In this document: positions 1 through 64,000 of the stretch, piece after piece | Layout of the letters: the number at the start of each line of letters is the position of its first letter | Position numbering within the stretch: position 1 is the first letter of the stretch | Assembly (NCBI GenBank): GCA_041649175.1 | Contig: JBAZNR010000001.1 | Span: forward strand, 258,332-322,331 | Source: Candidatus Omnitrophota bacterium | Lineage (GTDB): Bacteria; Omnitrophota; Gorgyraeia; Zapsychrales; JBAZNR01 | DNA length: 64,000 bases | Reading direction: 5' to 3' | Made by a program: the position numbers and the translations under genes | Notes under the pieces: generated by a model | Told to the model about the DNA's origin: nothing | Database searches by the model: none | Seen by the model: only the letters and a program-made list of their open reading frames with translations

Positions 1-239
1 ATCCCATCGGCGACGTCAAAACCAAAAACTCTCGACTTTGAAAATGTTTTGGACAATTCCCGCGCCAGCCAACCCGTTCCCATGCCGGCATCTAAAATAC
101 ACAAAGAGTTATTCTCGATCCTTATTTTATTAAGAAGTTTAATACCAATTCTTTTTTGTATATGCGCCGCTTCTTCGTAGCGGGACGCGGCATTAGAAAA
201 TGCCAGCCGCATTTTATTTTTCTGTCTAAGACTGATCAT
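1..239 (-). CDS. bioC: malonyl-[ACP] O-methyltransferase BioC; 5' part only, the gene continues beyond the window start
   Basis: Reverse-strand translation from the ATG at 239 reads MISLRQKNKMRLAFSNAASRYEEAAHIQKRIGIKLLNKIRIENNSLCILDAGMGTGWLARELSKTF... The LDAGMGTG element is class I SAM-MTase motif I. It overlaps the bioH stop by 14 nt and sits beside bioH and bioF. It is absent from the ORF track because it is truncated. Confidence 0.5.
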   Translation of the reverse strand, partial: MISLRQKNKMRLAFSNAASRYEEAAHIQKRIGIKLLNKIRIENNSLCILDAGMGTGWLARELSKTFSKSRVFGFDVADG

Positions 240-1032
240 GTTTTAGAAATCCTTCTAAAATCTTATTAAATTCCTGCGGCCTTGTTAAAAACGGAAAATG
301 GCCGCTTTTATTAATAAACGTTGTTTTTGCCGAAGGAAGTATTCTATTTAGGAACAAAACAGCATCCTTAGAGCAAATATAATCGTCAGTTCCATTCACG
401 AGCAAAACCGGAACATTTATTTTCTTAAAAACATCCCTCAAATCTCCTTCAATTAAAATATCGAGGATCTTTTTTAGAGCTCCTTTTTGAGGGAGGTCGT
501 CTTCTTTGCGAAATTTCATCAGCCACTGCAATTTTCCGTCTTGACGTTCTTCTCGCACAAAAAGTGAACGGAAAAAAATATCTACGATAGCCGGATAATC
601 ACTATCGACTTGCGCGCTTAGATTTTCGATCTGCTTACTATCTAAGCCGAACGGAAAATCTTCCGATTTTAAGAATTTGGGAAGAGAATCGACAAAACAA
701 GAACGCTTAAATAGATTTGGATCAAGCTCAAACATCTTAACACCGATCAATCCTCCGACGGAATTCCCGACAAGATTAACTTTATTCAATCCAAGTTGGC
801 CCACAAGGGCATTGATTCCCTGCGCAATACCTTGAAGCCCAACGTCTTGCCAATCGGTTTTTCCGTGGCCGGGAAGATCTATTGTGATAGTTTTGAATTC
901 GCGGGAGAAATATTCTACTTGCTGATTCCAAATCCGCGAACTCCCGCCCCAGCCATGGAGAAAAATGACCGGCTCGCCTTCGCCGCAAATTTCGTAATGC
1001 CAATTTATGTTTTCAATTCTTAAGAATGGCAT
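226..1032 (-). CDS. bioH: alpha/beta-hydrolase, pimeloyl-ACP methyl ester esterase (BioH-like)
   Basis: 268 aa with an FLHGWGGS oxyanion region and a GNSVGG nucleophile elbow (GxSxG). Its position between bioC and bioF is typical of BioH. Confidence 0.6.
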   Translation of the reverse strand: MPFLRIENINWHYEICGEGEPVIFLHGWGGSSRIWNQQVEYFSREFKTITIDLPGHGKTDWQDVGLQGIAQGINALVGQLGLNKVNLVGNSVGGLIGVKMFELDPNLFKRSCFVDSLPKFLKSEDFPFGLDSKQIENLSAQVDSDYPAIVDIFFRSLFVREERQDGKLQWLMKFRKEDDLPQKGALKKILDILIEGDLRDVFKKINVPVLLVNGTDDYICSKDAVLFLNRILPSAKTTFINKSGHFPFLTRPQEFNKILEGFLKHDQS

Positions 1033-1110
1033 GTTTACTTTAGAGGTATTTTGGGAGTTTTTGAGCGAATTTGGGCCTACCCATGGGCAAAAAACTCACA
1101 AAATGCCCTT

Positions 1111-2262
1111 TTATAATAATTTTCTAAATGCCTTTAACACCAAATCCAAGTCTTCTCTGCTGTGCGTCGCCATAACTGTCACTCGAATCCGTGCGGTATT
1201 TTCCGGTACCGTTGGAGGACGGATAGCTTGCGCAAAAATTCCCTGCTCAAATAATTCTTTTGAAAATTTAACAGCCATTTTAGAATCTTTGACTAAGATC
1301 GGAATTATAGGCGTTTGCGAGCTTACCTCAAACCCTAAATTCTGCAACCCTGCTTTAAGATATTGGGCATTCGCCAAAAGTTTCGCTCGCCGCTGCGGTT
1401 CTTTTTTTATAATGTCAATTGCCGCGCTGGAAGCCGCCGCAACCGACGGCGGCATCGCTGTTGTATAAATAAACGAACGCGCCCGATTTGCTAAGAAATC
1501 GACAAGATCCTTTGAGCCGCAAACATAAGCGCCAAAACTTCCCGCGGCCTTACTTAAAGTTCCCATTTGTATATCAATTTCTTTTTCCAAGCCAAGATGC
1601 TCTGCCGCGCCTTTACCATTTTTTCCTAAAACTCCGAAGGCATGTGCTTCATCAATCATCACCAAACAATGATATTTCCTTGCTAAGGCGACAATTTTAT
1701 CCAATGGCGCAATATCACCGTCCATGCTAAAAACACTATCAGTAACGATCAATTTCTTTTTGTAATTTTGAGAATTTTTTAGGAAACCTTCCAATGCTTC
1801 CATATCACAATGAGGATAACGCTTGAATTCTGCACCACTTAGAAGAATTCCGTCAATGATAGAGGCATGATTGAGTTTGTCGCCAAGAATAATGTCGCCA
1901 CGCCCGCAAAGGCTGGAAATGATCCCGACATTAGCCATATAGCCGGAAGAAAAAACCAAGCACTTCTCTGTTCCCTTAAATTCCGCCAGCTTTTTCTCAA
2001 GCGCTACGTGCGCGTTCATGTTCCCACATACTAAGCGCGACGCGCCGCTTCCAAATCCTTCTTTTTTAAGAGATTCGATGGCGGCTTGAGCCAACCTTGG
2101 ATCATCCGCTAATCCAAGATAATTGTTGGAGCAAAAGTTAAGGACCTCTTTGCCGTCAACGATAATCTTGCGATTCTGAGAGCTGTTCATTTCACGCATA
2201 CTACGCTTTAGACCCTTTGACTCCAGATCCTTCAGAATAGTTTTTATAAAATCCACTTCCAT
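1111..2262 (-). CDS. bioF: 8-amino-7-oxononanoate synthase (class II aminotransferase, KAPA synthase)
   Basis: 383 aa of the PLP-dependent AONS/KBL family, with a GTLSKA PLP-lysine motif and VFSMDGD. It lies in the bio cluster. Confidence 0.75.
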   Translation of the reverse strand: MEVDFIKTILKDLESKGLKRSMREMNSSQNRKIIVDGKEVLNFCSNNYLGLADDPRLAQAAIESLKKEGFGSGASRLVCGNMNAHVALEKKLAEFKGTEKCLVFSSGYMANVGIISSLCGRGDIILGDKLNHASIIDGILLSGAEFKRYPHCDMEALEGFLKNSQNYKKKLIVTDSVFSMDGDIAPLDKIVALARKYHCLVMIDEAHAFGVLGKNGKGAAEHLGLEKEIDIQMGTLSKAAGSFGAYVCGSKDLVDFLANRARSFIYTTAMPPSVAAASSAAIDIIKKEPQRRAKLLANAQYLKAGLQNLGFEVSSQTPIIPILVKDSKMAVKFSKELFEQGIFAQAIRPPTVPENTARIRVTVMATHSREDLDLVLKAFRKLL

Positions 2263-2280
2263 CGGTCAATCGTACTTTCT

Positions 2281-2325
2281 TTATTTAGGCTAAGGTTCAA
2301 CCGTCTAGAACCTTAGTCTAAATAA
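2281..2325. promoter_or_regulatory. 18-bp inverted repeat (one mismatch) separated by 9 bp, about 20 bp upstream of the bioF start; candidate BirA operator (bioO)
   Basis: Left arm TTATTTAGGCTAAGGTTC at 2281-2298 pairs with right arm GAACCTTAGTCTAAATAA at 2308-2325. No flanking T-run, so it is not a typical terminator. It lies between birA (HTH-containing group II BirA) and bioF. Confidence 0.35.
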
Positions 2326-2396
2326 GCCTAAGCTAATTGTCAACTTAGATTGAATATTAGGTTTACGGTAGAAACTGCGGCAGGAACCTTAAATAT

Positions 2397-3353
2397 CTAC
2401 TTAACCACCACAACGTCTCCGGCCATTTTCTTAACAATAACGCCGGAATCTTTGCGGATCAACAGCCCTCCGTCATGGTCAATGTCAACAGCAATGCCTT
2501 CAATAACGCCCGCGGGATCAGCAATGCGCACGCGTTTATGAAGGGTGGCGGAGAGTTCTTTCCATTTCTTAGCAACAGGCTCAAATCCGCTGCTTTGAAA
2601 CAACAAATACCACTTCTCTATCTCACGTAATATCTCTTTAGCTAGATCAACGCGAGAAACCGGATGTTTATTCTCAGCCAGAATTGATGTTGCCCCAGGG
2701 ACCAGCTGATCTAATTTCGCGTTAACATTGATACCGATCCCGACAATAACAAATTTCACTCGATCTATTTCCGCACTGATCTCTGTTAAGATCCCGGCAA
2801 GCTTTTTATGATGAACCAAAATATCATTGGGCCATTTAATAAGAGCTGAAATATTTGAAGTATTCTTAACGGCCTGGCTTACCGCTACACCGGTTAAAAG
2901 CGTTAATTGTGCGGCTTGCGTAGGATTTAACTGCGGACGCAATATCACCGACATGTAAATACCTTTTCCTTTAGGAGAAAACCATGCCCTGCCCAATCGC
3001 CCGCGTCCTTTGCTTTGTCCATCGGAGAAAACGACCGTTCCTTCAGGAGCTCCGTCCACGCCTTTTTGAAACGCCAAATCCATCGTCGACGAACATGTTT
3101 CGTGATATTCGATCTTCTTCCCTAAGATCTTTGTATGAAGATTGTGCTGAATTTCGTAAGAAAATAATTTGTCCGGAGAAGAGGCTAATTTATACCCCAA
3201 ATGAGGGACAGCAACGATGTCATAACCGATGTGGCGAAGCTCTTGGATGTATTTCCAGATCGCCGCACGGCTGATCTTTAGCTGCTCGCTGATTTCCTCT
3301 CCAGAAAAATAACCGTCGTGGTCTTTTAAGACCTGAATGATCTTTTCTTGCAC
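2397..3353 (-). CDS. birA: bifunctional biotin-[acetyl-CoA-carboxylase] ligase / biotin operon repressor BirA
   Basis: 318 aa. N-terminal HTH (GEEISEQLKISRAAIWKYIQEL), a central BPL catalytic domain (GRGRLGRAWFSPKGKGIY) and a C-terminal SH3-like tail. Confidence 0.85.
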   Translation of the reverse strand: MQEKIIQVLKDHDGYFSGEEISEQLKISRAAIWKYIQELRHIGYDIVAVPHLGYKLASSPDKLFSYEIQHNLHTKILGKKIEYHETCSSTMDLAFQKGVDGAPEGTVVFSDGQSKGRGRLGRAWFSPKGKGIYMSVILRPQLNPTQAAQLTLLTGVAVSQAVKNTSNISALIKWPNDILVHHKKLAGILTEISAEIDRVKFVIVGIGINVNAKLDQLVPGATSILAENKHPVSRVDLAKEILREIEKWYLLFQSSGFEPVAKKWKELSATLHKRVRIADPAGVIEGIAVDIDHDGGLLIRKDSGVIVKKMAGDVVVVK

Positions 3354-4511
3354 TTAGCTTTTCCCTGATTTTAATTTTCTTAAGCTTGCGATTATTTTCG
3401 GAAGCTGTTCCAGCAAATAATCCACCTCTTCGCTTGTGGTCCATCGCCCCAAGCTAAGACGCAAAGACCCAAGGGCTAATTCATCTGATACCCCAATTGC
3501 CTTTAGAACATGGGAGGCTTCCATCGCACCGGACGTACAAGCCGAGCCCATCGAAGCATGAATGCCCGCCATATCTAAGCTCATTAAAAGCGCCTCGCCG
3601 TCTATGCCAGAAAAAGAAAAATTCACAATATTAGAAAGCCTTTGTGCCGGATGGCCGTTTAAACGGCAATGCTCAATGTGTTTAGGAATTTCGTAAATTA
3701 ACCGGTCGTGTAGTGCGATTTGGATTTTGACATCGCTATCCATACGCTGTTTTAATAATTCCACTGCTTTCCCAAGCCCGACGATACCGGGCGTATTTTG
3801 GGTGGAAGCGCGACGCCCTCTTTCTTGCCCACCGCCAATAAGAAAACTGGGTAATTTAACACCTTTGCGGACAAATAAAAAACCGACACCTTTGGGCCCA
3901 TAAAATTTATGCGCCGAAGCTGACAGTAAATCAACGTTTAGGTCTTTGACATTGACCGTCGTGCGCCCCAAGGCTTGAACCGCGTCACAGTGAAATAATA
4001 TCTTTTGTTCACGCGCTATTTTTCCTATTTGCGCGATAGACTGGATAACGCCGATCTCATTATTGGCGTGCATAACCGATATCAGAATGGTTTTATCCGT
4101 TATGGCTGCTTTAATATCGTCCGGATTGATAAGGCCATAATGATCCACGCCCACAAAAGTTATTTTAAATCCATCTTTTTGTAGTTCTAGCAGCGCTTCA
4201 CTGACAGAATGATGTTCAATAGCCGATGCAATGATGTGATTGCCTTTTGAGCGTAAGGCGCGCGCCGCGCCAAAGATCGCGTGATTGTTTGATTCCGTTG
4301 CTCCAGATGTAAAAATGATCTCATCCAGCCCGGCATTGATAAAAGATGCCGTTAGTTGGCGCGCATCTTCTATAGATTGCTTAGCTTCGCGGCCGATTTC
4401 GTGTGGACTAGAGGCATTGCCGAATTTTTCAAAAAAGAATGGCCGCATCGCCTCCAAAACTAGGGGATCGGTCGGTGTTGTCGCGGCATAATCAAAATAG
4501 GCTTTATTCAT
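3354..4511 (-). CDS. cysteine desulfurase (NifS/IscS family, class V aminotransferase)
   Basis: 385 aa with SASAHKFYGPKGVGFLFV (PLP lysine) and SMGSACTSG (active-site Cys loop). Its start abuts the birA stop, which suggests translational coupling. Confidence 0.85.
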   Translation of the reverse strand: MNKAYFDYAATTPTDPLVLEAMRPFFFEKFGNASSPHEIGREAKQSIEDARQLTASFINAGLDEIIFTSGATESNNHAIFGAARALRSKGNHIIASAIEHHSVSEALLELQKDGFKITFVGVDHYGLINPDDIKAAITDKTILISVMHANNEIGVIQSIAQIGKIAREQKILFHCDAVQALGRTTVNVKDLNVDLLSASAHKFYGPKGVGFLFVRKGVKLPSFLIGGGQERGRRASTQNTPGIVGLGKAVELLKQRMDSDVKIQIALHDRLIYEIPKHIEHCRLNGHPAQRLSNIVNFSFSGIDGEALLMSLDMAGIHASMGSACTSGAMEASHVLKAIGVSDELALGSLRLSLGRWTTSEEVDYLLEQLPKIIASLRKLKSGKS

Positions 4512-4583
4512 AGGAAGCTTTCGATGAGAAATTTAGTTCAAATATAACGATTTTTGAAATGGATGTCAATGGCCCAAGGTTAC

Positions 4584-4634
4584 GATAAAATACAAGCGCC
4601 CCTGCGCCGAATATTACGGCGCAGGGGCGCTTTA
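4584..4634 (-). terminator. rho-independent terminator downstream of the 4655..5119 gene
   Basis: GC-rich hairpin AGCGCCCCTGCGCCG-loop-GGCGCAGGGGCGCT. On the minus strand it is followed by a U-rich run; the plus-strand sequence 4586-4594 is AAAATACAA. Confidence 0.6.
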
Positions 4635-4654
4635 CTAAGTTTAAGCCAAAACCC

Positions 4655-5119
4655 TTACTTTGAAACTGATTCTAACTCTTTTTTAGCCACATCCACGCGC
4701 GGTAATTTTCCGTTACCTTTTTTGACCGTCACGGTATGATAATTCGTATCTGTCTTAAAATAATCCATCCCGCGCTCGATATATTGCTGATCGATTTTTT
4801 TCGGTTCGAAAAACTTCTTGCACAGATCTTTCGCGCGTTCAACATCGAACCATTTACAGCAATATACATCAACGGAAATATAATTTTTTGGTGTCAGCGT
4901 ATGAATAACAATGGAACTTTCTATTAGGGGCGCCCATCCCGATAATCCCGCTTTATCAGGAAAACGCGTCGCATCGCTTCTAAAGATATTCGGCGGAGCC
5001 TGCTTTTCCATCCCCAAATCCGTTACAATGTCGTCTAGGAATTGATAGCACAACGTTAAGTCATCACAAGCGCCGGGTTTGCAGTTATAGAGATCCAAAA
5101 GAAGTTGATATCCAAACAC
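4655..5119 (-). CDS. pyruvoyl-dependent S-adenosylmethionine decarboxylase proenzyme-like protein (SpeH/AdoMetDC family)
   Basis: 154 aa. LIESSIVIHTLTPKNYISVDVYCC resembles the AdoMetDC self-cleavage/pyruvoyl region (..ES(H/S)..IHTWPE...D.F.C). Confidence 0.5.
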   Translation of the reverse strand: MFGYQLLLDLYNCKPGACDDLTLCYQFLDDIVTDLGMEKQAPPNIFRSDATRFPDKAGLSGWAPLIESSIVIHTLTPKNYISVDVYCCKWFDVERAKDLCKKFFEPKKIDQQYIERGMDYFKTDTNYHTVTVKKGNGKLPRVDVAKKELESVSK

Positions 5120-5259
5120 TTCATTCTTAGCTGTTGCGGTCTTAATCGGAGTCCTCCTTTTTCGCCTTAGCGAAAGTTAAATAATGAATGACTATTTATA
5201 GTTTTATACTAAATATTGCGCAATGCAATAAAAACTTTACTTTTTTGGCTGTCTTAAAA

Positions 5260-5460
5260 TCAAAATCTTAAGACAAATACCGTGATGATGATCAATGTGA
5301 TAAGGGCAAGAAAGAACCAAACAACTTTTTTGTTTGAATACCGTATTTTCCCTAGAAACCCGTCACCCGAACGCCCTAAGCTTTCCCCGCAAAAATGACA
5401 CAACAGAGCTTCTTCGTCATAGATCGGATTTTTACAATGAGGGCATCTGTATTCAGGCAT
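5260..5460 (-). CDS. small zinc-ribbon protein with a C-terminal transmembrane helix
   Basis: 66 aa with a CPHC...CHFC four-Cys ribbon, then FFLALITLIIITVFVL. No clear SD. A short hairpin GTCTTAA...TTAAGAC lies at its 3' end. Confidence 0.4.
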   Translation of the reverse strand: MPEYRCPHCKNPIYDEEALLCHFCGESLGRSGDGFLGKIRYSNKKVVWFFLALITLIIITVFVLRF

Positions 5461-5646
5461 AAAAATTTGATGGTGAAATTATGCCACGAAACATAAATTA
5501 GTCAATATTTTTCTAAGCCTAAGCCTCATCTTTTTATTTGCATTTTATTTTAAAGTGTTTTAAGATGACATCGGTTTTTGCCGCCGTTTTCCTAATTATT
5601 TACATTCAAGATCATTCTCACAATATCCACTCATCAGGAGAATCTT

Positions 5647-5847
5647 ATGAAAATTATTTTAAATGGGCAAGCCAAAGAAATTGCGGCCGCGTCTAATTTA
5701 AAGCATATCATTGAACAGTTTTGCCAGGATGCTAACCACGTGATCGCTGAGCTTAACGGCGAGATTGTCCGCAAACAACATTGGGACGGTCAATCCATTA
5801 AAGACGGCGACCGCTTAGAACTTGTTAATTTCGTTGGGGGCGGATAA
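5647..5847 (+). CDS. thiS: sulfur carrier protein ThiS
   Basis: 66 aa ending in a GG C-terminus (VNFVGGG). It is followed by thiG. Confidence 0.8.
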
Positions 5848-5852
5848 AGCGA

Positions 5853-6647
5853 ATGGATATTAGAGAAGCAACGCAAGACACGCCCCTTACGATAGCCGGA
5901 AAAACTTTTACCAGCCGTTTTCTTCTGGGAACAGGAAAATTTAAAAGTAAAAACGATCTAAAGGAATCTATTCTTTCTTCCGGATCGCAGATCGTTACGG
6001 TAGCACTGCGTCGTATTGACCTGGAACGCCACGAAGAAAATATTTTAGAGTATATTCCCGATGGAGTTACGCTTTTAGTCAATACTTCCGGCGCGCGCAA
6101 CGCCAAAGAAGCTCTTCGCATCGCGCAACTTGCCCGAGAATCCGGCTGTGGGAATTGGATCAAGATTGAAGTCATCAGTGATAGTAAATACCTTTTGCCG
6201 GACAATACCGAAACCGTTAAGGCAACGGAACTTTTAGTCAAAGACGGCTTTGTCGTTTTCCCTTATATGTATCCTGATCTATATATAGCGCGCGATTTGG
6301 CAAAAGCAGGTGCCGCTACCATTATGCCATTAGGTTCTCTGATCGGCAGTAATCAAGGTTTAAAAGCAAAAGAATTCATTCAGATCCTTATTGACGAAAT
6401 TGACCTTCCTATTATTGTCGATGCCGGAATAGGACGCCCGTCGCAAGCCGCCGAGGCCATGGAAATGGGAGCTGCGGCTGTTTTAGTCAATACGGCCGTT
6501 GCAACCGCGCAATACCCCGCCGAATTAGCAAAAGCCTTTTCTTTGGCCGTTGAAGCCGGACGCCTTGCCTACCTTAGCAAAATGCCAAACCAAAGAAATA
6601 TCGCCGACGCTTCGTCTCCTTTAACCGGATTTTTGTACGAATCATGA
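5853..6647 (+). CDS. thiG: thiazole synthase ThiG
   Basis: 264 aa; [18 protein letters not shown] is a typical ThiG N-terminus, with a TIM-barrel Schiff-base lysine region. Confidence 0.85.
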
Positions 6648-7666
6648 TCACTTTAAAAGAATTAAAAGATATTCTGGATGATCAAGATCCGGAATTTCTA
6701 GAAGATTTAGCGCGCAGGGCCAAGGAAGTTAAAGAACATTATTTCGGCCGCGCCATCGCTTTATACGCCCCGCTTTATCTTTCTAATTATTGCAGCAGCC
6801 ATTGCACCTATTGTGGATTTCACAGCCATAATAAAATTAAACGCATCAAATTAACTCCCCTGCAAATGCATACAGAAATGCGTTATGTGGCAAAGATAGG
6901 CATCGAAAATATTCTGCTTTTAACCGGAGAATCCTACAAGGCAACGCCTTTATCTTATTTGAAAGAAGCCGTTGATATCGCGAAGGGATATTTTTCCAGC
7001 ATTTCTTTAGAAGTCCATCCTATGGACGAAGAAGAATATCGAGAGCTTTATGTAAACGGTGTCGACGGCATAGCGATCTATCAAGAAACCTACGACCGGC
7101 AGCGTTACGCGCAAGTCCATTTATCGGGAAAGAAAAAAGATTACGACTATCGTCACGGCGCGCCTCAAAGGATCGCCCGTGCGGGGATCCGCAGCATTTC
7201 ACTTGGAATTCTTTTAGGGTTATCAGATACGACGCAAGACCTTTATGCCTTATATGAACATTTAAGTTCTATGGAAAAAGATTTTCCGGCTGTTGAATAC
7301 AGCGTTTCTTTTCCAAGATTGCGCACTATTAAAGGAATGGGATTCGCGCCCTGCGACATTTCTGACGCGCTTTTAGTAAAGATCATTTGTTTGACACGGA
7401 TCCTTTTCCCTCGTGTCGGTATTAATTTATCCACCCGTGAAAACTCACGGTTACGCGACCACGCGCTTGAAATTGGCGTCACCAAGATCTCCGCCGCATC
7501 CAAAACTTCCGTCGGAGGATACACAGCCACCGACCCCGAAGAGCTTGACCCGCAATTCGACATTCAAGACGACCGTTCGGTTGCGGAAGTTGTTTTAAGC
7601 CTAAAAAAAAGAGGGTTTGACCCTGTTTTTACCGATTGGCGAAGGATTGAAAATGAACGTTTTTGA
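6644..7666 (+). CDS. thiH: 2-iminoacetate synthase ThiH (radical SAM tyrosine lyase)
   Basis: 340 aa with a [10 protein letters not shown] radical-SAM cysteine triad (CxxxCxxC). Overlaps thiG by 4 nt within the thiS-thiG-thiF context. Confidence 0.75.
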
Positions 7667-8258
7667 CGAAGGGCTTTTGCGCTACCTAAAACCCGAGCAG
7701 CTTTCCAAGATCCGCGCGCTTAAGATCGGCATCGGCGGTGCCGGCGGCTTAGGGTCAAATTTGGCTGTGATGTTGGCGCGCAGCGGTTTTTCTCATTTTG
7801 AGATCTTAGATTTTGATGTCATTGAGCCGTCAAATTTAAACCGGCAACAATATTTTTTAGATGAAGTCGGAAAACCTAAAGTAGACATTTTGACAGATCG
7901 TCTTTTACAGATCAATCCTGAGATCCGCGTTATAACGCATAAAATGCGATGGAATGAAGAAAACGGACAGAAATTTTTTACCGGTTGCACTTTTATTGCC
8001 GAGGCCTTTGATCAGGCTATCTGGAAAAGGGATTTTGTCGAATTTTACCAAAATAAAACAAAATATATTGTTAGCGGTATTGGCATGGCGGGAATTTCTG
8101 TTGGACGCCCGATGGAAGTAAAAAAGGTTGGAAATATTTATTTTGTCGGCGACCGCACAACAGATTCGACAAAAGGACACCCGCCTATGGCACCGAGGGT
8201 CACCATGTGCGCGGCCATGATGGCAGAAATTATTTTAGATTTAACGCTTCAGGAATAA
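7653..8258 (+). CDS. thiF: ThiF/MoeB-family sulfur-carrier adenylyltransferase (E1-like)
   Basis: IGIGGAGGLGSNLAVMLARSG nucleotide-binding glycine-rich loop and FDVIEPSNLNRQ motif. The ORF track starts at 7617; I prefer the internal ATG at 7653 because an AAGGA SD lies 6 nt upstream. Confidence 0.75.
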   Translation: MNVFDEGLLRYLKPEQLSKIRALKIGIGGAGGLGSNLAVMLARSGFSHFEILDFDVIEPSNLNRQQYFLDEVGKPKVDILTDRLLQINPEIRVITHKMRWNEENGQKFFTGCTFIAEAFDQAIWKRDFVEFYQNKTKYIVSGIGMAGISVGRPMEVKKVGNIYFVGDRTTDSTKGHPPMAPRVTMCAAMMAEIILDLTLQE

Positions 8259-8277
8259 TTGTCAGAAAACTAAAGAA

Positions 8278-8312
8278 GGCGCCCCGACAAAATGTCGGGG
8301 CGCCTTTTCATT
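8278..8312. terminator. bidirectional rho-independent terminator between convergent thiF and cysK
   Basis: GGCGCCCCGAC-AAAA-GTCGGGGCGCC hairpin followed by TTTTCATTTTCTATTTTT. Confidence 0.75.
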
Positions 8313-8324
8313 TTCTATTTTTAT

Positions 8325-9257
8325 TTATCCGCGATATTCGGCAAATAGATCCGTACTTAAATACCGTTCGCCTGTGCTTGGCAAAATAACAACGACCAAT
8401 TTCCCTTTATTTTCCGCACGCTTCGCAATTTGCAATGCCGCCACAACCGCCGCTCCCGACGAAATACCAGCTAAGAGCCCTTCTTCTTTGATAAGCCTTT
8501 TGGCCATGGCAAAAGCTTCATCATTATCTACTTGAATAATTTCATCGATGATCTTTGTATTTAAAATTCCCGGAACAAATCCCGCGCCAATTCCCTGGAT
8601 TTTATGCGGACCCGGTTTGCCGCCAGAAAGAACCGGAGAACCCTTAGGTTCAATGGCGATCGCCTTAAAAGAGGGCTTGCGCTCTTTAATAACTTCCGCG
8701 ATACCCGTAATTGTTCCGCCGGTACCGATACCGGAAACAAGAAAATCCACTTTTCCGTCGGTATCTTTCCATATCTCTTCGGCTGTTGTCTTGCGATGAA
8801 TTTCCGGATTGGCAGGATTTTCAAATTGTTGGGGTACAAAATATTTTTTTTCAGATTGCGCTAATTCATTGGCTTTGGCAACCGCTCCTCGCATTCCTTC
8901 TGACCCAGGGGTTAAAATAATTTCCGCGCCCAAGGCTCGTAAAAGTGCGCGACGCTCTAAACTCATTGTTTCCGGCATGGTCAAGATCAATTTATAGCCG
9001 CGGACAGCGCACACAAAAGCCAAAGCAATACCGGTATTGCCCGATGTCGGCTCAACAATGATCGTATCTTTCTGGATCTTCCCCGCTTTTTCCGCCGCTT
9101 GGATCATGCTAAAACCAATGCGGTCTTTGACAGAGCCTAGCGGATTATAAAACTCTAATTTGGCCACAACTTCGGCAGCACAACCGCTTGCGACCTTGTT
9201 AAGTCTCACCAACGGTGTTTTTCCGATCAATTCTGTAACATCATTCGCGATATTCAT
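8325..9257 (-). CDS. cysK: cysteine synthase A (O-acetylserine sulfhydrylase)
   Basis: 310 aa with SVKDRIG (PLP lysine), TSGNTG and GIGTGGT motifs. Confidence 0.85.
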
Positions 9258-11146
9258 CTGCCTGTCGCCTCCTTATTTCTTTCTAAACTTCTTTTCTTTA
9301 AGTAGATCATTAAGATCGATATCGCCGCCGGAGTCACTCCGGAAATACGATTCGCCTGCCCCAAAGACACCGGAGCAAATTTCTTTAATTTCTGACGGAT
9401 CTCGATAGAGAGCCCTTGGATATGAGAATAATCCATATCCGGCGGAATTTTTATATTTTCAATATGGCGAAAGCGTTCAATATCTTTCTTTTGGCGTTCG
9501 ATAAACCCTTCGTATTTAATTTCATATTCCACCTGCTCGATCACTTGCCTAGGAAATTTCTTTAAATTGCCGTCGAAAGGAGCGACCAGCCCATAATGAA
9601 CACCCGGCCTCTTCAAAATATCTCTTAACGACGTTGGCCTTTTAAGAGGATTGCTATTGCACTTTTCCAATTCTTTATCCAGTGAAGTCCCCGGAGCAAT
9701 AACGGTTTTGTGAAGATGCTGGATTTCTTTAGCAATGGACGTATATTTCTTTGTAATTTTTCCGAAATCACGCCGGCTCACCAGCCCAAAATCATATCCA
9801 TATTTCGCTAAACGTTGATCGGCATTGTCTTCCCTGATCAGCAGTCTATATTCCACGCGTGACGTGAACATACGATACGGCTCTTCGGTTCCTTTGGTCA
9901 CCAGATCATCGATCAAAACGCCGATGTAAGCTTCATGGCGCCCTAAAATAAATGGCGGTCTATTCTTCGCTTTTAACGCGGCATTGATTCCGGCAACAAT
10001 TCCCTGTGCCGCGGCTTCTTCATAACCGGTTGTCCCATTGATCTGTCCGGCCAGAAATAACCCTTCGGCTCTTTTTGTTTCCAATGTGTGTTTAAGCTCC
10101 GTCGGCGGGACAACGCCATGTTCGATCGCGTATCCGGGCCGCATCAAGCGCGCGCGTTCCAAACCTTTAATGGAATGGACCATTTTTTCCTGAATATCAT
10201 ACGGAAGGCTGGTAGAAATCCCGTTAGGATAATATTCGTGCGTGTTATATCCTTCCGGCTCTAAAAATATTTGGTGGCTTTTTTTATCCGCGAATTTAAC
10301 AAGCTTATCTTCAATGGAAGGGCAATAGCGCACGCCCGTCGACTTGATAACGCCGGAATACATCGGCGAAAGATGAAGCCCGCTACGGATGATCTCGTGC
10401 GTTTGTTCCGATGTATGCGTGATATAACACGGTAATGTTTTTTGCTTTAACTTCTTTGTGCTAAATGAAAAAGGGATGGGATCAATGTCGGAAGGCTGTA
10501 TTTCCATCTTGGAAAAATCAATGGTACGCCCATCAATACGCGGCGGCGTTCCTGTTTTAAAACTAAGTAACGGAAATCCGATCGCCTCCAAGCTTTTGGC
10601 TAATTTATGCGATGCCGGTTCGCCAATGCGCCCGCCGGAAAAAGTGGTCGCTCCGATATGGATGCGCCCGTTGAGAAAAGTTCCGGGTGTTAAAACAACC
10701 GTTGTAGCATAAATTTCAATGCCGATGCTGGTTTTAATGCCAATAACGCAACCGTTACCAACTAAGATCTCACTCACTTTATCTTGGCGGACAGATAAAT
10801 TTTCCTGATTTTCAATAACCCGGCGCATATAGGTTTTATAGCGCAACCGGTCTGATTGGCATCGCGAAGAGCGCACCGCAGCTCCTTTAGACGTATTGAG
10901 TTGGCGGAATTGTACCGCCGTTTCATCCGCCGCCTTGGCCATTTCGCCACCTAAGGCATCGATCTCTTTGACCAACTGGCCTTTGCCAACGCCACCGATC
11001 GCCGGATTACAGCTCATCTGCCCGATGGTTTCAATATTCATGCAAACCATAAGCGTTTTAGCGCCCATGCGGCTAGCCGCTAAAGCCGCTTCAACACCCG
11101 CGTGGCCGGCGCCGATGACAATGCAATCATAATGATGGTCATTCAT
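9254..11146 (-). CDS. mnmG: tRNA uridine 5-carboxymethylaminomethyl modification enzyme MnmG (GidA)
   Basis: 630 aa; [26 protein letters not shown] is an FAD Rossmann motif, with full-length MnmG architecture. Confidence 0.9.
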
Positions 11147-11181
11147 AGACTTTTATTAGGAGTTGGTGAAACGAAAAGATT

Positions 11182-11347
11182 ACTTCTGTTTTAGCGTAAA
11201 AAAGGTATTGGCCAGAGTGAAAACAAATAAAATGATAACGATGGCATTTAAGTCGGAATACTGAAAGTTTGTGAACGTGATCACTAAGATCCCGATCAAA
11301 GAAAGGATCCACAAGGCATACATGACGAACGAAAAGAATTTATTCAT
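11182..11347 (-). CDS. unannotated small hydrophobic protein (55 aa, two predicted TM helices)
   Basis: Reverse-strand ORF MNKFFSFVMYALWILSLIGILVITFTNFQYSDLNAIVIILFVFTLANTFFTLKQK, preceded by a strong SD (AAAGAGGAA) about 5 nt upstream. It is below the ORF-track length cutoff. Confidence 0.4.
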
Positions 11348-11414
11348 AACTTCCTCTTTAAAAAAGGTAAAACAATTGTATATAAAATACCGTCAAAAAT
11401 GTGTTTTGTCAATC

Positions 11415-12425
11415 TTAAGGATGGGTGCTGACACTAGCGCAAGATTCGCGCGTAATAAGTTCAGGGGCAAGAATAATTTTGGCAGGAGCGGTCTTTTTCC
11501 CGGAGACAACGGCGCTTAAATAACGCACGGCATCTTCGGCCATTTTAAAAAGCGGCTGTTTGATGGTTGTAAGCCCGATCGGCCCATAAAGCCCGGCAGG
11601 ATTGTCGTCGAATCCAATCACAGAAATATCTTGCGGAACGCGTTTACCTTTTTCCATGATCACGGTAATAGCTTCCAACGCCATGTCATCACTGGCCGCA
11701 AAAACAGCCGTCGGAGGATTTTTTAAAGAGAGAAACCCTTCCATCGCTGTGCGGGCACAACGCCTGGAATAATCACCCTGATAGATATATCCTTCCTCGA
11801 TAGGAATATTTTTCTTTTTTAAAACCTGTTTAAACCCTTCAAGCCGCTGCGCGCCCGATTGTGTATGCAAAGCCCCGGTGATCGTCGCGATCCTTTTATG
11901 CCCCAGCCCAATAAGATAATCTGTGGCTAAGTAGCCGCCTTTTACATTATCAACCGCGATGTAATTGACCCCCAGGTCTTCCACAACATTATTAATGACC
12001 ATGCATGGGATCCCTTCTTCCAGAGCAGCTTCTACTTGCTTTCGATTCTCAATAATATCCGCAAAGATAACCGCGCCGACGGCCGTCGTATTGATAGGGT
12101 TATCACCATTGGTAATATGAAATACCAGGTCTGATTTGATCACTTCACAGGCATGCCCCACACCGCGGATGATCTCCATCGCGTAAAAGGAGTGAAAAAC
12201 ACCGGGATATCCGGGAATAACAAGCCCCACCGCGCTATTAAGCCCGCGCGCCAAACTTTGAGCGACCGGATTGGGTTTAAATTTAAAATGGGCAATGGCT
12301 TCTTCAACTTTTACGCGATTTTCCTTATTGACGGTAGGGACATTATTCAAAACGCGGGAAACGGTGGTGATAGAAACTCCTGCTCGGCGGGCAACATCTT
12401 CAATGCTAAGTTTTTTCTTCGGCAT
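11415..12425 (-). CDS. LacI-family transcriptional regulator
   Basis: 336 aa. N-terminal HTH LSIEDVARRAGVSITTVSRVLNN, then a periplasmic-binding-protein-like sugar-binding core. Confidence 0.85.
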   Translation of the reverse strand: MPKKKLSIEDVARRAGVSITTVSRVLNNVPTVNKENRVKVEEAIAHFKFKPNPVAQSLARGLNSAVGLVIPGYPGVFHSFYAMEIIRGVGHACEVIKSDLVFHITNGDNPINTTAVGAVIFADIIENRKQVEAALEEGIPCMVINNVVEDLGVNYIAVDNVKGGYLATDYLIGLGHKRIATITGALHTQSGAQRLEGFKQVLKKKNIPIEEGYIYQGDYSRRCARTAMEGFLSLKNPPTAVFAASDDMALEAITVIMEKGKRVPQDISVIGFDDNPAGLYGPIGLTTIKQPLFKMAEDAVRYLSAVVSGKKTAPAKIILAPELITRESCASVSTHP

Positions 12426-12438
12426 GATAAAGCTTTTC

Positions 12439-13662
12439 TTACTTTACGGCATCCCCGACTTTGATCTTGGCCCCTTTTTGCTTAATATCGGCTGCCGAAA
12501 TATCTTTGCGCACCTCAATAACTTCCAGGCCGGCAATATATTTCGAACCGCGATAAACACTTAAGCCATCGCCAACGCGAATACCGGAATTTTCTCCTAG
12601 ATCCACCACAACAAAGTTGCTGGCGTCATTAACGCTGACCACACGCCCGTTAAATCCGGCATGTGCTTCCGATCCGGATTTTGACGAAGGATGCGGCGCG
12701 CTGACAATAATGGGAGGCAATTCAATTTGTTTTGACCCATCCGCGTCTGCGGGTTTGATCTTTTTATCGAGATTGCTTTTGATGTCGAGGATCTCATCAA
12801 TACGATTTTGAATAATGCTCTCAGCCTCCGCGAGGCGGCGGCCGGTATTTTCTTTGTCTTCCGAAAGTTTCGCAATACTTTTTTCTAAACTGATCTTGGC
12901 AGAACTTAATTCTTTGACCTGGGAGCGAAGCGTGGTATTTTCTTCCTTCATTTTGGATAAACGCTCCGCCACATAGCGCTTATCATTCTTTTCCCGGGCA
13001 AGTTCGATCGATAGATTATTGGAGAGATCTTCCGAGTATTTAACCCTTCGTTCGATCTCTTCTTTTTCATTTTTTAATTGGCTTAATTCCAATTCCATAT
13101 CAGAGTTCTTTTTCTTAAGCTCGCCGACTTCAACAGCGCCGGATGAAAGATTGCTATGCAGTTCCTTCAGCCGCAACTCTAACGATGCTTTTTCTTTTAA
13201 AACACTGGCCCAATATTTGTCCTGAGTTTCCGCCGCGGTAGGATCCGGCAATGATTGTCCTTCGGGGCCTTTGATGATCTGAACTTCCGCGGGAGCCTGG
13301 ATCTTTGCTAAAAGGTCATCTCGTTCTTTGCGTAAAGACTCTACTCTGGTTTTCCAGTCTTCGCGCTCGCCGGTCAATGACTCAACTTGCCCGGTCAACT
13401 CACCGATACGGGCATTAAATTCCTCTAATTGCTTTTGTGCCGCTTGCCTGACAGCCTGGGCTTGCTTTAATTCACCGTCAAGCCTTTTAACGTCATCACT
13501 GAGCTTTTTTTCTTTTTCTTTGGATTGATTTAAATCAGCGTCAACTTTAGCTTTCGCGCTTTCCAGGGCAGTTTTTTCGTTCATCGTTGTGACAGCCACA
13601 TAAGCACTGAAGCCAAATAGGGCGACCAGGATCAGAATAATGACAATGGCATTTCTTGACAT
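12439..13662 (-). CDS. membrane-anchored coiled-coil protein of unknown function
   Basis: 407 aa. N-terminal TM helix (IVIILILVALFGFSAYVAV), about 250 aa of heptad-rich coiled coil (LKQAQ..LEE..), and a small C-terminal beta domain (VVSVNDASNFVVVDLGENSGIRVGDGLSVY). Confidence 0.5.
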   Translation of the reverse strand: MSRNAIVIILILVALFGFSAYVAVTTMNEKTALESAKAKVDADLNQSKEKEKKLSDDVKRLDGELKQAQAVRQAAQKQLEEFNARIGELTGQVESLTGEREDWKTRVESLRKERDDLLAKIQAPAEVQIIKGPEGQSLPDPTAAETQDKYWASVLKEKASLELRLKELHSNLSSGAVEVGELKKKNSDMELELSQLKNEKEEIERRVKYSEDLSNNLSIELAREKNDKRYVAERLSKMKEENTTLRSQVKELSSAKISLEKSIAKLSEDKENTGRRLAEAESIIQNRIDEILDIKSNLDKKIKPADADGSKQIELPPIIVSAPHPSSKSGSEAHAGFNGRVVSVNDASNFVVVDLGENSGIRVGDGLSVYRGSKYIAGLEVIEVRKDISAADIKQKGAKIKVGDAVK

Positions 13663-13809
13663 GCGTTTCTCCTTTTAACTTCCCGCATTATAATAGGACT
13701 ATTATAAAGAGGATGTGTACGTAACTGAAAACACTATATCAAAGGATTAATATAAGCACAAGAAAAATTAGGTTTTTTATATTCCTTTTTATGATAAATT
13801 CGCGCGATT

Positions 13810-15069
13810 TTATACCTGAACAAAAATTTTCCGCACCACCAGGCTGGCTGCCCCCACCGCCGCCGCATCAGCTCCTAGTCTGGACGCAACAACCTTGGCA
13901 ACGCTTGCCATTTCGGGAAAAGCAAACTCGCAAACGGACTCTTTAACAGCATCAAAGAATATATTTCCCGCTTCTTCCATGCCCCCGCCGATGATAACTG
14001 TTTGAGGGTTCAATAAATTAATCAAGAATGCGGCGCGCACGCCTAAACAACGCCCTGCTTGGCGAACAATATGAACGGCTAAACTATCGTTATTATTGGC
14101 CGCTTCAAAAATATGACGCAAATTAATTTCTTCCTGGCCGCTATTGATCAATTCCCGGAGGATCTTCCCTTTTTCCGGAAACTGCTCCAAGGCCTTTTGA
14201 GCATGGCGAACCATCCCAAGGTCGTCTTCCCAGGGCTGGATAAAGTAAGCGCCGCCTAATGAACTTAAAAATTCATTGCGATGCGCGTTATTGAGCGCCA
14301 CTTCTCCGGCGGCACCGCTAGCTCCTCGATAAACTTCTCCATTGAGAATAAATCCGCTGCCGACCCCGGAAAACATATAAACAACATTTTTGATATCTGT
14401 TTCGGACGACATCCACTGTTCTCCAAAACAAGAAGCGGTCGCATCATTTTCCAGAAGGCAAGAAAGGCCGAATTTCTGTTGAATGATCTCTTCTAGCGGG
14501 AAAGCGACCGAAGAATAACGGCATTCCCCATTCGATAATTTTTCCGGCCAACGGATCGTTTTATTTTGGCGGTCGATCATGCCTCCGATACCGATCCCAA
14601 TTCCCTTGATCCTTTTTTGTTCAATAATGGCAACGCGGCTGATCAATTCATCAATAATAGAAACGGCGCATTGCATAATATCGTTCATCATCATGCCGGG
14701 ATGTTTTCTAACAACGCGCGTCACAATGCGTCCGTCTAGATCAGCGATAACCCCAATCATATCTAAGAGATTTAAGCCTACACCAATGGCAAGATTAGCG
14801 TTGGAATTAAGCGAAAGAAGTGCCGGCCGGCGGCCGCCGGTTGAAACATCCAGCGCCTTAACCGAAACAAGATGAGAGCGGATATAGTGATCAACATAAT
14901 TAGATGTGGTAACAACATTAAGTCCTGCAACGCGGGAAATTTCGGCTTTACTGACGGGCCCTAAACGGCGGATCGCTTCCAGAATGGCGAGATTTTTTCT
15001 GGAGCGCTCGGTCAACATCTCTTCTTTGAAAACAAGCGGACGCATAAAAAATGTTCCTCTCGCAAACAA
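13810..15069 (-). CDS. ROK-family transcriptional regulator (NagC/XylR-like: HTH plus sugar-kinase fold)
   Basis: N-terminal winged HTH (ILEAIRRLGPVSKAEISRVAGL) and a ROK core with GIGIGIGGMI and NDATASCFGE motifs. Confidence 0.75.
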   Translation of the reverse strand: MFARGTFFMRPLVFKEEMLTERSRKNLAILEAIRRLGPVSKAEISRVAGLNVVTTSNYVDHYIRSHLVSVKALDVSTGGRRPALLSLNSNANLAIGVGLNLLDMIGVIADLDGRIVTRVVRKHPGMMMNDIMQCAVSIIDELISRVAIIEQKRIKGIGIGIGGMIDRQNKTIRWPEKLSNGECRYSSVAFPLEEIIQQKFGLSCLLENDATASCFGEQWMSSETDIKNVVYMFSGVGSGFILNGEVYRGASGAAGEVALNNAHRNEFLSSLGGAYFIQPWEDDLGMVRHAQKALEQFPEKGKILRELINSGQEEINLRHIFEAANNNDSLAVHIVRQAGRCLGVRAAFLINLLNPQTVIIGGGMEEAGNIFFDAVKESVCEFAFPEMASVAKVVASRLGADAAAVGAASLVVRKIFVQV

Positions 15070-15159
15070 CGCAGTTTCTAATAGTTACAATCATATTATG
15101 AGAGAAACTCTACAGTGTCCACATATTTTGTATGTTTTTAATTAATTTAGAGAAAAATA

Positions 15160-15222
15160 AAGGCGCCCCCAATGTTTTGTTTCGTTTTGTAAAACAAAAC
15201 GGAACAGTGGGGGCGCCTTTTT
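15160..15222. terminator. long GC-clamped hairpin terminator between the lipoprotein gene and the ROK regulator
   Basis: AGGCGCCCCCA...(inner palindrome CGTTTTGTAAAACAAAACG)...TGGGGGCGCCTTTTT, with an A-run on the 5' side, so it could act bidirectionally. Confidence 0.65.
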
Positions 15223-15239
15223 ACAAATACCAAATAACT

Positions 15240-15908
15240 CTATTCGTATCTTAAATCATCCAAATAAAACACGCAAGATTCCGGATTAACATCAACGTTG
15301 GTAGACCAAGAAAAACCTCCGCTGACATACGAAAGATCTTTACCGCGAAGATCGATGGAATATTGTTTCCATTCGGACGATAAAATAACCGGCCCGATCA
15401 TGGCCGTATCCGAGTCAGGATAATCACCCGTAACACCGCCCATCTTGAACTCTTCGATACGTTCTCCGCCTTTTTCTCCCTTAGCCCAGAACGTCAAGCT
15501 GGTCGCTCCGGTTAAGTCAAAGCCGCCTTTTCGATTGCCCCAATTATTCGCCGGATTTTGCCAATAAACCCCGGCCCATTTCTGCCCTGCTCTTGAGCAA
15601 ACAACATCGTAAGCGATCTTAATGCAGCTTTTTCCATCATGGCAATTTTCAATCCACGTATCGTCGAATGAAAGGCACTTTCCATCAGGCATAAATCCCG
15701 ATGGAATAAAGTGATTGTCCCGCGTCCCTTTATCGGCATAGATCCCGAAGGGAACAAAAACATCTCCGGTTTGCCCCGATGCGGATTTGGTTGTTGACGT
15801 ATCAGCGGCTTGCGCGATGCCGTTACCTGAGTTGCTGTCCTGAGCTGTCTTTGTGCATCCGGCCACCATGAAAAGAATAACCGCCAAACCCGTTATTACG
15901 CGTTTCAT
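15240..15908 (-). CDS. lipoprotein of unknown function (secreted, sugar locus)
   Basis: 222 aa with a lipobox signal MKRVITGLAVILFMVAGC. Confidence 0.55.
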   Translation of the reverse strand: MKRVITGLAVILFMVAGCTKTAQDSNSGNGIAQAADTSTTKSASGQTGDVFVPFGIYADKGTRDNHFIPSGFMPDGKCLSFDDTWIENCHDGKSCIKIAYDVVCSRAGQKWAGVYWQNPANNWGNRKGGFDLTGATSLTFWAKGEKGGERIEEFKMGGVTGDYPDSDTAMIGPVILSSEWKQYSIDLRGKDLSYVSGGFSWSTNVDVNPESCVFYLDDLRYE

Positions 15909-15960
15909 TATTTTCCTTTTGTTGATTTAAAGAACGATTTTAGTTATGTTGAATAATTTC

Positions 15961-16821
15961 TTATTCTTGATCTTTCAAAGCATCTAATTCGCGCACCGCT
16001 GCTTCCGAAGGCTTCCAAAACCAACCTTGAGGATCCCAGCTCTGAGCGTAAGAAAATTCATCAACGAGTTTTTTGTAAGATTCTTTGGCTTCTTTAATTT
16101 TACCGGCTTTCTTGAATGCCTCTCCTCTAATAAAGAGGCTTGTTCCGACGTCATTCAAAGCCCAGAAAGAAAAGATCTTATCTTTGCTTTCCCATGGATA
16201 CTCTTTTAAGGAAGCTTGCATTTCTTTGGCTTTCGCTTCATAAAGCTCTAATGTCTTTCCAACATACGCCAGAACTTCATCCAGCTTGTCTTCTTTTAAA
16301 GCAACCCATGCTTTTGTCGTCAACGATTCAGAGGTGTAATCACCGAAATCAAGCGTTGAACCACTTTCGATGGACGCTAACTTTTCCTTAGCGGCTTCCG
16401 CCGGTTTCCAAAACCAACCCTTGGTATCCCAGCATTGGCCGTAAGTATATTCGGTCATTAATTTCTTGAAGACTTCTTTGGCTTCATCCGTCATTTTAGC
16501 TTTACGATAAGCTTCACCCTGGATAAAAAGGCAGGTCGCCACATCATTAAGCGCCCAGAATCCAAAAATTTCTTCATTCGTTCCTTTAGGATAATCACTA
16601 AGGCTTGCTTGCATCTTTTTGGCTTGTTCGCCGTAAAGTTCCATGCACTTATTGGTATAAGCCAATACCGCTTCAATGTCGCCTTTTTCTAAGGCAGCCC
16701 ATGCTTTTGATGCTAGTGTCGTCGACCGATAATCGCCAAAATCATACGCTTGGGCAATTGTCGGAGAAACCAGCGCCATAGCCGTCAAAACGATCGCAAC
16801 TATTGACAACATCCTTCTCAT
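15961..16821 (-). CDS. secreted protein made of two tandem copies of a roughly 135-aa domain of unknown function
   Basis: Signal peptide MRRMLSIVAIVLTAMALVSPTIAQA. Two internal repeats (YDFGDYRSTTLASKAWAALEKGD... and LDFGDYTSESLTTKAWVALKEDK...), each containing FWALNDV...F(I/L)(Q/R)GEA and W(D)xxGWFWKP. Good GGAGG SD. Confidence 0.6.
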   Translation of the reverse strand: MRRMLSIVAIVLTAMALVSPTIAQAYDFGDYRSTTLASKAWAALEKGDIEAVLAYTNKCMELYGEQAKKMQASLSDYPKGTNEEIFGFWALNDVATCLFIQGEAYRKAKMTDEAKEVFKKLMTEYTYGQCWDTKGWFWKPAEAAKEKLASIESGSTLDFGDYTSESLTTKAWVALKEDKLDEVLAYVGKTLELYEAKAKEMQASLKEYPWESKDKIFSFWALNDVGTSLFIRGEAFKKAGKIKEAKESYKKLVDEFSYAQSWDPQGWFWKPSEAAVRELDALKDQE

Positions 16822-16885
16822 CGCTTCTCCTCCTTATTGTGGTTAAAAATTGCAATTAAACGACGTACTTCTTTCCCCTGTTATG

Positions 16886-19234
16886 CTATTGTTCCCGCCA
16901 CATCTTTTGATAACGATAATAACTTTCACGCAACTGCCTTAAAAACGGGCTGCTTTTACCGTCACCCTGGCCGATCAGGCCAAACCACTCTTCATACATA
17001 TATCCATCGGGAAACGGCCCGATAGCCCCGGCACTTTCATCATGAAAAGACGGTTCATAATTCTTCCACCATTCATCCATCCATTCAAAAACAACTCCGC
17101 CTAAGGCATTGCCGGCACCTTGCTTGCGTCCGGCTGAATTCGCCATAATATCCGTCCAATTGCCGTCATGATAATCTGCTTGGGCTTTTTCAGCTTCTTT
17201 CGCGGACATATTATTAGCGTAAGCCGGACAACCATATTCCGTGATAAAAGCTGCTTTACCGCTGGCATCGGAAACTTGTTCCCAATAAGAACCAAATCCG
17301 TAATCACCGCGATAGGCATTGGCCGCGAAGGCGTCCACATTGGGGCAGAACTTGCCGAATATGTCTAAGTATAGCGTATCTCCATTGCAAATTGCAACTG
17401 GATGATTTTTATCAATGGATTTGATCATTTGGGCTACTTTATCAACAAATTGATAGTAGGCTTCCGGTTTTTTATCGGCATTACACGCAACACCATAATT
17501 ATTTTCATTACCTAAAAGCCACATCAGGACATAAGGCTCATCTTTGAAAGCTCTTACCATTTTCTCGACGGAAGCCATCATATTTTTTTGATGCTCGGGA
17601 TTTTCATAATCGGTCCCTTCATACCAGGTAGCGCCGGAACCCAAAGCATATTTTCCTAAAAAGTCCGCCAAAATAACGCGAATGCCGTGTTCTTTATACA
17701 TTTTGCGTAAAACTTCTTTGTTAGGCTCGAAGGGCTGATGATAGATACGAAGCGTATTTGCGCCAAGATCCTTAAGAAGTTTAAAATCGCCTACCACCGG
17801 CTCATTAAAATCCTGTTTATTGTTTCGATTCGCATCCACCCAAGAATCATAAGGCCCATCCGCTAAGCCATTGTGGTTGGTATCTTCCAACATCCAGTCA
17901 GCCAACGTTCCTTTGTCCGGGCTTTGGCCGATCTTTGTGGCAACATAAGTGATCCCTTTAATAATGAACGGCCGATTATCCACCAAAAGCTGCCAGTGGC
18001 CGTTATCATATTGCACCAAACGAACACTTCCCTCGCCGATCGTCTTTTTAATTTTTCCTAAATTCATCGCCATAGAATCAAGATTGAGTTTCTCCTTGAT
18101 AAAATCAAAGAAATTCTTCTTCGCAACAATACCCGGATAAGTAATAACAACATCATTGGCTACGTCATTATCAAAACCATTGGTGATCTGAATTTTCGCC
18201 CAGCCAAATTTTAAATTTAACTCCGGATGAGCCCGTACCAAGTGTCGGATCTTCGCGATCGCCGCCTGCCCCGGATACCAAGGCGTATTCCAATATGTCC
18301 TTCCCGTGGCACTCGGAAAATGAATAACGATCGCGTGGTAAGCTTTGATCGCCTCAGAGTACATCTTGGCTTTTTCAAAAATAAGTCCTAAATAAAATAG
18401 CTTTACGCCCCACGGTTCAGGGGCTGTCGCCCATTTATAGAAAGCAGCTTCCAAGTCATTACTGTGAATGAAATCCCAGTGGCTTGCGTTCAGCCGGCCT
18501 TGTTTGCGCAGCTCATTGTACCGAGGATCTTTTAAAACAGAACCCGTATTAGGGTAAATTCCTTCTCCAACGGCTTCCGATAACCCTTTAGGGTCGGCGA
18601 CCTCATAACGGTAATCTTTTGTTCCGGCGTTAATAAACTGTCCGTATTTGGTGTAGTCCACCACATCTTCTTTTCCTTTAAATTTCAACGTCGGAATTGT
18701 TTTCGGGGTAACTTTAACTTCGATCTTAGGCTTGGCGATGGGAAGTTTTCCGGAAAGCATATCGATACTGTTTTGGCTTTTTTCGGCGATCCGCCAGTAC
18801 CAACCGCGCGGATCCCAGGCGTGAGACCATTTATATTCGTCGATGATCCGTTGAAAAACTTTTTTAGCCTCGTCGCTGCGCCCATTGTTCATTAAGGCTT
18901 CCGCCTGAATGAACATACATGTCCCCACATCATTTAAAACACCAAATTCTTCTTCTTGCTGAATAGTAGGAAATGTCGTTAGCCGAGCATGAAGTTCTGT
19001 GGCTTGAGCGCCATAGGTATTAATACACTGATTAGTAAGTTCGAGAACTTTATTGAGATCAGATTTTCCGGAGGCTTCCCAGGAAAGGCGTACCAATTCT
19101 TTAGAGGAAACGACTTCTTGAGCCAAAGCATAGGGGCTAGAAACTAGAGCATAGACAAATAAAAACATCGCCATGTTTGTGGAGAATTTCCTGCTGAACC
19201 TTCGGTTCTTTCCCCAAAATCCTAAATGGATCAT
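16886..19234 (-). CDS. secreted glycoside hydrolase (clan GH-A TIM barrel, GH5-like), with an N-terminal third copy of the 135-aa domain
   Basis: The N-terminus after the signal (probable start near 19174, MAMFLFVYALVSSPYALA) repeats the FGVLNDVGTCMFIQAEA...WDPRGWYWR domain. The C-terminal half carries LLGNENNYG (acid/base NE) and FITEYGCPAY (nucleophile TExG), as expected for clan GH-A. Confidence 0.55.
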   Translation of the reverse strand: MIHLGFWGKNRRFSRKFSTNMAMFLFVYALVSSPYALAQEVVSSKELVRLSWEASGKSDLNKVLELTNQCINTYGAQATELHARLTTFPTIQQEEEFGVLNDVGTCMFIQAEALMNNGRSDEAKKVFQRIIDEYKWSHAWDPRGWYWRIAEKSQNSIDMLSGKLPIAKPKIEVKVTPKTIPTLKFKGKEDVVDYTKYGQFINAGTKDYRYEVADPKGLSEAVGEGIYPNTGSVLKDPRYNELRKQGRLNASHWDFIHSNDLEAAFYKWATAPEPWGVKLFYLGLIFEKAKMYSEAIKAYHAIVIHFPSATGRTYWNTPWYPGQAAIAKIRHLVRAHPELNLKFGWAKIQITNGFDNDVANDVVITYPGIVAKKNFFDFIKEKLNLDSMAMNLGKIKKTIGEGSVRLVQYDNGHWQLLVDNRPFIIKGITYVATKIGQSPDKGTLADWMLEDTNHNGLADGPYDSWVDANRNNKQDFNEPVVGDFKLLKDLGANTLRIYHQPFEPNKEVLRKMYKEHGIRVILADFLGKYALGSGATWYEGTDYENPEHQKNMMASVEKMVRAFKDEPYVLMWLLGNENNYGVACNADKKPEAYYQFVDKVAQMIKSIDKNHPVAICNGDTLYLDIFGKFCPNVDAFAANAYRGDYGFGSYWEQVSDASGKAAFITEYGCPAYANNMSAKEAEKAQADYHDGNWTDIMANSAGRKQGAGNALGGVVFEWMDEWWKNYEPSFHDESAGAIGPFPDGYMYEEWFGLIGQGDGKSSPFLRQLRESYYRYQKMWREQ

Positions 19235-19625
19235 TATACGATCGCTCCCAAGGAAAGGCTTTTGATGATATGTTTTTGCATGGTTAAGTATACTATGAGA
19301 ACAGGAACAACGGCAATGGCTAGAGCTGCCGTCAAAACTGGGTGGTTAATGCTGTATGTTTCCAGGGATCCTATGAGAGCTTTTTTAAAAAACATCCGAT
19401 ACTTTTCAATGATGTAAAAATTACTTGATTAACTTCATTTCCATTTGATAAATATTATTGCGCACGCTGGATTTGTTTGTTATAGTATAAAATTCATAAT
19501 TCTTCAAGGAAAATATTAGTTACTTCAGCCAGAAAATCAAACATTTTTTGCCGTAGAAAAACAGCTACGCCGGTTTTGATCTAGAATCCACATTATCAAT
19601 TACAAACCTGAAACGGAGGCCATGA

Positions 19626-21173
19626 ATGTCGCAAGCAACAAATCAACCCGCTCATCACGTGACAGCCGGCGCAGACCGCATTTCTTTTTTTCAAAAAGCC
19701 ATATACGGCATGGGGTCATTCGTCAACCAATTTGCCGGAGCTGCCACGGGCCAGCTGATCCTTGTTTTAAACCTCGGATTGGGAGTGAATCCCGCTTTAG
19801 TCGGTTGGATCGGAGCCATTCCCCGGTTTCTGGATGCCTTTTCCGATCCTTTGATCGGCTACGGTTCAGACAATACCCGAACCCGGTGGGGACGCCGCAA
19901 ACCCTGGATATTCTTTGGGGCTCTTTTTTCCGGGCTTTTACTAGCTTTGATGTTCCAGCTTCATAAGGGACACGGTGAATATTTCTATTTTTGGTGGGTC
20001 TTAGGGATCCAATGCCTTTTCGTTCTTACCTTTGCTTGTTATTCGATTCCCTGGCTCGCCTTGGGATATGAAATGACACCTGATTATCACGAGCGGACGC
20101 GATTGCAAGCATACGCCAGTTTTTTCGCTCAGCCTGTTTGGATGATAGCACCATGGATCCCCTTGATCATGACCGCAAAAGAGGCTCCGCTTAAGTTAGG
20201 AAGTTTTACAGTACTGACTTTTCATTCCCCGTTCACGGATATTACTCATGCCACACGAACCATTGCCATCATCGTCGGGATATTTATCACGGTATTCGGC
20301 ATCCTTCCGGCCATTTTCAATAAAGAAATTTACGCAAATTTACCGCGGCCTAAAAAAGAAAAGGGGGCCTTAAATGTCATTAAAGACCTCTTAAGCAATT
20401 GCGCTACATCTTTTAAATGCGGGCCGTTCGTTAAGCTTGTTATTGTAACGTTCCTTATCTTTAATGGGTTCATGCTCGCTTCTGCCTTTACCGCCTATGT
20501 TGTTTTTTTCTATTGTTACGGCGGACAGCCGACGATGGACCTGATGTACCAGAACGGCGGAACCTTGCTGGGTGTCTTTGGAACGCTCAGTTCTATTTGT
20601 ACGGCTTTCGTCGCCATTCCCTTAACCACGTGGATATCAACAAAACTCGGAAAACGAAAAACCTTTTTGATCACCATGTCGCTTGCGATCTTCGGCTATG
20701 CCCTGAAATGGGTCGGATATAACACCGAACATCCTTACTTGTTGTTGGTTGCAGCACCCTTTCTGGCATTCCATCTGGGATCACTTTTCACAATCGTCTG
20801 TTCCATGATCGCAGATGTTTGTGACCTTGACGAACTTCAGACCGGCACACGTCGGGAAGGAATGTTCAGCGGTATTTACTGGTGGATACAAAAACTAGGC
20901 ATGGCCGGAGCATCTGTTCTTGCCGGATACCTTCTGAATTGGACCGGTTTCAAGCAAGAATTGGGCCTCAACCAAGCCCCCAGCACCTTGTTTTATATGA
21001 GGGTCTTCGACGTCGGAATTCCGATCGCAACCTCTTTGATTGCTATTTACATTATTATGACCTTTGACATTTCAGAAGCTAAAGCCTATGATATTCGTGG
21101 ACAGGTCGAAAGACGTCGAGAAGAAAGACGAAACGAAGAAAGACGCGAAGAAGAAAGACGAAAAAAGACGTAA
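19626..21173 (+). CDS. MFS transporter, glycoside-pentoside-hexuronide (GPH):cation symporter family, with a charged ERR-repeat C-terminal tail
   Basis: 515 aa, 12 TM. GPH signature GYGSDNTRTRWGRRKPWIFFGA in loop 2-3. The tail ERRREERRNEERREEERRKKT is encoded by a short GAAAGACG-type DNA repeat at 21100-21175. Confidence 0.75.
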   Translation: MSQATNQPAHHVTAGADRISFFQKAIYGMGSFVNQFAGAATGQLILVLNLGLGVNPALVGWIGAIPRFLDAFSDPLIGYGSDNTRTRWGRRKPWIFFGALFSGLLLALMFQLHKGHGEYFYFWWVLGIQCLFVLTFACYSIPWLALGYEMTPDYHERTRLQAYASFFAQPVWMIAPWIPLIMTAKEAPLKLGSFTVLTFHSPFTDITHATRTIAIIVGIFITVFGILPAIFNKEIYANLPRPKKEKGALNVIKDLLSNCATSFKCGPFVKLVIVTFLIFNGFMLASAFTAYVVFFYCYGGQPTMDLMYQNGGTLLGVFGTLSSICTAFVAIPLTTWISTKLGKRKTFLITMSLAIFGYALKWVGYNTEHPYLLLVAAPFLAFHLGSLFTIVCSMIADVCDLDELQTGTRREGMFSGIYWWIQKLGMAGASVLAGYLLNWTGFKQELGLNQAPSTLFYMRVFDVGIPIATSLIAIYIIMTFDISEAKAYDIRGQVERRREERRNEERREEERRKKT

Positions 21174-21179
21174 TAAAGT

Positions 21180-22133
21180 TTGAGAAAAGATATGGCCAAA
21201 CATCCTTCAAATAAAAGTACAAGCCCAAAACCAATTGTTATCTTTCCCTATTGGGGATATGAGAACAATAAGCAATGCGAATGGTATTTTTGGTGGACCA
21301 TTGACCGATGTAAGGAAATTGATCCCAAGCCGATCGTTATGCTGCCCCGGGCTACGGTTATCAGGCAAAATGCCGCTTCTTTTCTAGCGGATAAAAGATA
21401 CAAGACCCTTGAGGTTGTACAAACTTGGTCTGTTGATTCCTGCCAAACATGGCTTGCGGGCTGGGGCCACGTGCTTGACCACTATCCCGACGTAGAAAGA
21501 ATTGTGCTTTTGCCGGGCGACCTTGATTATGTTCATGAGGATGTTGAATTTTATAACAATCTCAAAGGCTTTATTGAAACGACCAGCTCGGATATCGCCA
21601 TCGGAGATTTTGGGACCGGAGATAAGTACAGCGCGAAAAGTCTCGTCGACACTTATGGTTCCTATACACTTTTGGCCAACTGGTTTCCCGAAGTCTCCAA
21701 AAGCATCAGGTCATTGCCTCTTCATCGACTGAGATCTGAATTTCTAAATATCAAAACATCTGTTTTGCGCGATCTTTTGATCAATAATAGAAATTTCGCT
21801 TATGAACAAACTCTCAATTTTCTCATCAAAAGCTGGAATCATAATGAGTCGAAATGGAAACATCAAATAACCACATATCCTTTGGGAAGCCTGTCTGACA
21901 ATAAGTCTTTTAGGGACTATCGATCGTGCATTGACCAAATAGAAAGAATAGAAAGAATGCTTTCTGTGCTATGGCGAGAGATCAAGGAACCTAAAAGGAA
22001 GGATAGCGCGAGCGATAAAAAATTTGAGGAACAATACACTTTGTTTAGCAATGAATACGACAAGCTCTACACAAAATCGAACAATATCATAGAATCTGCC
22101 AGAACGACCCTTAGAGCCCTCTTAGGCGTATAA
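21180..22133 (+). CDS. hypothetical cytoplasmic protein (possible GT-A-like fold with a DxD, LLPGDLD)
   Basis: 317-aa ORF immediately downstream of the transporter. I recognise no confident family. Confidence 0.4.
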   Translation: MRKDMAKHPSNKSTSPKPIVIFPYWGYENNKQCEWYFWWTIDRCKEIDPKPIVMLPRATVIRQNAASFLADKRYKTLEVVQTWSVDSCQTWLAGWGHVLDHYPDVERIVLLPGDLDYVHEDVEFYNNLKGFIETTSSDIAIGDFGTGDKYSAKSLVDTYGSYTLLANWFPEVSKSIRSLPLHRLRSEFLNIKTSVLRDLLINNRNFAYEQTLNFLIKSWNHNESKWKHQITTYPLGSLSDNKSFRDYRSCIDQIERIERMLSVLWREIKEPKRKDSASDKKFEEQYTLFSNEYDKLYTKSNNIIESARTTLRALLGV

Positions 22134-22979
22134 CTATCCCCCCGTCGCCCCGTACGAAAATCCTTTAACAATATGTTTCTGCATAGCTAAGTAAACAAGA
22201 ATGATAGGAAGAGCGGCAATAGTCAAGCCCGCCATCAAAACCGGATAATCAACGCTATGCGCGCCTTGGAACTTCATCAATCCCACCTGAAGAGGCATCA
22301 AGCTTTTTTCATTTAAAAGAAGCTGCGCCAAAATATATTCGTTCCAAACATTTAACGAATTGAAAATAACAACAACACCAATGGCCGGACGGACAAGCGG
22401 CAGCCCCACATGCCACCAGATCCCTATTTTACTGCATCCGTCAATACGCGCCGCATCTTCAAGGTCCGACGGTATTTTGTCAAAAAACGTCTTTAGGAAC
22501 AAAATGCTCATGGAAAGCCCAACATTGATCATACAAAGAATATAGCCGATACGCGTATCAGCTAAGCCTAATTTATTGACCAAAACAACCAGCGGGACAA
22601 AACTTCCCGGTAAGGGGATCATCATCGCGGCTATAAACATATAAAAAAAGAAATTCTTGCCCGGAAATTTCAGCCGAGAAAACGCGAAAGCAGCCAAAGA
22701 AGCGACGATCACTATTCCTATCACGACCGTCACCGTATAGATAATGCTATTTAAAAGATATATTTCAAAGCCCCCGCCAATCCAGGCTTTTATATAATTA
22801 TCAAAATTTAATACGGAAGGGATCAAAGACTTGTCCGTAAAAACCGTATCCAGGCTCATTAAAGACGAGCGAAACATCCAAAAAAGCGGGAATAAACAAG
22901 TAGCGGCCATCGTTAGTAAAAACATATGGATCGCCATGCCGTATAAAACTTTTAAAATTTGATGTTGGATCGCTTTCAT
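22134..22979 (-). CDS. ABC sugar transporter permease (MalG/UgpE-like)
   Basis: 281 aa, 6 TM, EAA loop DAARIDGCSKIGIWWHVGLP. Confidence 0.8.
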   Translation of the reverse strand: MKAIQHQILKVLYGMAIHMFLLTMAATCLFPLFWMFRSSLMSLDTVFTDKSLIPSVLNFDNYIKAWIGGGFEIYLLNSIIYTVTVVIGIVIVASLAAFAFSRLKFPGKNFFFYMFIAAMMIPLPGSFVPLVVLVNKLGLADTRIGYILCMINVGLSMSILFLKTFFDKIPSDLEDAARIDGCSKIGIWWHVGLPLVRPAIGVVVIFNSLNVWNEYILAQLLLNEKSLMPLQVGLMKFQGAHSVDYPVLMAGLTIAALPIILVYLAMQKHIVKGFSYGATGG

Positions 22980-22998
22980 AAGATCATTTCTTTAAAAC

Positions 22999-23934
22999 TT
23001 AAACCTGTTTCATTCTGTCGGAAATAAATTTAGATCCGAGCGAAATGGCGATCAAAATAACGCCGAATGTCACACCTTGCGCGCAAGCATAACCAAGGTG
23101 ATGGTCGAGCATTGAATCTAATATCTCGGTCACGGGAACGGACGTGTAATCAACAAGGCCGCTTCGCCCGATCATGGAAATGATCAAAATAAACGCCTGC
23201 ATCGAACCTAAGATCGTTAAGACAACAACGACCAGAATAACGGGAACCATCATCGGAAGCGTAACATTTTTTAAAATGCTCCAATTCCCGGCTCCGTCAA
23301 CTTTAGCGGCTTCATAAAGCTGTTTATCGATCGTCTGAAGCCCGGCTAAGAACATCAAAAATCCCCATCCAAAACCTTTCCAAGAGTGCACAATAGCGAT
23401 GCACGGCAAAGCTGTCGACGGATTAGAGAGCCAATCGTTCACTAAATGCGGCAATCCTGTTTTGACGAGCAGATGATTTAGAAGCCCTATCTGTTCGCCG
23501 TTTTGTATGCCGGCATTTAAGATCCATGTCCAAACCAAACCTACCACCACTTCGGATAAAACCGGCGGGATAAAAAATACCACGCTATAAAAATTTTTCA
23601 TTCTTAACTCGCGGTCACACGCGAAGGCAAGCGCGAAGGCTAGGATATTTTGCAGCGTTAACGCAATGAACGTAATAAATCCCGCGTTCCCCAAAGAATG
23701 CCACCATCCGCCGTCTTTAAGAAGATCCATAAAATTCTGAAGACCTACAAAATTTTCTTTGAAGTTAACGGCATCAATGCCATTCCACTCCAAAACAGAA
23801 AGCTTGAAGATGTCAATGAACGGATAAATATAAAAAATACAGAAAATAACAATCGCCGGCAAGATAAACAAGAAACTGGTGAAATAATTTCTTGTCATAA
23901 TGGCTTTATTATTTTTATTGATAAGTTCCGGCAT
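22999..23934 (-). CDS. ABC sugar transporter permease (MalF/UgpA-like)
   Basis: 311 aa, 6 TM, EAA-like EAAKVDGAGNWSILKNVTLP. Confidence 0.8.
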   Translation of the reverse strand: MPELINKNNKAIMTRNYFTSFLFILPAIVIFCIFYIYPFIDIFKLSVLEWNGIDAVNFKENFVGLQNFMDLLKDGGWWHSLGNAGFITFIALTLQNILAFALAFACDRELRMKNFYSVVFFIPPVLSEVVVGLVWTWILNAGIQNGEQIGLLNHLLVKTGLPHLVNDWLSNPSTALPCIAIVHSWKGFGWGFLMFLAGLQTIDKQLYEAAKVDGAGNWSILKNVTLPMMVPVILVVVVLTILGSMQAFILIISMIGRSGLVDYTSVPVTEILDSMLDHHLGYACAQGVTFGVILIAISLGSKFISDRMKQV

Positions 23935-23935
23935 T

Positions 23936-25225
23936 TTATTTTGTCTGCTCTTTCCTATCTTTTCTTTCCATAATTTTTTCTTTTACCGCTTGAACCTCTC
24001 CCGCGACCTCTTGGGGAGTTTTGTCTCCGATAATAATGGATTGGATCCCTTTGATGAATTTCTCGCTTACTTGGTCATTTTCATTGATGTCCCAGACGGT
24101 GGGATGAGTCGCGTAGTCGGTGCCTTTGGCAAAACCCGACAAAATAGGATCAATAGAAGAAAGTGCTTTTTTATTAGCCGGAAGATTTCTGGTTTCTACC
24201 GCAAATTGCACTTGTTGTTGTGTGGCGGTCAGCCATTTTAAAAAGTCGATCGCTTTTTGTTTTTTAGCAGACTGGCCGTTGACCACAAAAGATGAACCCG
24301 TGCCCCAGATCCTCATGGCCAGCGCTTCATTAACCTTAGGCGGCAGCATCACGCCATATTCCAGCTTTGGGTTCATAGCATGATAAACATTAACGCACCA
24401 AGAACCGTTAAACGCGAACGCCGCGCGCTCAAGAGCAAAATCTTGTTCGGCATATTTATTGCCTTTGGTCACGACCCCCGGCACTAAAGCGCCGCTATCG
24501 GTTAATTGTTTAAAAACATTGAAAACCTTGATCCAATCCGGGTCGGTGTAAGGGATTTCTCCGCGATAAGTCGCCATGATCTTATCTTCGCCCATAATAT
24601 TAAAAGCGTAATTGGACGCGAAACAATCGATCATCCAATCTTCACCCCAGCCGGCGACCAAACCGGAAACGCCCACTCTTTTGAGCGCGGCGATATCTTT
24701 AAAAAACTGCGCCATAGTTTTAGGCGGCTCAGAGATTCCGGCCTGCTTTAACAAATTTTTATTGTACAACATTTGCATATTAGTCACATCGATAGGAACG
24801 CCATAAATGCCGGGCTTGACTTTATAGATATTGCCTTCCAAAAAAACATTGGGGGCAAGCGCTTTAGGAAAGAGTTCGCTTTCCCAAGCGGAATCATTAA
24901 GTTTGTATTCGTCGGTTAAGTCGGCAACATGGCCGTTTTTAATGAAGGAGGCAAAAACTTCTTTTTCGCCTAAGACCCCAAAAATATCAGGAAGGGCGCG
25001 GGCTTGAGCGGTGGCGGTAATCTTTTGGGAATAAGCGTCGGAGGGAGCGTATAATTCGAAATTAACTTTGATGCCGGTTTGCTGTTCATATTGCCTGGCA
25101 AGCTGGATAAAAGCTGCGTTGCGGTCGGTCATCCAGTGCCAAACGGTGATCGAGTTTGGATCTTCTTTTTTAGCACAACCCGCGAACAATACGATCAGTA
25201 AACCAATAACCAGTATCTTTTTCAC
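23936..25225 (-). CDS. ABC transporter extracellular solute-binding lipoprotein (family 1, oligosaccharide)
   Basis: 429 aa with a lipobox LIVLFAGC. It abuts the permease gene, and no ATPase gene is present in this locus. Confidence 0.75.
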   Translation of the reverse strand: MKKILVIGLLIVLFAGCAKKEDPNSITVWHWMTDRNAAFIQLARQYEQQTGIKVNFELYAPSDAYSQKITATAQARALPDIFGVLGEKEVFASFIKNGHVADLTDEYKLNDSAWESELFPKALAPNVFLEGNIYKVKPGIYGVPIDVTNMQMLYNKNLLKQAGISEPPKTMAQFFKDIAALKRVGVSGLVAGWGEDWMIDCFASNYAFNIMGEDKIMATYRGEIPYTDPDWIKVFNVFKQLTDSGALVPGVVTKGNKYAEQDFALERAAFAFNGSWCVNVYHAMNPKLEYGVMLPPKVNEALAMRIWGTGSSFVVNGQSAKKQKAIDFLKWLTATQQQVQFAVETRNLPANKKALSSIDPILSGFAKGTDYATHPTVWDINENDQVSEKFIKGIQSIIIGDKTPQEVAGEVQAVKEKIMERKDRKEQTK

Positions 25226-25385
25226 TAATCCTCCGGGCAGTCAAGTAATTAACGAAGTAAGGCCTTCGTTAAAAAAATAACGGTACCTTGCTGCCGAATG
25301 GTATTGTACGCAGACTTTGAAGCGGAATCAATATTTATTACGGGCAAATTGAATACTAAAGCCGTCTTGATGCTCTCTCGCCCGT

Positions 25386-28300
25386 TTATCTTCCTTGGCT
25401 GACCGCCTGATGAAGCGAACGATATCTTGTTATTGTCGGCCCGTCACTAGCGCTGATGCTGTCAGGAAGAATGTTTGTTCCACCAGCTGTTAAAAACGCA
25501 TCATCAAAGATCGCTCTGCCGCCAATTGCGAACACATCGCCTTGCGGCGCATACAAAGAACAAATAAATCGTAATTTTACCGCACTCGGTGGCGCGATCG
25601 TTAAGATATCGATCCTTGTCCATCTGGAACGTCCGCCGATGGGATGGCCCGCAACTTCAGTGCCGACCTGATGGCCATTCGCGTCAAAGAACGCCAGCGA
25701 AAGGTTAGCCGAAGCGTTAGAAAGGAAATTGATATTTGTTTTCACCCAAACACGCGCCACAATCCCACTGTTGGGATTAATGCTAATATCCTGCGAAGCA
25801 GTTCCAAAATAATCCCCGCCTAGAGTGCCATCAACGGTAAAATAAGACGAGTAGGTTCCGCTATGCGCATCTCCCGGAGCGACATTCGACCAAATCGCGC
25901 TGACCTCGCCGGGTTTATTGAGCTCATCCCAATCATTCAACCCGTTCTCAAAACCGGGATTGATCAAGTTTCTTACTGGAAGAGGTAAAGCTAACGGTGT
26001 TCTGGAGAATTGGAAATCATCAAAATAAGCACTGCCGGCGCGAGAGGCATCTTGCTGACGAGCAAAAATCGTTCCACTGACTCGCACGCGCACTGTTCCC
26101 GCGGGAACTTGGCCCGTCACGTAAAGATAGCGCCAATTGGTTAACCCGCCAATAGAACTTTTCACAATAATAGGCTCGTTAGCATCTTCAATCACTTCAC
26201 CGTCTTCATTAATGAATTCTAACTGCAAGCCGGCCTTTGATTTTGTTATAGGGCTTATTCTCGTCTTAGCGTAAGCCGTTGCGTAAACGTTTGTGTTAGC
26301 AGGATACTCACTACCTACATTATCGTAGTAAATATCTTGGTAAATTTGGCTGTAATAACTTTGGTTCGGAATAACGCCAATATTTTTTTGAGCTGAATTA
26401 ACTCCCGTATGCGCATCTCCGCTAACCACTCCCGGAAATCCACCCGCCTCCGACCAATCGGTTAAACCATTTTCAAATCCTGCGTTGATAAGTTCTGTTC
26501 TAAAACCTTCCGGAGGAAATGGCGTATAGGAAAAAGTAACGCCGTCAAAATTAGCGACGGCTCCGTCGGCATTGACATCGTTGTCATTAGCGAGTGCAAA
26601 AGTAATAACACGTACTGTGGCTGTCCCGGCCGGAGGAACAACTCCGTCGACAACAAGCCTTCGCCAATCATTATTACCGGAAAGCTGTTGGCCGCTTTGG
26701 CCTAAGAAAGTTCCGGCCGCGTTAAAAAATTGAGTGATAAATCCTGCCCTGGCGGATGATGCCGGGTTCATCGCGGTTCTCACATAAACGGTAGCGTAAA
26801 CCGGATGTCCCGTCGGATCCGCGTATGGATAATGCAGATCCTGCGAAGCAGAGGCATAAAAATTAATGTCTAGATCTGTGTCAATGGTAGCTTTGGCTGA
26901 ATAAGATCCGTCATGATAGATAGCATTGTCCGTCCTAAGCCCGGGGCTATAAACTAGATCCCAGTCATTAAGTCCGTTTTCAAAATTCGCATTGATCAAG
27001 GTTTCTTGTACCGGAGGTAAAGGTAAGGCGCTTAAAGAAAAGGTGAAATCATCAAAATAAGCATCTCCGGCGAGTGATGCATCAGCAAGTGGTGCAAAAA
27101 TAAAACCGCTCACTCTGACTTTGGCAGTTCCTGCCGGTGTTGTGGCGTGAACATAAAGATAACGCCAATCGGTATTTCCGCCGATGGAATCATTGACGAC
27201 AATAGGATTATTTTGCGCATCTTCAATAACATTTCCGCTCGCGTCAATAAATTCAAATTGCAAACCGGCATTAGATTTTGCCATCGGGCTCATAATTGTT
27301 TTGACATAAGCCGTCGCGTAAACGTTTGTACCTGTTGCAAATGGCGTACCACTAGCATTCGCATAAATATCCTGGTAAATTTGGCTGTAATAATCTCGCG
27401 GCGGATCTAAAACTGATATTGTCTTTTGAGCCGAAGCAGTAGAGCTATTATGAGTTATTGTCGTGTTGACCGTAGAAGGAAATCCATACAATTCAAACCA
27501 GTCGGCAATTCCAGATTCAAAACCAGGGTTCAAAACAGTTGTTTGGAAATTTGACTGCGGCAAAGGAGTCGTTGAATAAACAAAATCATCAAAATAGGCT
27601 ATGCCACCATTCACCGAATGTGCTTCTGAAGAGTAGACATATCCACTAACCCTAATTTTTACAGCATTGCTTGGTGGATTTAAATCTTGGGCATAAAGTC
27701 GTTGCCATCCATTTGTAACCCCAACTTCGTGAAAAACTCTTGGGTGAGCAATAACAGAACCGTTTATATCTAGAAATTCTAATTCTAGCCCAGCTTTATT
27801 CGAAGTTGATTGGATAGGAAAGTTTGTCCTGACATAAACCGTAGCATACACATCGCCATCTTGAGCATAATTAAAATTAACAAGCTGATAAATTCGGCTA
27901 AAGTAATCTTGATTATTAATATGCTGTATATCTTTCGCTACAGCCAAATTACCGCTATGGTAAATACTCTCACTTAAGGTACCCGGAAAACCAAATAGAT
28001 TCGCCCAATCATTCAATCCATTCTCGAATCCAGCATTGTAAAGATTTGAATTCAATGGTGGAGTAATATAATCTGTCGAAACAACACAATCATCAAAATA
28101 AGCAATTCCATCAATAGCATCTTGATCGCCATTCGCCGCAAATTTATAGATTGTAAATCTAACACTTTCAGCTGTTGCTGGGGCTGTTGCCGCAACATAA
28201 AGAAGGCGCCAATCTGTTTGTCCACCAATTTCAGATTGCACAACAGGATTAGCTATTGGTTGGTTAGCACCATTATAGAACTGTATCTTAATCCCTGCTT

Positions 28301-28646
28301 TTGCTGTAGATAGCGGCGAAATGTTTGTCTTAACATAAGCTGTAGCATAAACATTTTGCCCTACTGTAACTGCAGGACTTTGCGATAATTCGCTATAATC
28401 GTTATCATTTAAATCTGAAATCAAGCTACTGGCTGAATAGGGGCCAGAATGATAAATACTGTCAGATACGCTAAAACCAGTACCGAAATTCGGATTATTC
28501 CAAAGATTAATTCCATTATCAAAATTTGGATTTACGAGAAGCTGGTTCGCAAACGCATTGCTTCCGACGAACAAAACAAATCCTAAAGTTAGGGCTAACA
28601 TTCTTACTTTACTCATCATATCTTTCTCCTCCGTGGCTTTTTTCAT
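25386..28646 (-). CDS. secreted protein built from six tandem roughly 175-aa CBM4/9/22-like beta-sandwich repeats
   Basis: Signal peptide (probable start at M10, 28619, GGAGGAG SD). Each repeat opens with N(P/A)(G/N)FE(N/S)G(L/I)xxW and ends AYFDDF(x)F(S). There are six copies at the protein level, diverged at the DNA level. Confidence 0.6.
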   Translation of the reverse strand: MKKATEEKDMMSKVRMLALTLGFVLFVGSNAFANQLLVNPNFDNGINLWNNPNFGTGFSVSDSIYHSGPYSASSLISDLNDNDYSELSQSPAVTVGQNVYATAYVKTNISPLSTAKAGIKIQFYNGANQPIANPVVQSEIGGQTDWRLLYVAATAPATAESVRFTIYKFAANGDQDAIDGIAYFDDCVVSTDYITPPLNSNLYNAGFENGLNDWANLFGFPGTLSESIYHSGNLAVAKDIQHINNQDYFSRIYQLVNFNYAQDGDVYATVYVRTNFPIQSTSNKAGLELEFLDINGSVIAHPRVFHEVGVTNGWQRLYAQDLNPPSNAVKIRVSGYVYSSEAHSVNGGIAYFDDFVYSTTPLPQSNFQTTVLNPGFESGIADWFELYGFPSTVNTTITHNSSTASAQKTISVLDPPRDYYSQIYQDIYANASGTPFATGTNVYATAYVKTIMSPMAKSNAGLQFEFIDASGNVIEDAQNNPIVVNDSIGGNTDWRYLYVHATTPAGTAKVRVSGFIFAPLADASLAGDAYFDDFTFSLSALPLPPVQETLINANFENGLNDWDLVYSPGLRTDNAIYHDGSYSAKATIDTDLDINFYASASQDLHYPYADPTGHPVYATVYVRTAMNPASSARAGFITQFFNAAGTFLGQSGQQLSGNNDWRRLVVDGVVPPAGTATVRVITFALANDNDVNADGAVANFDGVTFSYTPFPPEGFRTELINAGFENGLTDWSEAGGFPGVVSGDAHTGVNSAQKNIGVIPNQSYYSQIYQDIYYDNVGSEYPANTNVYATAYAKTRISPITKSKAGLQLEFINEDGEVIEDANEPIIVKSSIGGLTNWRYLYVTGQVPAGTVRVRVSGTIFARQQDASRAGSAYFDDFQFSRTPLALPLPVRNLINPGFENGLNDWDELNKPGEVSAIWSNVAPGDAHSGTYSSYFTVDGTLGGDYFGTASQDISINPNSGIVARVWVKTNINFLSNASANLSLAFFDANGHQVGTEVAGHPIGGRSRWTRIDILTIAPPSAVKLRFICSLYAPQGDVFAIGGRAIFDDAFLTAGGTNILPDSISASDGPTITRYRSLHQAVSQGR

Positions 28647-28880
28647 AAGAAAACGTTTTCTTAAGTGGTTTTTAAAAAAGTGCTTATCTTAAGCACTTTA
28701 ACAAATACTTTTTAAATGTTTTTAATCAACTCGCCTTAGGTCAGAAGTATACCGCATTGCGAAAAACTGTCAATTAGACCCAAGTACACTACCCTAATAT
28801 ATACGGCAGAATACGTAGCAGGTAACCAGAGTATAGCCGATGACTTATGTTTTGTCAATTTTTGAGGTGAAAATAGAAGT

Positions 28881-28919
28881 GGGCGTCCCCCCGCCACACT
28901 TCTTGGCGGGGGGACGCCC
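28881..28919 (-). terminator. rho-independent terminator of the GH94 gene
   Basis: Perfect hairpin GGGCGTCCCCCCGCC-ACACTTCTT-GGCGGGGGGACGCCC, with a U-rich run on the minus strand. Confidence 0.65.
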
Positions 28920-28949
28920 AACTTTGCTAAACATCCATGATCTTAAAAC

Positions 28950-31370
28950 CTATCCTAAAGTCACCTGCACCTTATGGACTTTTCCATCATTAAAAGGCGT
29001 TATTAAGTTCCCTTCAATTTCATTTCCATCCACTACGACTTTCGTAACACCTTTTTCTTTTCCTTTAGGATTTAAGATCTCAATGTCATAAATATCACCT
29101 CGAAAGGGGCGACGAATAGAACATTTTTTCCATTTTTTAGGAATGCAAGGATCAACCCTTAAACCGTCAAAATCCCTGCGCGCGCCCAAAACCCATTCGG
29201 TTCCGGCCATAAACGTCCAGCCAGAGGTTCCGGTGATCCAAGTAAATGCCCCTTCCCCGTAACGATAGGGATTTTCCGGCCCTACCAAATATTCGGAATA
29301 AATATACGGTTCTGTTTTATACAGATCCATATCTTTTTGCGCGTTGGGCATAATTTTGCGCATCGCTTCATAAGCCTTGTCGCCGTATCCGGCCATCGCT
29401 AATCCAACCAGCATAAACGTTGCCGCGTGACAGAACACGGCTGCGTTTTCTTTTGTCCCTTCCGAAAACATACTGATGCGCCCTAAGCGTTTGACCCAAG
29501 ACGAATACGCCGGATAAAATAGCGCGAAACCATGCGCGCCGTTCAAATATTTATCGGCTGATTCAACGATCGTCTTTAATCTCTCCTCACGCGCCACACC
29601 GGAAAGAATAGCCCAGGCTTGCGTATTGATATAAATTCTTTTTCCTTCTTTATCTTTAGCGCTTCCGTAAACAACGCCGTCATCATCAAACCCGCGCACA
29701 TACCAAGCTCCGTCCCAGGCGAGCGTATTAACGCGCTCATCCATGGTTTTAGCCATTTGCAGATATTTATTCTTTTTGTCTTGATCGCCCATGCGCTCGC
29801 AAAGATCCGCCAATATTTTTAACGAACGCACCAAGGCTTGCGCTAACCAAACGCTTTCACCCTTATGGCGAATTCCGGCCGCGTCAATAGCATCGTTCCA
29901 ATCGGCATGGCCGATACGCGGGAAACCTTTTTCGCCGACATCGTTAAAACAAAATTCCAGATTTTTTTCCAAATGTTCAAAAAGCGTTCCTTCGCCGTCT
30001 GTTTGCGCGCCGCCTTTCCAATTGCGGTCAATTTCCCATCCTGCCACCCACTGATCTTTTAAATACGGAACGTATTCCGATAAAATGCCCTGATCACCGG
30101 TTTCCTTAATATAGGCACTCACGGTCGCCGTCAACCAAACCTGATGGTCTTTATTAGGACGGTGTTTATTAGGCCCCGTTGTATCCGACCAGCCCGGAGC
30201 GGACGTGCCGTCACGGCGAATGAGTGAAGCTATTTTGAGGATCTTTTTTCTGGTCAACTCCGGATTAATGGAACAAATGCCTTCCGAATCTTGACAGCTA
30301 TCACGATAACCGCGCCCACCGGACCCTTCATGATAAAACGACGGTGAACGCGACCAAAGATTACAAATATAAACCTGGTATTTCACCCAGACATTCATCA
30401 TGGTGTTGAAATCTTGATCGGGAGTTTCGATAACGATATTATCCGCAATGCGTTTTTTCCAAATATTTTTAGTAGCCTGCAATTCTTTTTTGGCGTGAGA
30501 AACATCGCGGTATTTTTCCAACACTTTGGTGATGGTGGGGATCTTTTCGGTCTGCCCTAAACAAATCGTAAATTCTTTGGTTTGTCCGGGTGCTAATTTT
30601 ATCGAATGACGGAATGTGCCGATGCCGTCTTCGCCGGAACACAAAGGAAAATTCTGGAATTTTCCTTCTAAAATACCTTCCGGATTTTCTTCCGTATTGC
30701 AACGTCCGAGAAAAACATCTTTTTGCGTACAGCAACCTTTGACCGGCAGAGAAGAAGCGAAAAAGATCAAACTGTCAAAGGGTTGGATATTCATTCCCTG
30801 CCATTGAGCCGTCTTTTTGGCGTAAATGGCTTGATGAGATTTATCGAACCAAATACGGCTGTAGAGATTCATGATATTGCGATAACGCAATTCTTCGTGA
30901 TAATCACCGATCAAAAATTCTACGTAGGGAAAAACTTCTAAATTTTTTGTCTTTTTTGTTTTATTGGTCAAAGAAACGATCCAAACTTCGCAATCATCAT
31001 GTTCGGGGACAAAATAAGTGACTTCGGAGGCCAGGCCATTGTTAACGGCGGAGATCGTCGTATAGCCTAAACCGTGACGGCATTCAAATTGACTCGGTTT
31101 GGTACGAATGGGCTGATAGGTCAGCGAAAATGTTTTACCGCCGTCACGGACATAAATATATTTTCCGGGGCGGTCAAAATGCCAATTTTCCGGCGCCCAG
31201 CGCGTAATGCGGTTGGTGCGGCAATCTTTATAAAAACTATAGCCGCCGGCGCACTGCGAAATAATAGAACAATAGGTTTCATTAGTTAAATAATTGATCC
31301 AGGGGCGAGGGGTGGTGGGTGTTGTGATAACGTACTCTAAACTATCTTTGGAAAAATGGCCGTATTTCAT
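28950..31370 (-). CDS. GH94-family glycoside phosphorylase (cellobiose/cellodextrin/chitobiose phosphorylase-like)
   Basis: 806 aa. N-terminus MKYGHFSKDSLEYVITTPTTPRPWINYLTNE...AGGYSFYKDCRTNRITRW closely matches the cellobiose phosphorylase N-terminal signature, and length and architecture fit GH94. Confidence 0.8.
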   Translation of the reverse strand: MKYGHFSKDSLEYVITTPTTPRPWINYLTNETYCSIISQCAGGYSFYKDCRTNRITRWAPENWHFDRPGKYIYVRDGGKTFSLTYQPIRTKPSQFECRHGLGYTTISAVNNGLASEVTYFVPEHDDCEVWIVSLTNKTKKTKNLEVFPYVEFLIGDYHEELRYRNIMNLYSRIWFDKSHQAIYAKKTAQWQGMNIQPFDSLIFFASSLPVKGCCTQKDVFLGRCNTEENPEGILEGKFQNFPLCSGEDGIGTFRHSIKLAPGQTKEFTICLGQTEKIPTITKVLEKYRDVSHAKKELQATKNIWKKRIADNIVIETPDQDFNTMMNVWVKYQVYICNLWSRSPSFYHEGSGGRGYRDSCQDSEGICSINPELTRKKILKIASLIRRDGTSAPGWSDTTGPNKHRPNKDHQVWLTATVSAYIKETGDQGILSEYVPYLKDQWVAGWEIDRNWKGGAQTDGEGTLFEHLEKNLEFCFNDVGEKGFPRIGHADWNDAIDAAGIRHKGESVWLAQALVRSLKILADLCERMGDQDKKNKYLQMAKTMDERVNTLAWDGAWYVRGFDDDGVVYGSAKDKEGKRIYINTQAWAILSGVAREERLKTIVESADKYLNGAHGFALFYPAYSSWVKRLGRISMFSEGTKENAAVFCHAATFMLVGLAMAGYGDKAYEAMRKIMPNAQKDMDLYKTEPYIYSEYLVGPENPYRYGEGAFTWITGTSGWTFMAGTEWVLGARRDFDGLRVDPCIPKKWKKCSIRRPFRGDIYDIEILNPKGKEKGVTKVVVDGNEIEGNLITPFNDGKVHKVQVTLG

Positions 31371-31517
31371 AGAACGTGTTCCTTATCCGAATATAAGAAA
31401 TGGTTAATAGAAATTTGTAGGAGAAAATTTTATTTCCGAGAAATTTGATCCCAAAAGAAATATTCGAGAGTTTAACACAAGGGCAATGCGAAGGTCAAGA
31501 TTTTTTAGGAAATAGAG

Positions 31518-31561
31518 AAAGGCGCCTGTCTTGCCATTTTTGCGGCAAGACAGGCGCCTTT
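31518..31561 (-). terminator. rho-independent terminator downstream of PilZ gene 31596..31925
   Basis: AAAGGCGCCTGTCTTGCC-loop-GGCAAGACAGGCGCCTTT hairpin, with a T-rich run on the minus strand. Confidence 0.6.
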
Positions 31562-31595
31562 CGTTTTCAACATCTTCCCGTGCTTTTGAAAAACC

Positions 31596-31925
31596 CTATT
31601 GACAGTACTTAAAGATCCTCTGGGTATCCATAAAGTCAACCTTATCAAATCTTAATCCGGCATCAAAAGCGCTTGGATTAATGGCCCTGCTCCAAACGAT
31701 TTTCCCGCTTAAAATAAGCGGGTCGTGGCCATCAGGAAGCTCCACGACAAGGTCTACTTTATCCTCAAGATTTATTTGCTCTTTGGTGACAATCTTTGCG
31801 CCCTCGGCGGAGATATCACGCAAAAAAACATTACTGCCAAAATCATTCCGTGAATATTGAAACTTAACGGGGAACCTCGCGGTAAAACGATCGAAGACAC
31901 GACGGTCATCTATTTTCACTGTCAT
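31596..31925 (-). CDS. single-domain PilZ protein (c-di-GMP receptor family)
   Basis: 109 aa with RRVFDR (RxxxR) and DISAEGAKI (DxSxxG) motifs. Confidence 0.65.
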   Translation of the reverse strand: MTVKIDDRRVFDRFTARFPVKFQYSRNDFGSNVFLRDISAEGAKIVTKEQINLEDKVDLVVELPDGHDPLILSGKIVWSRAINPSAFDAGLRFDKVDFMDTQRIFKYCQ

Positions 31926-31997
31926 GGCTTCCTTTCTCCGTGGCTTTTAAGCTGTCTATTCCCCTCTCCTTTAAAATAGACAATAGGTTAAACATTT

Positions 31998-32025
31998 GGG
32001 CGCCTGCCTTTTAAGGCAGGCGCCC
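31998..32025 (-). terminator. hairpin terminator downstream of PilZ gene 32037..32360
   Basis: GGGCGCCTGCC-TTTTA-GGCAGGCGCCC. Confidence 0.5.
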
Positions 32026-32036
32026 ATATATTCATT

Positions 32037-32360
32037 TTAAGCAAAATGCTTGCTTAAACTTGCGCGCGAACCATCCAGAATTTCGGTAAATGTCATGCCC
32101 ACACGATAAAGGTCGGATTCCAAAATCTTCGTAACCCAGCGCACTTCCCCTACCGCCACCACCGGCTCTCCTTCAGGCGTTAAGTTAAGCTCTACCAACA
32201 TCTTAGTATCTATCGGAATACGGTTTTTAGAAATAAACCCTACTCCGCCTTTACTGATATCGGTCGTTTGTGTGTCCGAAAATCTTGCCGCTTTTTGCGA
32301 AACAACCGGAACCTGGCAATCGTAACGGGCTGATTTTCTTTTTTCTGCTGCTGATGCCAT
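32037..32360 (-). CDS. single-domain PilZ protein (c-di-GMP receptor family)
   Basis: 107 aa with RKSAR (RxxxR) and DISKGGVGF (DxSxGG) motifs. Confidence 0.7.
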   Translation of the reverse strand: MASAAEKRKSARYDCQVPVVSQKAARFSDTQTTDISKGGVGFISKNRIPIDTKMLVELNLTPEGEPVVAVGEVRWVTKILESDLYRVGMTFTEILDGSRASLSKHFA

Positions 32361-32475
32361 TTTAATGAACCTCCATTTATATTGTGCACTATCATTTCAC
32401 AAAATACAAATTATTTTTTTATTTTTTTCTCGTCGGAAAAATAAAATAAATTTCCTATTCAAAAATAATTTGTAT

Positions 32476-35400
32476 TTATTCCGTTATAAACCTATTTTTG
32501 CTCACTCTGGGCGATACGTCATCCGTCGACGAAACACTTGAGCTCCAGTTGATCACTCCCGGCGTAATACCTAAGTTGTCAATAGATTGCTCTTCGTCAG
32601 GGCACACCATGAATAACTGCCCGGGAACGCAAACACGTTCGGTCTGTGACCAAAGAACATTTCGCGGCTGGGCATTATCAAAGCTTCCCAGCCTCGCGTA
32701 ATAGAATCCTCCTCGAAGAAGCCGAAAGAAATGGGACGTTCTACCTAAGGAAATATCAACTGATTCCGTATCAGCAAAATCATCTCTGCGTGATACCTCT
32801 AGAACGTATCCGATAAGACCGTTAGCGGGGGGCGGCTCCTGCCATTGCGCAGAAATCCCAAAGTAACGCCCTTTATTTCCGCGATGAGCTTCAAAGTTGA
32901 TCGGCGCGCTAAACCGCGGATAGTGCCCCGAACGGTCATAGCCCTGCCGCAATGTTGGCCATATTTTCTGGATAGAACTATCGGCAGGAATATTTAAATC
33001 CCACGCAAAAATTGAATGGTGTTCACTGGCTATTCTGCCAAAGTAATCTCCGTTCATGCGATAAAAGCCATCCGCAGTGGCGACAAACTCTAGTGTTCCA
33101 TCTCCATCTAAATCCACAAGGCTTTTATCGGTAAACGCGACTGACTCAACATATTTAGCAAACCCGTCAATGATCTGTCCTTGGGCATTGCGAGCCATTA
33201 TTTTGGTGAAAATGATCCCGTCAACCCATTCATAGGTTGCGTAAATAACATCCGGGTTTCCGTCGGAATCAATATCTCCCAGAATCGGCCCCAGGCGATC
33301 ATCGCCGGACAGGTTCTCCCAGCTGGTTATTATTGTTCCATTTTGATTTAAAATATAGATCGTATACGGCGAAGAGAAGGAGCTGATAATAATATCTAAG
33401 ACGCCGTCTCCGTTCATATCCGCGATCGCCGGGCTGGACACCCTAAAATCAACATCGGGAAACCAGCGCTCTAATTGTTGCGTATTCGGCCTATAGACAT
33501 AAATGCCGCTTGAGGTATTGATAACGATCTCATCTTTGCCGTCATTATTAAAATCCGCTGTTGACGGTGACCCATGGACAGCAAAGGCATCAATGTAAAG
33601 CGGTTCTCTCACTTGCGTCCCGTCGCTATTAAACAACCACAGCATTTTGCTGTAGACCCCATGCTCACAAAAAGCTACAGAATCAGATACGTAAACAATT
33701 TCATCATCCGCGTCATCGTCAAAATTACCTACGCCGACACCAGCGTCAAGATTGGTCCCGGAACAGTCCGGCATTAATTGCGGCCAATTATGTTCGGGAT
33801 TGGCTTCACCATTGATTTGCATCGCGAATAGGGCGCGATGCGGAACTGAAAGGACAGTAAAAATATGCTCTTTGATCCCATTGTGGTCAAGGTCCCAGAG
33901 GGCATTAAATGTGCCATTAGGGCGATACATAATGCCCGAAAAATAGTTTGAATACAAAACTTCCCCATCCCTGTCATGGGCCACAACTCTATTTTCAATC
34001 TCAGTATCATATTTATGATAGAGAAAATCAGAGCTATCGTCTGCATTTAAATCCTCAATAAAAAGCGAGAATTTATTAACGCCATTATACCCATCATCGA
34101 GCGAGATGATATCATCCAGGCCGCCATTAACCCCGATCACGTAAACAGAAGACAATCCTTGGTCGTTAGAACGCAAGAATGTGATCTCTTTTTCCGGATC
34201 ATCATCAACATTTCCTATTGTGGGAATAATGTTGGCAGAGCTCGTCCCATTGGGCAAAGCCATTCTTGCCGGAAAACCTTCTCTGATCGTTGGGTCAAGA
34301 TAAACCAAAGCCATTGGATCTCTTTTGAAAAGCTCTCCGCCATTATAAACACTTAGACGGAATTGATAAAATCCTCTTTGGGTATCCGCCGGGGCATTGA
34401 ACTGCCCTAAGGTTCCGCTTTCAACAGGCTCTTGCCCGTCATTTTCAAGTACGATTCCTGCTGTCGTCCAACTTTCCGTTCCCTGTGGAGCATAATCAAT
34501 AGAGTAATGATGCCCCGTCGACATTCGCATCGTTCCTAAAAAGTCAAAGCTTGTGCGCCAAACATCGCCATCATAAGGATCAGTGATTTGAGTATTATCC
34601 ACGATGAACGAATGATAATCTGTGCTTTCTTGCCCGTTTCCGGTGATCTGTACGCGCACCAAATAAACACCTTCATTGACAAGTTCCAATTTGTTCACCG
34701 AAGACAATCCTAAAACCGTTGGCTGACCCGGCATTAAAGTGACAGTTCCTTCCGCGTGCAGATCCGGATCCCAGATTTGCGGATCCGGAAGATCCCACGG
34801 CTGAAACTGAGGGTCTTGTCCCATATATCCAACATCGTACGTATAATTGTAGATCTGCTGGTTCTGATCGTGATAACTAATAACAGAGGCTTCATACTGG
34901 GCCGAGCTGACACTGTCCGTCAATTTATTGATTTTCACAATGACCGGAACGATTTCTTGGCTGGCGGTTAAGGCGTCAACGCGTCCATGGCCCTGTTTAA
35001 ACGCATTTTCCGTTCCCTCAACAGCACTGTTACGAATTGCATATTTAACCTGATCGGGATTCCAAGTGGGATGTTGCTCAAGTAAAAGCGCCGCCAAACC
35101 GGACACATGCGGCGCTGCCATCGATGTTCCGCGCAGATTAATATGTTCATTATCAATACAATCACTGGCATCCATGCCTTGACCCGGATATTTTGCCGCG
35201 CAGATCCATTGACCCGGAGCCGAAACATCCGGCTTAATACTCCCATCGATCAAAGGCCCTTTGGAAGAAAAATCTGCGATAGAATCGCCATAGTCAAAAC
35301 TTGCCCCTACCGTAATTGCCTTACGCGATGTTCCGGGGCTATTGATTGTTTTGTATTGATAATCATTACCGGCTGAAACAACAACGACGACGCCGGAATT

Positions 35401-36402
35401 GACAAGATTATCCACAGCTAAAGACATCGGATCATCGGGGTCATTGCTTGACGCACCCAAACTCATAGAGACAACGTCAAGTTGATCTACTACCGCTTGA
35501 TCTAAGGCCGCACTTAGGGCGCCTCCTGGGCAACCATGATTTTGGTGTTCCGGATCAAGATAGCCGCAGGCCCTATAGGCATACAACGTGGCATCAGGAG
35601 CAACGCCCCGAATAGGCTGCCAATTACCAGCTATGCCGTTTCCGGCGATGGTGGCCGCTACATGTGTTCCATGGCCATGATCATCCGCGGGATCATTATC
35701 GTTATCAAAGAAATCGTAGCCGCCTTCGATCTTACATCCTTCCCCTAAGCAACCGTTAGGAAATCCATCGACGGCAAAATCGGCATGCGTATAATAAATC
35801 CCGGTATCGATCACGCCGACTTTAACACCTTCCCCTGTATATCCCTCTTGCCAAACCTGCGGAGTATGAATATACGGTATTGACTGCTGCAAAAGTGTGC
35901 GATAAACCGGCCATGCAAAAACTTTCTTCACAAAGCTGAGGTTTTCAATTTGATCTTTTTCCGATGAATTTAAATCAACCGTAATTCCGTTAAGAACATA
36001 AAATACTTCTGTTTTCTGTCTTTGAGCAAATCCGGAAATAATGTTATTGATCTGCGCAATATACTGAGCATGCAAAACCGAAAGATTGCCGGCATATTGC
36101 TGAGCGCTTGTTCTTTGGTTCACGCTGATCGGATAAGAATTAAATTGTGACGCCGCCGGAAGCTCATGGAACTCGATGAAATATGATACGCTTTCTTCCT
36201 GCGGGACAATGACAACTTCTTGATTGTTATTATTAGGAATAACCGGAACTCCGATGGGAATTTCCAGATTTTGCATATCAACTTGCTGCTGCATCAAAGG
36301 CTGTGGTTCTTCAGCAATATACGCTAGTGAAGCAACCGGAACCGCAGAAATTATGAAGAAGCTGACAGCTAAACATCGCGTAAAATGAAAAATACTTTTC
36401 AT
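32476..36402 (-). CDS. secreted subtilisin-like serine protease (S8) with I9 propeptide and a C-terminal FG-GAP/VCBS beta-propeller region
   Basis: Catalytic triad motifs VGVIDTGI (D), HGTHVAAT (H) and GTSMAAPHVSG (S). Repeated DxDGDG calcium-binding FG-GAP motifs (DLDGDGTLEF, DMNGDGVLD, DIDSDGNPD, DFNNDGKDE). Start placed at the signal-peptide Met (MKSIFHF...) with a GGAGG SD; the ORF track extends to 36456. Confidence 0.8.
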   Translation of the reverse strand: MKSIFHFTRCLAVSFFIISAVPVASLAYIAEEPQPLMQQQVDMQNLEIPIGVPVIPNNNNQEVVIVPQEESVSYFIEFHELPAASQFNSYPISVNQRTSAQQYAGNLSVLHAQYIAQINNIISGFAQRQKTEVFYVLNGITVDLNSSEKDQIENLSFVKKVFAWPVYRTLLQQSIPYIHTPQVWQEGYTGEGVKVGVIDTGIYYTHADFAVDGFPNGCLGEGCKIEGGYDFFDNDNDPADDHGHGTHVAATIAGNGIAGNWQPIRGVAPDATLYAYRACGYLDPEHQNHGCPGGALSAALDQAVVDQLDVVSMSLGASSNDPDDPMSLAVDNLVNSGVVVVVSAGNDYQYKTINSPGTSRKAITVGASFDYGDSIADFSSKGPLIDGSIKPDVSAPGQWICAAKYPGQGMDASDCIDNEHINLRGTSMAAPHVSGLAALLLEQHPTWNPDQVKYAIRNSAVEGTENAFKQGHGRVDALTASQEIVPVIVKINKLTDSVSSAQYEASVISYHDQNQQIYNYTYDVGYMGQDPQFQPWDLPDPQIWDPDLHAEGTVTLMPGQPTVLGLSSVNKLELVNEGVYLVRVQITGNGQESTDYHSFIVDNTQITDPYDGDVWRTSFDFLGTMRMSTGHHYSIDYAPQGTESWTTAGIVLENDGQEPVESGTLGQFNAPADTQRGFYQFRLSVYNGGELFKRDPMALVYLDPTIREGFPARMALPNGTSSANIIPTIGNVDDDPEKEITFLRSNDQGLSSVYVIGVNGGLDDIISLDDGYNGVNKFSLFIEDLNADDSSDFLYHKYDTEIENRVVAHDRDGEVLYSNYFSGIMYRPNGTFNALWDLDHNGIKEHIFTVLSVPHRALFAMQINGEANPEHNWPQLMPDCSGTNLDAGVGVGNFDDDADDEIVYVSDSVAFCEHGVYSKMLWLFNSDGTQVREPLYIDAFAVHGSPSTADFNNDGKDEIVINTSSGIYVYRPNTQQLERWFPDVDFRVSSPAIADMNGDGVLDIIISSFSSPYTIYILNQNGTIITSWENLSGDDRLGPILGDIDSDGNPDVIYATYEWVDGIIFTKIMARNAQGQIIDGFAKYVESVAFTDKSLVDLDGDGTLEFVATADGFYRMNGDYFGRIASEHHSIFAWDLNIPADSSIQKIWPTLRQGYDRSGHYPRFSAPINFEAHRGNKGRYFGISAQWQEPPPANGLIGYVLEVSRRDDFADTESVDISLGRTSHFFRLLRGGFYYARLGSFDNAQPRNVLWSQTERVCVPGQLFMVCPDEEQSIDNLGITPGVINWSSSVSSTDDVSPRVSKNRFITE

Positions 36403-36479
36403 CACGCCTCCTCTGTTGGATGATATTGTTTTTATTTCCACATTTCGACTGAACATTTATCTTCTCCTTTCGATCAAGA

Positions 36480-39400
36480 TCAATGACACGTTGGACAAAA
36501 TTCCACCGGGCCGCTTCCAGTCCAATCGTCTGGGTCTCCTCCGGCAAAATACCCCCAAAACTTTTCCATATTTCCTTCCGGGAAAATATGATCGACAGGC
36601 TTGTAGCGCGTCAAGGGATCGTCTTCTTGATCATTACAAACGACATGGCCTCCGGGAACACAAATTGTTTTAACCGATGACCACATCACGTGGCTTCTAT
36701 CATCACGATTAATACTGCCCACGCGAGTAAAATACCAGCCCGCAGAAAGATCAGAAAAGCGGTAATTATAATTCCGTATTCCCACATCAATGGCGCTAGC
36801 ACCATTGATCAGATGACGGAATTGTGGATCTGAGGCAACTTCAGCCGTATAGGCATACACGTACTTTGATGCCAACGCATCATTCCAGGACAAGGAAGCG
36901 CTGTTGGGCCCTTGTCGAGACGCTTGGAAATTCAACGGCGCGCCAATACCGGCGTAAAGGCCGCGGCGTTGTTGATCCTGACGCAGAGATGGCCATAAAT
37001 GATTAAAAGAGGAATCAGGCACATTCAAATTCCACGCATAAAGTGATACTCGCGGGACGAGATCCGTATTTTCATCAAACCCCGCATCGTCATCATCGGA
37101 GGAACGCTGCAATCCCTTTGATGTTGCCACCAGTTCAAGTGTTCCGTCACCATCAAGATCTGTGAGGATCTTGCCGGGCGTTGTACCCGGCTCAATGTAT
37201 TTAGGAAAACCTGTTATCTCCTGTCCGAGGTAATTCTTGGCGTGGATAGAGCTGAAATAATGATCACCAATATCTTCAAAATCGCTATAAAGAACATCTA
37301 CCTGATTGTCTCCGTTAACATCGCCAAGTATTGCTCCATGAAAATCAGTAAATTTACCATGGACCGGCCAACCGCTTAGCACCGTTCCATTTTGATGCAG
37401 AACATAAATCGAGAACATAGTTGCCTCTCCTGCCTCGAAATTGGCGCTAACCACAACAATGTCGAGATAACCATCGCCATCAACATCACCTAAGGCAGGA
37501 GTAGAAAATGAACAGTCAATGCCAGATAAAAGATGCGCAGTAATTCCAGTTGCCGGATCATACCTATAAACCCCTTGATCAGTATTGACAAAAATTTCGT
37601 CAATGCCATCACCGTTAGAATCACCGCTGGAAGGAGTAGAATACGAGGCCCCGCTAAAATAAACAGGATCAGCGACAGAAAGACCGTCGTAATTAAAAAT
37701 ATATAGCTGCATTAATGGAACACCCGCGTCACAAAATGCCTCAGACTCTCCGACATAAGCAATTTCTTTATCTTCCCTATTGCTGTTAAAATTACCGACC
37801 AAAGGACTCGGCCCAAGTTCCGGCAGTCGACAAGCTGTTATGGTCTTTGGCCAGTTATCGGAGACAGGGTCTCCATTAAAATCAATCAGGTGAAGCGACT
37901 TGCTAAAAGGAGATATAGAATTTACTTGAGCAAAAATGATCTCTCTCGCCCTGTCATTATTAAGGTCCGTATTAACAAAAAAAGTGTCCTGAATGAATCC
38001 ACCGTTAAGTAGCCCACCTGCAAATATTCGAGACCATATGTGTCCTCCATCTTGACGTTTAGTACGCAATTCATTAGGATTTTGAAAACTATCGTGGCTT
38101 TGGCTTTGAAAAAGAAAATCATCGACACTATCTCCGTCAAAATCATCAAGGATAAGAGAGTGATGATTAAAATAGTTATATGTATTTCCATAATTTATTG
38201 TATTTTCATGTTCCCCATTGCTACCAAAAATATGAATACTTCTTCTGTAGCCTGAAGTTAGGCCATAAGAAACAAAGGACATTTCTTGCCTGCCATCATT
38301 GTCAATATCCTTAATGACCAGAACTGGATCTGCCTCAGAGGACTCGGAAGCATATCGTATGGTCCGTGCCGGAAAACCGCTGCGCAATTCTTGATCAACG
38401 CGAACAACGGCAATTGGCTTACTCCACCTCAGTTGATTACCATCATATATCCTTATCCAGAATTTATAAAAACCCGTTGGAAGAGATTCCGGTGTCTGAA
38501 AATTCCCTAATGCTCCTTCCTCTACAGGTTCAAGTCCCTCTTGGGTAAGTGTAATTCCATCACTCGTGAAATATGGCAACGATGAAAGATACGGCTCATA
38601 TTCGATCATATATCGGTATCCCGGGTTTATACGGATCGATCCGGAAAATGATATCGTCTCCCGCCCGATCACATCACCGCTACGCGGACTGACCACTCGC
38701 GCATTTTCTACCAAAAACGTATGGTAGTCTGTCGAATCATACCCACCTGCACTGATCGTCCTAAATCGCGCCAAATAAATACCATCAGCCGGCAATAAAG
38801 ATTTATCGATCGGATTTTGTAGTAATTCTTGAGGAATTCCCGCTTGAAGTACGATCGCGCCTTCTTGATGAAAATTAGTCATCCACTGACCGGGATCCTG
38901 CAGGTCATCCGGCTGAAAATAAGGGTCACTTCCCATATAGCCAACATCAAAGGCATATTGATATTCACCCGGCAATTCATCATGATAGCTTATCAACTGA
39001 GTTCTAAATGAGACTTCGTCTACCGTATCAACATCTTTCAGTATTTTGACAATGACCGGTGGCGGCTCTTGGCTTGCCGCAACCGCGCTAACACGGCCAT
39101 GGCCCTGAGTAAGGACATTGTATCCAAGATCGATCGCGCTATTACGAATGGCATATTTAATTTGGTCCGGATTCCAACCGGGGTGCTGCTCTAAAAGAAG
39201 AGCCGCCATGCCCGCCACATGCGGTGCCGACATAGACGTTCCCCAGGCGCTGACATGCGTACCATCAATACACGGAGTCCATCCCACGGTATTGGCTGCT
39301 TTTGCGGCACAAATTATTGCCCCAGGAGCAACAACATCAGGTTTTACACTGCCATCCATCGTTGGCCCTTTTGACGAAAAATCGATCATCTGATCAGACC

Positions 39401-40496
39401 ATATGTGGCTATCATCAAAAGTCGCCCCAACGGCAATAACCTTTCTGCCTGAAGCTGGATTACCAATAGTTTCATAGAGATAATCATTTGAAGCCGCAGC
39501 AACGGCGACAACACCAATCTCAGCCGCATTGTCAAATGCCTCAGAACAATAATTGTCTGGATCGCCAAAAAGGCCCACAGTAAAGCTTGCCGTCACAACA
39601 TCAAGATGGTCTTCCATATTGTCATCATTGTTGGGATCCACGATTTCTTCAACAGAAAGAGAACAACCTCTAATATAGGCATACAATGTCGCTCCCGGCG
39701 CAACACCTCTTATAGGCTGTCCATCACCAGCGATACCATCACCGGCAACAATGGACGCCACATGAGTTCCATGCCCGTTTGTTAGATCAAGGGCTCCCGG
39801 ATTTCCCCCGGCAACTTTTGCGCAATTTCCGCTTTGGTATTGCTCTATAGTGCAACTTCCAAAATCGGCATGAGTATAATCAATGCCAGTATCTATAACC
39901 GCAACCGTAATACCTGATCCGTCAAACCCGGGATCTTCCCACACGGCTGTTGCGCCGATCTGAGGAGCCGATTCACGCAAAAGAAACCTGGGATCTTCAA
40001 GGATATGGACTTTCTTAACAAAACCTTGTCCTTCAGCTTGTTCCTTCTCCAATCCGGTCAGGTCGATAATAATTCCGTTAGACGCTAAAACAAGATGTTC
40101 TATGTCCCGCTGGCTTAGTGCGGGAACAATAGCGCCTAATTGGGCAACGTACTGATCTTGCATATTCCGAAGATTCTGCGCGTAGATTTGTGCCCTTGAG
40201 TACTGTTCAGACGTACGAGGATACGGGCCTAATTCTAAGGCGGCAGGATGTTCATTAAACTCAATAAAACATTTTTTGATTTCGTCGGGACCCTGCTGGA
40301 CATCTTGCTGAGGAACAATGATTGTCGATTGCGTATTCCAATCAAAGGTTTTTCGGCCTTCCAACGGCGTCAAGGGATAGCGTATCGTCCCCGGAACATC
40401 CGCCGCATGAACAACGGATGGCATGGATATTGAGCTCAATAAAATAACAACAGCCAAGAACCCCAAAAAAACGTTTCGTGTCTTAAAAAACATGGT
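36480..40496 (-). CDS. paralogous secreted S8 subtilase with FG-GAP/VCBS repeats
   Basis: VAVIDTGIDYTHADF, HGTHVASI, GTSMSAPHVAG; FG-GAP motifs DIDNDGRQE, DFDGDSVDD, DSNGDGIDE, DVDGDGYLD, DLDGDGTLE. Same architecture and C-terminal VCVPG..VC motif as its neighbour. Start set at the MFFKTRNVFLGFLAVVIL signal-peptide Met with an AAGGAG SD; the ORF track extends to 40601 and would overlap the giant gene. Confidence 0.8.
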   Translation of the reverse strand, partial: TMFFKTRNVFLGFLAVVILLSSISMPSVVHAADVPGTIRYPLTPLEGRKTFDWNTQSTIIVPQQDVQQGPDEIKKCFIEFNEHPAALELGPYPRTSEQYSRAQIYAQNLRNMQDQYVAQLGAIVPALSQRDIEHLVLASNGIIIDLTGLEKEQAEGQGFVKKVHILEDPRFLLRESAPQIGATAVWEDPGFDGSGITVAVIDTGIDYTHADFGSCTIEQYQSGNCAKVAGGNPGALDLTNGHGTHVASIVAGDGIAGDGQPIRGVAPGATLYAYIRGCSLSVEEIVDPNNDDNMEDHLDVVTASFTVGLFGDPDNYCSEAFDNAAEIGVVAVAAASNDYLYETIGNPASGRKVIAVGATFDDSHIWSDQMIDFSSKGPTMDGSVKPDVVAPGAIICAAKAANTVGWTPCIDGTHVSAWGTSMSAPHVAGMAALLLEQHPGWNPDQIKYAIRNSAIDLGYNVLTQGHGRVSAVAASQEPPPVIVKILKDVDTVDEVSFRTQLISYHDELPGEYQYAFDVGYMGSDPYFQPDDLQDPGQWMTNFHQEGAIVLQAGIPQELLQNPIDKSLLPADGIYLARFRTISAGGYDSTDYHTFLVENARVVSPRSGDVIGRETISFSGSIRINPGYRYMIEYEPYLSSLPYFTSDGITLTQEGLEPVEEGALGNFQTPESLPTGFYKFWIRIYDGNQLRWSKPIAVVRVDQELRSGFPARTIRYASESSEADPVLVIKDIDNDGRQEMSFVSYGLTSGYRRSIHIFGSNGEHENTINYGNTYNYFNHHSLILDDFDGDSVDDFLFQSQSHDSFQNPNELRTKRQDGGHIWSRIFAGGLLNGGFIQDTFFVNTDLNNDRAREIIFAQVNSISPFSKSLHLIDFNGDPVSDNWPKTITACRLPELGPSPLVGNFNSNREDKEIAYVGESEAFCDAGVPLMQLYIFNYDGLSVADPVYFSGASYSTPSSGDSNGDGIDEIFVNTDQGVYRYDPATGITAHLLSGIDCSFSTPALGDVDGDGYLDIVVVSANFEAGEATMFSIYVLHQNGTVLSGWPVHGKFTDFHGAILGDVNGDNQVDVLYSDFEDIGDHYFSSIHAKNYLGQEITGFPKYIEPGTTPGKILTDLDGDGTLELVATSKGLQRSSDDDDAGFDENTDLVPRVSLYAWNLNVPDSSFNHLWPSLRQDQQRRGLYAGIGAPLNFQASRQGPNSASLSWNDALASKYVYAYTAEVASDPQFRHLINGASAIDVGIRNYNYRFSDLSAGWYFTRVGSINRDDRSHVMWSSVKTICVPGGHVVCNDQEDDPLTRYKPVDHIFPEGNMEKFWGYFAGGDPDDWTGSGPVEFCPTCH

Positions 40497-40575
40497 TCTG
40501 CTCCTTTTGCTAAGATGTTGATAAAAACGATCTATAGAAACTTGACGCGCGGACGCGTCAGACTGATTTGATCTG

Positions 40576-43500
40576 CTACAAATGAAGCATTTTTCTGACA
40601 ATTCTTATCTCCTTTCCAAAACTGTTCCCCTGAAGTTGATAAAAATAAACTCTCGGAGGTAAGTCCGAAAGATAAACGGTGATGGGGCGAATGATCACCG
40701 CCGGAAGTGACGGATCCGGAACGAACGGATAAATAGCGAAAACATCTACATAAGAACAACTATCTAAAAGATAACGGCGGATTTGGTTCGTCCGCCAGGA
40801 TAAAAGCGGCGTGTCGTGGTCGGTTGAGTCGAAATCTTGTGAGAAAATATATGAGTCTAAGGAAGATGAATCTTTGAGGGTTTCTTGAGCAGGCGCGATT
40901 TTAAATAGACTTGGATTTTCCTCCGGCGGAGAACGCGCGTCGTGAATATTATCTTTTCCACCTGATACATTATTAAGATCAGCGTTACCATGCCCAAAAA
41001 TTGTCCGCGGGAATAAAATAATAACCGCGGCAACGATCATCAAAAATGTGCCGAATCCACGTTTAAGAATTCTTTGGGGAACATTAGTCTTTATCGGAAG
41101 AGAGTTTGTTCGAGAACCTTGCTCCTTGGCTCCAACCCAGGCATTGTCATCCGTAATGCTTGAAAATGGGATCGTGCCGTTATCATCCACATGATAAAAA
41201 GTTATCTGAGCACCGTTTCGAACAATGCGTTTGGTTTCCACAAGTTTAATATCCCGGGCAACACCTTTTAATAATTCTTGAGCCGGCACAATACGAATAA
41301 GCGTCTTTCCGTTGCGTTCTGAAGATTTATGCACCATATAATCGCGCACGCCATTTTCTAATAGATAAAGTTGGGAAAGAAAATGCGCCAAGGCGATCCG
41401 ATGATCTCTTTTTAACTTTTCAATAAGACAGTTATTGTAAAGACCGAGAAATTCAATAACCGATTTTATGGTGCATGGAGACTGTCGAAAGGAAGGATCT
41501 GATCGAGAAGGGTCATCATCGGGAAAAAGGCTGTTTGCGGAACCAAAATCATTTTCACTGCGGACAAGTCCGAAAAATACAAAACTTAATAAAGAAATGC
41601 TAACTGAAGAAAAATTTTCTATCGGCCAAAGGCCTATCGGCGGGGCGTGGGCCGTTAGAGACAGCCAATCGCCAAGCTGAACAATCATTGTCTCTAACGG
41701 CCCGATCAATACTCCTAAAACAGTTGCGGCGATCATCAAAGGTAAAGCGATAAAACCAGATGAGCGAGGTAAAGAATCCTCCAATAAACTTTTCTTGCCA
41801 AAAAACTTCTTTAATATGGGCCTGAGTTTCTCAAGGACATCAGAAAATTCATTTTCTACCGCGCTTTTTTCAATATCTAAAAGCTTGGCCTCAATTCCAT
41901 CCTTAGACATCCTTTCCCCGGATTTCCTCAGCTTCTTTTTAGCTTCATCTAAATTTTTAGATCCTTTTAAGATATTCAGTATCCATTCTTCAATCAATGC
42001 CCTTTTAAAGCGCTGAAAAAGCTCTTTTGAATCATGGCCTGATTCAAGCGCAAGGATAATACCGGGAATACGGCTATCACGCAAAGCCTTATAGGACATG
42101 GAAAATACCTGGGCCGTTTTTCTTTGGTTTCCGCGTTTTTTCTGCAAAACTGTTATGATTTTCTCGATAAAATCGTGGCTAATAATTTTCTTCCGGCGGA
42201 TCTTATCCTCTTCAGCGCTCTTCGAATTTTCCAATGCCTTGTTCAAACTTTCAAGGATCTCTTGATTATTCGCAGATACTGCCTTCTCGCGAATGGTAGA
42301 AATCCTGCGGTCTAAACTTTTTTTTGCTATATTTAAAGTTTTGGCTGCTTTTCCTCGATCTCCCCTCGCATCTTTTAAAGCTTTTATAGTTTCTTCTGTA
42401 CGGGACGGCAACAAGACTTTCTTTTCTGTCTCTAATGCTTTAGCTAAACGATCAAGAACCTCTTTTTGGCCTGCTTTTACAACTTTTCTACGAAGCTTGG
42501 GGATTCTATCGCGCAAACGCTCAAGAGGAATGTTAAGTGTTTCAGCCGCTTGTTTTTTGTCTCCTTGAGCAGCTTCTAACGCTTTTAAAATATCTTCCGA
42601 ATAAGACGGTAATGCTACTTCTCTGCTTCTTGCTTCGCCTATAGAAAAAGCAAACCGCCCAAATAACAACTCTAATTTTTGAGAAAGCATGCTATCGGAA
42701 GATTCTTTGGCAAAATCATCCAATCGTAATAAAAGCCTCCCTAAGCATTGCAGTGGAACCTGAAGGTTTGAGGCCGCCTCTTGCGCGCTTTCTGATATTT
42801 CTAAGACACTGACAATGCGCTCAGTATAAGTTCCTATAGAACAAATCTCTTGTAGACGCCGCTCATAGAAAAACATATGATACTGAGAAACTGCCGCTTT
42901 AAATTCGTTTAGCTGTAAATAAAATATCTTTTTACTGATCTTATAGCCGCTTCGTTGTATGGCTTCTTCTTCATCACCATAGGATTCTTTTAATTTATCC
43001 AAGAATCTTTTGACCCGGTCCGGGCACAATATTTCACTTAGCTGCTCTTCAATACTTATAGCTGTTTTCTCCCATTCTCCACCTTTATCTTTTGCTTCCT
43101 GCTCAATATCTTCCAACCATTGAATAAATTTTGTCGTAGAAATACCGTTTTTCGCATTGAGCAAATTATAAAAACGCTCCCGGCGTGATGCTGATTTTGC
43201 GTTGATCCTCTTTGCAACAGACAAGATCCTTTGCGATTTCTCTTGAAAAGACATTGCCTCGGCAGAAACACTAGCTGTCTCATCGCTTAATGAAGATCTT
43301 AGATATCTTCGCAATTCATCTAATGAAAAGACTCTTGCGATAAGCTTTAAACTTTTTAATTCCCTCCAATGCTCTTGATCAACTTCTGCTTTGGCAGAAT
43401 TAAACAGGATCACTCGCAACAATACATCGAAATGATTCTTAACAGCCTTACAAAACTGAGGAAATTCTTCCGTATGGAACTTCTCATATTCAAAGTCCTG

Positions 43501-46500
43501 GATGAATCTTCTCCACAAATAATGCATCGAAAACACGGTTCTTTGAGATTCCGCCTTCAAGGCCAGGTCACAAATCCAATAATAAATTTCTGTATACCGG
43601 GCAAAAACCCTGTCGTACTTAATAAGCGTCTGGCGCAAAACCTTCGCGCGGGCTTCATTATCTTCCTGGATTGAATTTATCAACTCTTGCGCTTTTTCTC
43701 CCGACAGAGGATTGTCGTTATGATCTTCCGCGATTTTCTCAAAGGGAGAATTTCTTAGGCTGCGCCAAATCACTTCATCTTCCAGACATAGTATTGATTT
43801 TGAAAATCCCGGATCTCCCTGACGTGCCGTGCGATTAAATAATTGTTGGTCTTGGCGCCCAAACTTATTAGGTTCTGCCTGAATCACGACAAGCCCGCCC
43901 ATTTTGGAAACTCCTTCGCCTAATTTAATATCTTCTCCACGGCCCATCATGTTTGTCCCGACGGTAACCATCTTCTTTTGCCCGGCAGTAGCCACAATAT
44001 CAGCTTCTTGCCAAGCGTTAATGCCGTTTAGGACTTGGCAAGAGATCCCGTTCGCATTTAACAGCGCTCCTATTTCATTGGCTGTTTCAATATAACAAAC
44101 ACCAATAAGCACAGGATTTCCCTTAGCGTGCCATTTTTTTATTTCCTTAAGAACTTCCTCATATTTCTTTTTCTTTGTTCCATAAATCACCACGCCTAAG
44201 TCAGTCCGGCGGCAAGGCTTATTACGCGGGATAAAAGATGTCTTTAAGCCATAGTATTTCTGCAATTCATCCTGCTGGCGGCCAATACTTCCGCTCATTG
44301 TTGACGCTCTCTCGGCAACAGATAAGAAAAAGTGATGCTGCGTCATAATAAGCGCCGGGTCATATACTTGCGAAACGGGCAAATGCTCTTTTGTTTCAAT
44401 AAATTGATGAAGTTGTAAAGCCCAAATATGTTCCGGATGAAGCCGGCCCGTATATTCGTCCACGATCACGATCCTGCCATTTTGCACAACATACTCTTTT
44501 TCTCTGCGATAAAAATAATGGGCTTCTAGCGCCACAAAAATAAGCCGTTCAAAATATTCCTGCAAAGCTTTTTTTCCCTTGGGTGTGAGCAAAGCTATTT
44601 GCCGATAATCTAAGCGATAATGAACTCCCTTTGCTAATAAGGATTTATAAATATTGTTACGCGCCATTTCGACGGGATCTTCCTCTTCCTTTTGCTGATG
44701 GTCATTTTTGCTGATCCAGGAAATGACCTTGACAGTGTCGCGAAACCACGCATGATCGATATATTTCACGATAAAATTTTCTACCAGCTTTGCGCGCGCG
44801 TTTTTTCCTTTCTCGGTAAATCGGACATGCTTTGTAGCCGGATTTAAAATGTAATCTTCCCCCGGTAAAAGCCTATTTAAGGATTCCTGATAAAGGATCT
44901 TGTAAAAAGCACCCATATCCCATCCGTCTTTGACCGTCGTTATGATAGGCTCAAAAGCATTATCAATAAGTGTTTCATCGCCTTCATCAATAACGACAAA
45001 AGAAATTTTTCCGGGCCGGCGTACTTGTTGCTGCGCGTCCGTAACTAAATGATCTCGTTCTATATCGTACACAAACTCATCATTAACGCCGTAAGTGATA
45101 TCTGCCGCGTAGGCTTGCTTTCGATAAAGCCGCAGATTCTCTTTTTTGTTGTGTCCATTGCCATTTCCATTCCCATTTTTAGGAACTTCTAAGGGGCGTA
45201 AATTTTTATAATGCGCGCTGCCGTTTTGATAGGAAGGATCGAAAAGGTACGACTGGCCCCTGACAACAACACCGACGCTTAATCCTAAGAAATGATATAT
45301 GCCGCCCATATCATGAGCATCACGCAAGGCAAGATTTTCTTTAACCGTTGCCACATAGACGCCTTGCTCTTTTAAAGCATTTAAGTAAACAGCCGAAACG
45401 GCCGCTAATGTTTTCCCTTCGGAAGATTCCATCTGGATAGCGCGGCCTTGATAAAGTTGAAAGGCCGCCAAAAGCTGAACATCGTAAGGGCGCATTCCCG
45501 TTACCCTGAAAGCCGCCTCACTGACAACCGCAAATGCTTTCGGCAAGATCTCCTCCAAGCTTCCTCCGTTTTTAAGCCGCAGACGAAATTCTAATGTTTT
45601 GGCCCGCAATTCTTCGTCAGAAAGACCTCCAAGCTCTTTTTCAAGTTCTCTAATGCCGCTTAACAAGAGATTACTAAAAAGAACCTCATTTTCTGAGGGC
45701 AAATTATTAACATCCATAACCTTCGAGAGAGAAAGCCCAAAGTTTTTAGCCAAAACATTCACCACATTTCTAGCAATGCCTAATTCTTTGGCAGAAAGCG
45801 TTCGGTTATTCTTATTTCTCCAAAGTGCGCGTATGCCTGCCCACTCTTTAAGCTCTTCCAGCGCCAAATACAGCGTTGGCTCATCTAAAATAGCGATGAA
45901 ATTCTCTTGTGCTTGCCGCATATCACCCTCGGAATAATTTTTCATCAAAATCCTTATACCTCTTGTGCTTATCTTTAACATTTTTGCGGCTTCGGTTTTA
46001 TTGCGGCCGGCCGCTAAAAACGCGTGAAGAACGGCTCTTTTCTTGATTTCATCCCATGTTAAGGCATCGTTTTTAGCAATGTTCAAATACGGCAATATAA
46101 AAATAAAATCATGAAAGGTGTTTTGGTTTATTTGATATTCGGCTATTTTTTGATCTAAATCTTCCTTTGACAGTCCTAAGTTTCTTGCCGCATTTTCTAT
46201 ATCACCGCCGCATTTCGCCAATGCAAAAAGAATTTGTTTTTTCTCTTTTAATGTCAATTCTGCGACGGGGTCTGATTCTTCTCGGTCTTTTTTTGATCTT
46301 TTGCTAACCGCCAAAACCGCGGCGGCAAAAACCATCTCCGTTGGGGCGTGAGGAAAATAGCCAAACACCGTGATCAAGATAAGAACCGCGCCAAGAGGAT
46401 AAACAAGGTTGTAAATCCTCTTTTTCTTTAAAATAGAATAGATCCTCCCCCGAAGATATCTCTGCAGCATAATGGGGTAAAGATTGCCGAAAATATTAAA

Positions 46501-49500
46501 GATCCCTAAAACAGAAAGTAAAATCATTCCCGCTATTTGAATAATTCCTGTTGTCAGCAAACTTACGGCCAATAATCCGCCCATGACAGAAAGCACGATC
46601 AAAGAGTATATGTAGTGGATCGTTTCCATTTCCCTGGTTGTTGTCTCTTTTCTTTTTAATGCCTCAGCGGAGAAGTGATCGACAAATACACTCGGCGGTA
46701 ATTTCTTAATATCTCTCAGCAGCCATTTTCTAAACATCTTGATCCCGAGAAGCTCATATAGTTTGCCGCTTCGTTCGAAGAATTTCGGCTTAAAAACAAA
46801 CTCAGCCCGACGAGGATCTTTTAAAAATACATTCACTAAAGATGTGGAGAAGTAGGAAATCACAAGAACACCCGCAATCAAGATGAGAGAAGCTATCCCA
46901 ATAAGAACGGCCGATAAAGAAATAATAGCGAAGGATTTAGAGGAAAGAATGGTGGTGGCAAGAAATATCGTGGAATTCATCGACCCAGGGGCGAAATTTC
47001 CAAACAGATATTCCAGCATTCCCCAAAGTACCACAAACCCTGTAAGCCCAAATCCGATCCAGCCGTGAAGCTTTTCTCCATCAAGCTCTTTTAAAGAATC
47101 GTCTTCTTGCCGAGAATGAATATCCTCAAGGATGTTCTTTAAAGGTTGATGAACTCTTTGGACAGAAATAATTTTTGGGCGCAAGTATGGTATTTCTCTC
47201 AATACTGCGACACTCAGCCGAGGAGAAAAATTGCCCACTTCAAAAAAAAGATTAGTTCGGATATTGCGAAGTGCTAAGCCCCCGATATACGCACTCTTGC
47301 TCTTACCTAATTTTATGCCTGGCCTCATCACTTCAAAAGTACTACCATTCGCCCCATTAAGCACATCACCCATTTGCAAATCTTTAAGTAAAAATTGATC
47401 AGCAGGAATAGTGAGGGTTGCCATTTTTTCTTCTTGTGAAGGAGAGGAAGGAGCCTGAGCCAAAGAATTTACCGGAGAAACACTTACTACCGCTGTTAAA
47501 ACTGCGGCAGAGAAAATAAAGCGTGGGTTGAGATATTTTATCGGTGGCGCCTGGGCGAAATGGCCGAAGAGATATCCCAAAACTCCCAACAATCCTACAA
47601 ATCCAAACAACACCCAGCTGCAAAGTGCGGTTTCTTGGGAATCTAATACAAAACCTTTTGTTTGTTCTTTAGCTGACTGAGATCTATCAAGGGAACTCTT
47701 CCGAGCAAGGGCATGACCGGCTAAGACAATAAATTCGCCATTTCCCACCGGGAAGAGCAGTTTATTAGCTATGAAAATGTAAACTGCTTTTTTCATGTGC
47801 TCTGTAGATTTAATGATTTCCAACGAGGCTTTATCCAAGATTCTTTCCAAAGTTAACCGCGCCCCAATACCTGCCGCAAGGCAACATCGTTCTATTTCTT
47901 GAAGATCAACCAATACAAATTCGCCCAACGTCCCTAGTGCTTCTTTTGAGTTAATTTGAAATCTTTTTTGGAATCTGGAAATATATACCGCAATCTCTTC
48001 TGGAGTAAGAAGTTTCTCCCATGCCCTATCGGGTAGCGTGATAGACGAAACATGTTTTAGACGCTTAAATTCCCCGTTCATTCCGGGAAGAGCTAAAATT
48101 AAAATTCCATTGCGTTCATATCGAAATATAAAGCCGCGCTTATAGCTTAACGCCCCTAATATTTTTTTGATGGTTACGACAGAATTGATCATCGACAACG
48201 GCACTTGATCATAAACGATAAAAGTATTTTCCGTAAGGCCGTTAAAATAGATCGATAGCATGTCGACCCAAAATGATTCAAAATTGTCTAGGATTGGCTG
48301 GCTTTGTTCTCTGGAAAAACCCCAAACTTCAAGATTACGGATAAGTTTTTCATCTTCCCGCAAAAAAAGCGCAGGAACACTATTAGAAACACTTTGTGGA
48401 CGACTTGCTGAGCGTTTACTTTTTCCGGAGGATCGTTTTGAAGATACTCTATTTTCTTTCTGACTACTCTTTCTTAGAACATCATCTTCGTAAATCTTAT
48501 TCTTAATATCTTCCAGCAAGTGTTGTAACTCGCGGATACGAACCAAGAATCTTAAATCATCAATACCTTGGCTTAAAGGATCTAGTTGCGACAATGCCAT
48601 CTCGGCATCTTTATGATCAAAGTATTCTTGATAAATTTCGATAAGCGCCTTGGTCTTTGAGCGTAATTTTTCTGCATTCGCATCAGGAAAATTTTTCTTA
48701 GGAGCCCGCAAAGCAATCCATTGACTTAAACGTACGTCTCTGGTTTTTGTCGGTTCCTTAAAAACCGGAATGATATTCTTCAAGTCCCTAGCAGGAGGCA
48801 CCTGCCGACCGATATATGGATCAATTAGGTCTAGTAGCGCCTTAAACCGTGAGCGTGGCAAAGTTTTAAGGAAGAACTCGGGATTACTATCAATAAGCTG
48901 AGCAATTTGACGTGATGTAAATCCAAAAAGGCTTAAAACAAGATACAAGAAATGGAGGAAAACGACAGACTCTAAAAACCTTTGCTTGGTCCAATTTGAA
49001 ACCCGGTACCAATACGTGCGGCTAAAAGAAACCCCGTAGTTTTCAGGAATACGCATCCGTTCTAAAATCTCTTCCGGTAACCGAAGCCTTTCCCAAACAA
49101 CATCCGGAACAGGCCCAATATATTCCGCATCATCTCGTCCGGATAGAACAGATTCTTTTCCCGCCTTGTGCTGCGCCTGTATTTCTCGTAATTCTTTCCG
49201 AATCCTGTCTTCCTTATAATTAGATATTATAAGAGCAGAGATGGGCATTTTGAATTCATCCTGAAATATTCTTGCCTTCCTTAAATATTCCGACGGAGAA
49301 ATCTTTCTTTGGATATATTTCGGAAGTCTATGATATTCAATACCGCGGGCACGTAATTCTCTTAAAGCCGCCGGACGCCCGCTATTGCTCATTTCTTTGG
49401 CTACGCGCATTTTTTTGTTCTCGATCAAAAGAAGCCTTTGGCTATGCGCTGGCTCTGCAGCCAAATCACACCGTAACGGTTTAAATTCAACGACTAAACT

Positions 49501-52500
49501 CCGCAAAGGCCTATTTTTTAGAGTTCCAAAATCAGCCTCGGTAGCCAATCGAAATACCGCCCAGGCATATTCACCCGGATTTCCTAAAGAAAAGCTTAAT
49601 CCTTCAATGCCCTTACACCAAAGGCATGTTCCTAATTGCTCATGCTGGGCTTTACGCAATTTAACTAATTCCCTAGAGGGAATCGCCTTGGTAAATTCTT
49701 CAACGTATAAACGTAATTCGGATTCTATTTTCTCATGGGAAGGAGTTTTGCATAAACTTAACCCCAAACTCTGACAACGCGCGCGAACTTGATAAGGCCA
49801 TTGTCTTTTTCTTAAACCATCAAATGCTTTGATCATTTCTGTTGCCGTCGGAAATCTTTCATGAGCAATCGTTAAGGATTGATGAGCCGTACGGTATTCT
49901 TGATCGGTTGTCACCGATCTTCTTGTGCTTGTTTCCTGTTTTACCGTCGCCCACGCCATACCCAAGGGCGCGAAAAGAGGCAAAAACGCAAATCCGTGAA
50001 GCTTTTCTTCCGTCATTCCCTCAACCGCTTTTTCCCAGTAATCAAAAGAGTCCCCGATAACATCAGAATAAGATTCATTCAGTTTCTTAAGTGCCAAAAA
50101 TAAAGCTGTTGCCTGATCATTTAATCCAACTAAACGTAATGATTCAAGGATTCGCGTAAGGCGTAGAAAATTGTCATTCGGTGAAGATAGCCAAACACGG
50201 CTTCTATTCTTAAATCCCGGGCTATGGACGACGCGCAGGCCATTTTGACTGTTTCTTAAGGCAAGCCCATAGAAGGAAAGCATGACCTTAAGGGATCGGA
50301 TCATATTTGATCTAAGGTTTTGACCGATTTTTGTATCGGCACGAAAAGTATCGGCAGTTTCCCGGGTTAAAACAGGAGGAACAACCTTTTCTCCTAGGTT
50401 ACGGCCCATGATTTCCCACACAAAAGCACCAAGGCTTTTTGTAGGGAACAATAACTGTATAAAATTGTGGTCTTCTTCAAGCTGCTCATGGCTAAATCGC
50501 CAAATATCACGAATATATCTTCCTTCGTGGTCTGTTCTTCTTCCCAAATAAAAATCAATCAGTTTGTCATTGAATCCTGTAAGCGGCCATGAGTCATCCC
50601 CCACCGTTCCTAGGGCCGGCAAGCAGAATAAAAGCGAAATAAACGGTAGCCCGAAACAACAAAGAGCTTCCGATACAATTTTCCTGTTTTCCAACACCAC
50701 AAATTCTATTTTCCGTGCCGTGATGACATAATATTCCGTCGGGAAACCTTTGCTGTCGTAAACCTGCTTAACGGTAATGCCGCTATACCTTTGAGATCGC
50801 TCAAAATAGTGTAAAACTAAATTTATCCTTTCTTGGGCAGAGTGATGATCATTCCACGTTTTAGTTCTTGCTGAAGGATCGGAACGGTCGTCAAAAACAA
50901 CAGCAAAAGGCGCGCCAACTTTTAAAATTCGGTTAACCTCTCTAAAAAATCTCCTCGGCTGTTTAACATAGGCAATGCCGTTTTTCATCAATACGCCCGA
51001 AGCGTAATCATTCGCCAGTAATCCTAGCCCCCGATTGACATCAAAAACAATGCCTTGGGTGAGCCTTTGATTTGCGCGTAATTCAACTTGATTTAACCCG
51101 ATGCCAATAAATTCTCCCTGAAGAGTGCGCGGAAAATATGTCTTAGCGCCGCTCATCAGGTCAACAAAAATAGGTTTTTTGATCCGATGATCATTTTTAA
51201 AAATACTCATTAAGGCATGTTCAATGGCGATCTCTTGTTCAGTATTGGTATAACCGATCAAATTAGGCTTCTGCCAAACGGAAGATAGGTTTTCTACCGT
51301 CCCCCACAGCCCAAACGGCAAGAAACAAGCAAGATTATTTTGTTTCTGGAAAATATAAGCTCCATTTCTTGCCCCACCGTAAGCAGGGCCGTTATAACCA
51401 AAAATAGCCCCCTGTCTTTCTAACCCCAAAAGAACACCATCTTGCACCAAGGTTAGTAACCCGCGTGCGCTACGCTCCATAGCCCTGTCGCTATCAAGAA
51501 TGACAAATCCTCCGGGCCTTAAGAACTCTTCAATAAGCCGAGCTGATAAAAGGAATTTTCCGTCTCTAATATAAACATCACCGGCTTTGATAATGATAAG
51601 ATCAACCCCTTGGGACGCTTCAAGATGACTTCGATAGGAATCAACGGCTAAACCATCCGTTTTTTCAACAAAGATCAAAGAACGCTCTTTTCCCTGCAGC
51701 ATAAAATTCAAACTGAAAGTACCCGCGTGGTGGCCGGTCGAATTTAAATCAATATCAGTCACACCGCTTGCCCTTAGCTCTTTCTTTAAAAATGGCCATA
51801 TCCCTTGGCACATCCACAACAATTCATTCGAGATAAAACCCATTCGGCTTTTTTCTATTAAATACAATTCGATGATCTTATCTTGGTGTATGGCGCAACG
51901 CGGATCAATATCATCCATCTTGCCGCCTGTTAGCATCATCATAAGCTTGATCATCAAAAAATATTGAAGAAGCTGCTGTTGTTGCTCTTGAGAAACTGCA
52001 TTTAGATTTGTGTGAAACGGAAGTTTTTCGATAAAAATAAATTTGGCGGCATTGGTCGTAACCCAAGCTGTAGAAAAATCAGCGGCCGGCCCGATCAAAA
52101 GCGCCACTCTTTGTTCATTGTCTCTCATGGTTTCTGCGCTGTTAACAATTTCGCGGATACGGCTCATGTATCGGAAATTCAACTCTCCGCCAACCAACAT
52201 TTCCACGGACCAGATTGCCGATGATCGATCACCGCTTCTATTGCCCACCGTCGCCCACACTAAACCTAGCGGCAGACAGGCCGACAGTATAAAGCAGGAA
52301 AGTTTTTCTTGCTGTGCCGGCGAAGCGGAACTATCAGCAAAAAATTCATCCCAACCGCTGTCCATCCAATCGGCCTTCTGAATTAAACCAAATTTAGCGA
52401 CAATTTCTCCCTTTAACTCACGCGTGCACATGTTTAAGTTAACGCTCATGCTCCCGCTAGAATGAACCACGGTTGTTCCGACGCGTTGTGAGATTTTCTC

Positions 52501-55500
52501 GCGAGGATTAAATCCCGCGCTTGTTAGTTTCTTAAAATCGAAACTCAAAACTATCGGCTGACTGGCATAAATCATACGATAGCCTTCTCCGACAGCACCG
52601 GGAGAAAGAAACGCCGCTACATCTTCTGGTTCATAACCGCTACTGCCCTCTTCGACAAACGGATATATTATTGCGCGCGCATGCATATCGGCAGATGCCG
52701 CTTCAGTAATCAGTTCAACATTCCCTCGGCCAAAAACCCAGCCTTCAGTTTCTAATGCCCTGTCAACAATCGCCGTAATTGTGCCATGATAGAAAATAGG
52801 TTGGAGAGGGGAAAGCGTTTCGTCATTTTCCGCGTCCACCGTCCCCCACGCCAGCGGTAGTGAAAACACAAACAGCATCACAAAAGCAAACGTTCCCTGA
52901 AGTTTATCATCGTGTCCGGTATTTTGAATAATCAAATCCCAGCGAGGGTTTAATTCTCTCATCTGAAGGTCTATAGCCCACCAACGGGAAGCATATTCAT
53001 CGTCGGCTTCTTGGATCCTGTAAGAATTAATTTGGTCTTTCGAAATGCCTTGGCGCTCAAAATATCGTCCATAGGACGCCAAGCGGGAGATGCCTTCCGA
53101 ACGTTCGATCAAGATATGGATATCCGGATCTAAATCGTGATGGTCCAGCCATTTGGGCGCATGGTAACCTTCGACCACGATCACCTTGGCTTCTTCGCGA
53201 TGTTCGTAAGGTAGTAAGAATTCCGGATTTTCTTCACTGTAAACACTGACATGGTGGCGGAGAATTCCATCCAGCTCTCCTTGAGCAATTAAACGGCTTA
53301 AAGTTGTTTTTCCGCGCGCAGGCAATCCGCAGATACTGATCACTACCGGTTCTTCGCCCCTTTCTAATCTCTCCTCGATCATAGCGCTTAATTCTTTTAA
53401 TCCCTCCCAAAGATCATTAGCGCGCCGCGGAGCGGGTTTTCTGGCCCAGACAACCATATTGTGATTCACAACAACGGCAAGATCGGAAAGTTCAAAACCA
53501 TAATCGTCGTCGGTTTCCTGATTAGCGGTGTAAGAGCCGGATCCCACTTCGAGATTTAATTCCTTTCCAACTGCCTTAAGCATCTCTTCGTATTCTTGTG
53601 CCGTCATCGGCTTGATGGATGGATCTCGATTAGTTGCTCCTAAAAAGTTACTGGGCCCTTCATCCATACTGCGATATAGAATAACGATGTATCCGCCCTC
53701 TTCCAAAAGCTCAAAAGCTTGCTTCAAGATTCTCGCCCTGTCTTCCGGAGAATAGAAAAATAGGACGTTAGCAATGGTGATGATATTAAATTTCTCTGCA
53801 ATACCGTTTTGATTCAGCAGATCTTTTATATTGAGAATATCTCCTTCGATAAGCCGGATCTGTGTGTTGGCGCGAAACGGCTCTAATTTTTCTTTTGCCC
53901 ATTTGAGCATTTCACCGGAAATATCCACGCCGACAATTTCGGCGGCGCCGTTTTGCGCAGCCAATTCAGCGACCATCCCGGTTCCCGTCGCCAAGTCCAG
54001 AACTCTACTTCCCTTAACATGATCGAGCGGAACAGCCGCACCAAAAATAGATGCCGCCGCTTTCCTCATTGCCACTTTTACGCCGATATCATAATTCCGC
54101 CGAACGGCAAAACCATCGTATTGTCTTTTGAGGTTTTGCGCGGTAGATAAAGATTCAAGATACGCATCAATGTCTGCTTGTGTTAACGCCGCGGAAAATA
54201 TTTCCCGTTCCCAGCTCATCGTCGAACGCACGAGTCCATCTTGAATACGTTTTATTTTTCTTTCGTCAAAATTAAATCCTTCAAACCCCTGGCCTATTCC
54301 TCGTCGAATTCCGGAAATAAAAATATCTTCCTTATCGCTATTTTCCGGCTTTGCCAAGTTTTCCGCGACACCGCTAACCAAGACAATATGTTCCACAAAC
54401 TCTTCATCAGGATAATGACGGACAAATGCCGCAAACGCTTGTCCTATTTGTTCTGCCATATCATTAACAAATAACATGGTAAATTCATCTTTCGAATTAA
54501 CAGCGTTGCTCATTCCCCTTAAAATGCTATCAACGGCGCGAGCCTTCAATATCTGCTCATCTTCGTTGAGTGAATCTGTAGCGCTAATTAAACGCGATAA
54601 ACTTTCATAGTCGGTAACACCTTCGGGAAGTTCTATATATTGCAAAGCCAAACGATTGTCCCCAACAGCTTCCATAAACGCCGCGGCAATCTTCGGCCCG
54701 CCGAACAGGTCTTCAAAATCAACTCTGCCTTCATGCTCAACGGGATGTTGCCCCTTAGCCGTAAAGCCAACAAATTCCCATTTAAGCGAAGGCAAAGCAA
54801 ATGGCCCATTGTCATGAAAAGTAGCTTCGATAACATGGCCTAATTCTAAGATCTCATTTTCTTGCCCAAAATAGGGTTTTCTGTTTTTCCCGGCTGTTCC
54901 ATTATTTCCGGTCCCTAAAATAAATGCCATACCATCTTGGACTTGCGCCAATCCTCCGCGAGGACTGAATTCTCCCAAGAGAGCCGCTTCGCAATCATTG
55001 TAAACAGCCACTGCAATACGATAACCGTATTGATCATTAAGTTTCTTCTCTAGCACGTCTTTAAGAGGATAATTTTCAAACGGTAAGTTAGCCGCTTTAA
55101 ACGGTGTTCCGACGATGCCGCGATAAGAATCCACAGGACCGGCAAAGGCAATTCCAATTTTTATAACTTTTTTATCCGGCAAGCCGGTGATGATATTTTC
55201 AATTTGAAGCAGAATGCCCTCAATGATATTGTCACTGGTCGCAGATGCCGTGTATTTTTCTTTCCATTTGATAGCGTCCACAGTCGCAATGATATTCCCT
55301 TGTACATCTACCGCCCCGGCGCCGATCTTAGTTCCACCCAAACTGATCCCGACAGATACGACTGAATCTTTTATAGAGAAAAGTGCTCCCATCGGCAAAA
55401 AGGCCGAAAGTTTCTCTGTCTTTTGCCCACTACCATTGTCCTCATCCGAAATGATTTGCTCAGGCCGTCCATCAAAATAAACAGCTTTCCAGTGTAACCC

Positions 55501-58500
55501 GTCGTAAACAACAACGCCCGCGTTACGCCCAAATTCGAGATGTTTTTCAGCCAAAATAATATTGGTATTGATGACCTTGCCATTTTGAGTCCAGCGAATT
55601 TCTTTCGCCTCTTTGTGTCCGACGATCTGCGGCAGTAAAAGATTTTCCGGGGTTAGATTAAGTTCATCATCAAAGTCAGCCCAAATAATACCGCCTGGTT
55701 TATACCCGCTTTGCCCGCGTTTTTTGGGGCCAAAGTGGGCATTGCCGCGCTCAAAAACAATATCGCTAAAATTATTTGCCCTAATCGCCTCTACTAAACG
55801 ACGATTCAACTCTTGGGCAATATCTTCCATCGGCAATAAATTCGGCCGATCATTTATTTTTATGGCAATATCTTCATCGGTTAGTTCTTGCGGATCTTTA
55901 TCAAGTTCCTGGGCAATGAGAAGAATTGATTCCGGATGAAGTTTCTTAAGTAAATGCGCCGTAATATGCGGCAGCATTCCACCATGAACCATTAAGCGGT
56001 CGTGGATATGAAAGGCGGCCACCATTTCACCTGAAAGAATGGAATTTCGCATTTCCGGAATGATTTCAGTGGCTCGCTTATCTTCCGGTTTTCCCTGAAA
56101 ATGCTGGAGCTCATGATTTCCGACAAGCGTTACCAAACTATTAGCCTTTGATAAAGCCTTTCGATGCAGCATGTGCAAATAACGATACAGCTCTTTTTGA
56201 TATTTGCCGCGGTCTAAAATATCCCCGATCACCACAACCGTAACGCCGCACACTTTCCACTCATCATTCATGAAATCGCTTCCAAATTCAATGATGCCAA
56301 GCTTACTTAAGGCATTGCGCACGCCCCACAGCTCTCCGTGGGGGTCACCAATGATAACCGTTGTTACGGCGGCTAAGGTTTGCGCTTCAAGCAATTCCCC
56401 TTCAACTCGAATAATGCCGTCCCCAAAAGTAAGCGAAGCGTTTGTCCATGTTTCTCCTTTATCGGTGGAAAATACCGGCCGGATAGAATATGATCCCGGG
56501 CGGGTCATGAGCACTCTTGCCTTAAAAAGATAGTTATTACCCTCAAATCTTAGGAATTCCAGAGGAGTGAAGGAATATGGGGCTTCATCTTCGAATTTAA
56601 TTTCGAGAGTTGCCGCTATGCTATGAGCAAAAATAGCGTCGTGAAGTTTCCGGGAAACATACGCCTGAGCATAGATCTCTATCATTTGACCGGATACGAC
56701 TTTAACCGTTTTTCCGGAAAATGGGCCGGCATAACTTTGTGCCGCGATATCCAAATTGCCGGCCCAAACAATTGGGGCATGCCCTAAGTCGCGATTAAGA
56801 ATTCGTGCAAAATCAGCAATGGAGAATTCTTCAAGCTGCATTAACTCCCCGGCCAGGTCCAACCGGACCTGGGCCCACTCTCTTAAATTCCATTTTTGGT
56901 GCGCGACCCATGCCCCCTGCAAAAGTTGAGTAACAAGATAAAAATAAACCCTTAATAGAAATAACTTTTCCGCATCCAAGGACAAATCAACTGGGGATAA
57001 ATGAACCGTGCGTTTAGAATATGTTAATCCATATCGCTTTTGATAAGTCGTCAGAAATTCGTGCATCAATTCTTCGATGTGCCCTATCAATAAGGCGTTA
57101 TTTTTTCTGGCATCAATAAGGCCCAACAGCGCGTTGGCTAATTCTTTTGTTGCCGCGTCAAATCCGCCTAATTCAGCATCGATCCAGGCCATCACGTGGC
57201 CGGAGTCGCTATCAACAAACCAATTCCAGGGGAAAGGATCGCCGTGAGTAAGAACTTTTTGCTCACCTAAAACAACGTTGTAAAATTTATTGAAGAAATC
57301 TATAACGGCGGGAGGATGAACCGAGGCAAGGTGCTCTTTGAACTCCGGGTTATCGATCATGCCCATTATTTTGTCTAACAATGTCGCATAATCGCTTCTT
57401 GAGACCGGCTGAGCCGTTGGATAGCTTTTGTGAAGGCGCGCTAAGCCGCCGGCGGCGGAACGTAACGTTGCCTTAACTTTTTCAATATCAGACCGGGGAC
57501 GATGTAAAAAGCCAAATTGACTTATTAACCCTAATCGATTTAAATTCTCCAGAACAAGAGCCCTGGCATTGTCATTGAATAATAGAAGATGGGGGCGCTT
57601 ATACGGATTAGCCTCAACAAAAAAACATTTCTCGGCTTCATAAGCCTTGGGGGCACTTGTTTTGTCCATATAGATCTTAATAATGTATTCCCCCTCTAAG
57701 GCTTCAAAAACAATGCGGCTTTTTACCGAGATCAAAACTCTCCCCTTTAAGTAATTAACTAACTCCGGCAAGCTCATATCACCGGCGGCAAAGAAATTAA
57801 GCAATTCTTCAATGTATTTTAATTCCTCATCTGGACTCTCTTGCTCTTTGACCATCGCCCAAAACCCAAGAGGGAAAAATATTCCGGCAAAACCGTTAAG
57901 AGATTGTCCGTCTTCTTCATCCGACAATAGTTTACCGATCTTGGCTCTTAGCAATCCTACAATCGCGCTATGAAGCTGGGAAATACGGCTTTCTGTTAAA
58001 TTTAACAACCCCCCGATTTCTCTCATGCTCATGCCGTTAAAATAGTATTGTTGAATGATCGTACGGTCCCGGGCGGGAAGCTTTTCAATATATTCACGCA
58101 AAATAGAAACTTTTTCTAAGGCGACAACCCGTTCGTGAATGTCTTCATCCGACGGAAATAATGCTTTTAAAGAATGTAGATCGTTGCCTGTCGTTCTTGA
58201 AATGAAATTATCCAAAGAATCAAATCCGCTTTGACGGGCATAAATAATCGTACGCAGCTCTTCGATCCCGATATGAAGCTCCGCCGCTATGGCTTCTTCC
58301 GTCACATATCCTCCGGAAATAGCAGCCAATTTATCCACCGCTTCATTTAATTTATTGATTTTGGCATACATGCCACGCGGCAAATGATCTTGGGAACGTA
58401 GGAAATCGATGAGCTCTCTTTGAATACAGCCAAAAGCGTAAACTTCAAACGGAACATCTTGGCGGTTATTGAAATCCCTCGCGGCCGTAAACAGCCCAAT

Positions 58501-61500
58501 AGAAGCTACCTGCTTTAATTCTTTGAGCATTTGGGAATCTTGTTGAATTTTTTGGGGTAGTTTTCGATAAATATATCTGGCAACGCGATCGGTAAGATAC
58601 GAATACTTCTTTATCACCTGTCGATATTTGTTTTCTTCTTGGTTTTTCTCGTAAACAGCTTTTTCGCTTTCAAAATGAATGCCATAAGATTTAATTCGCC
58701 ATTGAAGATTTCTTCTCGACAAACCAAGCTCCTGGGATGTTTGATCCTTATCGAATTTATTTTCCTGCAAAGCATTCAATATTTTCTGACGTTTAGCCTT
58801 GAATTTAAACTCCCGATGAATTTTTTTCACATCAATTCTTAGTTTCTTTAAGTACTTATATAAAACTACCTTACCAATATCCAGAAATTCGGCTAACTTA
58901 GGAACATCGCCCTGAAACTGGTTAAGCAAAGCTTTAAGAACTTTCTTTCTTTTCTCTCGGATAGTTCTTCTTACAGGAGCATCGGAACGCAATCCTGATT
59001 TTCTTATATGGCCATATAAAGTCCCTTTTCCGATTTTTAAGAATTCGGCTAACTTAGGAACATTATTCTGGAACTGATCAAGTTGGATCTTAAGGGTTTC
59101 CCTTCTTTTGTCTCGAACAATTTCTCTCACGCGAATGCCGGCGCGCAATAATTCACTATTTAATACGGCCCTGTCGCATTCGAGAAATTCGGCGGTTTTC
59201 GTAATATTCCAGTCATGCTTTTCTAAAAGCTCTAATAATTGTTGTTTTCGCGCTTTTTTATCTTTTCGTTCCAAGGAGAATAACTTATAGCGGCTAAATA
59301 ATAATTCCCGGAGGTAGCCCTCACTCACACCGCGAGCTTCGGCTGTCTTGGCAATATCATCACCGTGCGCTTTAAAGTCTTCACGCAATTGTCTTTTACG
59401 ATTGCGTTGTTTTTTCTCACCCGGACGAATACCATAACGGCTAATCCGAGAACGCAGCGTATGAATGTTAATATTTTCACCTTTGGCTAATTCTTCGGTA
59501 TCCCAATGATATTTGTTGAGTAAACGTAAGAATTCGTTCTTGCGCCGATCTCTTTTTTCTCGTCGCTTAGACCTTGGATGGTTAGGAGATTCTTCTTTTG
59601 TATTTGCAACCATGCCAAACACAGCAAAAGGAAATATAAAGCTATTAAGGGCTTCTGTTTTCTTATTCGGCGAAACAGGTTTTAACCGAATTGCGAACGT
59701 GGTTCCCTCTCCCGGAGTAGATCGCGCGACAAAGATCTCGCCACCCATTCGCTCGATACTACGTCGCGCGCCGCTTAATCCAACACCAGTCCCATCCATG
59801 ACAACTTTCTTGGCCTGATCAGTGCGATAGAAAACTTTAAATACCTTCGCCATATCCTCAGGGGCCATTCCCATACCATTATCGACAACATCAACCCGGA
59901 CCCAAGTTGTTCCGTTATTGTTCTCCTCGGAAATACCGATTTTGACCAAATTACCGCCGTATTTTTTGGCATTTGTCAAAAGTTCGATCATCACCTGCTC
60001 TAATTTCTCCTGATCTATTAATACCGGCATGCGTTGCTGAAGAATATCAACAATAAATAATGGATCGTGTACAACAGCTTCTCCTGAGGTTTTGACATGG
60101 TTCTTAAGAAAAATCCTTGGCAGCCATGAAGCTAAATTAACATCCTTTATAACAACGGCCGGCTCAACGATCTTTCCGGAAACTAGATCATGCAGTCTTG
60201 TCGTTAAAAGCATGAAAGTTTCATAGGAAGATTTTTGTTGTTCTTCTGCTTCCACCTCCGGGATCCGTGATGAGTCCAGCAAATCCCGTGTTGCGTTAAT
60301 AAAAGTAGTCAAGGAATAGTACGTCACTCTCAGGCGCTTAGTCTTTTGCCCAATATCAATACGCAAAATGATCTCTTCTCTTGTAACTCGAGCGAGGTCT
60401 TCCATAAGCTGATTGAGAGACCCGCTATGAACCGATAAAGCTTGCATTCGATATTGCTGTTCTTCGCCGGGAACTGCGTCTAGATCCAAACGGGAAAGAG
60501 CCCCTAACATGCTTTTTAAGAATTGAGACAGGATGTCGATCTCATTTTCTCTTAGCATGCTGAGATCTTGTTCGCCGTATTCCTGTAATAGGCTCCCCTT
60601 TCTTTCTACTAAACCTTGCCAATCTTGTGTTTGGTTCATGAATTCCCGGGAAACAAGCTGAAGTTTTGCCAATATATCGACAAATTCTGGAAAACGCTTG
60701 GCGGCTTCATAAAGCCCTGATAGATAATTACGAATATCATGAACGGTTTCCACGATATTGTGGGCGTTACGGCTCATATTCAATGTATTCTCAACACTCG
60801 CGTCTAAATTAAGCCGGTCCATCACCAGCGTAACTAATTGCGCTATCATCAAAATGTATTTCGTTTTAAGCTGTTGGTCTTCTTCGCTATAAAACAAAGG
60901 CTGGGAAACGGATAGATCGGCCGATGAGGCGGCTATTTGCCAATTATCCATCATCAGGATGTAAGAAATTTCTCCGCTAAACGCGTCAATAATACCGATA
61001 TGAAACACCTCTTCTACGCGCCCCGCGTGCTTACCGCCGAAATGAACGCGGTCGGATTCAAACATAAGCCTATCAACAAAATGTTCATCATCCATTAGCC
61101 CATTGTCGCCGATAAAATGATCACTGCGTTTCTTGGTATGCAATAAAAGCGGCTTCCCCTGAGCGTTCATGCGCTCAAAAGTATTGAGCGCTCTTAATTT
61201 CTCATCGCTGGAATCAGAAAATACTTCTTTGTGACGGCTGGGGCGAAATCCACCGCGCGAGGCATCCAAAACATGGCTGACCTGCCAAACATTGTCAATT
61301 TTTCTAACCTTGTAAAGCCTAGCCCGGCCGATGTGCAGGACTTGAATGATCGCTTTACTAAAGATATCCTCCACTTTTTCTTTGTGTTTAACGGAGAAAA
61401 GGGCTACCGCCAATTGAATGAGATTTCCCACATGCCAACGCGACGGCGAATAATCGACCAAGTTGCGCACGGCTGCCCCTGAGAATAAAACATCGAAAGA

Positions 61501-63996
61501 CGCGCCAGCCAAAGCTATTTGTTCATTATTGGACATACGCCGCAGAGCTTCGATATGTACCTTTGATGAGCGCAAGACCCGTAAGAATAACCCCATGATC
61601 TTTTGCGCTGATCTAAGCGGCCCGCTTTGATCGATCACCTCTTTGAGTATCTGGCGCGATAAATATCCCTTTGAATAACTTCCCGATAATTCTTTCAGGC
61701 GTACCTTAAGGGCAAGGACAGGTGTAATGAAAATATGGTTTACTCTTCCCGAAATATCGATAGGTGCCGAGGTTTTTAATTGGAAATTCTCCAGAAGAAG
61801 GCTCATGGTCTCATGTTCTTCCGAGGCTTTTTGAAGCGCGGTAGAAATATTTACTTTCTGCTGATAAGTAAGGTCTTGGACTTGGATCTCGTTTTGTTGC
61901 GGCAAAATTCCCTGCTCAGCACCAACAAGGCTGTCGCGAAGCGCATCTATTGCTTCGATCAAATCCTGATTAGCGATTTGCAAATTGGAAAAGACGGAAT
62001 TGATATTTTCCCACTCTTTATTCTTCAAAACCCGACGGAAGAAAACCCTAAAGATCCCTAAAGCTAATATTTTATCGCCTACGCGCAACCGCCTTGATAG
62101 CATCGTCATGTCAAGATCAGAGAATCTTAAAGCCTTTATTTGCCTTTTACCAATGTCCATGGCAAGATCATTTAACTCATTTTCAAAATCATCGTCTAAG
62201 GAAAGTTTATAGTCACTAAGAGCTTTTAGATAGACCCTGAATTTCCATGGATTATCTCTAAAGTAAAGAATGCTTTTGTGGCGGGCTAGGGCTTCCTCAT
62301 CGCCATCCAAATGCGAAAATTCATGGCGGAAAATATCTTCGCGGATAACCCAAGAAAGGTCAAAGTGTTCGGCAGGAATATGAGCCAAGTGAAAGAAATA
62401 TGGATGTAAGAATATGGTTTTGATTTCCCCATCACTGAATGCGATGTGGCTACGGGTCAGATCAAGGTCGGTGGTGATAACTAAACGCCAAGTACCTACG
62501 GCCGGCGGTGCGCGTCCGTTTTCGCTAAGGCGTTTAAAAACATTTTGCATAATTTCAAAATGCCCATCGTAAAAACCTTCAGGATCCGTTAAATCAAACC
62601 CGGATATGAAGACATCGGTTAATGTCTTTTGAATACCGAATTGTTCATCCGCCTTCTGGGCGGCTTCAGCCGGAACGCGCAGAGGATAAGCGGCAGTAAC
62701 AGGAAGATTCTCCGGACAGCTGTTATGAGGAGAAAAGTCATCATTTACATTACTCACCATTCCGAACAATGCCGGAATTAGTGAGTCGAATATATTTCCG
62801 ACTGAAGGACAGAAGCATGCCAGAGAAACTTCTTCTAATCTTGTCAGCAGAAATATTTCCTTGGGATCATATCCGGTCAGCACAATAATGTTCTCTCTGG
62901 CGAGAATAAATCTTTCCACATGAAAAACGTTAGGAAAGATCTTAAAGGCCCGTTGAACACCTTCAAGAGACGTAATATAAAAAAGTTTCCTGTGACGGAT
63001 AATTTCTTCTATGGAAACAGTTTTTCCAAAACCTTTGCTCAGTAAATACTTAACGATGATCTGTAGGTCATCTCGGATAAACTCATGTAAATTCTCCCTG
63101 GCTTCGCGCTGAGATTCAATCTTAAAATCCCGTTTGATCCTTTCAATGGAATGTTCGATTTCCTGCCCGCTTAATAAACCTTGAATAGCTTTATCGCTGA
63201 CAGATATATTTTCAATTTGTCCCATTGTAGAATCTTTAGGCAGGCTTTCCGCTTTGGGAGATCTTAAAATTTCAACTCCGTCTTTAAAATACCGGAAAAC
63301 AAAGCCGTAATCTTGGCTTAAAATGCCTAAAATCCGTCGGGTAATCTCAGTAGAAGCGGCAAACTGTGAATATTTAACAATGTCTTTCCCCTTTTGCCCG
63401 GCTGAATGAGACTTTACCATTTCCAGATATCTCGCAAAATGAGAAAAATAGGCAAACTCAATATTGCGTAATATTGTGCGGATTCTATCATTGGATAAGT
63501 TCCATTTTTTAGTTAACAACTTTATCAGATTCCGACGTTCTTGATGCGTTAATATAGAAATCTCTTGCTTACTGACTACAGTAGCACTTTCTTTCTTTTG
63601 GCTTGAAGCGGCCGCTAAGGATTTATTGCGGGGCTTAGAGGATTCCTTTTGCTTTTGAAGAGCCGCTTTTAAATTATCCAAGCTGAGATGAGTTATTTGC
63701 TCCAAAACCGGCTCGAAACCAAATTCTTCGTAAATGAGAAGCTTTTCAAAGAAAGAAGACGGCGTATTTCCGGCTCTTACCCATTTTGGAAGTTCTTTGT
63801 AAATATAGCCTTTTCGCTCTAATTCACGCAGTGCAAATTCCCTATCAACGCCAAATTCTCTTTTCACTTTGACAATCCCATTTTTGATGCTCAGGTAACG
63901 CTGTGCGTGGACAGGTTCTGTTTCTTGATCAGCCCCATAAGGCTTGAAAGACACAATAAGATCACGGCTTTTATTAATTCTTCTAAAACTAATCAA
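40576..63996 (-). CDS. giant multidomain protein of at least 7,806 aa; signalling, enzymatic and SecA-like mosaic; N-terminus unresolved at the window edge
   Basis: A single stop-free reading frame of 23.4 kb in AT-rich DNA. The first in-window codon is TTG and the frame stays open to position 64000. Recognisable domains are listed as separate entries below. Confidence 0.85.
   Translation of the reverse strand: [7806 protein letters not shown]
42037..42609 (-). other. giant ORF domain: C-terminal array of three Fis-type HTH motifs
   Basis: [91 protein letters not shown] (aa about 7130-7320). A further pair lies at aa about 5910-6020, just before the SecA-like module. Confidence 0.55.
43297..45669 (-). 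other. giant ORF domain: complete SecA-like motor (NBD1 with Walker A, NBD2, helical scaffold)
   Basis: [76 protein letters not shown] (Walker A rc verified at about 45400-45430); [45 protein letters not shown] (DEAD-like); NBD2 [16 protein letters not shown]...[15 protein letters not shown]; scaffold [20 protein letters not shown]. Each matches a canonical SecA signature in the expected order (aa about 6110-6900). Confidence 0.75.
46297..47634 (-). other. giant ORF segment: cluster of about 8 predicted transmembrane helices
   Basis: [150 protein letters not shown] (aa about 5455-5900). Confidence 0.6.
50077..50589 (-). other. giant ORF domain: OGFr_N-like (opioid growth factor receptor conserved region) domain
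   Basis: [44 protein letters not shown] resembles the ..H.YIQWLFPL.E.G.N...P.LT core of PF04664 (aa about 4470-4640). Confidence 0.4.
52897..53355 (-). other. giant ORF domain: P-loop kinase (Walker A [9 protein letters not shown], 6-phosphofructo-2-kinase/zeta-toxin-like)
   Basis: [17 protein letters not shown] (rc verified at about 53300-53345), at aa about 3548-3700. Confidence 0.55.
53662..54039 (-). other. giant ORF domain: class I SAM-dependent methyltransferase fold
   Basis: Motif I [11 protein letters not shown], then GVDIS, LIEGDI and EEGGYIVI (aa about 3320-3445). Two or three further MTase-like folds follow at aa about 4040-4220 and 4250-4430 ([10 protein letters not shown]...[21 protein letters not shown]...[11 protein letters not shown]). 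Confidence 0.55.
54637..55374 (-). other. giant ORF domain: ROK-family sugar kinase fold
   Basis: [28 protein letters not shown], ELGHV (aa about 2875-3120). Confidence 0.65.
55597..56364 (-). other. giant ORF domain: PPP-family calcineurin-like metallophosphatase
   Basis: GDPHG (IIGDPHG), GDxxDRG ([10 protein letters not shown]), GNHE (LVGNHE), HGG (MVHGG), at aa about 2545-2800. Confidence 0.7.
56737..57819 (-). other. giant ORF domain: aminoglycoside-phosphotransferase/choline-kinase-like kinase fold (APH family)
   Basis: [42 protein letters not shown] matches the HGD...N and (I)D(F/W)E..G.GD..DLA catalytic and activation motifs of PF01636 (aa about 2060-2420). Confidence 0.6.
57922..58599 (-). 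other. giant ORF domain: sigma-70 family factor-like (regions 2, 3, 4)
   Basis: Region 2-like [41 protein letters not shown]; region 4 [45 protein letters not shown] (aa about 1800-2025). Confidence 0.7.
58642..59529 (-). other. giant ORF domain: array of four Fis-type helix-turn-helix motifs
   Basis: [94 protein letters not shown] (aa about 1490-1785), in a basic, Arg/Lys-rich context. Confidence 0.6.
59677..60009 (-). other. giant ORF domain: GHKL/histidine-kinase-type ATPase (HATPase_c)
   Basis: N-box [11 protein letters not shown]1 VDNGMGM (rc at about 59868-59886 verified), G2 GTGVGL, at aa about 1330-1440. Confidence 0.7.
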
Positions 63997-64000
63997 GATC

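Follow-up and report, generated by a model that had tools for sequence, protein, structure and literature searches.

A window of 64,000 nucleotides from a Candidatus Omnitrophota bacterium carries, on its minus strand, the C-terminal part (at most a third) of a giant multi-enzyme open reading frame (ORF) of at least 24,212 residues. The best overall explanation of its structure, and one that we consider highly probable, is that this ORF is made up of linker-separated cassettes, two of which are diverged paralogues of a single Pfam-dark module. The features on which the argument rests are given below, with residues numbered from the window edge.

40576..63999, minus strand: giant ORF, C-terminal 7,807 codons (open frame; all Pfam domains in the same frame; 24,212-aa gene call on an identical contig)
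62755..63999, minus strand: copy 1, short form, aa 1-415, cut by the window edge on its N-terminal side and ending at linker 1 (BLASTP, alignments)
63724..63966, minus strand: copy 1 sub-module A, aa 12-92, motifs RDLxVxFKP, EPxHAQR and LPK
62869..63504, minus strand: copy 1 sub-module B, aa 166-377, winged-helix-like part (ILGxLSxxxGFxFRY) and C-terminal extension
62755..62832, minus strand: linker 1, ending at aa 415 (...SLIPALFGMV), closes copy 1
50602..59685, minus strand: span with linkers 2-8, ending at aa 1464, 2050, 2877, 3721, 3918, 4235 and 4466 (Pfam, shuffle test)
49942..50019, minus strand: linker 9, ending at aa 4686, EEKLHGFAFLPLFAPLGMAWATV, directly before copy 2
47551..49941, minus strand: copy 2, complete 797-aa long form, aa 4687-5483, between linker 9 and a variant hydrophobic linker (collinearity with P0001, AF2)
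49504..49908, minus strand: copy 2 N-terminal HTH and first strands of the beta domain, aa 4698-4832 (alignments, AF2)
49258..49503, minus strand: copy 2 sub-module A, aa 4833-4914 (BLASTP)
48325..49257, minus strand: copy 2 all-alpha region of about 310 aa, aa 4915-5225, missing from copy 1 (alignments; AF2 pLDDT 70-88)
47713..48324, minus strand: copy 2 sub-module B, aa 5226-5429 (BLASTP)

Extent of the giant ORF

From 40576 the frame stays open up to the window edge (63999). Window positions 29884-50493 are identical (20,610 of 20,610 nucleotides) to a Logan contig on which the gene call for this ORF is 24,212 aa long and begins 2 nt from the contig end; this length is a lower bound, as the contig ends within the gene. 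That the protein extends upstream of the window, as had been suspected, was borne out by this call and by the homologues, which possess 75-150 conserved residues N-terminal to the point at which the window cuts copy 1. The original prediction had also called this copy an N-terminal module, a description that has to be abandoned, since at least about 16,400 residues of the real product precede copy 1. A mechanical ORF list gives a TTG start at 63996, and if the TTG at 63996-63994 were the true start, copy 1 would be the real N-terminus of a 7,806-aa protein. This is very improbable: the codon preceding the TTG is a sense codon, at which the window simply stops; the homology of copy 1 to copy 2 and to the free-standing proteins P0001 and P0002 reaches its first residue; the window edge falls within a predicted beta domain; and the Logan contig carries the far longer call. 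That call itself runs off the end of its contig, and the TTG "start" is thus an edge artefact. An exact 60-mer at the window edge had no match in genome and metagenome contig collections, and protein-seeded scans of such collections with aa 1-1200 of the ORF returned no relatives. At the other end, in the first 24 kb of the window, ten genes encode proteins identical to NCBI entries within MFA5059245-67, which lie on a contig of 1,225,647 bp; at least nine of the ten carry the annotation 'MAG: ... [Candidatus Omnitrophota bacterium]'.

Two diverged copies of one module

When residues 1-450 were compared with the rest of the ORF by BLASTP, two collinear matches were obtained, the first joining aa 12-92 to aa 4833-4914 (sub-module A; 39% identity over 82 aa, E 1.5e-12) and the second aa 166-377 to aa 5226-5429 (sub-module B; 30% identity over 216 aa, E 1.2e-18). 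The corresponding Smith-Waterman scores, 148 and 204, compare with shuffle means of 26 and 34 (z = 27 and 30), and copy 1 scores 234 against the copy-2 cassette, with no other 800-aa window of the ORF exceeding 52. This self-comparison confirms the internal duplication that the original prediction had proposed, and the three peptide pairs quoted in its favour all lie inside the BLASTP alignments. As judged from their sequences, the two stretches are true paralogues; tiled self-comparison of the ORF revealed no third copy inside the window.

The similarity could in principle reflect chance, compositional bias, a generic HTH motif or the artificial doubling of a segment during assembly, and many other HTH-type repeats do occur in the giant protein. 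Nothing was found in support of such an origin, and its probability is close to nil given the strength and collinearity of the matches, the absence of any comparable score elsewhere in the ORF and the occurrence of the same architecture in independent proteins from other assemblies. A segment duplicated during assembly is further contradicted by the identity of only 30-39% and the missing DNA similarity, by the independent Logan assembly of window positions 29884-50493 (with copy 2 inside and copy 1 outside this interval) and by the exact matches of ten genes to NCBI MAG proteins. The copies have no nucleotide similarity to each other by blastn, and because of this the duplication must be old.

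The size of the repeated unit was estimated correctly only in part. Homology over a module of about 400 aa stood up, but copy 2 is not a contiguous 400-aa block, since about 310 aa (aa 4915-5225) intervene between its sub-modules A and B, against about 73 aa in copy 1. In place of a simple block, the unit is a cassette bordered by hydrophobic linkers, which occurs as a 797-aa long form and as a short form measuring 415 aa or more.

Architecture and homologues of the module

A profile search of 1.84 billion representatives placed the module in a family of only 5 clusters. P0001 (977 aa) and P0002 (1,031 aa), unannotated proteins from ENA sample ERZ27276474, are encoded by free-standing genes in an ordinary chromosomal context, between genes for an Rrf2 regulator and a DJ-1 family protein, and each possesses an N-terminal signal peptide followed by a long and a short copy in tandem. 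P0004 is a 3,561-aa ORF that spans an entire 10.7-kb contig, open at either end, and it contains two long copies; P0005 (5,035 aa) contains one copy (residues 2690-2980). P0003 was discounted as a member, its similarity being limited to a short repeated helix motif. Searches of a word-indexed collection with copy 1 and with the 9-sequence alignment yielded no homologues. The existence of free-standing signal-peptide proteins of about 1,000 aa means that the module need not normally sit mid-protein, as had been deduced from its recurrence within the ORF. Both P0001 and P0002 resemble the window copies in module architecture and in combining the long and short forms in one protein; they differ in being stand-alone genes with an N-terminal signal peptide, and in having their two copies adjacent rather than about 4,400 aa apart; moreover, neither has the 150-aa C-terminal extension or a trailing hydrophobic linker.

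When aligned with P0001, copy 2 is collinear from aa 4698 to 5364 with residues 57-687 (E 1e-33), while copy 1 is collinear with the short form of that protein (E 1e-15). From its N-terminus, the module consists of an HTH, a beta-rich domain with the motif RDLxVxxKP...EPxHAxR, helices with GIDYExLP, an all-alpha region of about 310 aa that is optional, a winged-helix-like domain with LKRALGxLSxxGFxFxY and, last, a hydrophobic segment. The N-terminal HTH and the first beta strands (GLPxSLG) are present in copy 2, their counterpart in copy 1 falling beyond the window edge. In P0002, the corresponding HTH matches Sigma70_r3 with 27.6 bits. The motif RDLxVxxKP...EPxHAxR, followed by GIDYExLP-type helices, occurs in both copies and in P0001, P0002, P0004 and P0005, with invariant P, E, P, H and G columns in the 9-sequence alignment. 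Near the C-terminus of both copies lies the winged-helix-like element LKRALGxLSxxGFxFxY..G..VL (ILGILSQDYGFVFRYFKDGVEIL and ILGALSYKRGFIFRYERNGILIL), which AF2 models as a helix and a beta hairpin; P0001 has a weak, below cut-off match to a GntR-type wHTH (E 0.0037).

The AF2 model of copy 2 is of moderate quality (mean pLDDT 63.6, pTM 0.34), the shared C-terminal extension being poorly modelled, and that of copy 1, made from a 3-row alignment, is poor (pLDDT 49). Of the beta domain, 7-8 strands are modelled in copy 2 and only the last 4 in copy 1. The all-alpha region is conserved in the long-form homologues (motif VPF..YW...FLHxVLxLYG), and because copy 2 is collinear through it with the free-standing homologues of about 1,000 aa, the region is ancestral and not an insertion. 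Inside this confidently predicted domain, the model shows the hydrophobic stretch aa 5007-5030 as a helix, which is probably buried and not a TM segment.

Neither copy has a Pfam or NCBIfam match. The module has no PDB match by sequence, and a Foldseek comparison of the copy-2 model with the PDB gave no match at E <= 1e-3, only faint matches of nucleic-acid-binding or OB type, to which we attach no weight. As the least certain step of the explanation, and at somewhat less than even confidence, we tentatively suggest that the module, with its HTH and winged helix, binds nucleic acids or proteins and is tethered to the membrane through the hydrophobic segment behind it.

Origin of the two copies

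We propose that the two copies arose by duplication of a whole cassette within the lineage of the giant gene, followed by long divergence, with copy 2 keeping the ancestral long form and copy 1 representing a short form after loss of the all-alpha region, its HTH and first approximately three beta strands lying beyond the window edge. This order of events is suggested because a C-terminal extension of about 150 aa is private to the two window copies in the 9-sequence alignment, being absent from the outside homologues, and because the copies group together in a neighbor-joining tree of 179 ungapped columns (80% bootstrap). Alternatively, the copies may have been separate, already diverged genes, e.g. 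P0001-type long and short forms, that were fused into the ORF at different times. We consider this distinctly less likely. In its favor, the free-standing homologues already contain a long and a short form, a signal-peptide-like linker precedes each cassette, with the linker before copy 2 placed as the signal peptide of P0001 and P0002, and the copies are separated by about 4,400 aa of unrelated cassettes. The shared extension and the clustering of the window copies argue against it. On the other hand, points against duplication within the gene lineage are that the support in the tree is modest, that identity between the copies in sub-module A (39%) is barely above that between copy 1 and P0001a (36%), and that the extension could be ancestral and lost elsewhere. 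Growth by segmental duplication, as first put forward, is upheld insofar as the copies are true paralogues; it does not hold as stated, since the duplication is old and fusion of diverged paralogous genes offers an alternative.

Linkers, cassettes and neighboring genes

Whatever the origin of the copies, cassettes are delimited in the visible ORF by nine conserved signal-peptide-like linkers ending in [FW][GAS][MT]V, where a shuffle test predicted 0.17. Each has a weak basic n-region, a hydrophobic core containing Pro/Gly and the ending (A/V/L)-(W/F)-(A/G/S), then (T/M)-V, so placed that a small residue occupies -1, an aliphatic residue -3 and Pro/Gly -4 to -7. Linker 9 stands in the position of the signal peptide of free-standing P0001 and P0002. 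In the span holding linkers 2-8, the cassettes so delimited are coherent in their Pfam content: one has HATPase, one HTH_8 repeats with sigma-70, one APH with Metallophos, one ROK with methyltransferase, two lack confident annotation, one has a weak sub-threshold methyltransferase match and one OGFr_N.

Two paralogous genes for secreted proteases lie downstream of the giant ORF.

36480..40493, minus strand: secreted S8 subtilase (S8a) with FG-GAP repeats, directly downstream of the giant ORF; its real start is ATG at 40493, not TTG at 40601
32476..36456, minus strand: second secreted S8 subtilase (S8b), paralogous, with FG-GAP repeats, 39% identical to the first

By exact look-up, the ATG-start forms of S8a and S8b are on record; the TTG-start S8a, GH94 and MnmG are not. 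GH2, GH94, a sugar ABC/MFS transporter and two PilZ genes are also found downstream.

The form of the linkers raises the question of whether the giant ORF is a bacterial polyprotein. Viral polyproteins, e.g. those of flaviviruses, are cut by the host signal peptidase at internal signal sequences, and they share with this ORF, as an analogy for the linkers only, the arrangement of unrelated functional units in one frame with hydrophobic segments between. If the linkers were cut similarly, whether by signal peptidase or by the pair of secreted S8 subtilases encoded alongside, the predicted cut would fall between (A/G/S) and (T/M)-V, as for a type I signal peptidase; a dozen or more separate proteins would be released from the visible third alone, and free-standing P0001-type genes of other bacteria would represent the unfused state of one cassette. 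Besides the subtilases, an HExxH motif at aa 559 is a candidate protease. The comparison with flaviviruses goes only so far: the cassettes here look cytoplasmic (kinases, sigma factor, SecA ATPase), the linkers are candidate cleavage sites, and identical consecutive signal-like segments would pose a topology problem in a bacterial membrane. On balance, we regard a polyprotein as an unlikely reading. The linkers may instead be ordinary TM helices, the default view in the literature, but the core is as short as 12-13 residues in some of them and contains Pro/Gly in all.

Comparison with the giant proteins of Omnitrophota

The arrangement of linker-separated cassettes fits the published multi-enzyme giant proteins of Omnitrophota, of which we took as reference types 'Archaeovorin' (West-Roberts et al. 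2023, bioRxiv 10.1101/2023.11.21.568195) and the class 1 'multi-enzyme metabolic clusters' (Nielsen & Lui 2026, bioRxiv 10.64898/2026.06.07.730766). As with those proteins, the gene lies in an Omnitrophota genome, and its length of at least 24,212 aa is above the Nielsen & Lui catalogue threshold of >= 10,000 aa; the West-Roberts 'giant' set comprises proteins > 30,000 aa (genes > 90 kb), while the ORF here is known only as a minimum length. Many unrelated Pfams in one frame, including PF02518, PF08241 and PF00480, are typical of these giants, and the visible ORF likewise contains HATPase_c, Methyltransf_11/25/31, ROK, APH, Metallophos, Sigma70 r2/r4, HTH_8, OGFr_N, CrtO and SecA. The published proteins carry, near the C-terminus and after TM anchors, a divergent SecA that lacks the wing/scaffold. 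The same holds here: SecA_DEAD, SecA_PP_bind and P-loop_SecA match at approximately aa 6112-6695, after a TM cluster at 5456-5886, and the SecA wing/scaffold family is absent from the Pfam matches of the visible ORF. This region is 31-40% identical to ordinary SecAs (with PF07516), and a search with it returned these only and no giant relatives. The density of hydrophobic segments is also similar, at about one TM or hydrophobic segment per 370 residues in the published giants and about one per 390 here (20 hydropathy peaks in 7,807 aa), a comparison between DeepTMHMM in the paper and a Kyte-Doolittle window in our analysis, with at least one of our peaks (5007-5030) probably a buried helix.

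There are differences as well. The visible part has no HEAT repeats, glycosyl transferases or dockerins. S8 proteases, which form N-terminal domains of published giants, are here encoded by separate downstream genes. The published genes have T2SS/T4P machinery and glycoside hydrolases on their flanks; near the present ORF there are likewise GH2 and sugar-uptake genes, but the visible 40 kb downstream contain two PilZ genes and neither T2SS nor pilus genes.

Repeated domains occur in 65% of such giant proteins, and the repeats are ancient (10.64898/2026.06.07.730766), as are, at the DNA level, those of the ORF described here. Duplication is a normal feature of these genes, and since repeated domains are the rule in Omnitrophota giants and are known to be ancient, the present duplication is in itself ordinary and adds little. 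As a worked example, it shows that Pfam-dark cassettes have been duplicated too. The module would be invisible to the Pfam-based repeat counts of both papers, and because such cassettes are also duplicated, counts of this kind underestimate growth by duplication. The rarity of the family (5 clusters among 1.84 billion representatives) and its occurrence in both free-standing and embedded forms provide a direct handle on whether giant genes grow by the fusion of ordinary genes. According to West-Roberts et al. (bioRxiv 10.1101/2023.11.21.568195), the cleavage points of giant proteins are unknown; the polyprotein reading, if true, would supply them. The conserved, lineage-specific linker motif marks the borders of the cassettes exactly, and it makes testable whether, and where, these giant proteins are cleaved.

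The two copies and their surroundings

A BLASTP comparison of aa 1-450 with the rest of the ORF (aa 451-7807) bore out the internal duplication predicted for the giant protein and returned two collinear matches, aa 12-92 with 4833-4914 (39% identity, E 1.5e-12) and aa 166-377 with 5226-5429 (30% identity, E 1.2e-18), which between them take in each of the three peptide pairs given in the original prediction. Local alignment scores exceeded those of 500 shuffles by 27 and 30 standard deviations, and copy 1 (the short form, aa 1-415, cut by the window edge) scored 234 against the region of copy 2 (the long-form cassette, aa 4687-5483) and at most 52 against every other 800-aa window of the ORF. 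The similarity is thus real, but the description of it as a repeat of about 400 aa held only in part, as the two matching parts are separated by ~310 aa in copy 2 and by ~73 aa in copy 1. No nucleotide similarity between copies 1 and 2 was detected. Residues are numbered from the first full codon (aa i starts at 63999-3(i-1)), in agreement with the earlier numbering to within 1-2 residues. Tiled self-comparison of the ORF found no third module copy within the window and returned these other internal repeats:

aa 1477-1661, HTH_8 units
aa 5434-5510 and 5621-5698, homologous pair of hydrophobic linkers (E 4e-4)
aa 7046-7260, tandem HTH units

The ORF runs without a stop in a single minus-strand frame from 40576 to the window edge. 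The codon preceding the TTG at 63996 is ATC, a sense codon, with only four bases left before the edge, and this TTG was rejected as the real start, being merely the first possible start codon past that edge. Logan contig SRR8542065_7826 (83,333 bp) carries the S8 protease encoded downstream of the ORF, when that is read from the ATG at 40493, and agrees exactly with window 29884-50493 across the 20,610 bp returned. There the gene call for the giant ORF is 24,212 aa long, with its stop at record position 10,693 and its start at ~83,331; since only 2 nt separate this start from the end of the contig, the call is 5′-truncated as well. The protein therefore continues upstream of the window, as had been suspected, and the label "N-terminal" for copy 1 was mistaken, since the first residue in the window is approximately residue 16,406 of the partial 24,212-aa product.

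Relatives and predicted fold of the module

A two-copy profile compared with 1.84 billion representative proteins matched five clusters (P0001-P0005) and no more, and P0003, matched through a short repeated helix only, was not counted as a family member. P0001 (977 aa) and P0002 (1,031 aa) are complete genes that stand alone, each flanked by an Rrf2 regulator gene on one side and a DJ-1 family gene on the other, and their products carry an N-terminal signal peptide followed by two tandem module copies, the long before the short. Both genes (L001 7301-10234 and L004 715-3810, respectively) divergently adjoin the Rrf2-family gene, a pairing kept on two contigs of one ENA sample. P0004 (3,561 aa) occupies a whole 10.7-kb contig of GCA_024653845.1, running off it at either end, and contains two long copies with hydrophobic segments after each; in P0005 (5,035 aa) a hydrophobic segment comes after the single copy, which lies at residues 2690-2980.

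The copy-2 cassette (aa 4698-5364) is collinear with P0001 residues 57-687 (E 1e-33), while copy 1 matches the P0001 short form at E 1e-15. As the former alignment covers the ~310-aa stretch missing from copy 1, the apparent insert of copy 2 is ancestral and copy 1 is the shortened form. N-terminal to an RDLxVxxKP motif, all homologues carry a conserved stretch of 75-150 residues, comprising an HTH and the first beta-domain strands (GLPxSLG); in copy 1 the window stops 11 residues ahead of this motif. Its AF2 model opens with just the last four strands of the beta domain, so the window edge cuts inside a domain. The AF2 model of copy 2 (9-row alignment, mean pLDDT 63.6) consists of a three-helix HTH, a 7-8-strand beta domain and helices, then a confidently modelled all-alpha region (pLDDT 70-88), and finally a winged-helix-like helix with beta-hairpin, a poorly modelled extension and the linker helix. 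A strongly hydrophobic segment at aa 5007-5030 (window 48930-49001, minus strand; FLESVVFLHFLYLVLSLFGF), which hydropathy would score as a TM helix, is the conserved FLHxVLxLYG helix of the all-alpha domain (pLDDT ~85); TM counts for such giant proteins may therefore include buried helices.

Neither copy matched Pfam, NCBIfam or PDB entries, and Foldseek against the PDB gave no match at E <= 1e-3. Among the homologues, P0002 exceeds the Sigma70_r3 threshold with its N-terminal HTH, and P0001 shows a weak resemblance to a GntR-type winged helix in its C-terminal element. Tentatively, the module might bind nucleic acids or proteins and, in the copies within long ORFs, be tethered through the hydrophobic segment after it.

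Origin of the duplication

A C-terminal extension of ~150 aa (aa 260-400 and 5300-5450) is common to both window copies and absent in all outside homologues, and the window copies cluster together with 80% NJ bootstrap (179 ungapped columns). Most likely, the entire cassette was duplicated long ago inside this gene lineage, after which the copies would have diverged over a long period and copy 1 would have lost the all-alpha region. Because long-plus-short genes exist free-standing and a signal-peptide-like linker precedes each cassette of the giant ORF, separate fusion into the ORF of paralogous genes that had diverged beforehand stays a live rival, albeit an unlikely one.

Linkers and candidate processing

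Nine hydrophobic stretches of the giant ORF (window 49942-62832, minus strand) end in [FW][GAS][MT]V, compared with an average of 0.17 and a maximum of 2 in shuffled sequence, and separate Pfam-coherent units. A second hydrophobic type, ending F(G)HFAQAPP, FGNFAPGS or LTAHAPP, was seen in the C-terminal part.

aa 415, 1464, 2050, 2877, 3721, 3918, 4235, 4466 and 4686, minus strand, ends of the nine linkers
aa 5456-5483, 5646-5675 and 7412-7444 (window 46975-47650 and ~41600-41800), minus strand, second-type linkers

The first type follows the pattern (E)KLxxF...P.G.[FW][GAS][MT]V, with (E)KL ahead of most. Every linker has Pro or Gly 4-7 residues ahead of the small residue, and in most of them position -3 is aliphatic; under the -3/-1 rule, an aliphatic -3, a small -1 and Pro/Gly at -4 to -7 are how a type I signal-peptidase site is classically laid out. 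In some linkers the core spans just 12-13 residues, which is little for a TM helix. Copy 1 terminates at a linker (aa 415), and copy 2 starts 12 residues past the linker ending at aa 4686, which takes the place of the signal peptide in P0001 and P0002. The motif was not found in P0004 or P0005, which are related giant fragments. These features suggest that the linkers may serve as processing sites. Speaking against a simple signal-peptidase model are the chemistry of most cassettes, which is of cytoplasmic type, and the difficulty for membrane topology that identical signals in succession would create. Candidate processing proteases are two secreted S8 subtilases, each with an N-terminal signal peptide, encoded directly downstream of the giant ORF; a TTG at 40601, which would make the first overlap that ORF, was rejected as its start in favor of the annotated ATG. 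A PilZ gene pair comes after them and hints at c-di-GMP control near the locus.

36480-40493 and 32476-36456, minus strand, paralogous secreted S8 subtilase + FG-GAP proteins (39% identical)
32037-32360 and 31596-31925, minus strand, small PilZ-domain genes (called on the identical Logan contig)

West-Roberts et al. 2023 (bioRxiv 10.1101/2023.11.21.568195) proposed that S8 or C39 peptidases might cleave the giant product, and stated that the cleavage points were unknown.

A known kind of giant gene

Pfam assigned many unrelated domains to the one frame, including HATPase_c, HTH_8 and sigma-70-type units, APH kinase, metallophosphatase, ROK, SAM methyltransferases, OGFr_N, a CrtO-like membrane domain and SecA domains. 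Side observations in this frame were the following:

62311-62325 (aa 559-563), minus strand, HExxH motif (FRHEFSHLDGD; seen as a motif alone)
57850-59607 (aa 1465-2050), minus strand, sigma-factor cassette: several Fis-type HTH_8 units, then a sigma-70-type unit
49942-50601 (aa 4467-4686), minus strand, 220-aa OGFr_N (opioid growth factor receptor N-terminal) cassette (E 3e-17)
~43900-45660 (aa 6112-6695), minus strand, SecA DEAD/PPXD/P-loop region

The HExxH motif lies within the first 900, otherwise unannotated, residues of the cassette after copy 1 and could be a metalloprotease-like site. In the sigma-70-type unit, regions 2 and 4 pass threshold and region 3 is weak; this sigma-factor-like unit is linker-bounded inside a membrane-associated giant protein. 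OGFr_N as a discrete linker-bounded unit is unusual in a bacterial giant protein.

The SecA region, only 31-40% identical to ordinary SecAs, follows a TM cluster containing the CrtO-like domain (aa 5735-5859), and Pfam found no SecA wing or scaffold there, as described for Omnitrophota giant proteins, which have numerous TM regions, methyltransferases and a divergent SecA without scaffold or wing (West-Roberts et al. 2023). Nielsen & Lui 2026 (bioRxiv 10.64898/2026.06.07.730766) reported GH2 flanks, repeated Pfam domains in 65%, and repeats that are ancient at the nucleotide level. With 20 hydropathy peaks across its 7,807 aa and GH2, GH94 and sugar-transporter genes downstream, the window ORF fits both accounts. 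Ten other window-encoded proteins have exact NCBI matches on a 1.23-Mb contig, at least nine of them named "MAG: ... [Candidatus Omnitrophota bacterium]". The giant ORF with its duplicated module belongs to an already known kind of gene, and the duplication is genuine, dates far back and is nothing unusual for such genes; the leads worth following are the motif of the linkers and the module's free-standing relatives.

Follow-up and report, generated by a model that had tools for sequence, protein, structure and literature searches.

The window, a 64,000-nt stretch of Omnitrophota DNA, contains a train of kinase, phosphatase and methyltransferase folds within a single open reading frame (ORF). 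This arrangement raises the question of whether the domains form a dedicated assembly acting on one substrate, as a preliminary description proposed, or a series of independent enzymes that share a polypeptide.

The enzyme train is a slice of a giant ORF

The train (50677..57819) is in frame, without an in-frame stop, within the minus-strand ORF 40576..63996, which bears out the earlier claim of a single polypeptide. It is the middle slice (aa 2060-4440 of the visible part) of one giant ORF from an Omnitrophota MAG. Because the frame has not closed by base 64000 and the N-terminus lies beyond the window, the 7,806 stop-free codons give a minimum length of 7,806 aa. MnmG encoded in the window matches a protein from a 'Candidatus Omnitrophota' MAG at 100% identity; searches of three collections gave no close homologue of the giant ORF. 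The ORF and the features outside the train are as follows.

40576..64000, minus strand: giant ORF, free of in-frame stops for 23.4 kb, with a 5' end that the window does not reach
57946..60015, minus strand: upstream cassettes with HATPase_c (aa 1328-1439), HTH_8 and sigma-70 r2/r4 (aa 1803-2017)
43915..46797, minus strand: downstream CrtO-like membrane acyltransferase (aa 5734-5858), HTH_8 and SecA DEAD/PP-binding/P-loop (aa 6111-6694)
32476..40493, minus strand: pair of paralogous proteins combining S8 subtilase and FG-GAP, immediately downstream of the ORF, same strand

Unambiguous long transmembrane clusters occupy aa 5007-5884 and 7412-7668. Domain searches of the visible 7,806 aa detected no protease. 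With a Sec signal peptide and a complete D/H/S triad each, the two S8 subtilases are candidate trans-acting processing proteases; their adjacency is absent at L001, the sole relative locus with readable context. The surrounding genes are carbohydrate-oriented (GH94, GH2, a sugar ABC importer, MFS_2, LacI and ROK regulators), in line with the small-molecule and sugar-enzyme types of fold that were first reported and are supported here.

Domain content of the cassettes

The train resolves into the following units, delimited by the junction peptides j2 to j8 described below.

56797..57762, minus strand: APH-like kinase module (Pfam, motifs)
56392..56796, minus strand: probable beta-sandwich domain, joined to the APH module (GlgE N/S domain similarity)
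55432..56379, minus strand: PPP-type metallophosphatase (profile, motifs)
54172..55353, minus strand: ROK-like ASKHA module (Pfam, PDB profile, motifs)
53422..54129, minus strand: class I SAM methyltransferase 1 (profile, motifs)
52924..53409, minus strand: putative P-loop NTPase / nucleoside-kinase-like domain (Walker A and B motifs only)
52327..52818, minus strand: cassette M3, about 165 aa, between j4 and j5
51358..52209, minus strand: cassette M4, divergent class I methyltransferase fold (AF2 model and Foldseek, homologues)
50686..51276, minus strand: cassette M5, Methyltransf_11-like (profiles, homologues)
50017..50514, minus strand: cassette M6, OGFr_N domain (E 4e-17)

Profile searches, with AF2 and Foldseek for M4, recovered the APH-like kinase, PPP phosphatase, ROK-like domain, three methyltransferase folds and OGFr_N domain of the preliminary description; only the placement of OGFr_N had to be corrected, as it lies about 160 nt outside the lower bound of the train. 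Carrier and condensation domains, reported as missing, were likewise not found by domain searches of the ORF.

The APH module (Pfam PF01636, aa 2172-2291, 26-30 bits, cutoff 23.2) carries the beta3 Lys (YIIKIY, aa 2104), the Brenner motif HGDPFPWN (aa 2251) and IDAE (aa 2272). It is homologous to aa 1385-1787 of the protein P0001, where its pairing with the beta-sandwich, a domain weakly similar to the GlgE N/S domain (E 0.003), is conserved as a unit. The phosphatase matches the Metallophos/PPP profile (aa 2546-2686, E 2e-9) with all five motifs complete (GDPHG, GDILDRG, GNHE, HGG, GH), and the three domains are fused within one cassette without an internal junction.

The ROK, methyltransferase 1 and P-loop domains are fused in the same junction-free manner. 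The ROK profile scores 44-48 bits (cutoff 22.9) over the N-terminal half only, and the module matches the glucokinase PDB 3vgk (E 2e-10). It keeps the catalytic Asp (YNDCEAA) and GH, whereas Ser replaces the phosphate-1 Asp of DxGGT (ISLGGTK) and the CxCGxxGC zinc motif is absent; the module is partly degenerate. Methyltransferase 1 (aa 3328-3447, E 1e-16) has motif I (VLDLATGTG) and post-I (VGVDIS). For the proposed P-loop kinase (aa 3530-3691), the Walker motifs A (GLPARGKTT) and B (VIVVEG) are present; the best family match reached only E 0.02, and no PDB match was found. A systematic loss of catalytic residues, which according to the preliminary description would have pointed to pseudo-enzyme scaffolds, is not seen, the key motifs of the APH, PPP and methyltransferase 1 domains being intact.

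Searches with M3 (aa 3727-3890) gave no recognisable family or fold. For M4 (aa 3930-4213), an AF2 model (pLDDT 83) has exclusively class I SAM methyltransferases as its top Foldseek PDB matches, with TM-scores of only 0.3-0.38, and the cassette is read as a second, divergent methyltransferase fold; its family is seen only in multi-cassette Omnitrophota proteins. M5 (aa 4241-4437) matches PDB 1vlm (E 4e-4) and Pfam Methyltransf_11 (E 0.007), a family (PF08241) also present in its homologue P0125. It lacks the acidic post-I residue and shares 59% identity with a cassette of P0124/P0272. The 51-59% identity of M4 and M5 to cassettes of other genomes, together with invariant motif residues, points to purifying selection on both.

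A conserved junction peptide separates the cassettes

Eight copies of a hydrophobic peptide, (E)KLx[GCAS]F…PLGxxW[AG]TV with polar or acidic residues after it, separate the cassettes.

59584..59673, minus strand: j1, aa 1442-1471, immediately following the end of HATPase_c at aa 1439
57832..57924, minus strand: j2, aa 2025-2055, SLNGFAGIFFPLGFWAMV, with the upper bound of the train right after it
55354..55431, minus strand: j3, aa 2856-2881, EKLSAFLPMGALFSIKD (junction HMM)
52819..52923, minus strand: j4, aa 3692-3726, DKLQGTFAFVMLFVFSLPLAWGTV, weak in the leave-one-out test
52228..52326, minus strand: j5, aa 3891-3923, EKLSCFILSACLPLGLVWATV (junction HMM)
51277..51357, minus strand: j6, aa 4214-4240, NNLACFLPFGLWGTV (junction HMM)
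50584..50685, minus strand: j7, aa 4438-4471, containing the lower bound of the train
49924..50025, minus strand: j8, aa 4658-4691, EEKLHGFAFLPLFAPLGMAWATV (junction HMM)
46987..47661, minus strand: two variant elements that resemble the junctions, at aa 5446-5480 and 5637-5670, sharing the N-part

When a junction HMM was applied to the six-frame translation of the window, the eight copies were found in the giant ORF only. In the leave-one-out test, four copies scored 8.5-20 bits and two were weak, at 2-3 bits, against -1.8 for the best shuffled sequence. The copies differ in codons at synonymous sites; conservation is at the peptide level, and the junction is not a DNA repeat; no further internal repeats were found in the giant ORF. 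In the two variant elements, the C-part instead reads G[VM]L[GE]YLFG[HN]FA. The uncharged stretch spans about 13-22 residues, and the n-h-c layout (Lys, 7-15 hydrophobic residues, Pro/Gly, small-x-small before T-V) resembles, by rule-based comparison, that of Sec signal peptides.

Cassettes recur in relatives with other junctions and in other order

Homologous cassettes elsewhere in Omnitrophota share the same boundaries, and the junctions there are lineage-specific, reading [AS]SSP[VL] or DEAM[LV]T. In an alignment of eight M4 copies, one junction type flanks the cassette on both sides in each protein: PLGxxW[AG]TV in the giant ORF, SSSPV in P0122 and P0147, and DEAM[LV]T in P0123, P0184 and P0255. 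The three types are mutually exclusive among proteins, with 12 motifs in the 2,874-aa P0122 and 8 each in P0001 and P0184; the motifs are placed just past Pfam domain ends. The hydrophobic type was found in none of the other retrieved proteins.

OGFr_N and M5 occur elsewhere as complete stand-alone proteins or cassettes, the OGFr_N cassette corresponding to entire free-standing proteins of about 175 aa. The giant ORF has only single cassettes in common with P0001, P0122, L002, P0124 and P0272, and in every relative compared these stand in different company and order; cassettes are shuffled between Omnitrophota proteins. This region of the giant ORF is a string of self-contained cassettes, each equalling one to three free-standing enzymes.

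Comparison with known systems

The giant ORF belongs to the published 'Archaeovorin / multi-enzyme' giant proteins of Omnitrophota, namely those described as 'Archaeovorin' by West-Roberts et al. (2023, bioRxiv 10.1101/2023.11.21.568195) and the long proteins of class 1, 'multi-enzyme metabolic cluster', in Nielsen & Lui (2026, bioRxiv 10.64898/2026.06.07.730766). Shared features are the phylum, a very long ORF tiled with diverse enzyme Pfams (methyltransferase, ROK, HATPase_c), a divergent SecA DEAD and PP-binding domain, a hydrophobic segment every few hundred residues, glycoside hydrolase and sugar-import neighbours with an associated S8 peptidase, and poor sequence conservation between genomes. 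In contrast to the published giants, its visible length of at least 7,806 aa, cut at the N-terminus by the window, falls under the 10 kAA and 30 kAA thresholds of these papers, no T2SS or pilus genes lie within 40 kb downstream, and the S8 proteases are separate genes and not an N-terminal domain. Confidence in the cassette-plus-junction anatomy and in this class assignment is high. Junction peptides and cassette boundaries are not described in either paper, nor are OGFr_N and sigma-70 mentioned; a short conserved junction peptide between enzyme units looks new, and may mark the sites at which this giant protein is cut or anchored.

MARTX toxins are huge polypeptides of unrelated, self-folding enzyme modules that are shuffled between strains, with membrane-interacting regions and short processing sites between the modules, and their multi-effector trains are freed by an internal cysteine protease domain (CPD). 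The giant ORF can be likened to them in its module string, shuffling, short separators and membrane-interacting regions. However, it shows no CPD or other cis protease and no RTX-type repeats, and its junctions are hydrophobic and signal-peptide-like, unlike the Leu-X sites of MARTX; MARTX-like delivery into another cell would be pure speculation. Flavivirus and pestivirus polyproteins, cut by host signal peptidase, similarly have internal n-h-c elements and small-x-small sites between functional units, but here the chromosome is bacterial, most cassettes are cytoplasmic-type enzymes and the resemblance is a rule-based one. NRPS/PKS megasynthases share the very long ORF with many catalytic domains per chain, whereas the giant ORF has no carrier, condensation, KS or AT domains, no repeated module logic and no conserved cassette order.

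Possible roles of the junctions

We give about even chances to the overall reading that the giant ORF strings together cassettes that are independent of one another and may undergo polyprotein-like processing, as opposed to forming a single dedicated tailoring line. Judging from their motifs, the cassettes would act as separate, mostly catalytically competent enzymes, with phosphorylation of sugars or small molecules, dephosphorylation and methylation as likely activities. The junctions would serve as recognition elements, most likely processing sites; in the favoured mechanism, a polyprotein would be cleaved C-terminal to W-[AG] by signal peptidase I or by the two co-encoded secreted S8 subtilases. 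Cleavage at the junctions is itself a tentative proposal; West-Roberts et al. (bioRxiv 10.1101/2023.11.21.568195) ask whether S8/C39 peptidases cleave, leave this open and describe the cleavage points as unknown. As to the subtilases, these are secreted, whereas the cassettes look cytoplasmic because of their need for ATP or SAM, which speaks against such a role.

Two readings without cleavage are, to an equal degree, rather unlikely. According to the first, which is the published DeepTMHMM/TMHMM view of Omnitrophota giants, the megaprotein is threaded through the membrane, the junctions being ordinary transmembrane helices and the cassettes alternating between cytoplasm and periplasm or surface. 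Five of the eight hydrophobic junctions pass the Kyte-Doolittle threshold, their spacing of about one per 400 aa agrees with the published value of ~1 transmembrane helix per 370 aa, the ORF has long transmembrane clusters and a SecA motor, and four junctions in L002, each with 21-25 hydrophobic residues, could cross a bilayer. However, half of the uncharged stretches (4/8) are at most 15 residues long even with the trailing T-V, all have a central Pro/Gly, and KLxGF, PLG and W[AG]TV are conserved, whereas a plain membrane span needs hydrophobicity only. Strict alternation would also put cofactor-dependent enzymes outside the cell, since adjacent cassettes both depend on ATP or SAM (kinase-kinase, methyltransferase-methyltransferase); West-Roberts et al. 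themselves judge many predicted localisations unlikely.

According to the second, the chain stays in the cytoplasm as uncleaved 'beads on a string', pinned to the inner membrane face by junctions that form monotopic or re-entrant hairpins, so that sugar-processing enzymes would be concentrated beside the importers encoded nearby. Short hydrophobic segments with a central Pro-Leu-Gly, the cytoplasmic type of all cassettes and the absence of strongly hydrophobic segments from the visible N-terminal 1,441 aa of the giant ORF are consistent with this arrangement. It leaves the adjacent secreted subtilases without a role, and the conserved W[AG]TV and KLxGF suggest that a protein recognises them. 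The matching boundaries in relatives, with the hydrophilic peptides SSSPV and DEAMLT, argue against both readings; because of these peptides, a common role of the junctions in anchoring is ruled out.

A dedicated tailoring assembly, in which the domains act sequentially on one glycan, lipid or nucleotide-like substrate such as the cell's own or a prey envelope, is improbable. The kinase, phosphatase, sugar-kinase and methyltransferase folds with mostly intact catalytic motifs and the carbohydrate-oriented neighbourhood favour it, and the two junction-free fusions could be real functional units. Nevertheless, the limits of the train are arbitrary within an ORF of at least 7,806 aa, which also holds a sigma-70 factor, HTH_8 domains, a histidine-kinase ATPase (HATPase_c), a CrtO-like acyltransferase and SecA; its cassettes are bounded by a repeated junction, and neither their order nor their company is conserved in any relative. 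All cassettes score below the NCBIfam equivalog cutoffs and therefore cannot be assigned a substrate, nor can one common to them be inferred; the ROK module, moreover, lacks its zinc site.

It is highly improbable that the modules are degenerate pseudo-enzymes serving as structural filler or scaffold, or that the ORF is an assembly or annotation artefact: the losses in ROK (zinc cysteines, phosphate-1 Asp) and M5 (post-I acidic residue), the high divergence of all modules and the lack of a close homologue are outweighed by the full motif sets of APH, PPP and methyltransferase 1, by the conservation of M4 and M5 across genomes, by a run of stop-free codons whose length rules out chance while neighbouring genes use stops normally, and by comparable ORFs documented in complete genomes.

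A giant open reading frame in Omnitrophota encloses the enzyme train

The enzyme train at 50677..57819 is in frame with a single minus-strand open reading frame (ORF), 40576..63996, which comprises 7,806 codons and one terminal stop. The codon preceding the listed TTG is not a stop and the frame remains open as far as base 64000, so the true N-terminus lies outside the window. Residues are numbered here from 63996, which places the train at aa 2060-4440. The visible 23.4 kb (7,806 aa), a lower bound because the window edge cuts the ORF, exceed the >20 kb used to define giant genes (Seymour 2023); the other length thresholds in use are >=10,000 aa (Nielsen & Lui) and >30,000 aa (West-Roberts). 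The kinase, phosphatase and methyltransferase folds that the preliminary description placed in one polypeptide are indeed encoded in frame in one ORF. The taxonomic assignment is borne out by the MnmG protein encoded at 9254..11146, which is 100% identical to a protein (P0002) from a 'Candidatus Omnitrophota' metagenome-assembled genome, the next-best matches being from Omnitrophota too.

At least 12 distinct domain types tile the chain in Pfam scans, and no internal repeats were found in it at BLASTP E<1e-3, apart from the junction peptides. The domains recognized by these scans beyond the train are as follows.

Domains of the giant ORF (minus strand) beyond the enzyme train, from Pfam scans
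aa 1328-1439: HATPase_c
several motifs: HTH_8
aa 1803-2017: sigma-70 regions 2 and 4
aa 5687-5884: CrtO-like membrane acyltransferase in a transmembrane cluster
aa 6111-6694: SecA DEAD / preprotein-binding / P-loop unit

The SecA unit is divergent, as in other Omnitrophota giants: SecA_DEAD (E 3e-58), SecA_PP_bind (E 2e-14) and P-loop_SecA (E 4e-38) were detected, with the wing/scaffold domain SecA_SW reaching only E 0.008, under its cutoff. At 57946..60015 (minus strand, aa 1328-2017), a histidine-kinase-type ATPase, HTH_8 and sigma-70 regions 2 and 4 share the enzymes' polypeptide as cassettes of their own. That a giant membrane-associated protein should include a sigma factor is odd, and neither West-Roberts et al. 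2023 nor Nielsen & Lui 2026 mention one.

Giant Omnitrophota ORFs were described as "Archaeovorins" that combine many hydrophobic segments and a divergent SecA DEAD domain with enzymes, among them methyltransferases and glycosyltransferases (West-Roberts et al. 2023, bioRxiv 10.1101/2023.11.21.568195). A later survey (Nielsen & Lui 2026, bioRxiv 10.64898/2026.06.07.730766) named its class 1 "multi-enzyme metabolic clusters", listed methyltransferase, HATPase_c and ROK among the commonest Pfam families, and reported predicted transmembrane helices at a density of about one per 370 aa and glycoside hydrolases flanking the genes. The giant ORF is a member of this known group of multi-enzyme, Archaeovorin-type ORFs, which explains the enzyme train. 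A word-indexed homologue search with the whole region retrieved a single protein, P0001, and searches of genome and metagenome contigs with the same region retrieved no relatives; this lack of close relatives in the collections searched agrees with the published proportion of about 80% sequence singletons among such proteins (Nielsen & Lui 2026).

Junction peptides delimit the enzyme cassettes

A hydrophobic peptide recurs between the recognizable domains of the giant ORF; an HMM derived from this peptide detects it eight times.

Junction peptides of the giant ORF (minus strand), located by the junction HMM
aa 1442-1471: junction j1
aa 2025-2055: junction j2
aa 2856-2881: junction j3
aa 3692-3726: junction j4
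aa 3891-3923: junction j5
aa 4214-4240: junction j6
aa 4438-4471: junction j7
aa 4658-4691: junction j8

Their consensus reads (E)KLx[GCAS]F...PLGxxW[AG]TV, with polar or acidic residues after it. In a leave-one-out test, four of the eight junctions scored 8.5-20 bits, another two scored 2-3 bits and the last two were picked up only weakly, and in 20 shuffled versions of the giant protein the best junction-HMM score never rose above -1.8 bits. In a six-frame translation of the 64-kb window the motif is confined to the giant ORF. Two variant junctions are present at 46987..47661 (minus strand; aa 5446-5480 and 5637-5670); their N-terminal part, E[KT][AL]Lx[GCS][FW], is as in j1-j8, and their C-terminal part differs, reading G[VM]L[GE]YLFG[HN]FA.

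The junctions delimit a series of cassettes: HTH/sigma; APH + beta-sandwich + PPP phosphatase; ROK-like + methyltransferase + P-loop; the units M3, M4 and M5; and OGFr_N. The two bounds of the train coincide with j2 and j7, and the HATPase_c domain ends at aa 1439, where j1 begins at aa 1442. This junction and cassette anatomy is an addition to the published descriptions of giant ORFs; searches of the literature brought up neither junction motifs nor processing sites of polyproteins.

Several simple origins of the junctions were rejected. The copies differ at synonymous sites, and hence it is the peptide that is conserved, which speaks against a repeat or mobile element at the DNA level. Its valine codons are inconsistent (GTC, GTG, GTA), which argues against an internal start codon. 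A prepilin-peptidase site ([G]|F) is unlikely, given that Glu is lacking at +5 and that Cys, Ala or Ser often stand in for Gly. None of the ten junction peptides matched the NCBIfam sorting domains (PEP-CTERM, GlyGly-CTERM etc.) at E up to 10.

Enzyme modules of the train and their catalytic residues

The following modules were matched at family level.

Enzyme modules of the giant ORF (minus strand) with family-level matches
aa 2172-2291: APH (PF01636), 26-30 bits, cutoff 23.2
aa 2546-2686: Metallophos, E 2e-9
aa 2882-3057: ROK (PF00480), 44-48 bits, cutoff 22.9; N-terminal half of the profile only
aa 3328-3447: class I methyltransferase (methyltransferase 1), E 1e-16
aa 4495-4660 (50017..50514): OGFr_N, E 4e-17

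Systematic loss of catalytic residues, named in the preliminary description as the mark of degenerate scaffolds, was not found: the APH, PPP and methyltransferase 1 modules are intact. The APH module retains the beta3 Lys, the Brenner motif HGDPFPWN (aa 2251) and the Mg-binding IDAE (aa 2272), both motifs being conserved in P0001. The Metallophos module, whose weak PDB matches are PPP phosphatases, retains GDPHG (2550), GDILDRG (2591), GNHE (2626), HGG (2671) and GH (2794), and methyltransferase 1 retains motif I, post-I and motif II.

The ROK module is partly eroded. Its match covers only profile positions 2-160 of 294, and its alignment to the Streptomyces glucokinase 3vgk (E 2e-10) ends at His. 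The catalytic Asp is retained (YNDCEAA vs ENDANAA in 3vgk), and the phosphate-1 Asp is replaced by Ser (ISLGGTK vs VDIGGTK). For the zinc site, with motif GHx(9-11)CxCGxxGC, the GH is present at aa 3053-3054 and no Cys occurs within the next 80 residues; the site is therefore absent. The window also encodes a free-standing canonical ROK protein at 13810..15069 (minus strand) with a full-length Pfam match of 128 bits; the ROK module has no significant similarity to it, and a recent duplication of this gene was rejected as the module's origin.

Of the three or more methyltransferase folds proposed earlier, three were recovered, methyltransferase 1 by its family match, M4 by structure search and M5 by profile. 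M4 (aa 3930-4213) has no Pfam match, and its profile found nothing among PDB sequences. An AF2 model built from the eight-sequence family alignment (pLDDT 83, pTM 0.85) gave Foldseek top PDB matches that are all class I SAM methyltransferases (the OvoA methyltransferase domain, Dot1L, NNMT and fibrillarin) at E 6e-5 to 1e-3 and a probability of ~0.99, yet with a TM-score of just 0.3-0.38. By this modelled structure M4 is a class I methyltransferase at the fold level only; its motif I reads GPAAD and its post-I residue is Glu. M5 (aa 4241-4437) has a weak Methyltransf_11 match (E 0.007), its three-sequence profile matches the SAM methyltransferase 1vlm (E 4e-4), and its homologue P0125 bears PF08241 in precomputed annotation. 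In M5, motif I reads DLMSGA and there is no acidic residue at post-I; even so, it is strongly conserved with its homologues.

The remaining assignments hold in part. The proposed P-loop kinase (aa 3530-3691) does contain Walker A (GLPARGKTT) and Walker B (VIVVEG) motifs, but these are its only recognizable features, the best family E-value being 0.02-0.1 over the P-loop alone. Neither this segment nor M3 had a significant match in PDB sequence searches, a single-sequence AF2 model of both with the intervening junction (aa 3530-3897) was unusable (pLDDT 37.6), and aa 3727-3890 showed no detectable fold by Pfam, PDB sequence search or AF2. The OGFr-like domain is real, but it lies ~160 nt beyond the lower bound of the train.

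As proposed, carrier (PP-binding) and condensation domains are absent, as are ketosynthase domains, in Pfam scans of the whole giant ORF, which sets it apart from the NRPS/PKS assembly lines that are built on them. No cassette attains any NCBIfam equivalog or curated cutoff, so no substrate can be assigned. The beta-sandwich attached to the APH module is faintly similar to the GlgE N/S domain, and the APH + beta-sandwich unit as a whole is conserved in P0001, where what comes next is not the PPP phosphatase but a HAD-like DxDGT segment. There are hints, as a lead only, of kinase-phosphatase pairs that might act on sugars. The preliminary description was partly right about the type of enzymes, but a coherent tailoring assembly for a glycan, lipid or nucleotide-like substrate is unsupported across the whole train; the idea may hold within a single cassette, whose domains no junction separates.

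Cassettes are shuffled between proteins with lineage-specific junctions

An exhaustive HMMER search with aa 3530-4700 retrieved homologues of single cassettes only. M4 homologues occur in P0122 (53% identity), P0147, P0123 (three copies), P0184 and P0255, and M5 homologues in P0124 (59%) and P0125; OGFr_N is found as hundreds of free-standing proteins of ~175 aa. A word-indexed search with M4 and M5 together returned P0124 only. Scans from a closer M4 alignment found no locus in metagenomes and one in genomes, L002 (CALGLP010000023.1, 56305-77201), with a 51%-identical M4. All 20.9 kb of L002 belong to a single open frame, 6,965 codons long, that extends beyond the locus on either side; M4 is the only cassette that it has in common with the giant ORF, and its own junction, in four copies, is of a hybrid type, SSP[IV]LPxxLxLGL..SALASLLGxSEPGAVAH. 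The relatives are not homologous to the giant ORF beyond the shared cassette, and in P0272 a kinase-like module, not M4, precedes the M5 cassette. This sharing of single cassettes in different company shows that cassettes are shuffled between proteins.

The cassette boundaries are equivalent across lineages. In the M4 alignment the start and end columns of the cassette are identical in all eight copies, and the flanks vary by lineage: PLGxxW[AG]TV in the giant ORF, [AS]SSP[VL] in P0122 and P0147, and DEAM[LV]T in P0123, P0184 and P0255. The junction types are highly over-represented (P0122, of 2,874 aa, has 12 SSP-type motifs and P0001 has 8; P0184 has 8 DEAM-type motifs) and mutually exclusive, the SSP and DEAM types being absent from the giant ORF and its hydrophobic type from every other retrieved protein. 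SSP and DEAM motifs directly follow the ends of Pfam domains, as in P0184, where HATPase_c ends at 2126 and the motif is at 2130. P0001, P0122 and P0123 are annotated as Omnitrophota.

Two complete Omnitrophota proteins, P0184 (locus L004, 10001-21163; 3,720 aa) and P0255 (1,526 aa), both begin with a signal peptide and have an N-terminal domain in common. DEAM[LV]T lies between their cassettes (aldo-keto reductase, PfkB, HATPase_c, LMW phosphatase, M4), a layout which indicates that the design is not confined to the very largest ORFs.

Possible roles of the junctions

The published work on giants leaves the question of whether they act as one chain or as cut pieces. West-Roberts et al. 2023 treated cleavage by S8/C39 peptidases as an open question, with unknown cleavage points. 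Lying exactly at cassette boundaries and varying between lineages while the cassettes stay homologous, the junctions provide concrete candidate processing sites.

We tentatively favour, at somewhat less than even chances, the reading that the junctions are recognition or processing sites. They appear to follow the n-h-c layout of a Sec signal peptide, with Lys, 7-15 hydrophobic residues and Pro/Gly at about -4 to -7, and most copies have small or aliphatic residues at what would be -3 and -1 before T-V. It is this layout, the S8 subtilases encoded beside the giant ORF and the published question of cleavage that commend processing. Against it, the two S8 proteases are secreted, whereas the cassettes look cytoplasmic; an S8 gene is absent beside the sole relative locus with readable context; Pfam scans found no cis protease in the visible giant ORF; and the junction fits no known sorting-signal model and is of a type restricted to this one protein among those retrieved.

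A more specific proposal, rather doubtful, is that Omnitrophota giant ORFs are true bacterial polyproteins in which lineage-specific junctions mark the cleavage points. The candidate cleavage would fall at KLxGF...PLGxxW[AG]|TV in the giant ORF and at [AS]SSP[VL] and DEAM[LV]T in other groups. In the giant ORF the junctions would act as internal elements resembling signal peptides, and their cleavage would be the work of signal peptidase I or of the pair of secreted subtilases encoded next to it. The mixture of kinases, phosphatases and methyltransferases so released might end up outside the cell or inside a host or prey cell. Processed polyproteins of viral or MARTX-like logic carry a repeated conserved site at every unit boundary; the eight junctions of the giant ORF are such a site, and the homologous boundaries in its relatives bear [AS]SSP[VL] or DEAM[LV]T. 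If such sites were confirmed, genes now regarded as encoding the 'largest bacterial proteins' would instead be seen as 'operons written as polyproteins', and the junctions would offer a principled segmentation of these proteins for annotation and structure prediction.

The junctions could possibly serve instead as monotopic anchors that pin a cytoplasmic string of enzymes to the membrane. This would fit the cofactor logic, but not the hydrophilic junctions of the relatives or the conservation of specific residues. That they are transmembrane helices, as published topology predictions imply, is also possible, but half of the eight uncharged stretches span no more than 15 residues, even with the trailing T-V included, and have a central Pro/Gly; the junctions of relatives are hydrophilic; and strict alternation of sides would place ATP- or SAM-dependent enzymes outside the cell, since kinase cassettes adjoin each other, as do methyltransferase cassettes.

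Gene neighborhood of the giant ORF

Within the window, the giant ORF neighbors genes for GH94, GH2, a sugar ABC importer (a solute-binding protein and two permeases), MFS_2, and LacI and ROK regulators, which fits the published picture of carbohydrate genes around Omnitrophota giants. No secretion (T2SS) or type IV pilus genes were found in the 40 kb downstream. Two further neighboring loci are as follows.

32476..40493, minus strand: two paralogous proteins of ~1,330 aa, immediately downstream of the giant ORF
25386..28646, minus strand: secreted protein of 1,086 aa, between GH94 and the sugar ABC importer

Both paralogs combine a Sec signal peptide and FG-GAP repeats with an S8 subtilase domain in which the D/H/S triad is intact, and the gap between the giant ORF and the S8 subtilase gene is ~80 nt, assuming the likely Met start. 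On the related metagenome contig L001 (JGI 3300009329 Ga0117912_1006309), the C-terminus of a giant gene (P0124) is followed by genes for PilZ, a sugar solute-binding protein, two permeases and MFS_2; this import gene set is that found downstream in the window, minus the S8 proteases. The 1,086-aa protein has no Pfam match and consists of six repeats of ~170 aa, each with LxNxGFENGLxDW at its start and YFDD at its end; it is probably a carbohydrate-binding repeat protein.

Follow-up and report, generated by a model that had tools for sequence, protein, structure and literature searches.

A divergent flagellar-type sigma factor and six Fis-type repeats inside a giant protein of an Omnitrophota bacterium

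The region 55597-60789 lies on the minus strand, as do all features given here with coordinates, and in frame within a single stop-free open reading frame (ORF) that runs from 40576 to beyond 63996 and is still open at the end of the window, i.e. the whole 64,000-nt stretch of DNA analysed. The portion within the window (40576..64000) comprises the C-terminal 7,807 codons of the frame. The giant ORF is stop-free for at least 72 kb and its full product comprises at least 24,212 amino acids in an independent assembly of the same locus (Logan contig SRR8542065_7826), where it runs to the contig end. An embedded SecA motor (43900..45666), consisting of DEAD, preprotein-binding and second P-loop domains, is recognised by the Pfam profiles SecA_DEAD (E 2.1e-58), SecA_PP_bind and P-loop_SecA with no match to the scaffold/wing profile SecA_SW, and shares 33-42% identity with canonical SecA proteins. 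More HTH_8 and HTH_30-like copies are matched by Pfam close to this motor. Two S8 subtilases and two PilZ genes are located downstream (31596..40493; Pfam and gene calls on the Logan contig). Both subtilases (36480-40493 and 32476-36456) are secreted proteins with FG-GAP repeats and visible N-terminal signal peptides, while the PilZ genes occupy 32037-32360 and 31596-31925. The gene order after the giant ORF is S8, S8, PilZ, PilZ, followed by GH94, a solute-binding protein and two ABC permeases. The MnmG protein of the window is 100% identical to that of an Omnitrophota metagenome-assembled genome and its next relatives are all from Omnitrophota.

Profile HMMs gave significant matches to HATPase_c, HTH_8, Sigma70_r2/r4, APH and Metallophos, confirming the histidine-kinase-type ATPase, sigma-70 domain, APH-like kinase and PPP phosphatase that an earlier note on this DNA had placed in the giant ORF. 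In contrast, the one contiguous five-domain fusion proposed there resolves into three consecutive modules, neighbouring "beads" bounded by conserved hydrophobic junction peptides; identity and module structure are near certain. Module (i) joins a region of ~650 amino acids to the HATPase_c domain at 59680..60015 (Pfam E 1.4e-22; 80.6 bits against a cut-off of 26.4). The N (ELLTNAKKY), G1 (DNGMGM), F (FKVFYR) and G2 (GTGVGL) boxes are present, the best NCBIfam matches are the classical two-component kinases WalK, PnpS and PhoR, and the RsbW/SpoIIAB-type profile HATPase_c_2 found no match in 55597-60789 (Pfam). Judged by these matches, the ATPase is WalK/PhoR-like and not, as had been entertained, RsbW/SpoIIAB-like, and it would not be expected to be an anti-sigma factor. 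A pattern match located an H-box-like motif, ETVHDIRNYLSGL (VHDIRNYLSGL; 60712..60750), ~245 residues upstream of the N-box, with a possible phospho-acceptor in His-1087 of the giant protein (window numbering). The pattern H[ED][ILVM][RK][NTS].L occurs only this once in 7,807 residues, and the motif falls in a helical hairpin with a pLDDT of 70-80 in a single-sequence AF2 model that is otherwise poor. The earlier statement that a convincing His box is lacking therefore stands as regards profiles, since no HisKA/DHp match supports the motif or lies upstream of the ATPase, and has to be amended as regards the motif itself.

Module (ii) opens with an Arg/Lys-rich lead-in and six tandem Fis-type HTH_8 repeats (58690..59568) of ~48 residues each. 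The HTH_8 profile matches with an E-value of 5.8e-16 in the Pfam search of 55597-60789 and of 6.6e-20 in a separate Pfam run, and the array is self-similar in an internal comparison (E 4.6e-9). The Fis-type helix-turn-helices described previously are thus real, although their number is six rather than four: four stretches pass the Pfam threshold, while all six can be aligned and keep the family pattern. The array is followed by a group-3 sigma factor of the FliA/WhiG (sigma-28) type (57937..58617), with sigma-2 at 58387-58590 and sigma-4 at 57946-58101. The NCBIfam profile FliA_WhiG (TIGR02479) covers positions 1-223 of 224 (E 7.4e-41), Sigma70_r2 and Sigma70_r4 are significant (E 4.5e-8 and 7.8e-11; Pfam, 55597-60789) and Sigma70_r3 is weak (0.026), which bears out the region 2-4 domain proposed before. 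The PDB structure of FliA, 9wsm_F, matches at full length (E 3.9e-27), the AF2 model built on a 70-sequence alignment has a pLDDT of 86.8, and its best Foldseek matches are sigma-28 and WhiG structures. No indel disrupts any of the three domains. The score of 140 bits for the FliA/WhiG type, against 83 bits for the SigB/F/G type, lies below the curated FliA_WhiG cut-off of 189.6 bits. The fold is that of FliA/WhiG sigmas (TIGR02479; PDB 9wsm, 6pmi, 1rp3, 6pfv) and many free-standing FliA proteins are ~30% identical; in contrast to these proteins of ~240 residues, the present sigma is embedded in a giant chain behind six HTH_8 repeats.

The promoter-recognition residues of this sigma are retained in part. 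In P. aeruginosa numbering, Y76, D87, R90, D93, R97, S224 and Q228 are kept, including R97, which reads the extended -10 element, and S224 and Q228, which read the -35 element. The -35 recognition helix, ESRISQLH, shows no departure from the family consensus. In contrast, the -10 reading head carries the substitutions R80C, R82Q, G83R, W94H and R104N, so that three core -10 arginines of importance for sigma-28 activity (R80, R82 and R104) are replaced; the R80A change in P. aeruginosa sigma-28 leaves ~15% of activity (PMC12784957). Thus, of the recognition residues on which the earlier note had made its sigma assignment depend, the -35 and extended -10 contacts hold and the core -10 arginines do not. 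The sigma departs from consensus at 8 of 36 columns with at least 80% conservation, compared with a mean of 3.4 (sd 2.2) in 150 FliA homologues, only three of which deviate at nine or more columns (maximum 10), and no relative closer than ~30-37% identity was found among 1.84 billion representatives. Taken together, the embedded protein is best described as a complete but divergent flagellar-type sigma factor. Its -10 specificity is probably non-canonical, given the exchange of R80, R82 and R104 alongside intact -35 and extended -10 contacts, and the three lost arginines together with the score below cut-off mean that it may not work. Sigma-28-like promoters are not enriched in the window (15 found, 17 expected). 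The string 'flagell' is absent from one text-searched Omnitrophota survey, and a flagellar role is therefore not to be assumed.

Module (iii) contains an APH-fold (eukaryotic-like/aminoglycoside-type) kinase domain (57010..57822; Pfam core 57124-57483), a beta-rich spacer and a PPP-family metallophosphatase (55405..56382; Pfam core 55939-56361). The APH profile scores 26.3 bits (cut-off 23.2; E 7.7e-6) and the match is accompanied by the motifs HGDPFPWN and WIDAELGG, with no PDB sequence match at E<=1. The phosphatase (Metallophos E 2.9e-8; 34.8 bits against 21.5) displays GDPHG (GDxHG), GDILDRG (GDxxDRG), GNHE and HGG, and weakly matches calcineurin-type and Shewanella cold-active PPP phosphatases in the PDB. 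Its lower end, at ~55405, lies ~200 nt beyond the 55597 given earlier for the in-frame cassette. Catalytic motifs are intact in the kinase ATPase, APH and PPP domains.

The junction peptides are hydrophobic with acidic flanks and follow the motif L-x-[GCS]-F...P...[WFL]-[GA]-[TM]-V. In its strict form the motif, which was defined post hoc on this one giant protein, has eight matches in the giant coding frame, placed between Pfam domains, and none in the other five frames or in 12,186 residues of other window ORFs, while shuffled sequences yield a mean of 0.01-0.03 matches (~0.02 expected). The border between the kinase module and the HTH-sigma module is formed by LNSFIFPFAVFGMV (59608..59649; summed Hessa dG over 19 residues >5 kcal/mol), and that between sigma and the APH-PPP module by LNGFAGIFFPLGFWAMV (57850..57900), which begins 13 residues past the end of sigma-4 and whose dG estimate is not that of a membrane-spanning segment. 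Thus, neither of the two junctions flanking sigma is long enough or apolar enough to cross the membrane, and the three modules would lie on the same, cytoplasmic side. A variant seen in the sequence, EKLSAFLPMGALFSIKD (55345..55404), lies outside the strict regular expression and separates the PPP module from a ROK-methyltransferase module. A further strict match, LACFCPSVGNIFDSLIPALFGMV, is found at 62755..62823 and five more between 49942 and 52902 (52837-52902, 52246-52302, 51295-51333, 50602-50664 and 49942-50001), where they bound small modules, one of them OGFr_N. The C-terminal ends of the junctions resemble signal-peptidase sites: a Pro lies between -4 and -7, the residue at -3 is small or aliphatic and that at -1 is Gly or Ala.

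The giant gene belongs to the published class of Omnitrophota giant genes known as the Archaeovorin type (West-Roberts et al. 2023; bioRxiv 10.1101/2023.11.21.568195) or 'multi-enzyme cluster' class (Nielsen & Lui 2026; bioRxiv 10.64898/2026.06.07.730766), whose type example is the 39,678-residue protein of Velamenicoccus archaeovorus. It shares with this class the Omnitrophota host, an ORF of such length with periodic hydrophobic segments, and divergent SecA DEAD and preprotein-binding domains, the lack of a wing or scaffold match in the motor being a stated hallmark. Similarly shared are the HATPase_c, methyltransferase, ROK and Ser/Thr-type phosphatase content, the first three being among the commonest domains in a 916-protein giant catalogue, and the downstream PilZ, solute-binding protein, ABC permeases and glycoside hydrolases with S8 peptidases at the locus; the same downstream gene arrangement is described by West-Roberts et al. 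(bioRxiv 10.1101/2023.11.21.568195). In contrast, the S8 proteases are here separate downstream genes and there N-terminal domains. Neither paper assigns a sequence motif to the hydrophobic segments or to module borders, the cleavage points of giants are explicitly stated to be unknown by West-Roberts et al. (bioRxiv 10.1101/2023.11.21.568195), and the searchable text of both papers does not mention a sigma-70-family domain, a Fis-type HTH array, APH or Metallophos. The divergent flagellar-type sigma with six Fis-type repeats inside an Omnitrophota giant protein is new, as is the recurring hydrophobic junction peptide at bead boundaries.

The earlier note had likened the region to a covalently fused partner switch of anti-sigma kinase, sigma and phosphatase. 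In such a device the GHKL ATPase would hold sigma as anti-sigma kinase and the metallophosphatase would reset the switch. A kinase-type ATPase, a sigma and a phosphatase do follow one another in this order inside 5 kb of a single ORF, no HisKA profile matches upstream of the ATPase, and the RsbW/RsbV/RsbU and SpoIIAB/SpoIIAA/SpoIIE systems likewise have these three components encoded nearby. However, the ATPase with its F and G2 boxes is of another subfamily and is preceded by an H-box-like motif; Pfam detects no STAS antagonist and no PP2C/SpoIIE domain in the 7,807 residues of the window; the phosphatase is PPP and not PP2C, and resides in the module of the APH kinase and not in that of sigma; the sigma is FliA-type and not SigB/F-type; and conserved junction peptides intervene between all three parts. 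The known antagonists of FliA-type sigmas are FlgM or RsiG and not RsbW-type kinases. Such a device, contradicted in its defining features, is highly improbable. An uncut giant protein is also unlikely, in which the six-HTH array and sigma would hold DNA and/or RNA polymerase at the membrane, the kinase and phosphatase would be local enzymes and the junctions would be monotopic anchors or inter-module packing elements. The uninterrupted frame agrees with it, as do the HTH copies near the SecA motor, by which DNA-binding-type repeats recur along the giant protein. The two-sided acidic flanks and Pro/Gly of the junctions are more in keeping with re-entrant or interfacial segments than with membrane-spanning helices, and published topology work favours membrane-anchored cytoplasmic domains for many giants. 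The obstacle is the holoenzyme, in which sigma-2 and sigma-4 have to extend across the core enzyme of RNA polymerase while the sigma-3/4 linker runs through the active-site cleft (PMC12784957), a geometry hard to match when both sigma ends are fixed in a chain of 24,000 residues and one of them is just 13 residues from a hydrophobic segment.

The sigma and HTH array might instead be drifting relics of independent genes swallowed by the giant ORF, without current function and maintained only since a stop codon in them would cost the giant protein its essential downstream parts, the SecA motor and the membrane domains. The position of sigma in the divergent tail of its family, its substitutions clustered in the -10 reading head, its sub-threshold score and distant relatives point in this direction, and the literature describes giant ORFs as poorly conserved and their SecA domains as lying on very long branches. 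In contrast, sigma is full length with a confident model and a consensus -35 helix, the catalytic motifs are intact and the six repeats still conform to their family; this much would not survive neutral drift, so this origin is quite unlikely. A very unlikely alternative is an exported effector polyprotein, delivered to prey or host by the embedded SecA motor and flanking secretion genes, and cut apart once it has left the producing cell, either at its signal-peptidase-like junctions or through the secreted S8 proteases, much as MARTX toxins or viral polyproteins are, to release modules that manipulate the victim. A predatory or epibiotic lifestyle is suspected for Omnitrophota that carry giant genes, the junction ends fit the -1/-3 rule with their upstream Pro, two signal-peptide-bearing subtilases lie directly downstream, and published TMHMM predictions, doubted by their own authors, put most domains outside the cell. 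However, for the junctions adjacent to sigma no membrane insertion is predicted and a positively charged n-region is missing, and consecutive identical N-in/C-out signals could not all be used without return crossings. In addition, V. archaeovorus is known to prey on archaea, in which a bacterial sigma would serve no purpose.

The reading preferred here, to which we assign a probability of about one half as a whole, is a string of cytoplasmic modules resembling a polyprotein, in which sigma is a tethered pro-form. The modules would be former independent genes strung together and not one signalling device, and the junction peptides putative processing or anchoring points. A giant protein acting like a polyprotein or tethered enzyme string would produce sigma as an inactive, tethered pro-form, which may become active as an RNA polymerase subunit only once excised, as a ~570-residue [6xHTH]-sigma protein. 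The earlier note was right to see a sigma domain enclosed in a giant, membrane-associated protein. Release of sigma by proteolysis is a plausible prediction, with actual cleavage and release a tentative and rather doubtful part of the reading. Against the whole stands that a signal-peptidase-type cut needs an exported downstream module, while ATP-dependent kinases and sigma need the cytoplasm; similarly, the two adjacent S8 proteases are secreted and therefore badly placed for cutting cytoplasmic modules.

Known pro-sigma factors include B. subtilis pro-sigma-E, processed by SpoIIGA, and pro-sigma-K, processed by SpoIVFB, and regulated intramembrane proteolysis also acts on anti-sigma factors. 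The likeness lies in an inactive sigma on a hydrophobic or membrane-associated segment that can be activated by proteolysis. However, known pro-sequences are N-terminal extensions of 20-30 residues on otherwise free sigmas, while the present sigma lies within a chain of at least 24,000 residues that continues on either side of it; neither a SpoIIGA-like nor an S2P-like protease was identified here. Viral polyproteins, with their internal signal-peptidase sites, and MARTX toxins, with their autoprocessed effector arrays, resemble the giant protein in carrying many unrelated modules and short recurrent linkers in one ORF. In contrast to both, the giant protein is 5-10 times larger in scale, its modules look cytoplasmic, and no processing protease domain was found in its window part. 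The likeness to viral polyproteins extends to the signal-peptidase-like -3/-1 residues and upstream proline of the linkers, and the signal peptide c-regions of the S8 proteins (P at -6, A at -1) resemble the junction peptide ends.

The sigma domain encoded in the giant ORF, a minus-strand frame that extends from 40576 past the end of the window, is a real and complete three-domain sigma factor of the FliA/WhiG type, more than a mere HTH. The FliA/WhiG model TIGR02479 is matched over positions 1–223/224 (NCBIfam, E 7.4e-41) with a score of 140.3 bits, under the curated cut-off of 189.6, and FliA chains of the PDB align with it over the full length (E 3.9e-27). Pfam matches in 55597–60789 (minus strand) include Sigma70_r2 (E 4.5e-8), Sigma70_r4 (E 7.8e-11) and a weak Sigma70_r3. 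The AF2 model computed from a 70-sequence alignment displays a pLDDT of 86.8 and finds its best fold matches in sigma-28 and WhiG structures. Six tandem Fis-type repeats precede the sigma (HTH_8, E 5.8e-16); the presence of Fis HTHs had been claimed in the earlier note with a count of four. The residues involved in promoter recognition were identified with the P. aeruginosa sigma-28 structures (PMC12784957), whose numbering is used here, the PDB alignment and a further alignment that sets the sigma against its 150 best free-standing homologues. Tyr-76, which stacks on the flipped −11A, Arg-97, which reads the extended −10, and Ser-224 and Gln-228, which read the −35 (PMC12784957), are all kept, together with Asp-87, Arg-90 and Asp-93. 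The −35 helix, ESRISQLH, corresponds exactly to the family consensus, and LPR and the GL..A motif of region 2.2 are also retained. The replaced positions are Gly-83 (Arg), Trp-94 (His) and the core −10 contacts of the reference, Arg-80, Arg-82 and Arg-104, which are Cys, Gln and Asn, respectively. Among the homologues position 80 is Arg in 132 of 150 and position 82 Arg or Lys in 135 of 150. Overall the sigma departs at 8 of the 36 columns with a conservation of 80% or more, while the 150 homologues depart at 3.4 ± 2.2 (maximum 10). A doubt raised earlier, that the −10/−35 recognition residues might be lacking, is thus answered in part: those of the −35 and the extended −10 are retained, whereas the three core −10 arginines are replaced, and the −10 reading head is, judged by its residues, atypical. 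Sigma-28-type promoters are not enriched in the window.

The kinase-type ATPase is matched by HATPase_c (Pfam, E 1.4e-22) and HATPase_c_3 only, and its N, G1, F and G2 boxes are all present. Its best NCBIfam matches are WalK, PnpS and PhoR, and HATPase_c_2 is not matched; by sequence this is an ATPase of the classical two-component type and not of the RsbW/SpoIIAB type. The earlier note saw no convincing phospho-acceptor His. Upstream of the ATPase the HisKA profile indeed finds no match even at E ≤ 10, a custom DHp+CA profile aligns the CA domain only, and where the H box would lie by homology, usually about 110 aa ahead of the N box, BLAST pairwise alignments place a stretch that has no His. 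An H-box-like sequence, HDIRNYL at residue 1087 (residues of the giant protein are given in window numbering throughout), is present farther upstream, 245 aa before the N box, and is the sole match to the H-box pattern in the 7,807 aa of the giant protein that lie in the window. It falls in a predicted helical hairpin (pLDDT 70–80) within a poor single-sequence AF2 model of the kinase module (pLDDT 40.6). Response_reg matches neither these 7,807 aa nor the neighbouring genes.

The APH-fold kinase (PF01636, E 7.7e-6, 26.3 bits against a gathering threshold of 23.2) carries the catalytic loop HGDPFPWN and the IDAE motif with the metal-binding Asp. The phosphatase (Metallophos, E 2.9e-8, 34.8 bits against 21.5) displays the PPP motifs GDPHG, GDILDRG, GNHE and HGG. 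Its assignment to the PPP type was correct; the domain reaches about 200 nt below 55597, the lower coordinate given in the earlier note. The catalytic signatures of the ATPase, the APH-fold kinase and the phosphatase are all present, and the Pfam and NCBIfam E-values and motifs bear out each domain originally named, from the ATPase through the HTHs and the sigma-70 to the APH-like kinase and the metallophosphatase.

These domains lie in frame within the single giant ORF. They do not form one continuous cassette, as had been proposed, being split into three modules by short hydrophobic stretches, here termed junction peptides, that recur along the giant protein with a common sequence pattern. 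The pattern starts with L-x-[G/C/S]-F, continues with 4–20 mostly hydrophobic residues, which include a Pro 4–7 residues before the end, and closes with [W/F/L]-[G/A]-[T/M]-V, followed by polar or acidic residues. A strict regular expression finds eight matches in the coding frame, all on the minus strand and located between Pfam domains: at residues 393 (62755–62823), 1451 (59608–59649), 2034 (57850–57900), 3700 (52837–52902), 3900 (52246–52302), 4223 (51295–51333), 4446 (50602–50664) and 4667 (49942–50001). Looser variants were recognised by inspection at residues 2866 (55345–55404), 5459 and 5644 on the same strand. The strict expression has no match in the other five frames or in the 12,186 aa of the other ORFs of the window, and whole-sequence and block shuffles lead to an expectation of 0.01–0.03 matches, a statistic inflated by the derivation of the expression from the same data, yet the family resemblance is plain all the same. 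Module 1 (residues 416–1450) contains ~650 aa of unknown sequence and the kinase ATPase, module 2 (1465–2033) a basic lead-in, the six HTH_8 repeats and the sigma, and in module 3 (2051–2865) the APH kinase is joined by a beta-rich spacer to the PPP phosphatase; the next module carries ROK and a methyltransferase. By simple summation on the Hessa scale the two junctions on either side of the sigma, of 14 and 17 residues, fall well short of spanning a membrane, at more than 5 kcal/mol, while three others are borderline for insertion, at about 1–1.4 kcal/mol. Both flanks of the junctions are usually acidic. The kinase, sigma and APH/PPP modules probably lie on one membrane side, presumably in the cytoplasm, as they require ATP, SAM and RNA polymerase.

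The interpretation of the domains as a covalently fused anti-sigma kinase, sigma and phosphatase with partner-switching logic is wrong and should be dropped, right as the domain observation was. The ATPase belongs to the wrong subfamily and the sigma is of the FliA type. Four Pfam scans over the 7,807 aa find no STAS domain, and the window part of the giant ORF contains no PP2C (SpoIIE/RsbU) phosphatase, the one present being Metallophos/PPP. A switch of the RsbW/SpoIIAB kind is rejected also by the arrangement, since it is the APH kinase, not the sigma, that occupies the same module as the phosphatase, and conserved junction peptides set ATPase, sigma and phosphatase apart.

The giant ORF falls within a class of giant genes already described from Omnitrophota. 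The MnmG of the window is 100% identical to a Candidatus Omnitrophota MAG protein, and the named ones among the next 100+ matches (66–77% identity) are all Omnitrophota/Omnitrophica. From 40576 the ORF (minus strand) extends over 7,807 stop-free codons as far as the edge of the window, where it is open. On an 83-kb Logan contig, an independent assembly of the same locus (SRR8542065_7826), the product is 24,212 aa long and reaches the contig end, so that this length is a lower bound. Domain content was read over the C-terminal 7,807 aa, ~16,400 aa lying upstream outside the window. A SecA motor (43900–45666, minus strand; SecA_DEAD 2.1e-58, SecA_PP_bind and the second P-loop, P-loop_SecA) is 33–42% identical to canonical SecA and displays no Pfam match to the scaffold/wing domain SecA_SW. 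Just upstream of it lie TM-grade helices and a CrtO-like acyltransferase membrane domain (46420–46797, minus strand). About 20 hydrophobic segments are distributed along the 7,807 aa, and the genuine TM-grade ones are concentrated near the CrtO-like and SecA regions. Other Pfam domains of this part are ROK, SAM-methyltransferase, OGFr_N and two extra HTH_8. On the Logan contig the 3' side of the giant ORF carries a pair of S8 subtilases and then a pair of PilZ genes, with further genes beyond. The subtilases, directly downstream on the minus strand (36480–40493 and 32476–36456), are paralogues of ~1,330 aa that carry FG-GAP repeats and an evident signal peptide at the N-terminus, and are candidate processing enzymes for extracellular parts of the giant protein. 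They are followed by the two small c-di-GMP-binding PilZ genes (31596–31925 and 32037–32360, minus strand), a pair reported downstream of most Omnitrophota giant genes, and farther on by GH94, a solute-binding protein (SBP_bac), two ABC permeases (BPD_transp) and GH2. GH94 is separated from the solute-binding protein by a 1,086-aa ORF (25386–28646, minus strand) without a Pfam match. The locus described by West-Roberts et al. (2023; bioRxiv 10.1101/2023.11.21.568195) displays a SecA without wing or scaffold, many hydrophobic segments, PilZ directly downstream and then transporters and glycoside hydrolases, and the present one agrees with it in each of these. The giant ORF also fits the multi-enzyme class described by Nielsen & Lui (2026; bioRxiv 10.64898/2026.06.07.730766), in which HATPase_c, methyltransferase and ROK rank with the most frequent domains. 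From the class list of glycosyl transferase, glycoside hydrolase, methyltransferase, peptidase and NUDIX, Pfam finds the methyltransferase alone in the window part. The searchable text of both papers mentions no sigma-70 domains, HTH arrays, APH or Metallophos, and the literature searched contains no combination of "giant protein", "sigma factor" and "Omnitrophota". Nor does that literature report a complete sigma inside a giant protein, its HTH array or the junction motif.

The giant protein itself is evidently missing from the protein databases, and the searches recovered no related giant gene. An exhaustive HMMER search of the HTH and sigma module against 1.84 billion representatives finds FliA-type sigmas only and no giant fragments; the best match (E 5e-25) is about 30% identical, and most matches are of ~250 aa, some being N-terminally extended up to 523 aa. 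A word-indexed search of the whole region against 5.8 billion proteins finds generic histidine kinases only, at 6–15% coverage, and the SecA module retrieves canonical SecA only. Pattern scans for the sigma module find nothing in GTDB genomes, JGI metagenomes or IMG/VR, and a scan of JGI metagenomes with an alignment derived from paralogues is equally empty.

Whether giants act as single chains or as cut products is unknown, and missing cleavage points block structural and functional analysis (West-Roberts et al. 2023). A recurrent, sequence-defined junction peptide at module borders supplies concrete candidate processing or anchoring sites, and with them a testable handle on whether giants are processed. 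The most likely reading takes the giant protein to be a chain of cytoplasmic proteins that were once independent, and the junction peptides to be the candidate points where this chain is either cut or fastened. The sigma would then be made as a tethered pro-form, and only its release would yield a protein of about 570 aa composed of the six HTHs and the sigma. As a pro-sigma it would exceed known pro-sequences in size by thousands of times and represent an unusual transcription control. A more far-reaching reading takes the Omnitrophota giants to be true polyproteins, with the junctions as the processing sites long looked for; they would be cut at the [GA]/[TM]-V of the junctions into dozens of ordinary-sized proteins, including the ~570-aa sigma-28-like factor with altered −10 specificity, and a whole regulon would be expressed in step with the making and processing of the giant protein. 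The probability of this second reading is put at about 0.15. Seven of the eight junction ends obey the signal-peptidase rule (Gly/Ala at −1, bulky at −2, small or aliphatic at −3, Pro at −4 to −7). The junction ends also look like the c-regions in the authentic signal peptides of both neighbouring S8 proteases, a likeness that is suggestive only. A cut of the signal-peptidase type at a junction requires that the downstream module be exported, and the S8 enzymes, being secreted, are on the wrong membrane side for cutting cytoplasmic modules. Production of separate proteins from internal translation starts at the junctions is unlikely because no Shine-Dalgarno-like sequence precedes the ATG/ACG there, and internal promoters and terminators in the giant ORF occur at chance level only.

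The same signal-peptidase likeness and secreted neighbours would suit an exported effector polyprotein, a reading held to be very improbable. Function of the sigma and its HTH array while tethered in an uncut giant protein is doubtful. It would agree with the stop-free frame, the recurrent HTH-type repeats and the acidic junction flanks, and has to accommodate the junctions on both sides of the module. That sigma and array are a drifting relic seems unlikely; the lost −10 arginines and the excess of departures at conserved columns point towards it, and the complete three-domain fold and the consensus −35 helix away from it. Were the sigma inactive, it would illustrate clearly how giant ORFs capture genes. 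RsiG is a c-di-GMP-dependent anti-sigma factor of WhiG. The best structural matches of the embedded sigma include its relative WhiG from Streptomyces (PDB 6pfv/6pfj, in complex with RsiG and c-di-GMP), and a c-di-GMP link between the PilZ pair and the embedded sigma is speculative.

HTH-type repeats recur in the giant ORF and are not peculiar to the sigma module. The two extra HTH_8 copies stand before the SecA motor (46135–46245, minus strand), and a tandem internal repeat at residues 7053–7260 (about 42220–42843, minus strand), identified by self-comparison, matches the PucR-type HTH_30 of Pfam. The opioid growth factor receptor-like OGFr_N domain (50020–50511, minus strand), unusual for a bacterium, occupies a junction-delimited module of its own. 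A comparison of the embedded ROK domain with the free-standing ROK gene of the window rejected the idea that one is a copy of the other. The window displays no Rfam matches. A further module without a Pfam match is duplicated internally, residues 12–377 (62869–63966) resembling residues 4833–5429 (47713–49503, both minus strand) with 28–39% identity in three blocks, and each copy ends with a junction-type hydrophobic segment. An MnmG scan of genome contigs returned only chance matches of ~50% identity from other phyla. A relative with 75% MnmG identity (JGI Ga0116241_10000010; ENA ERZ761563 NODE_2) is represented by 18 contigs of up to >1 Mb. The gene order beside its mnmG is common to 11415–22133 of the window: LacI, a 420-aa protein, a 228-aa protein, TPR, GH2-TPR, MFS and a 313-aa protein.
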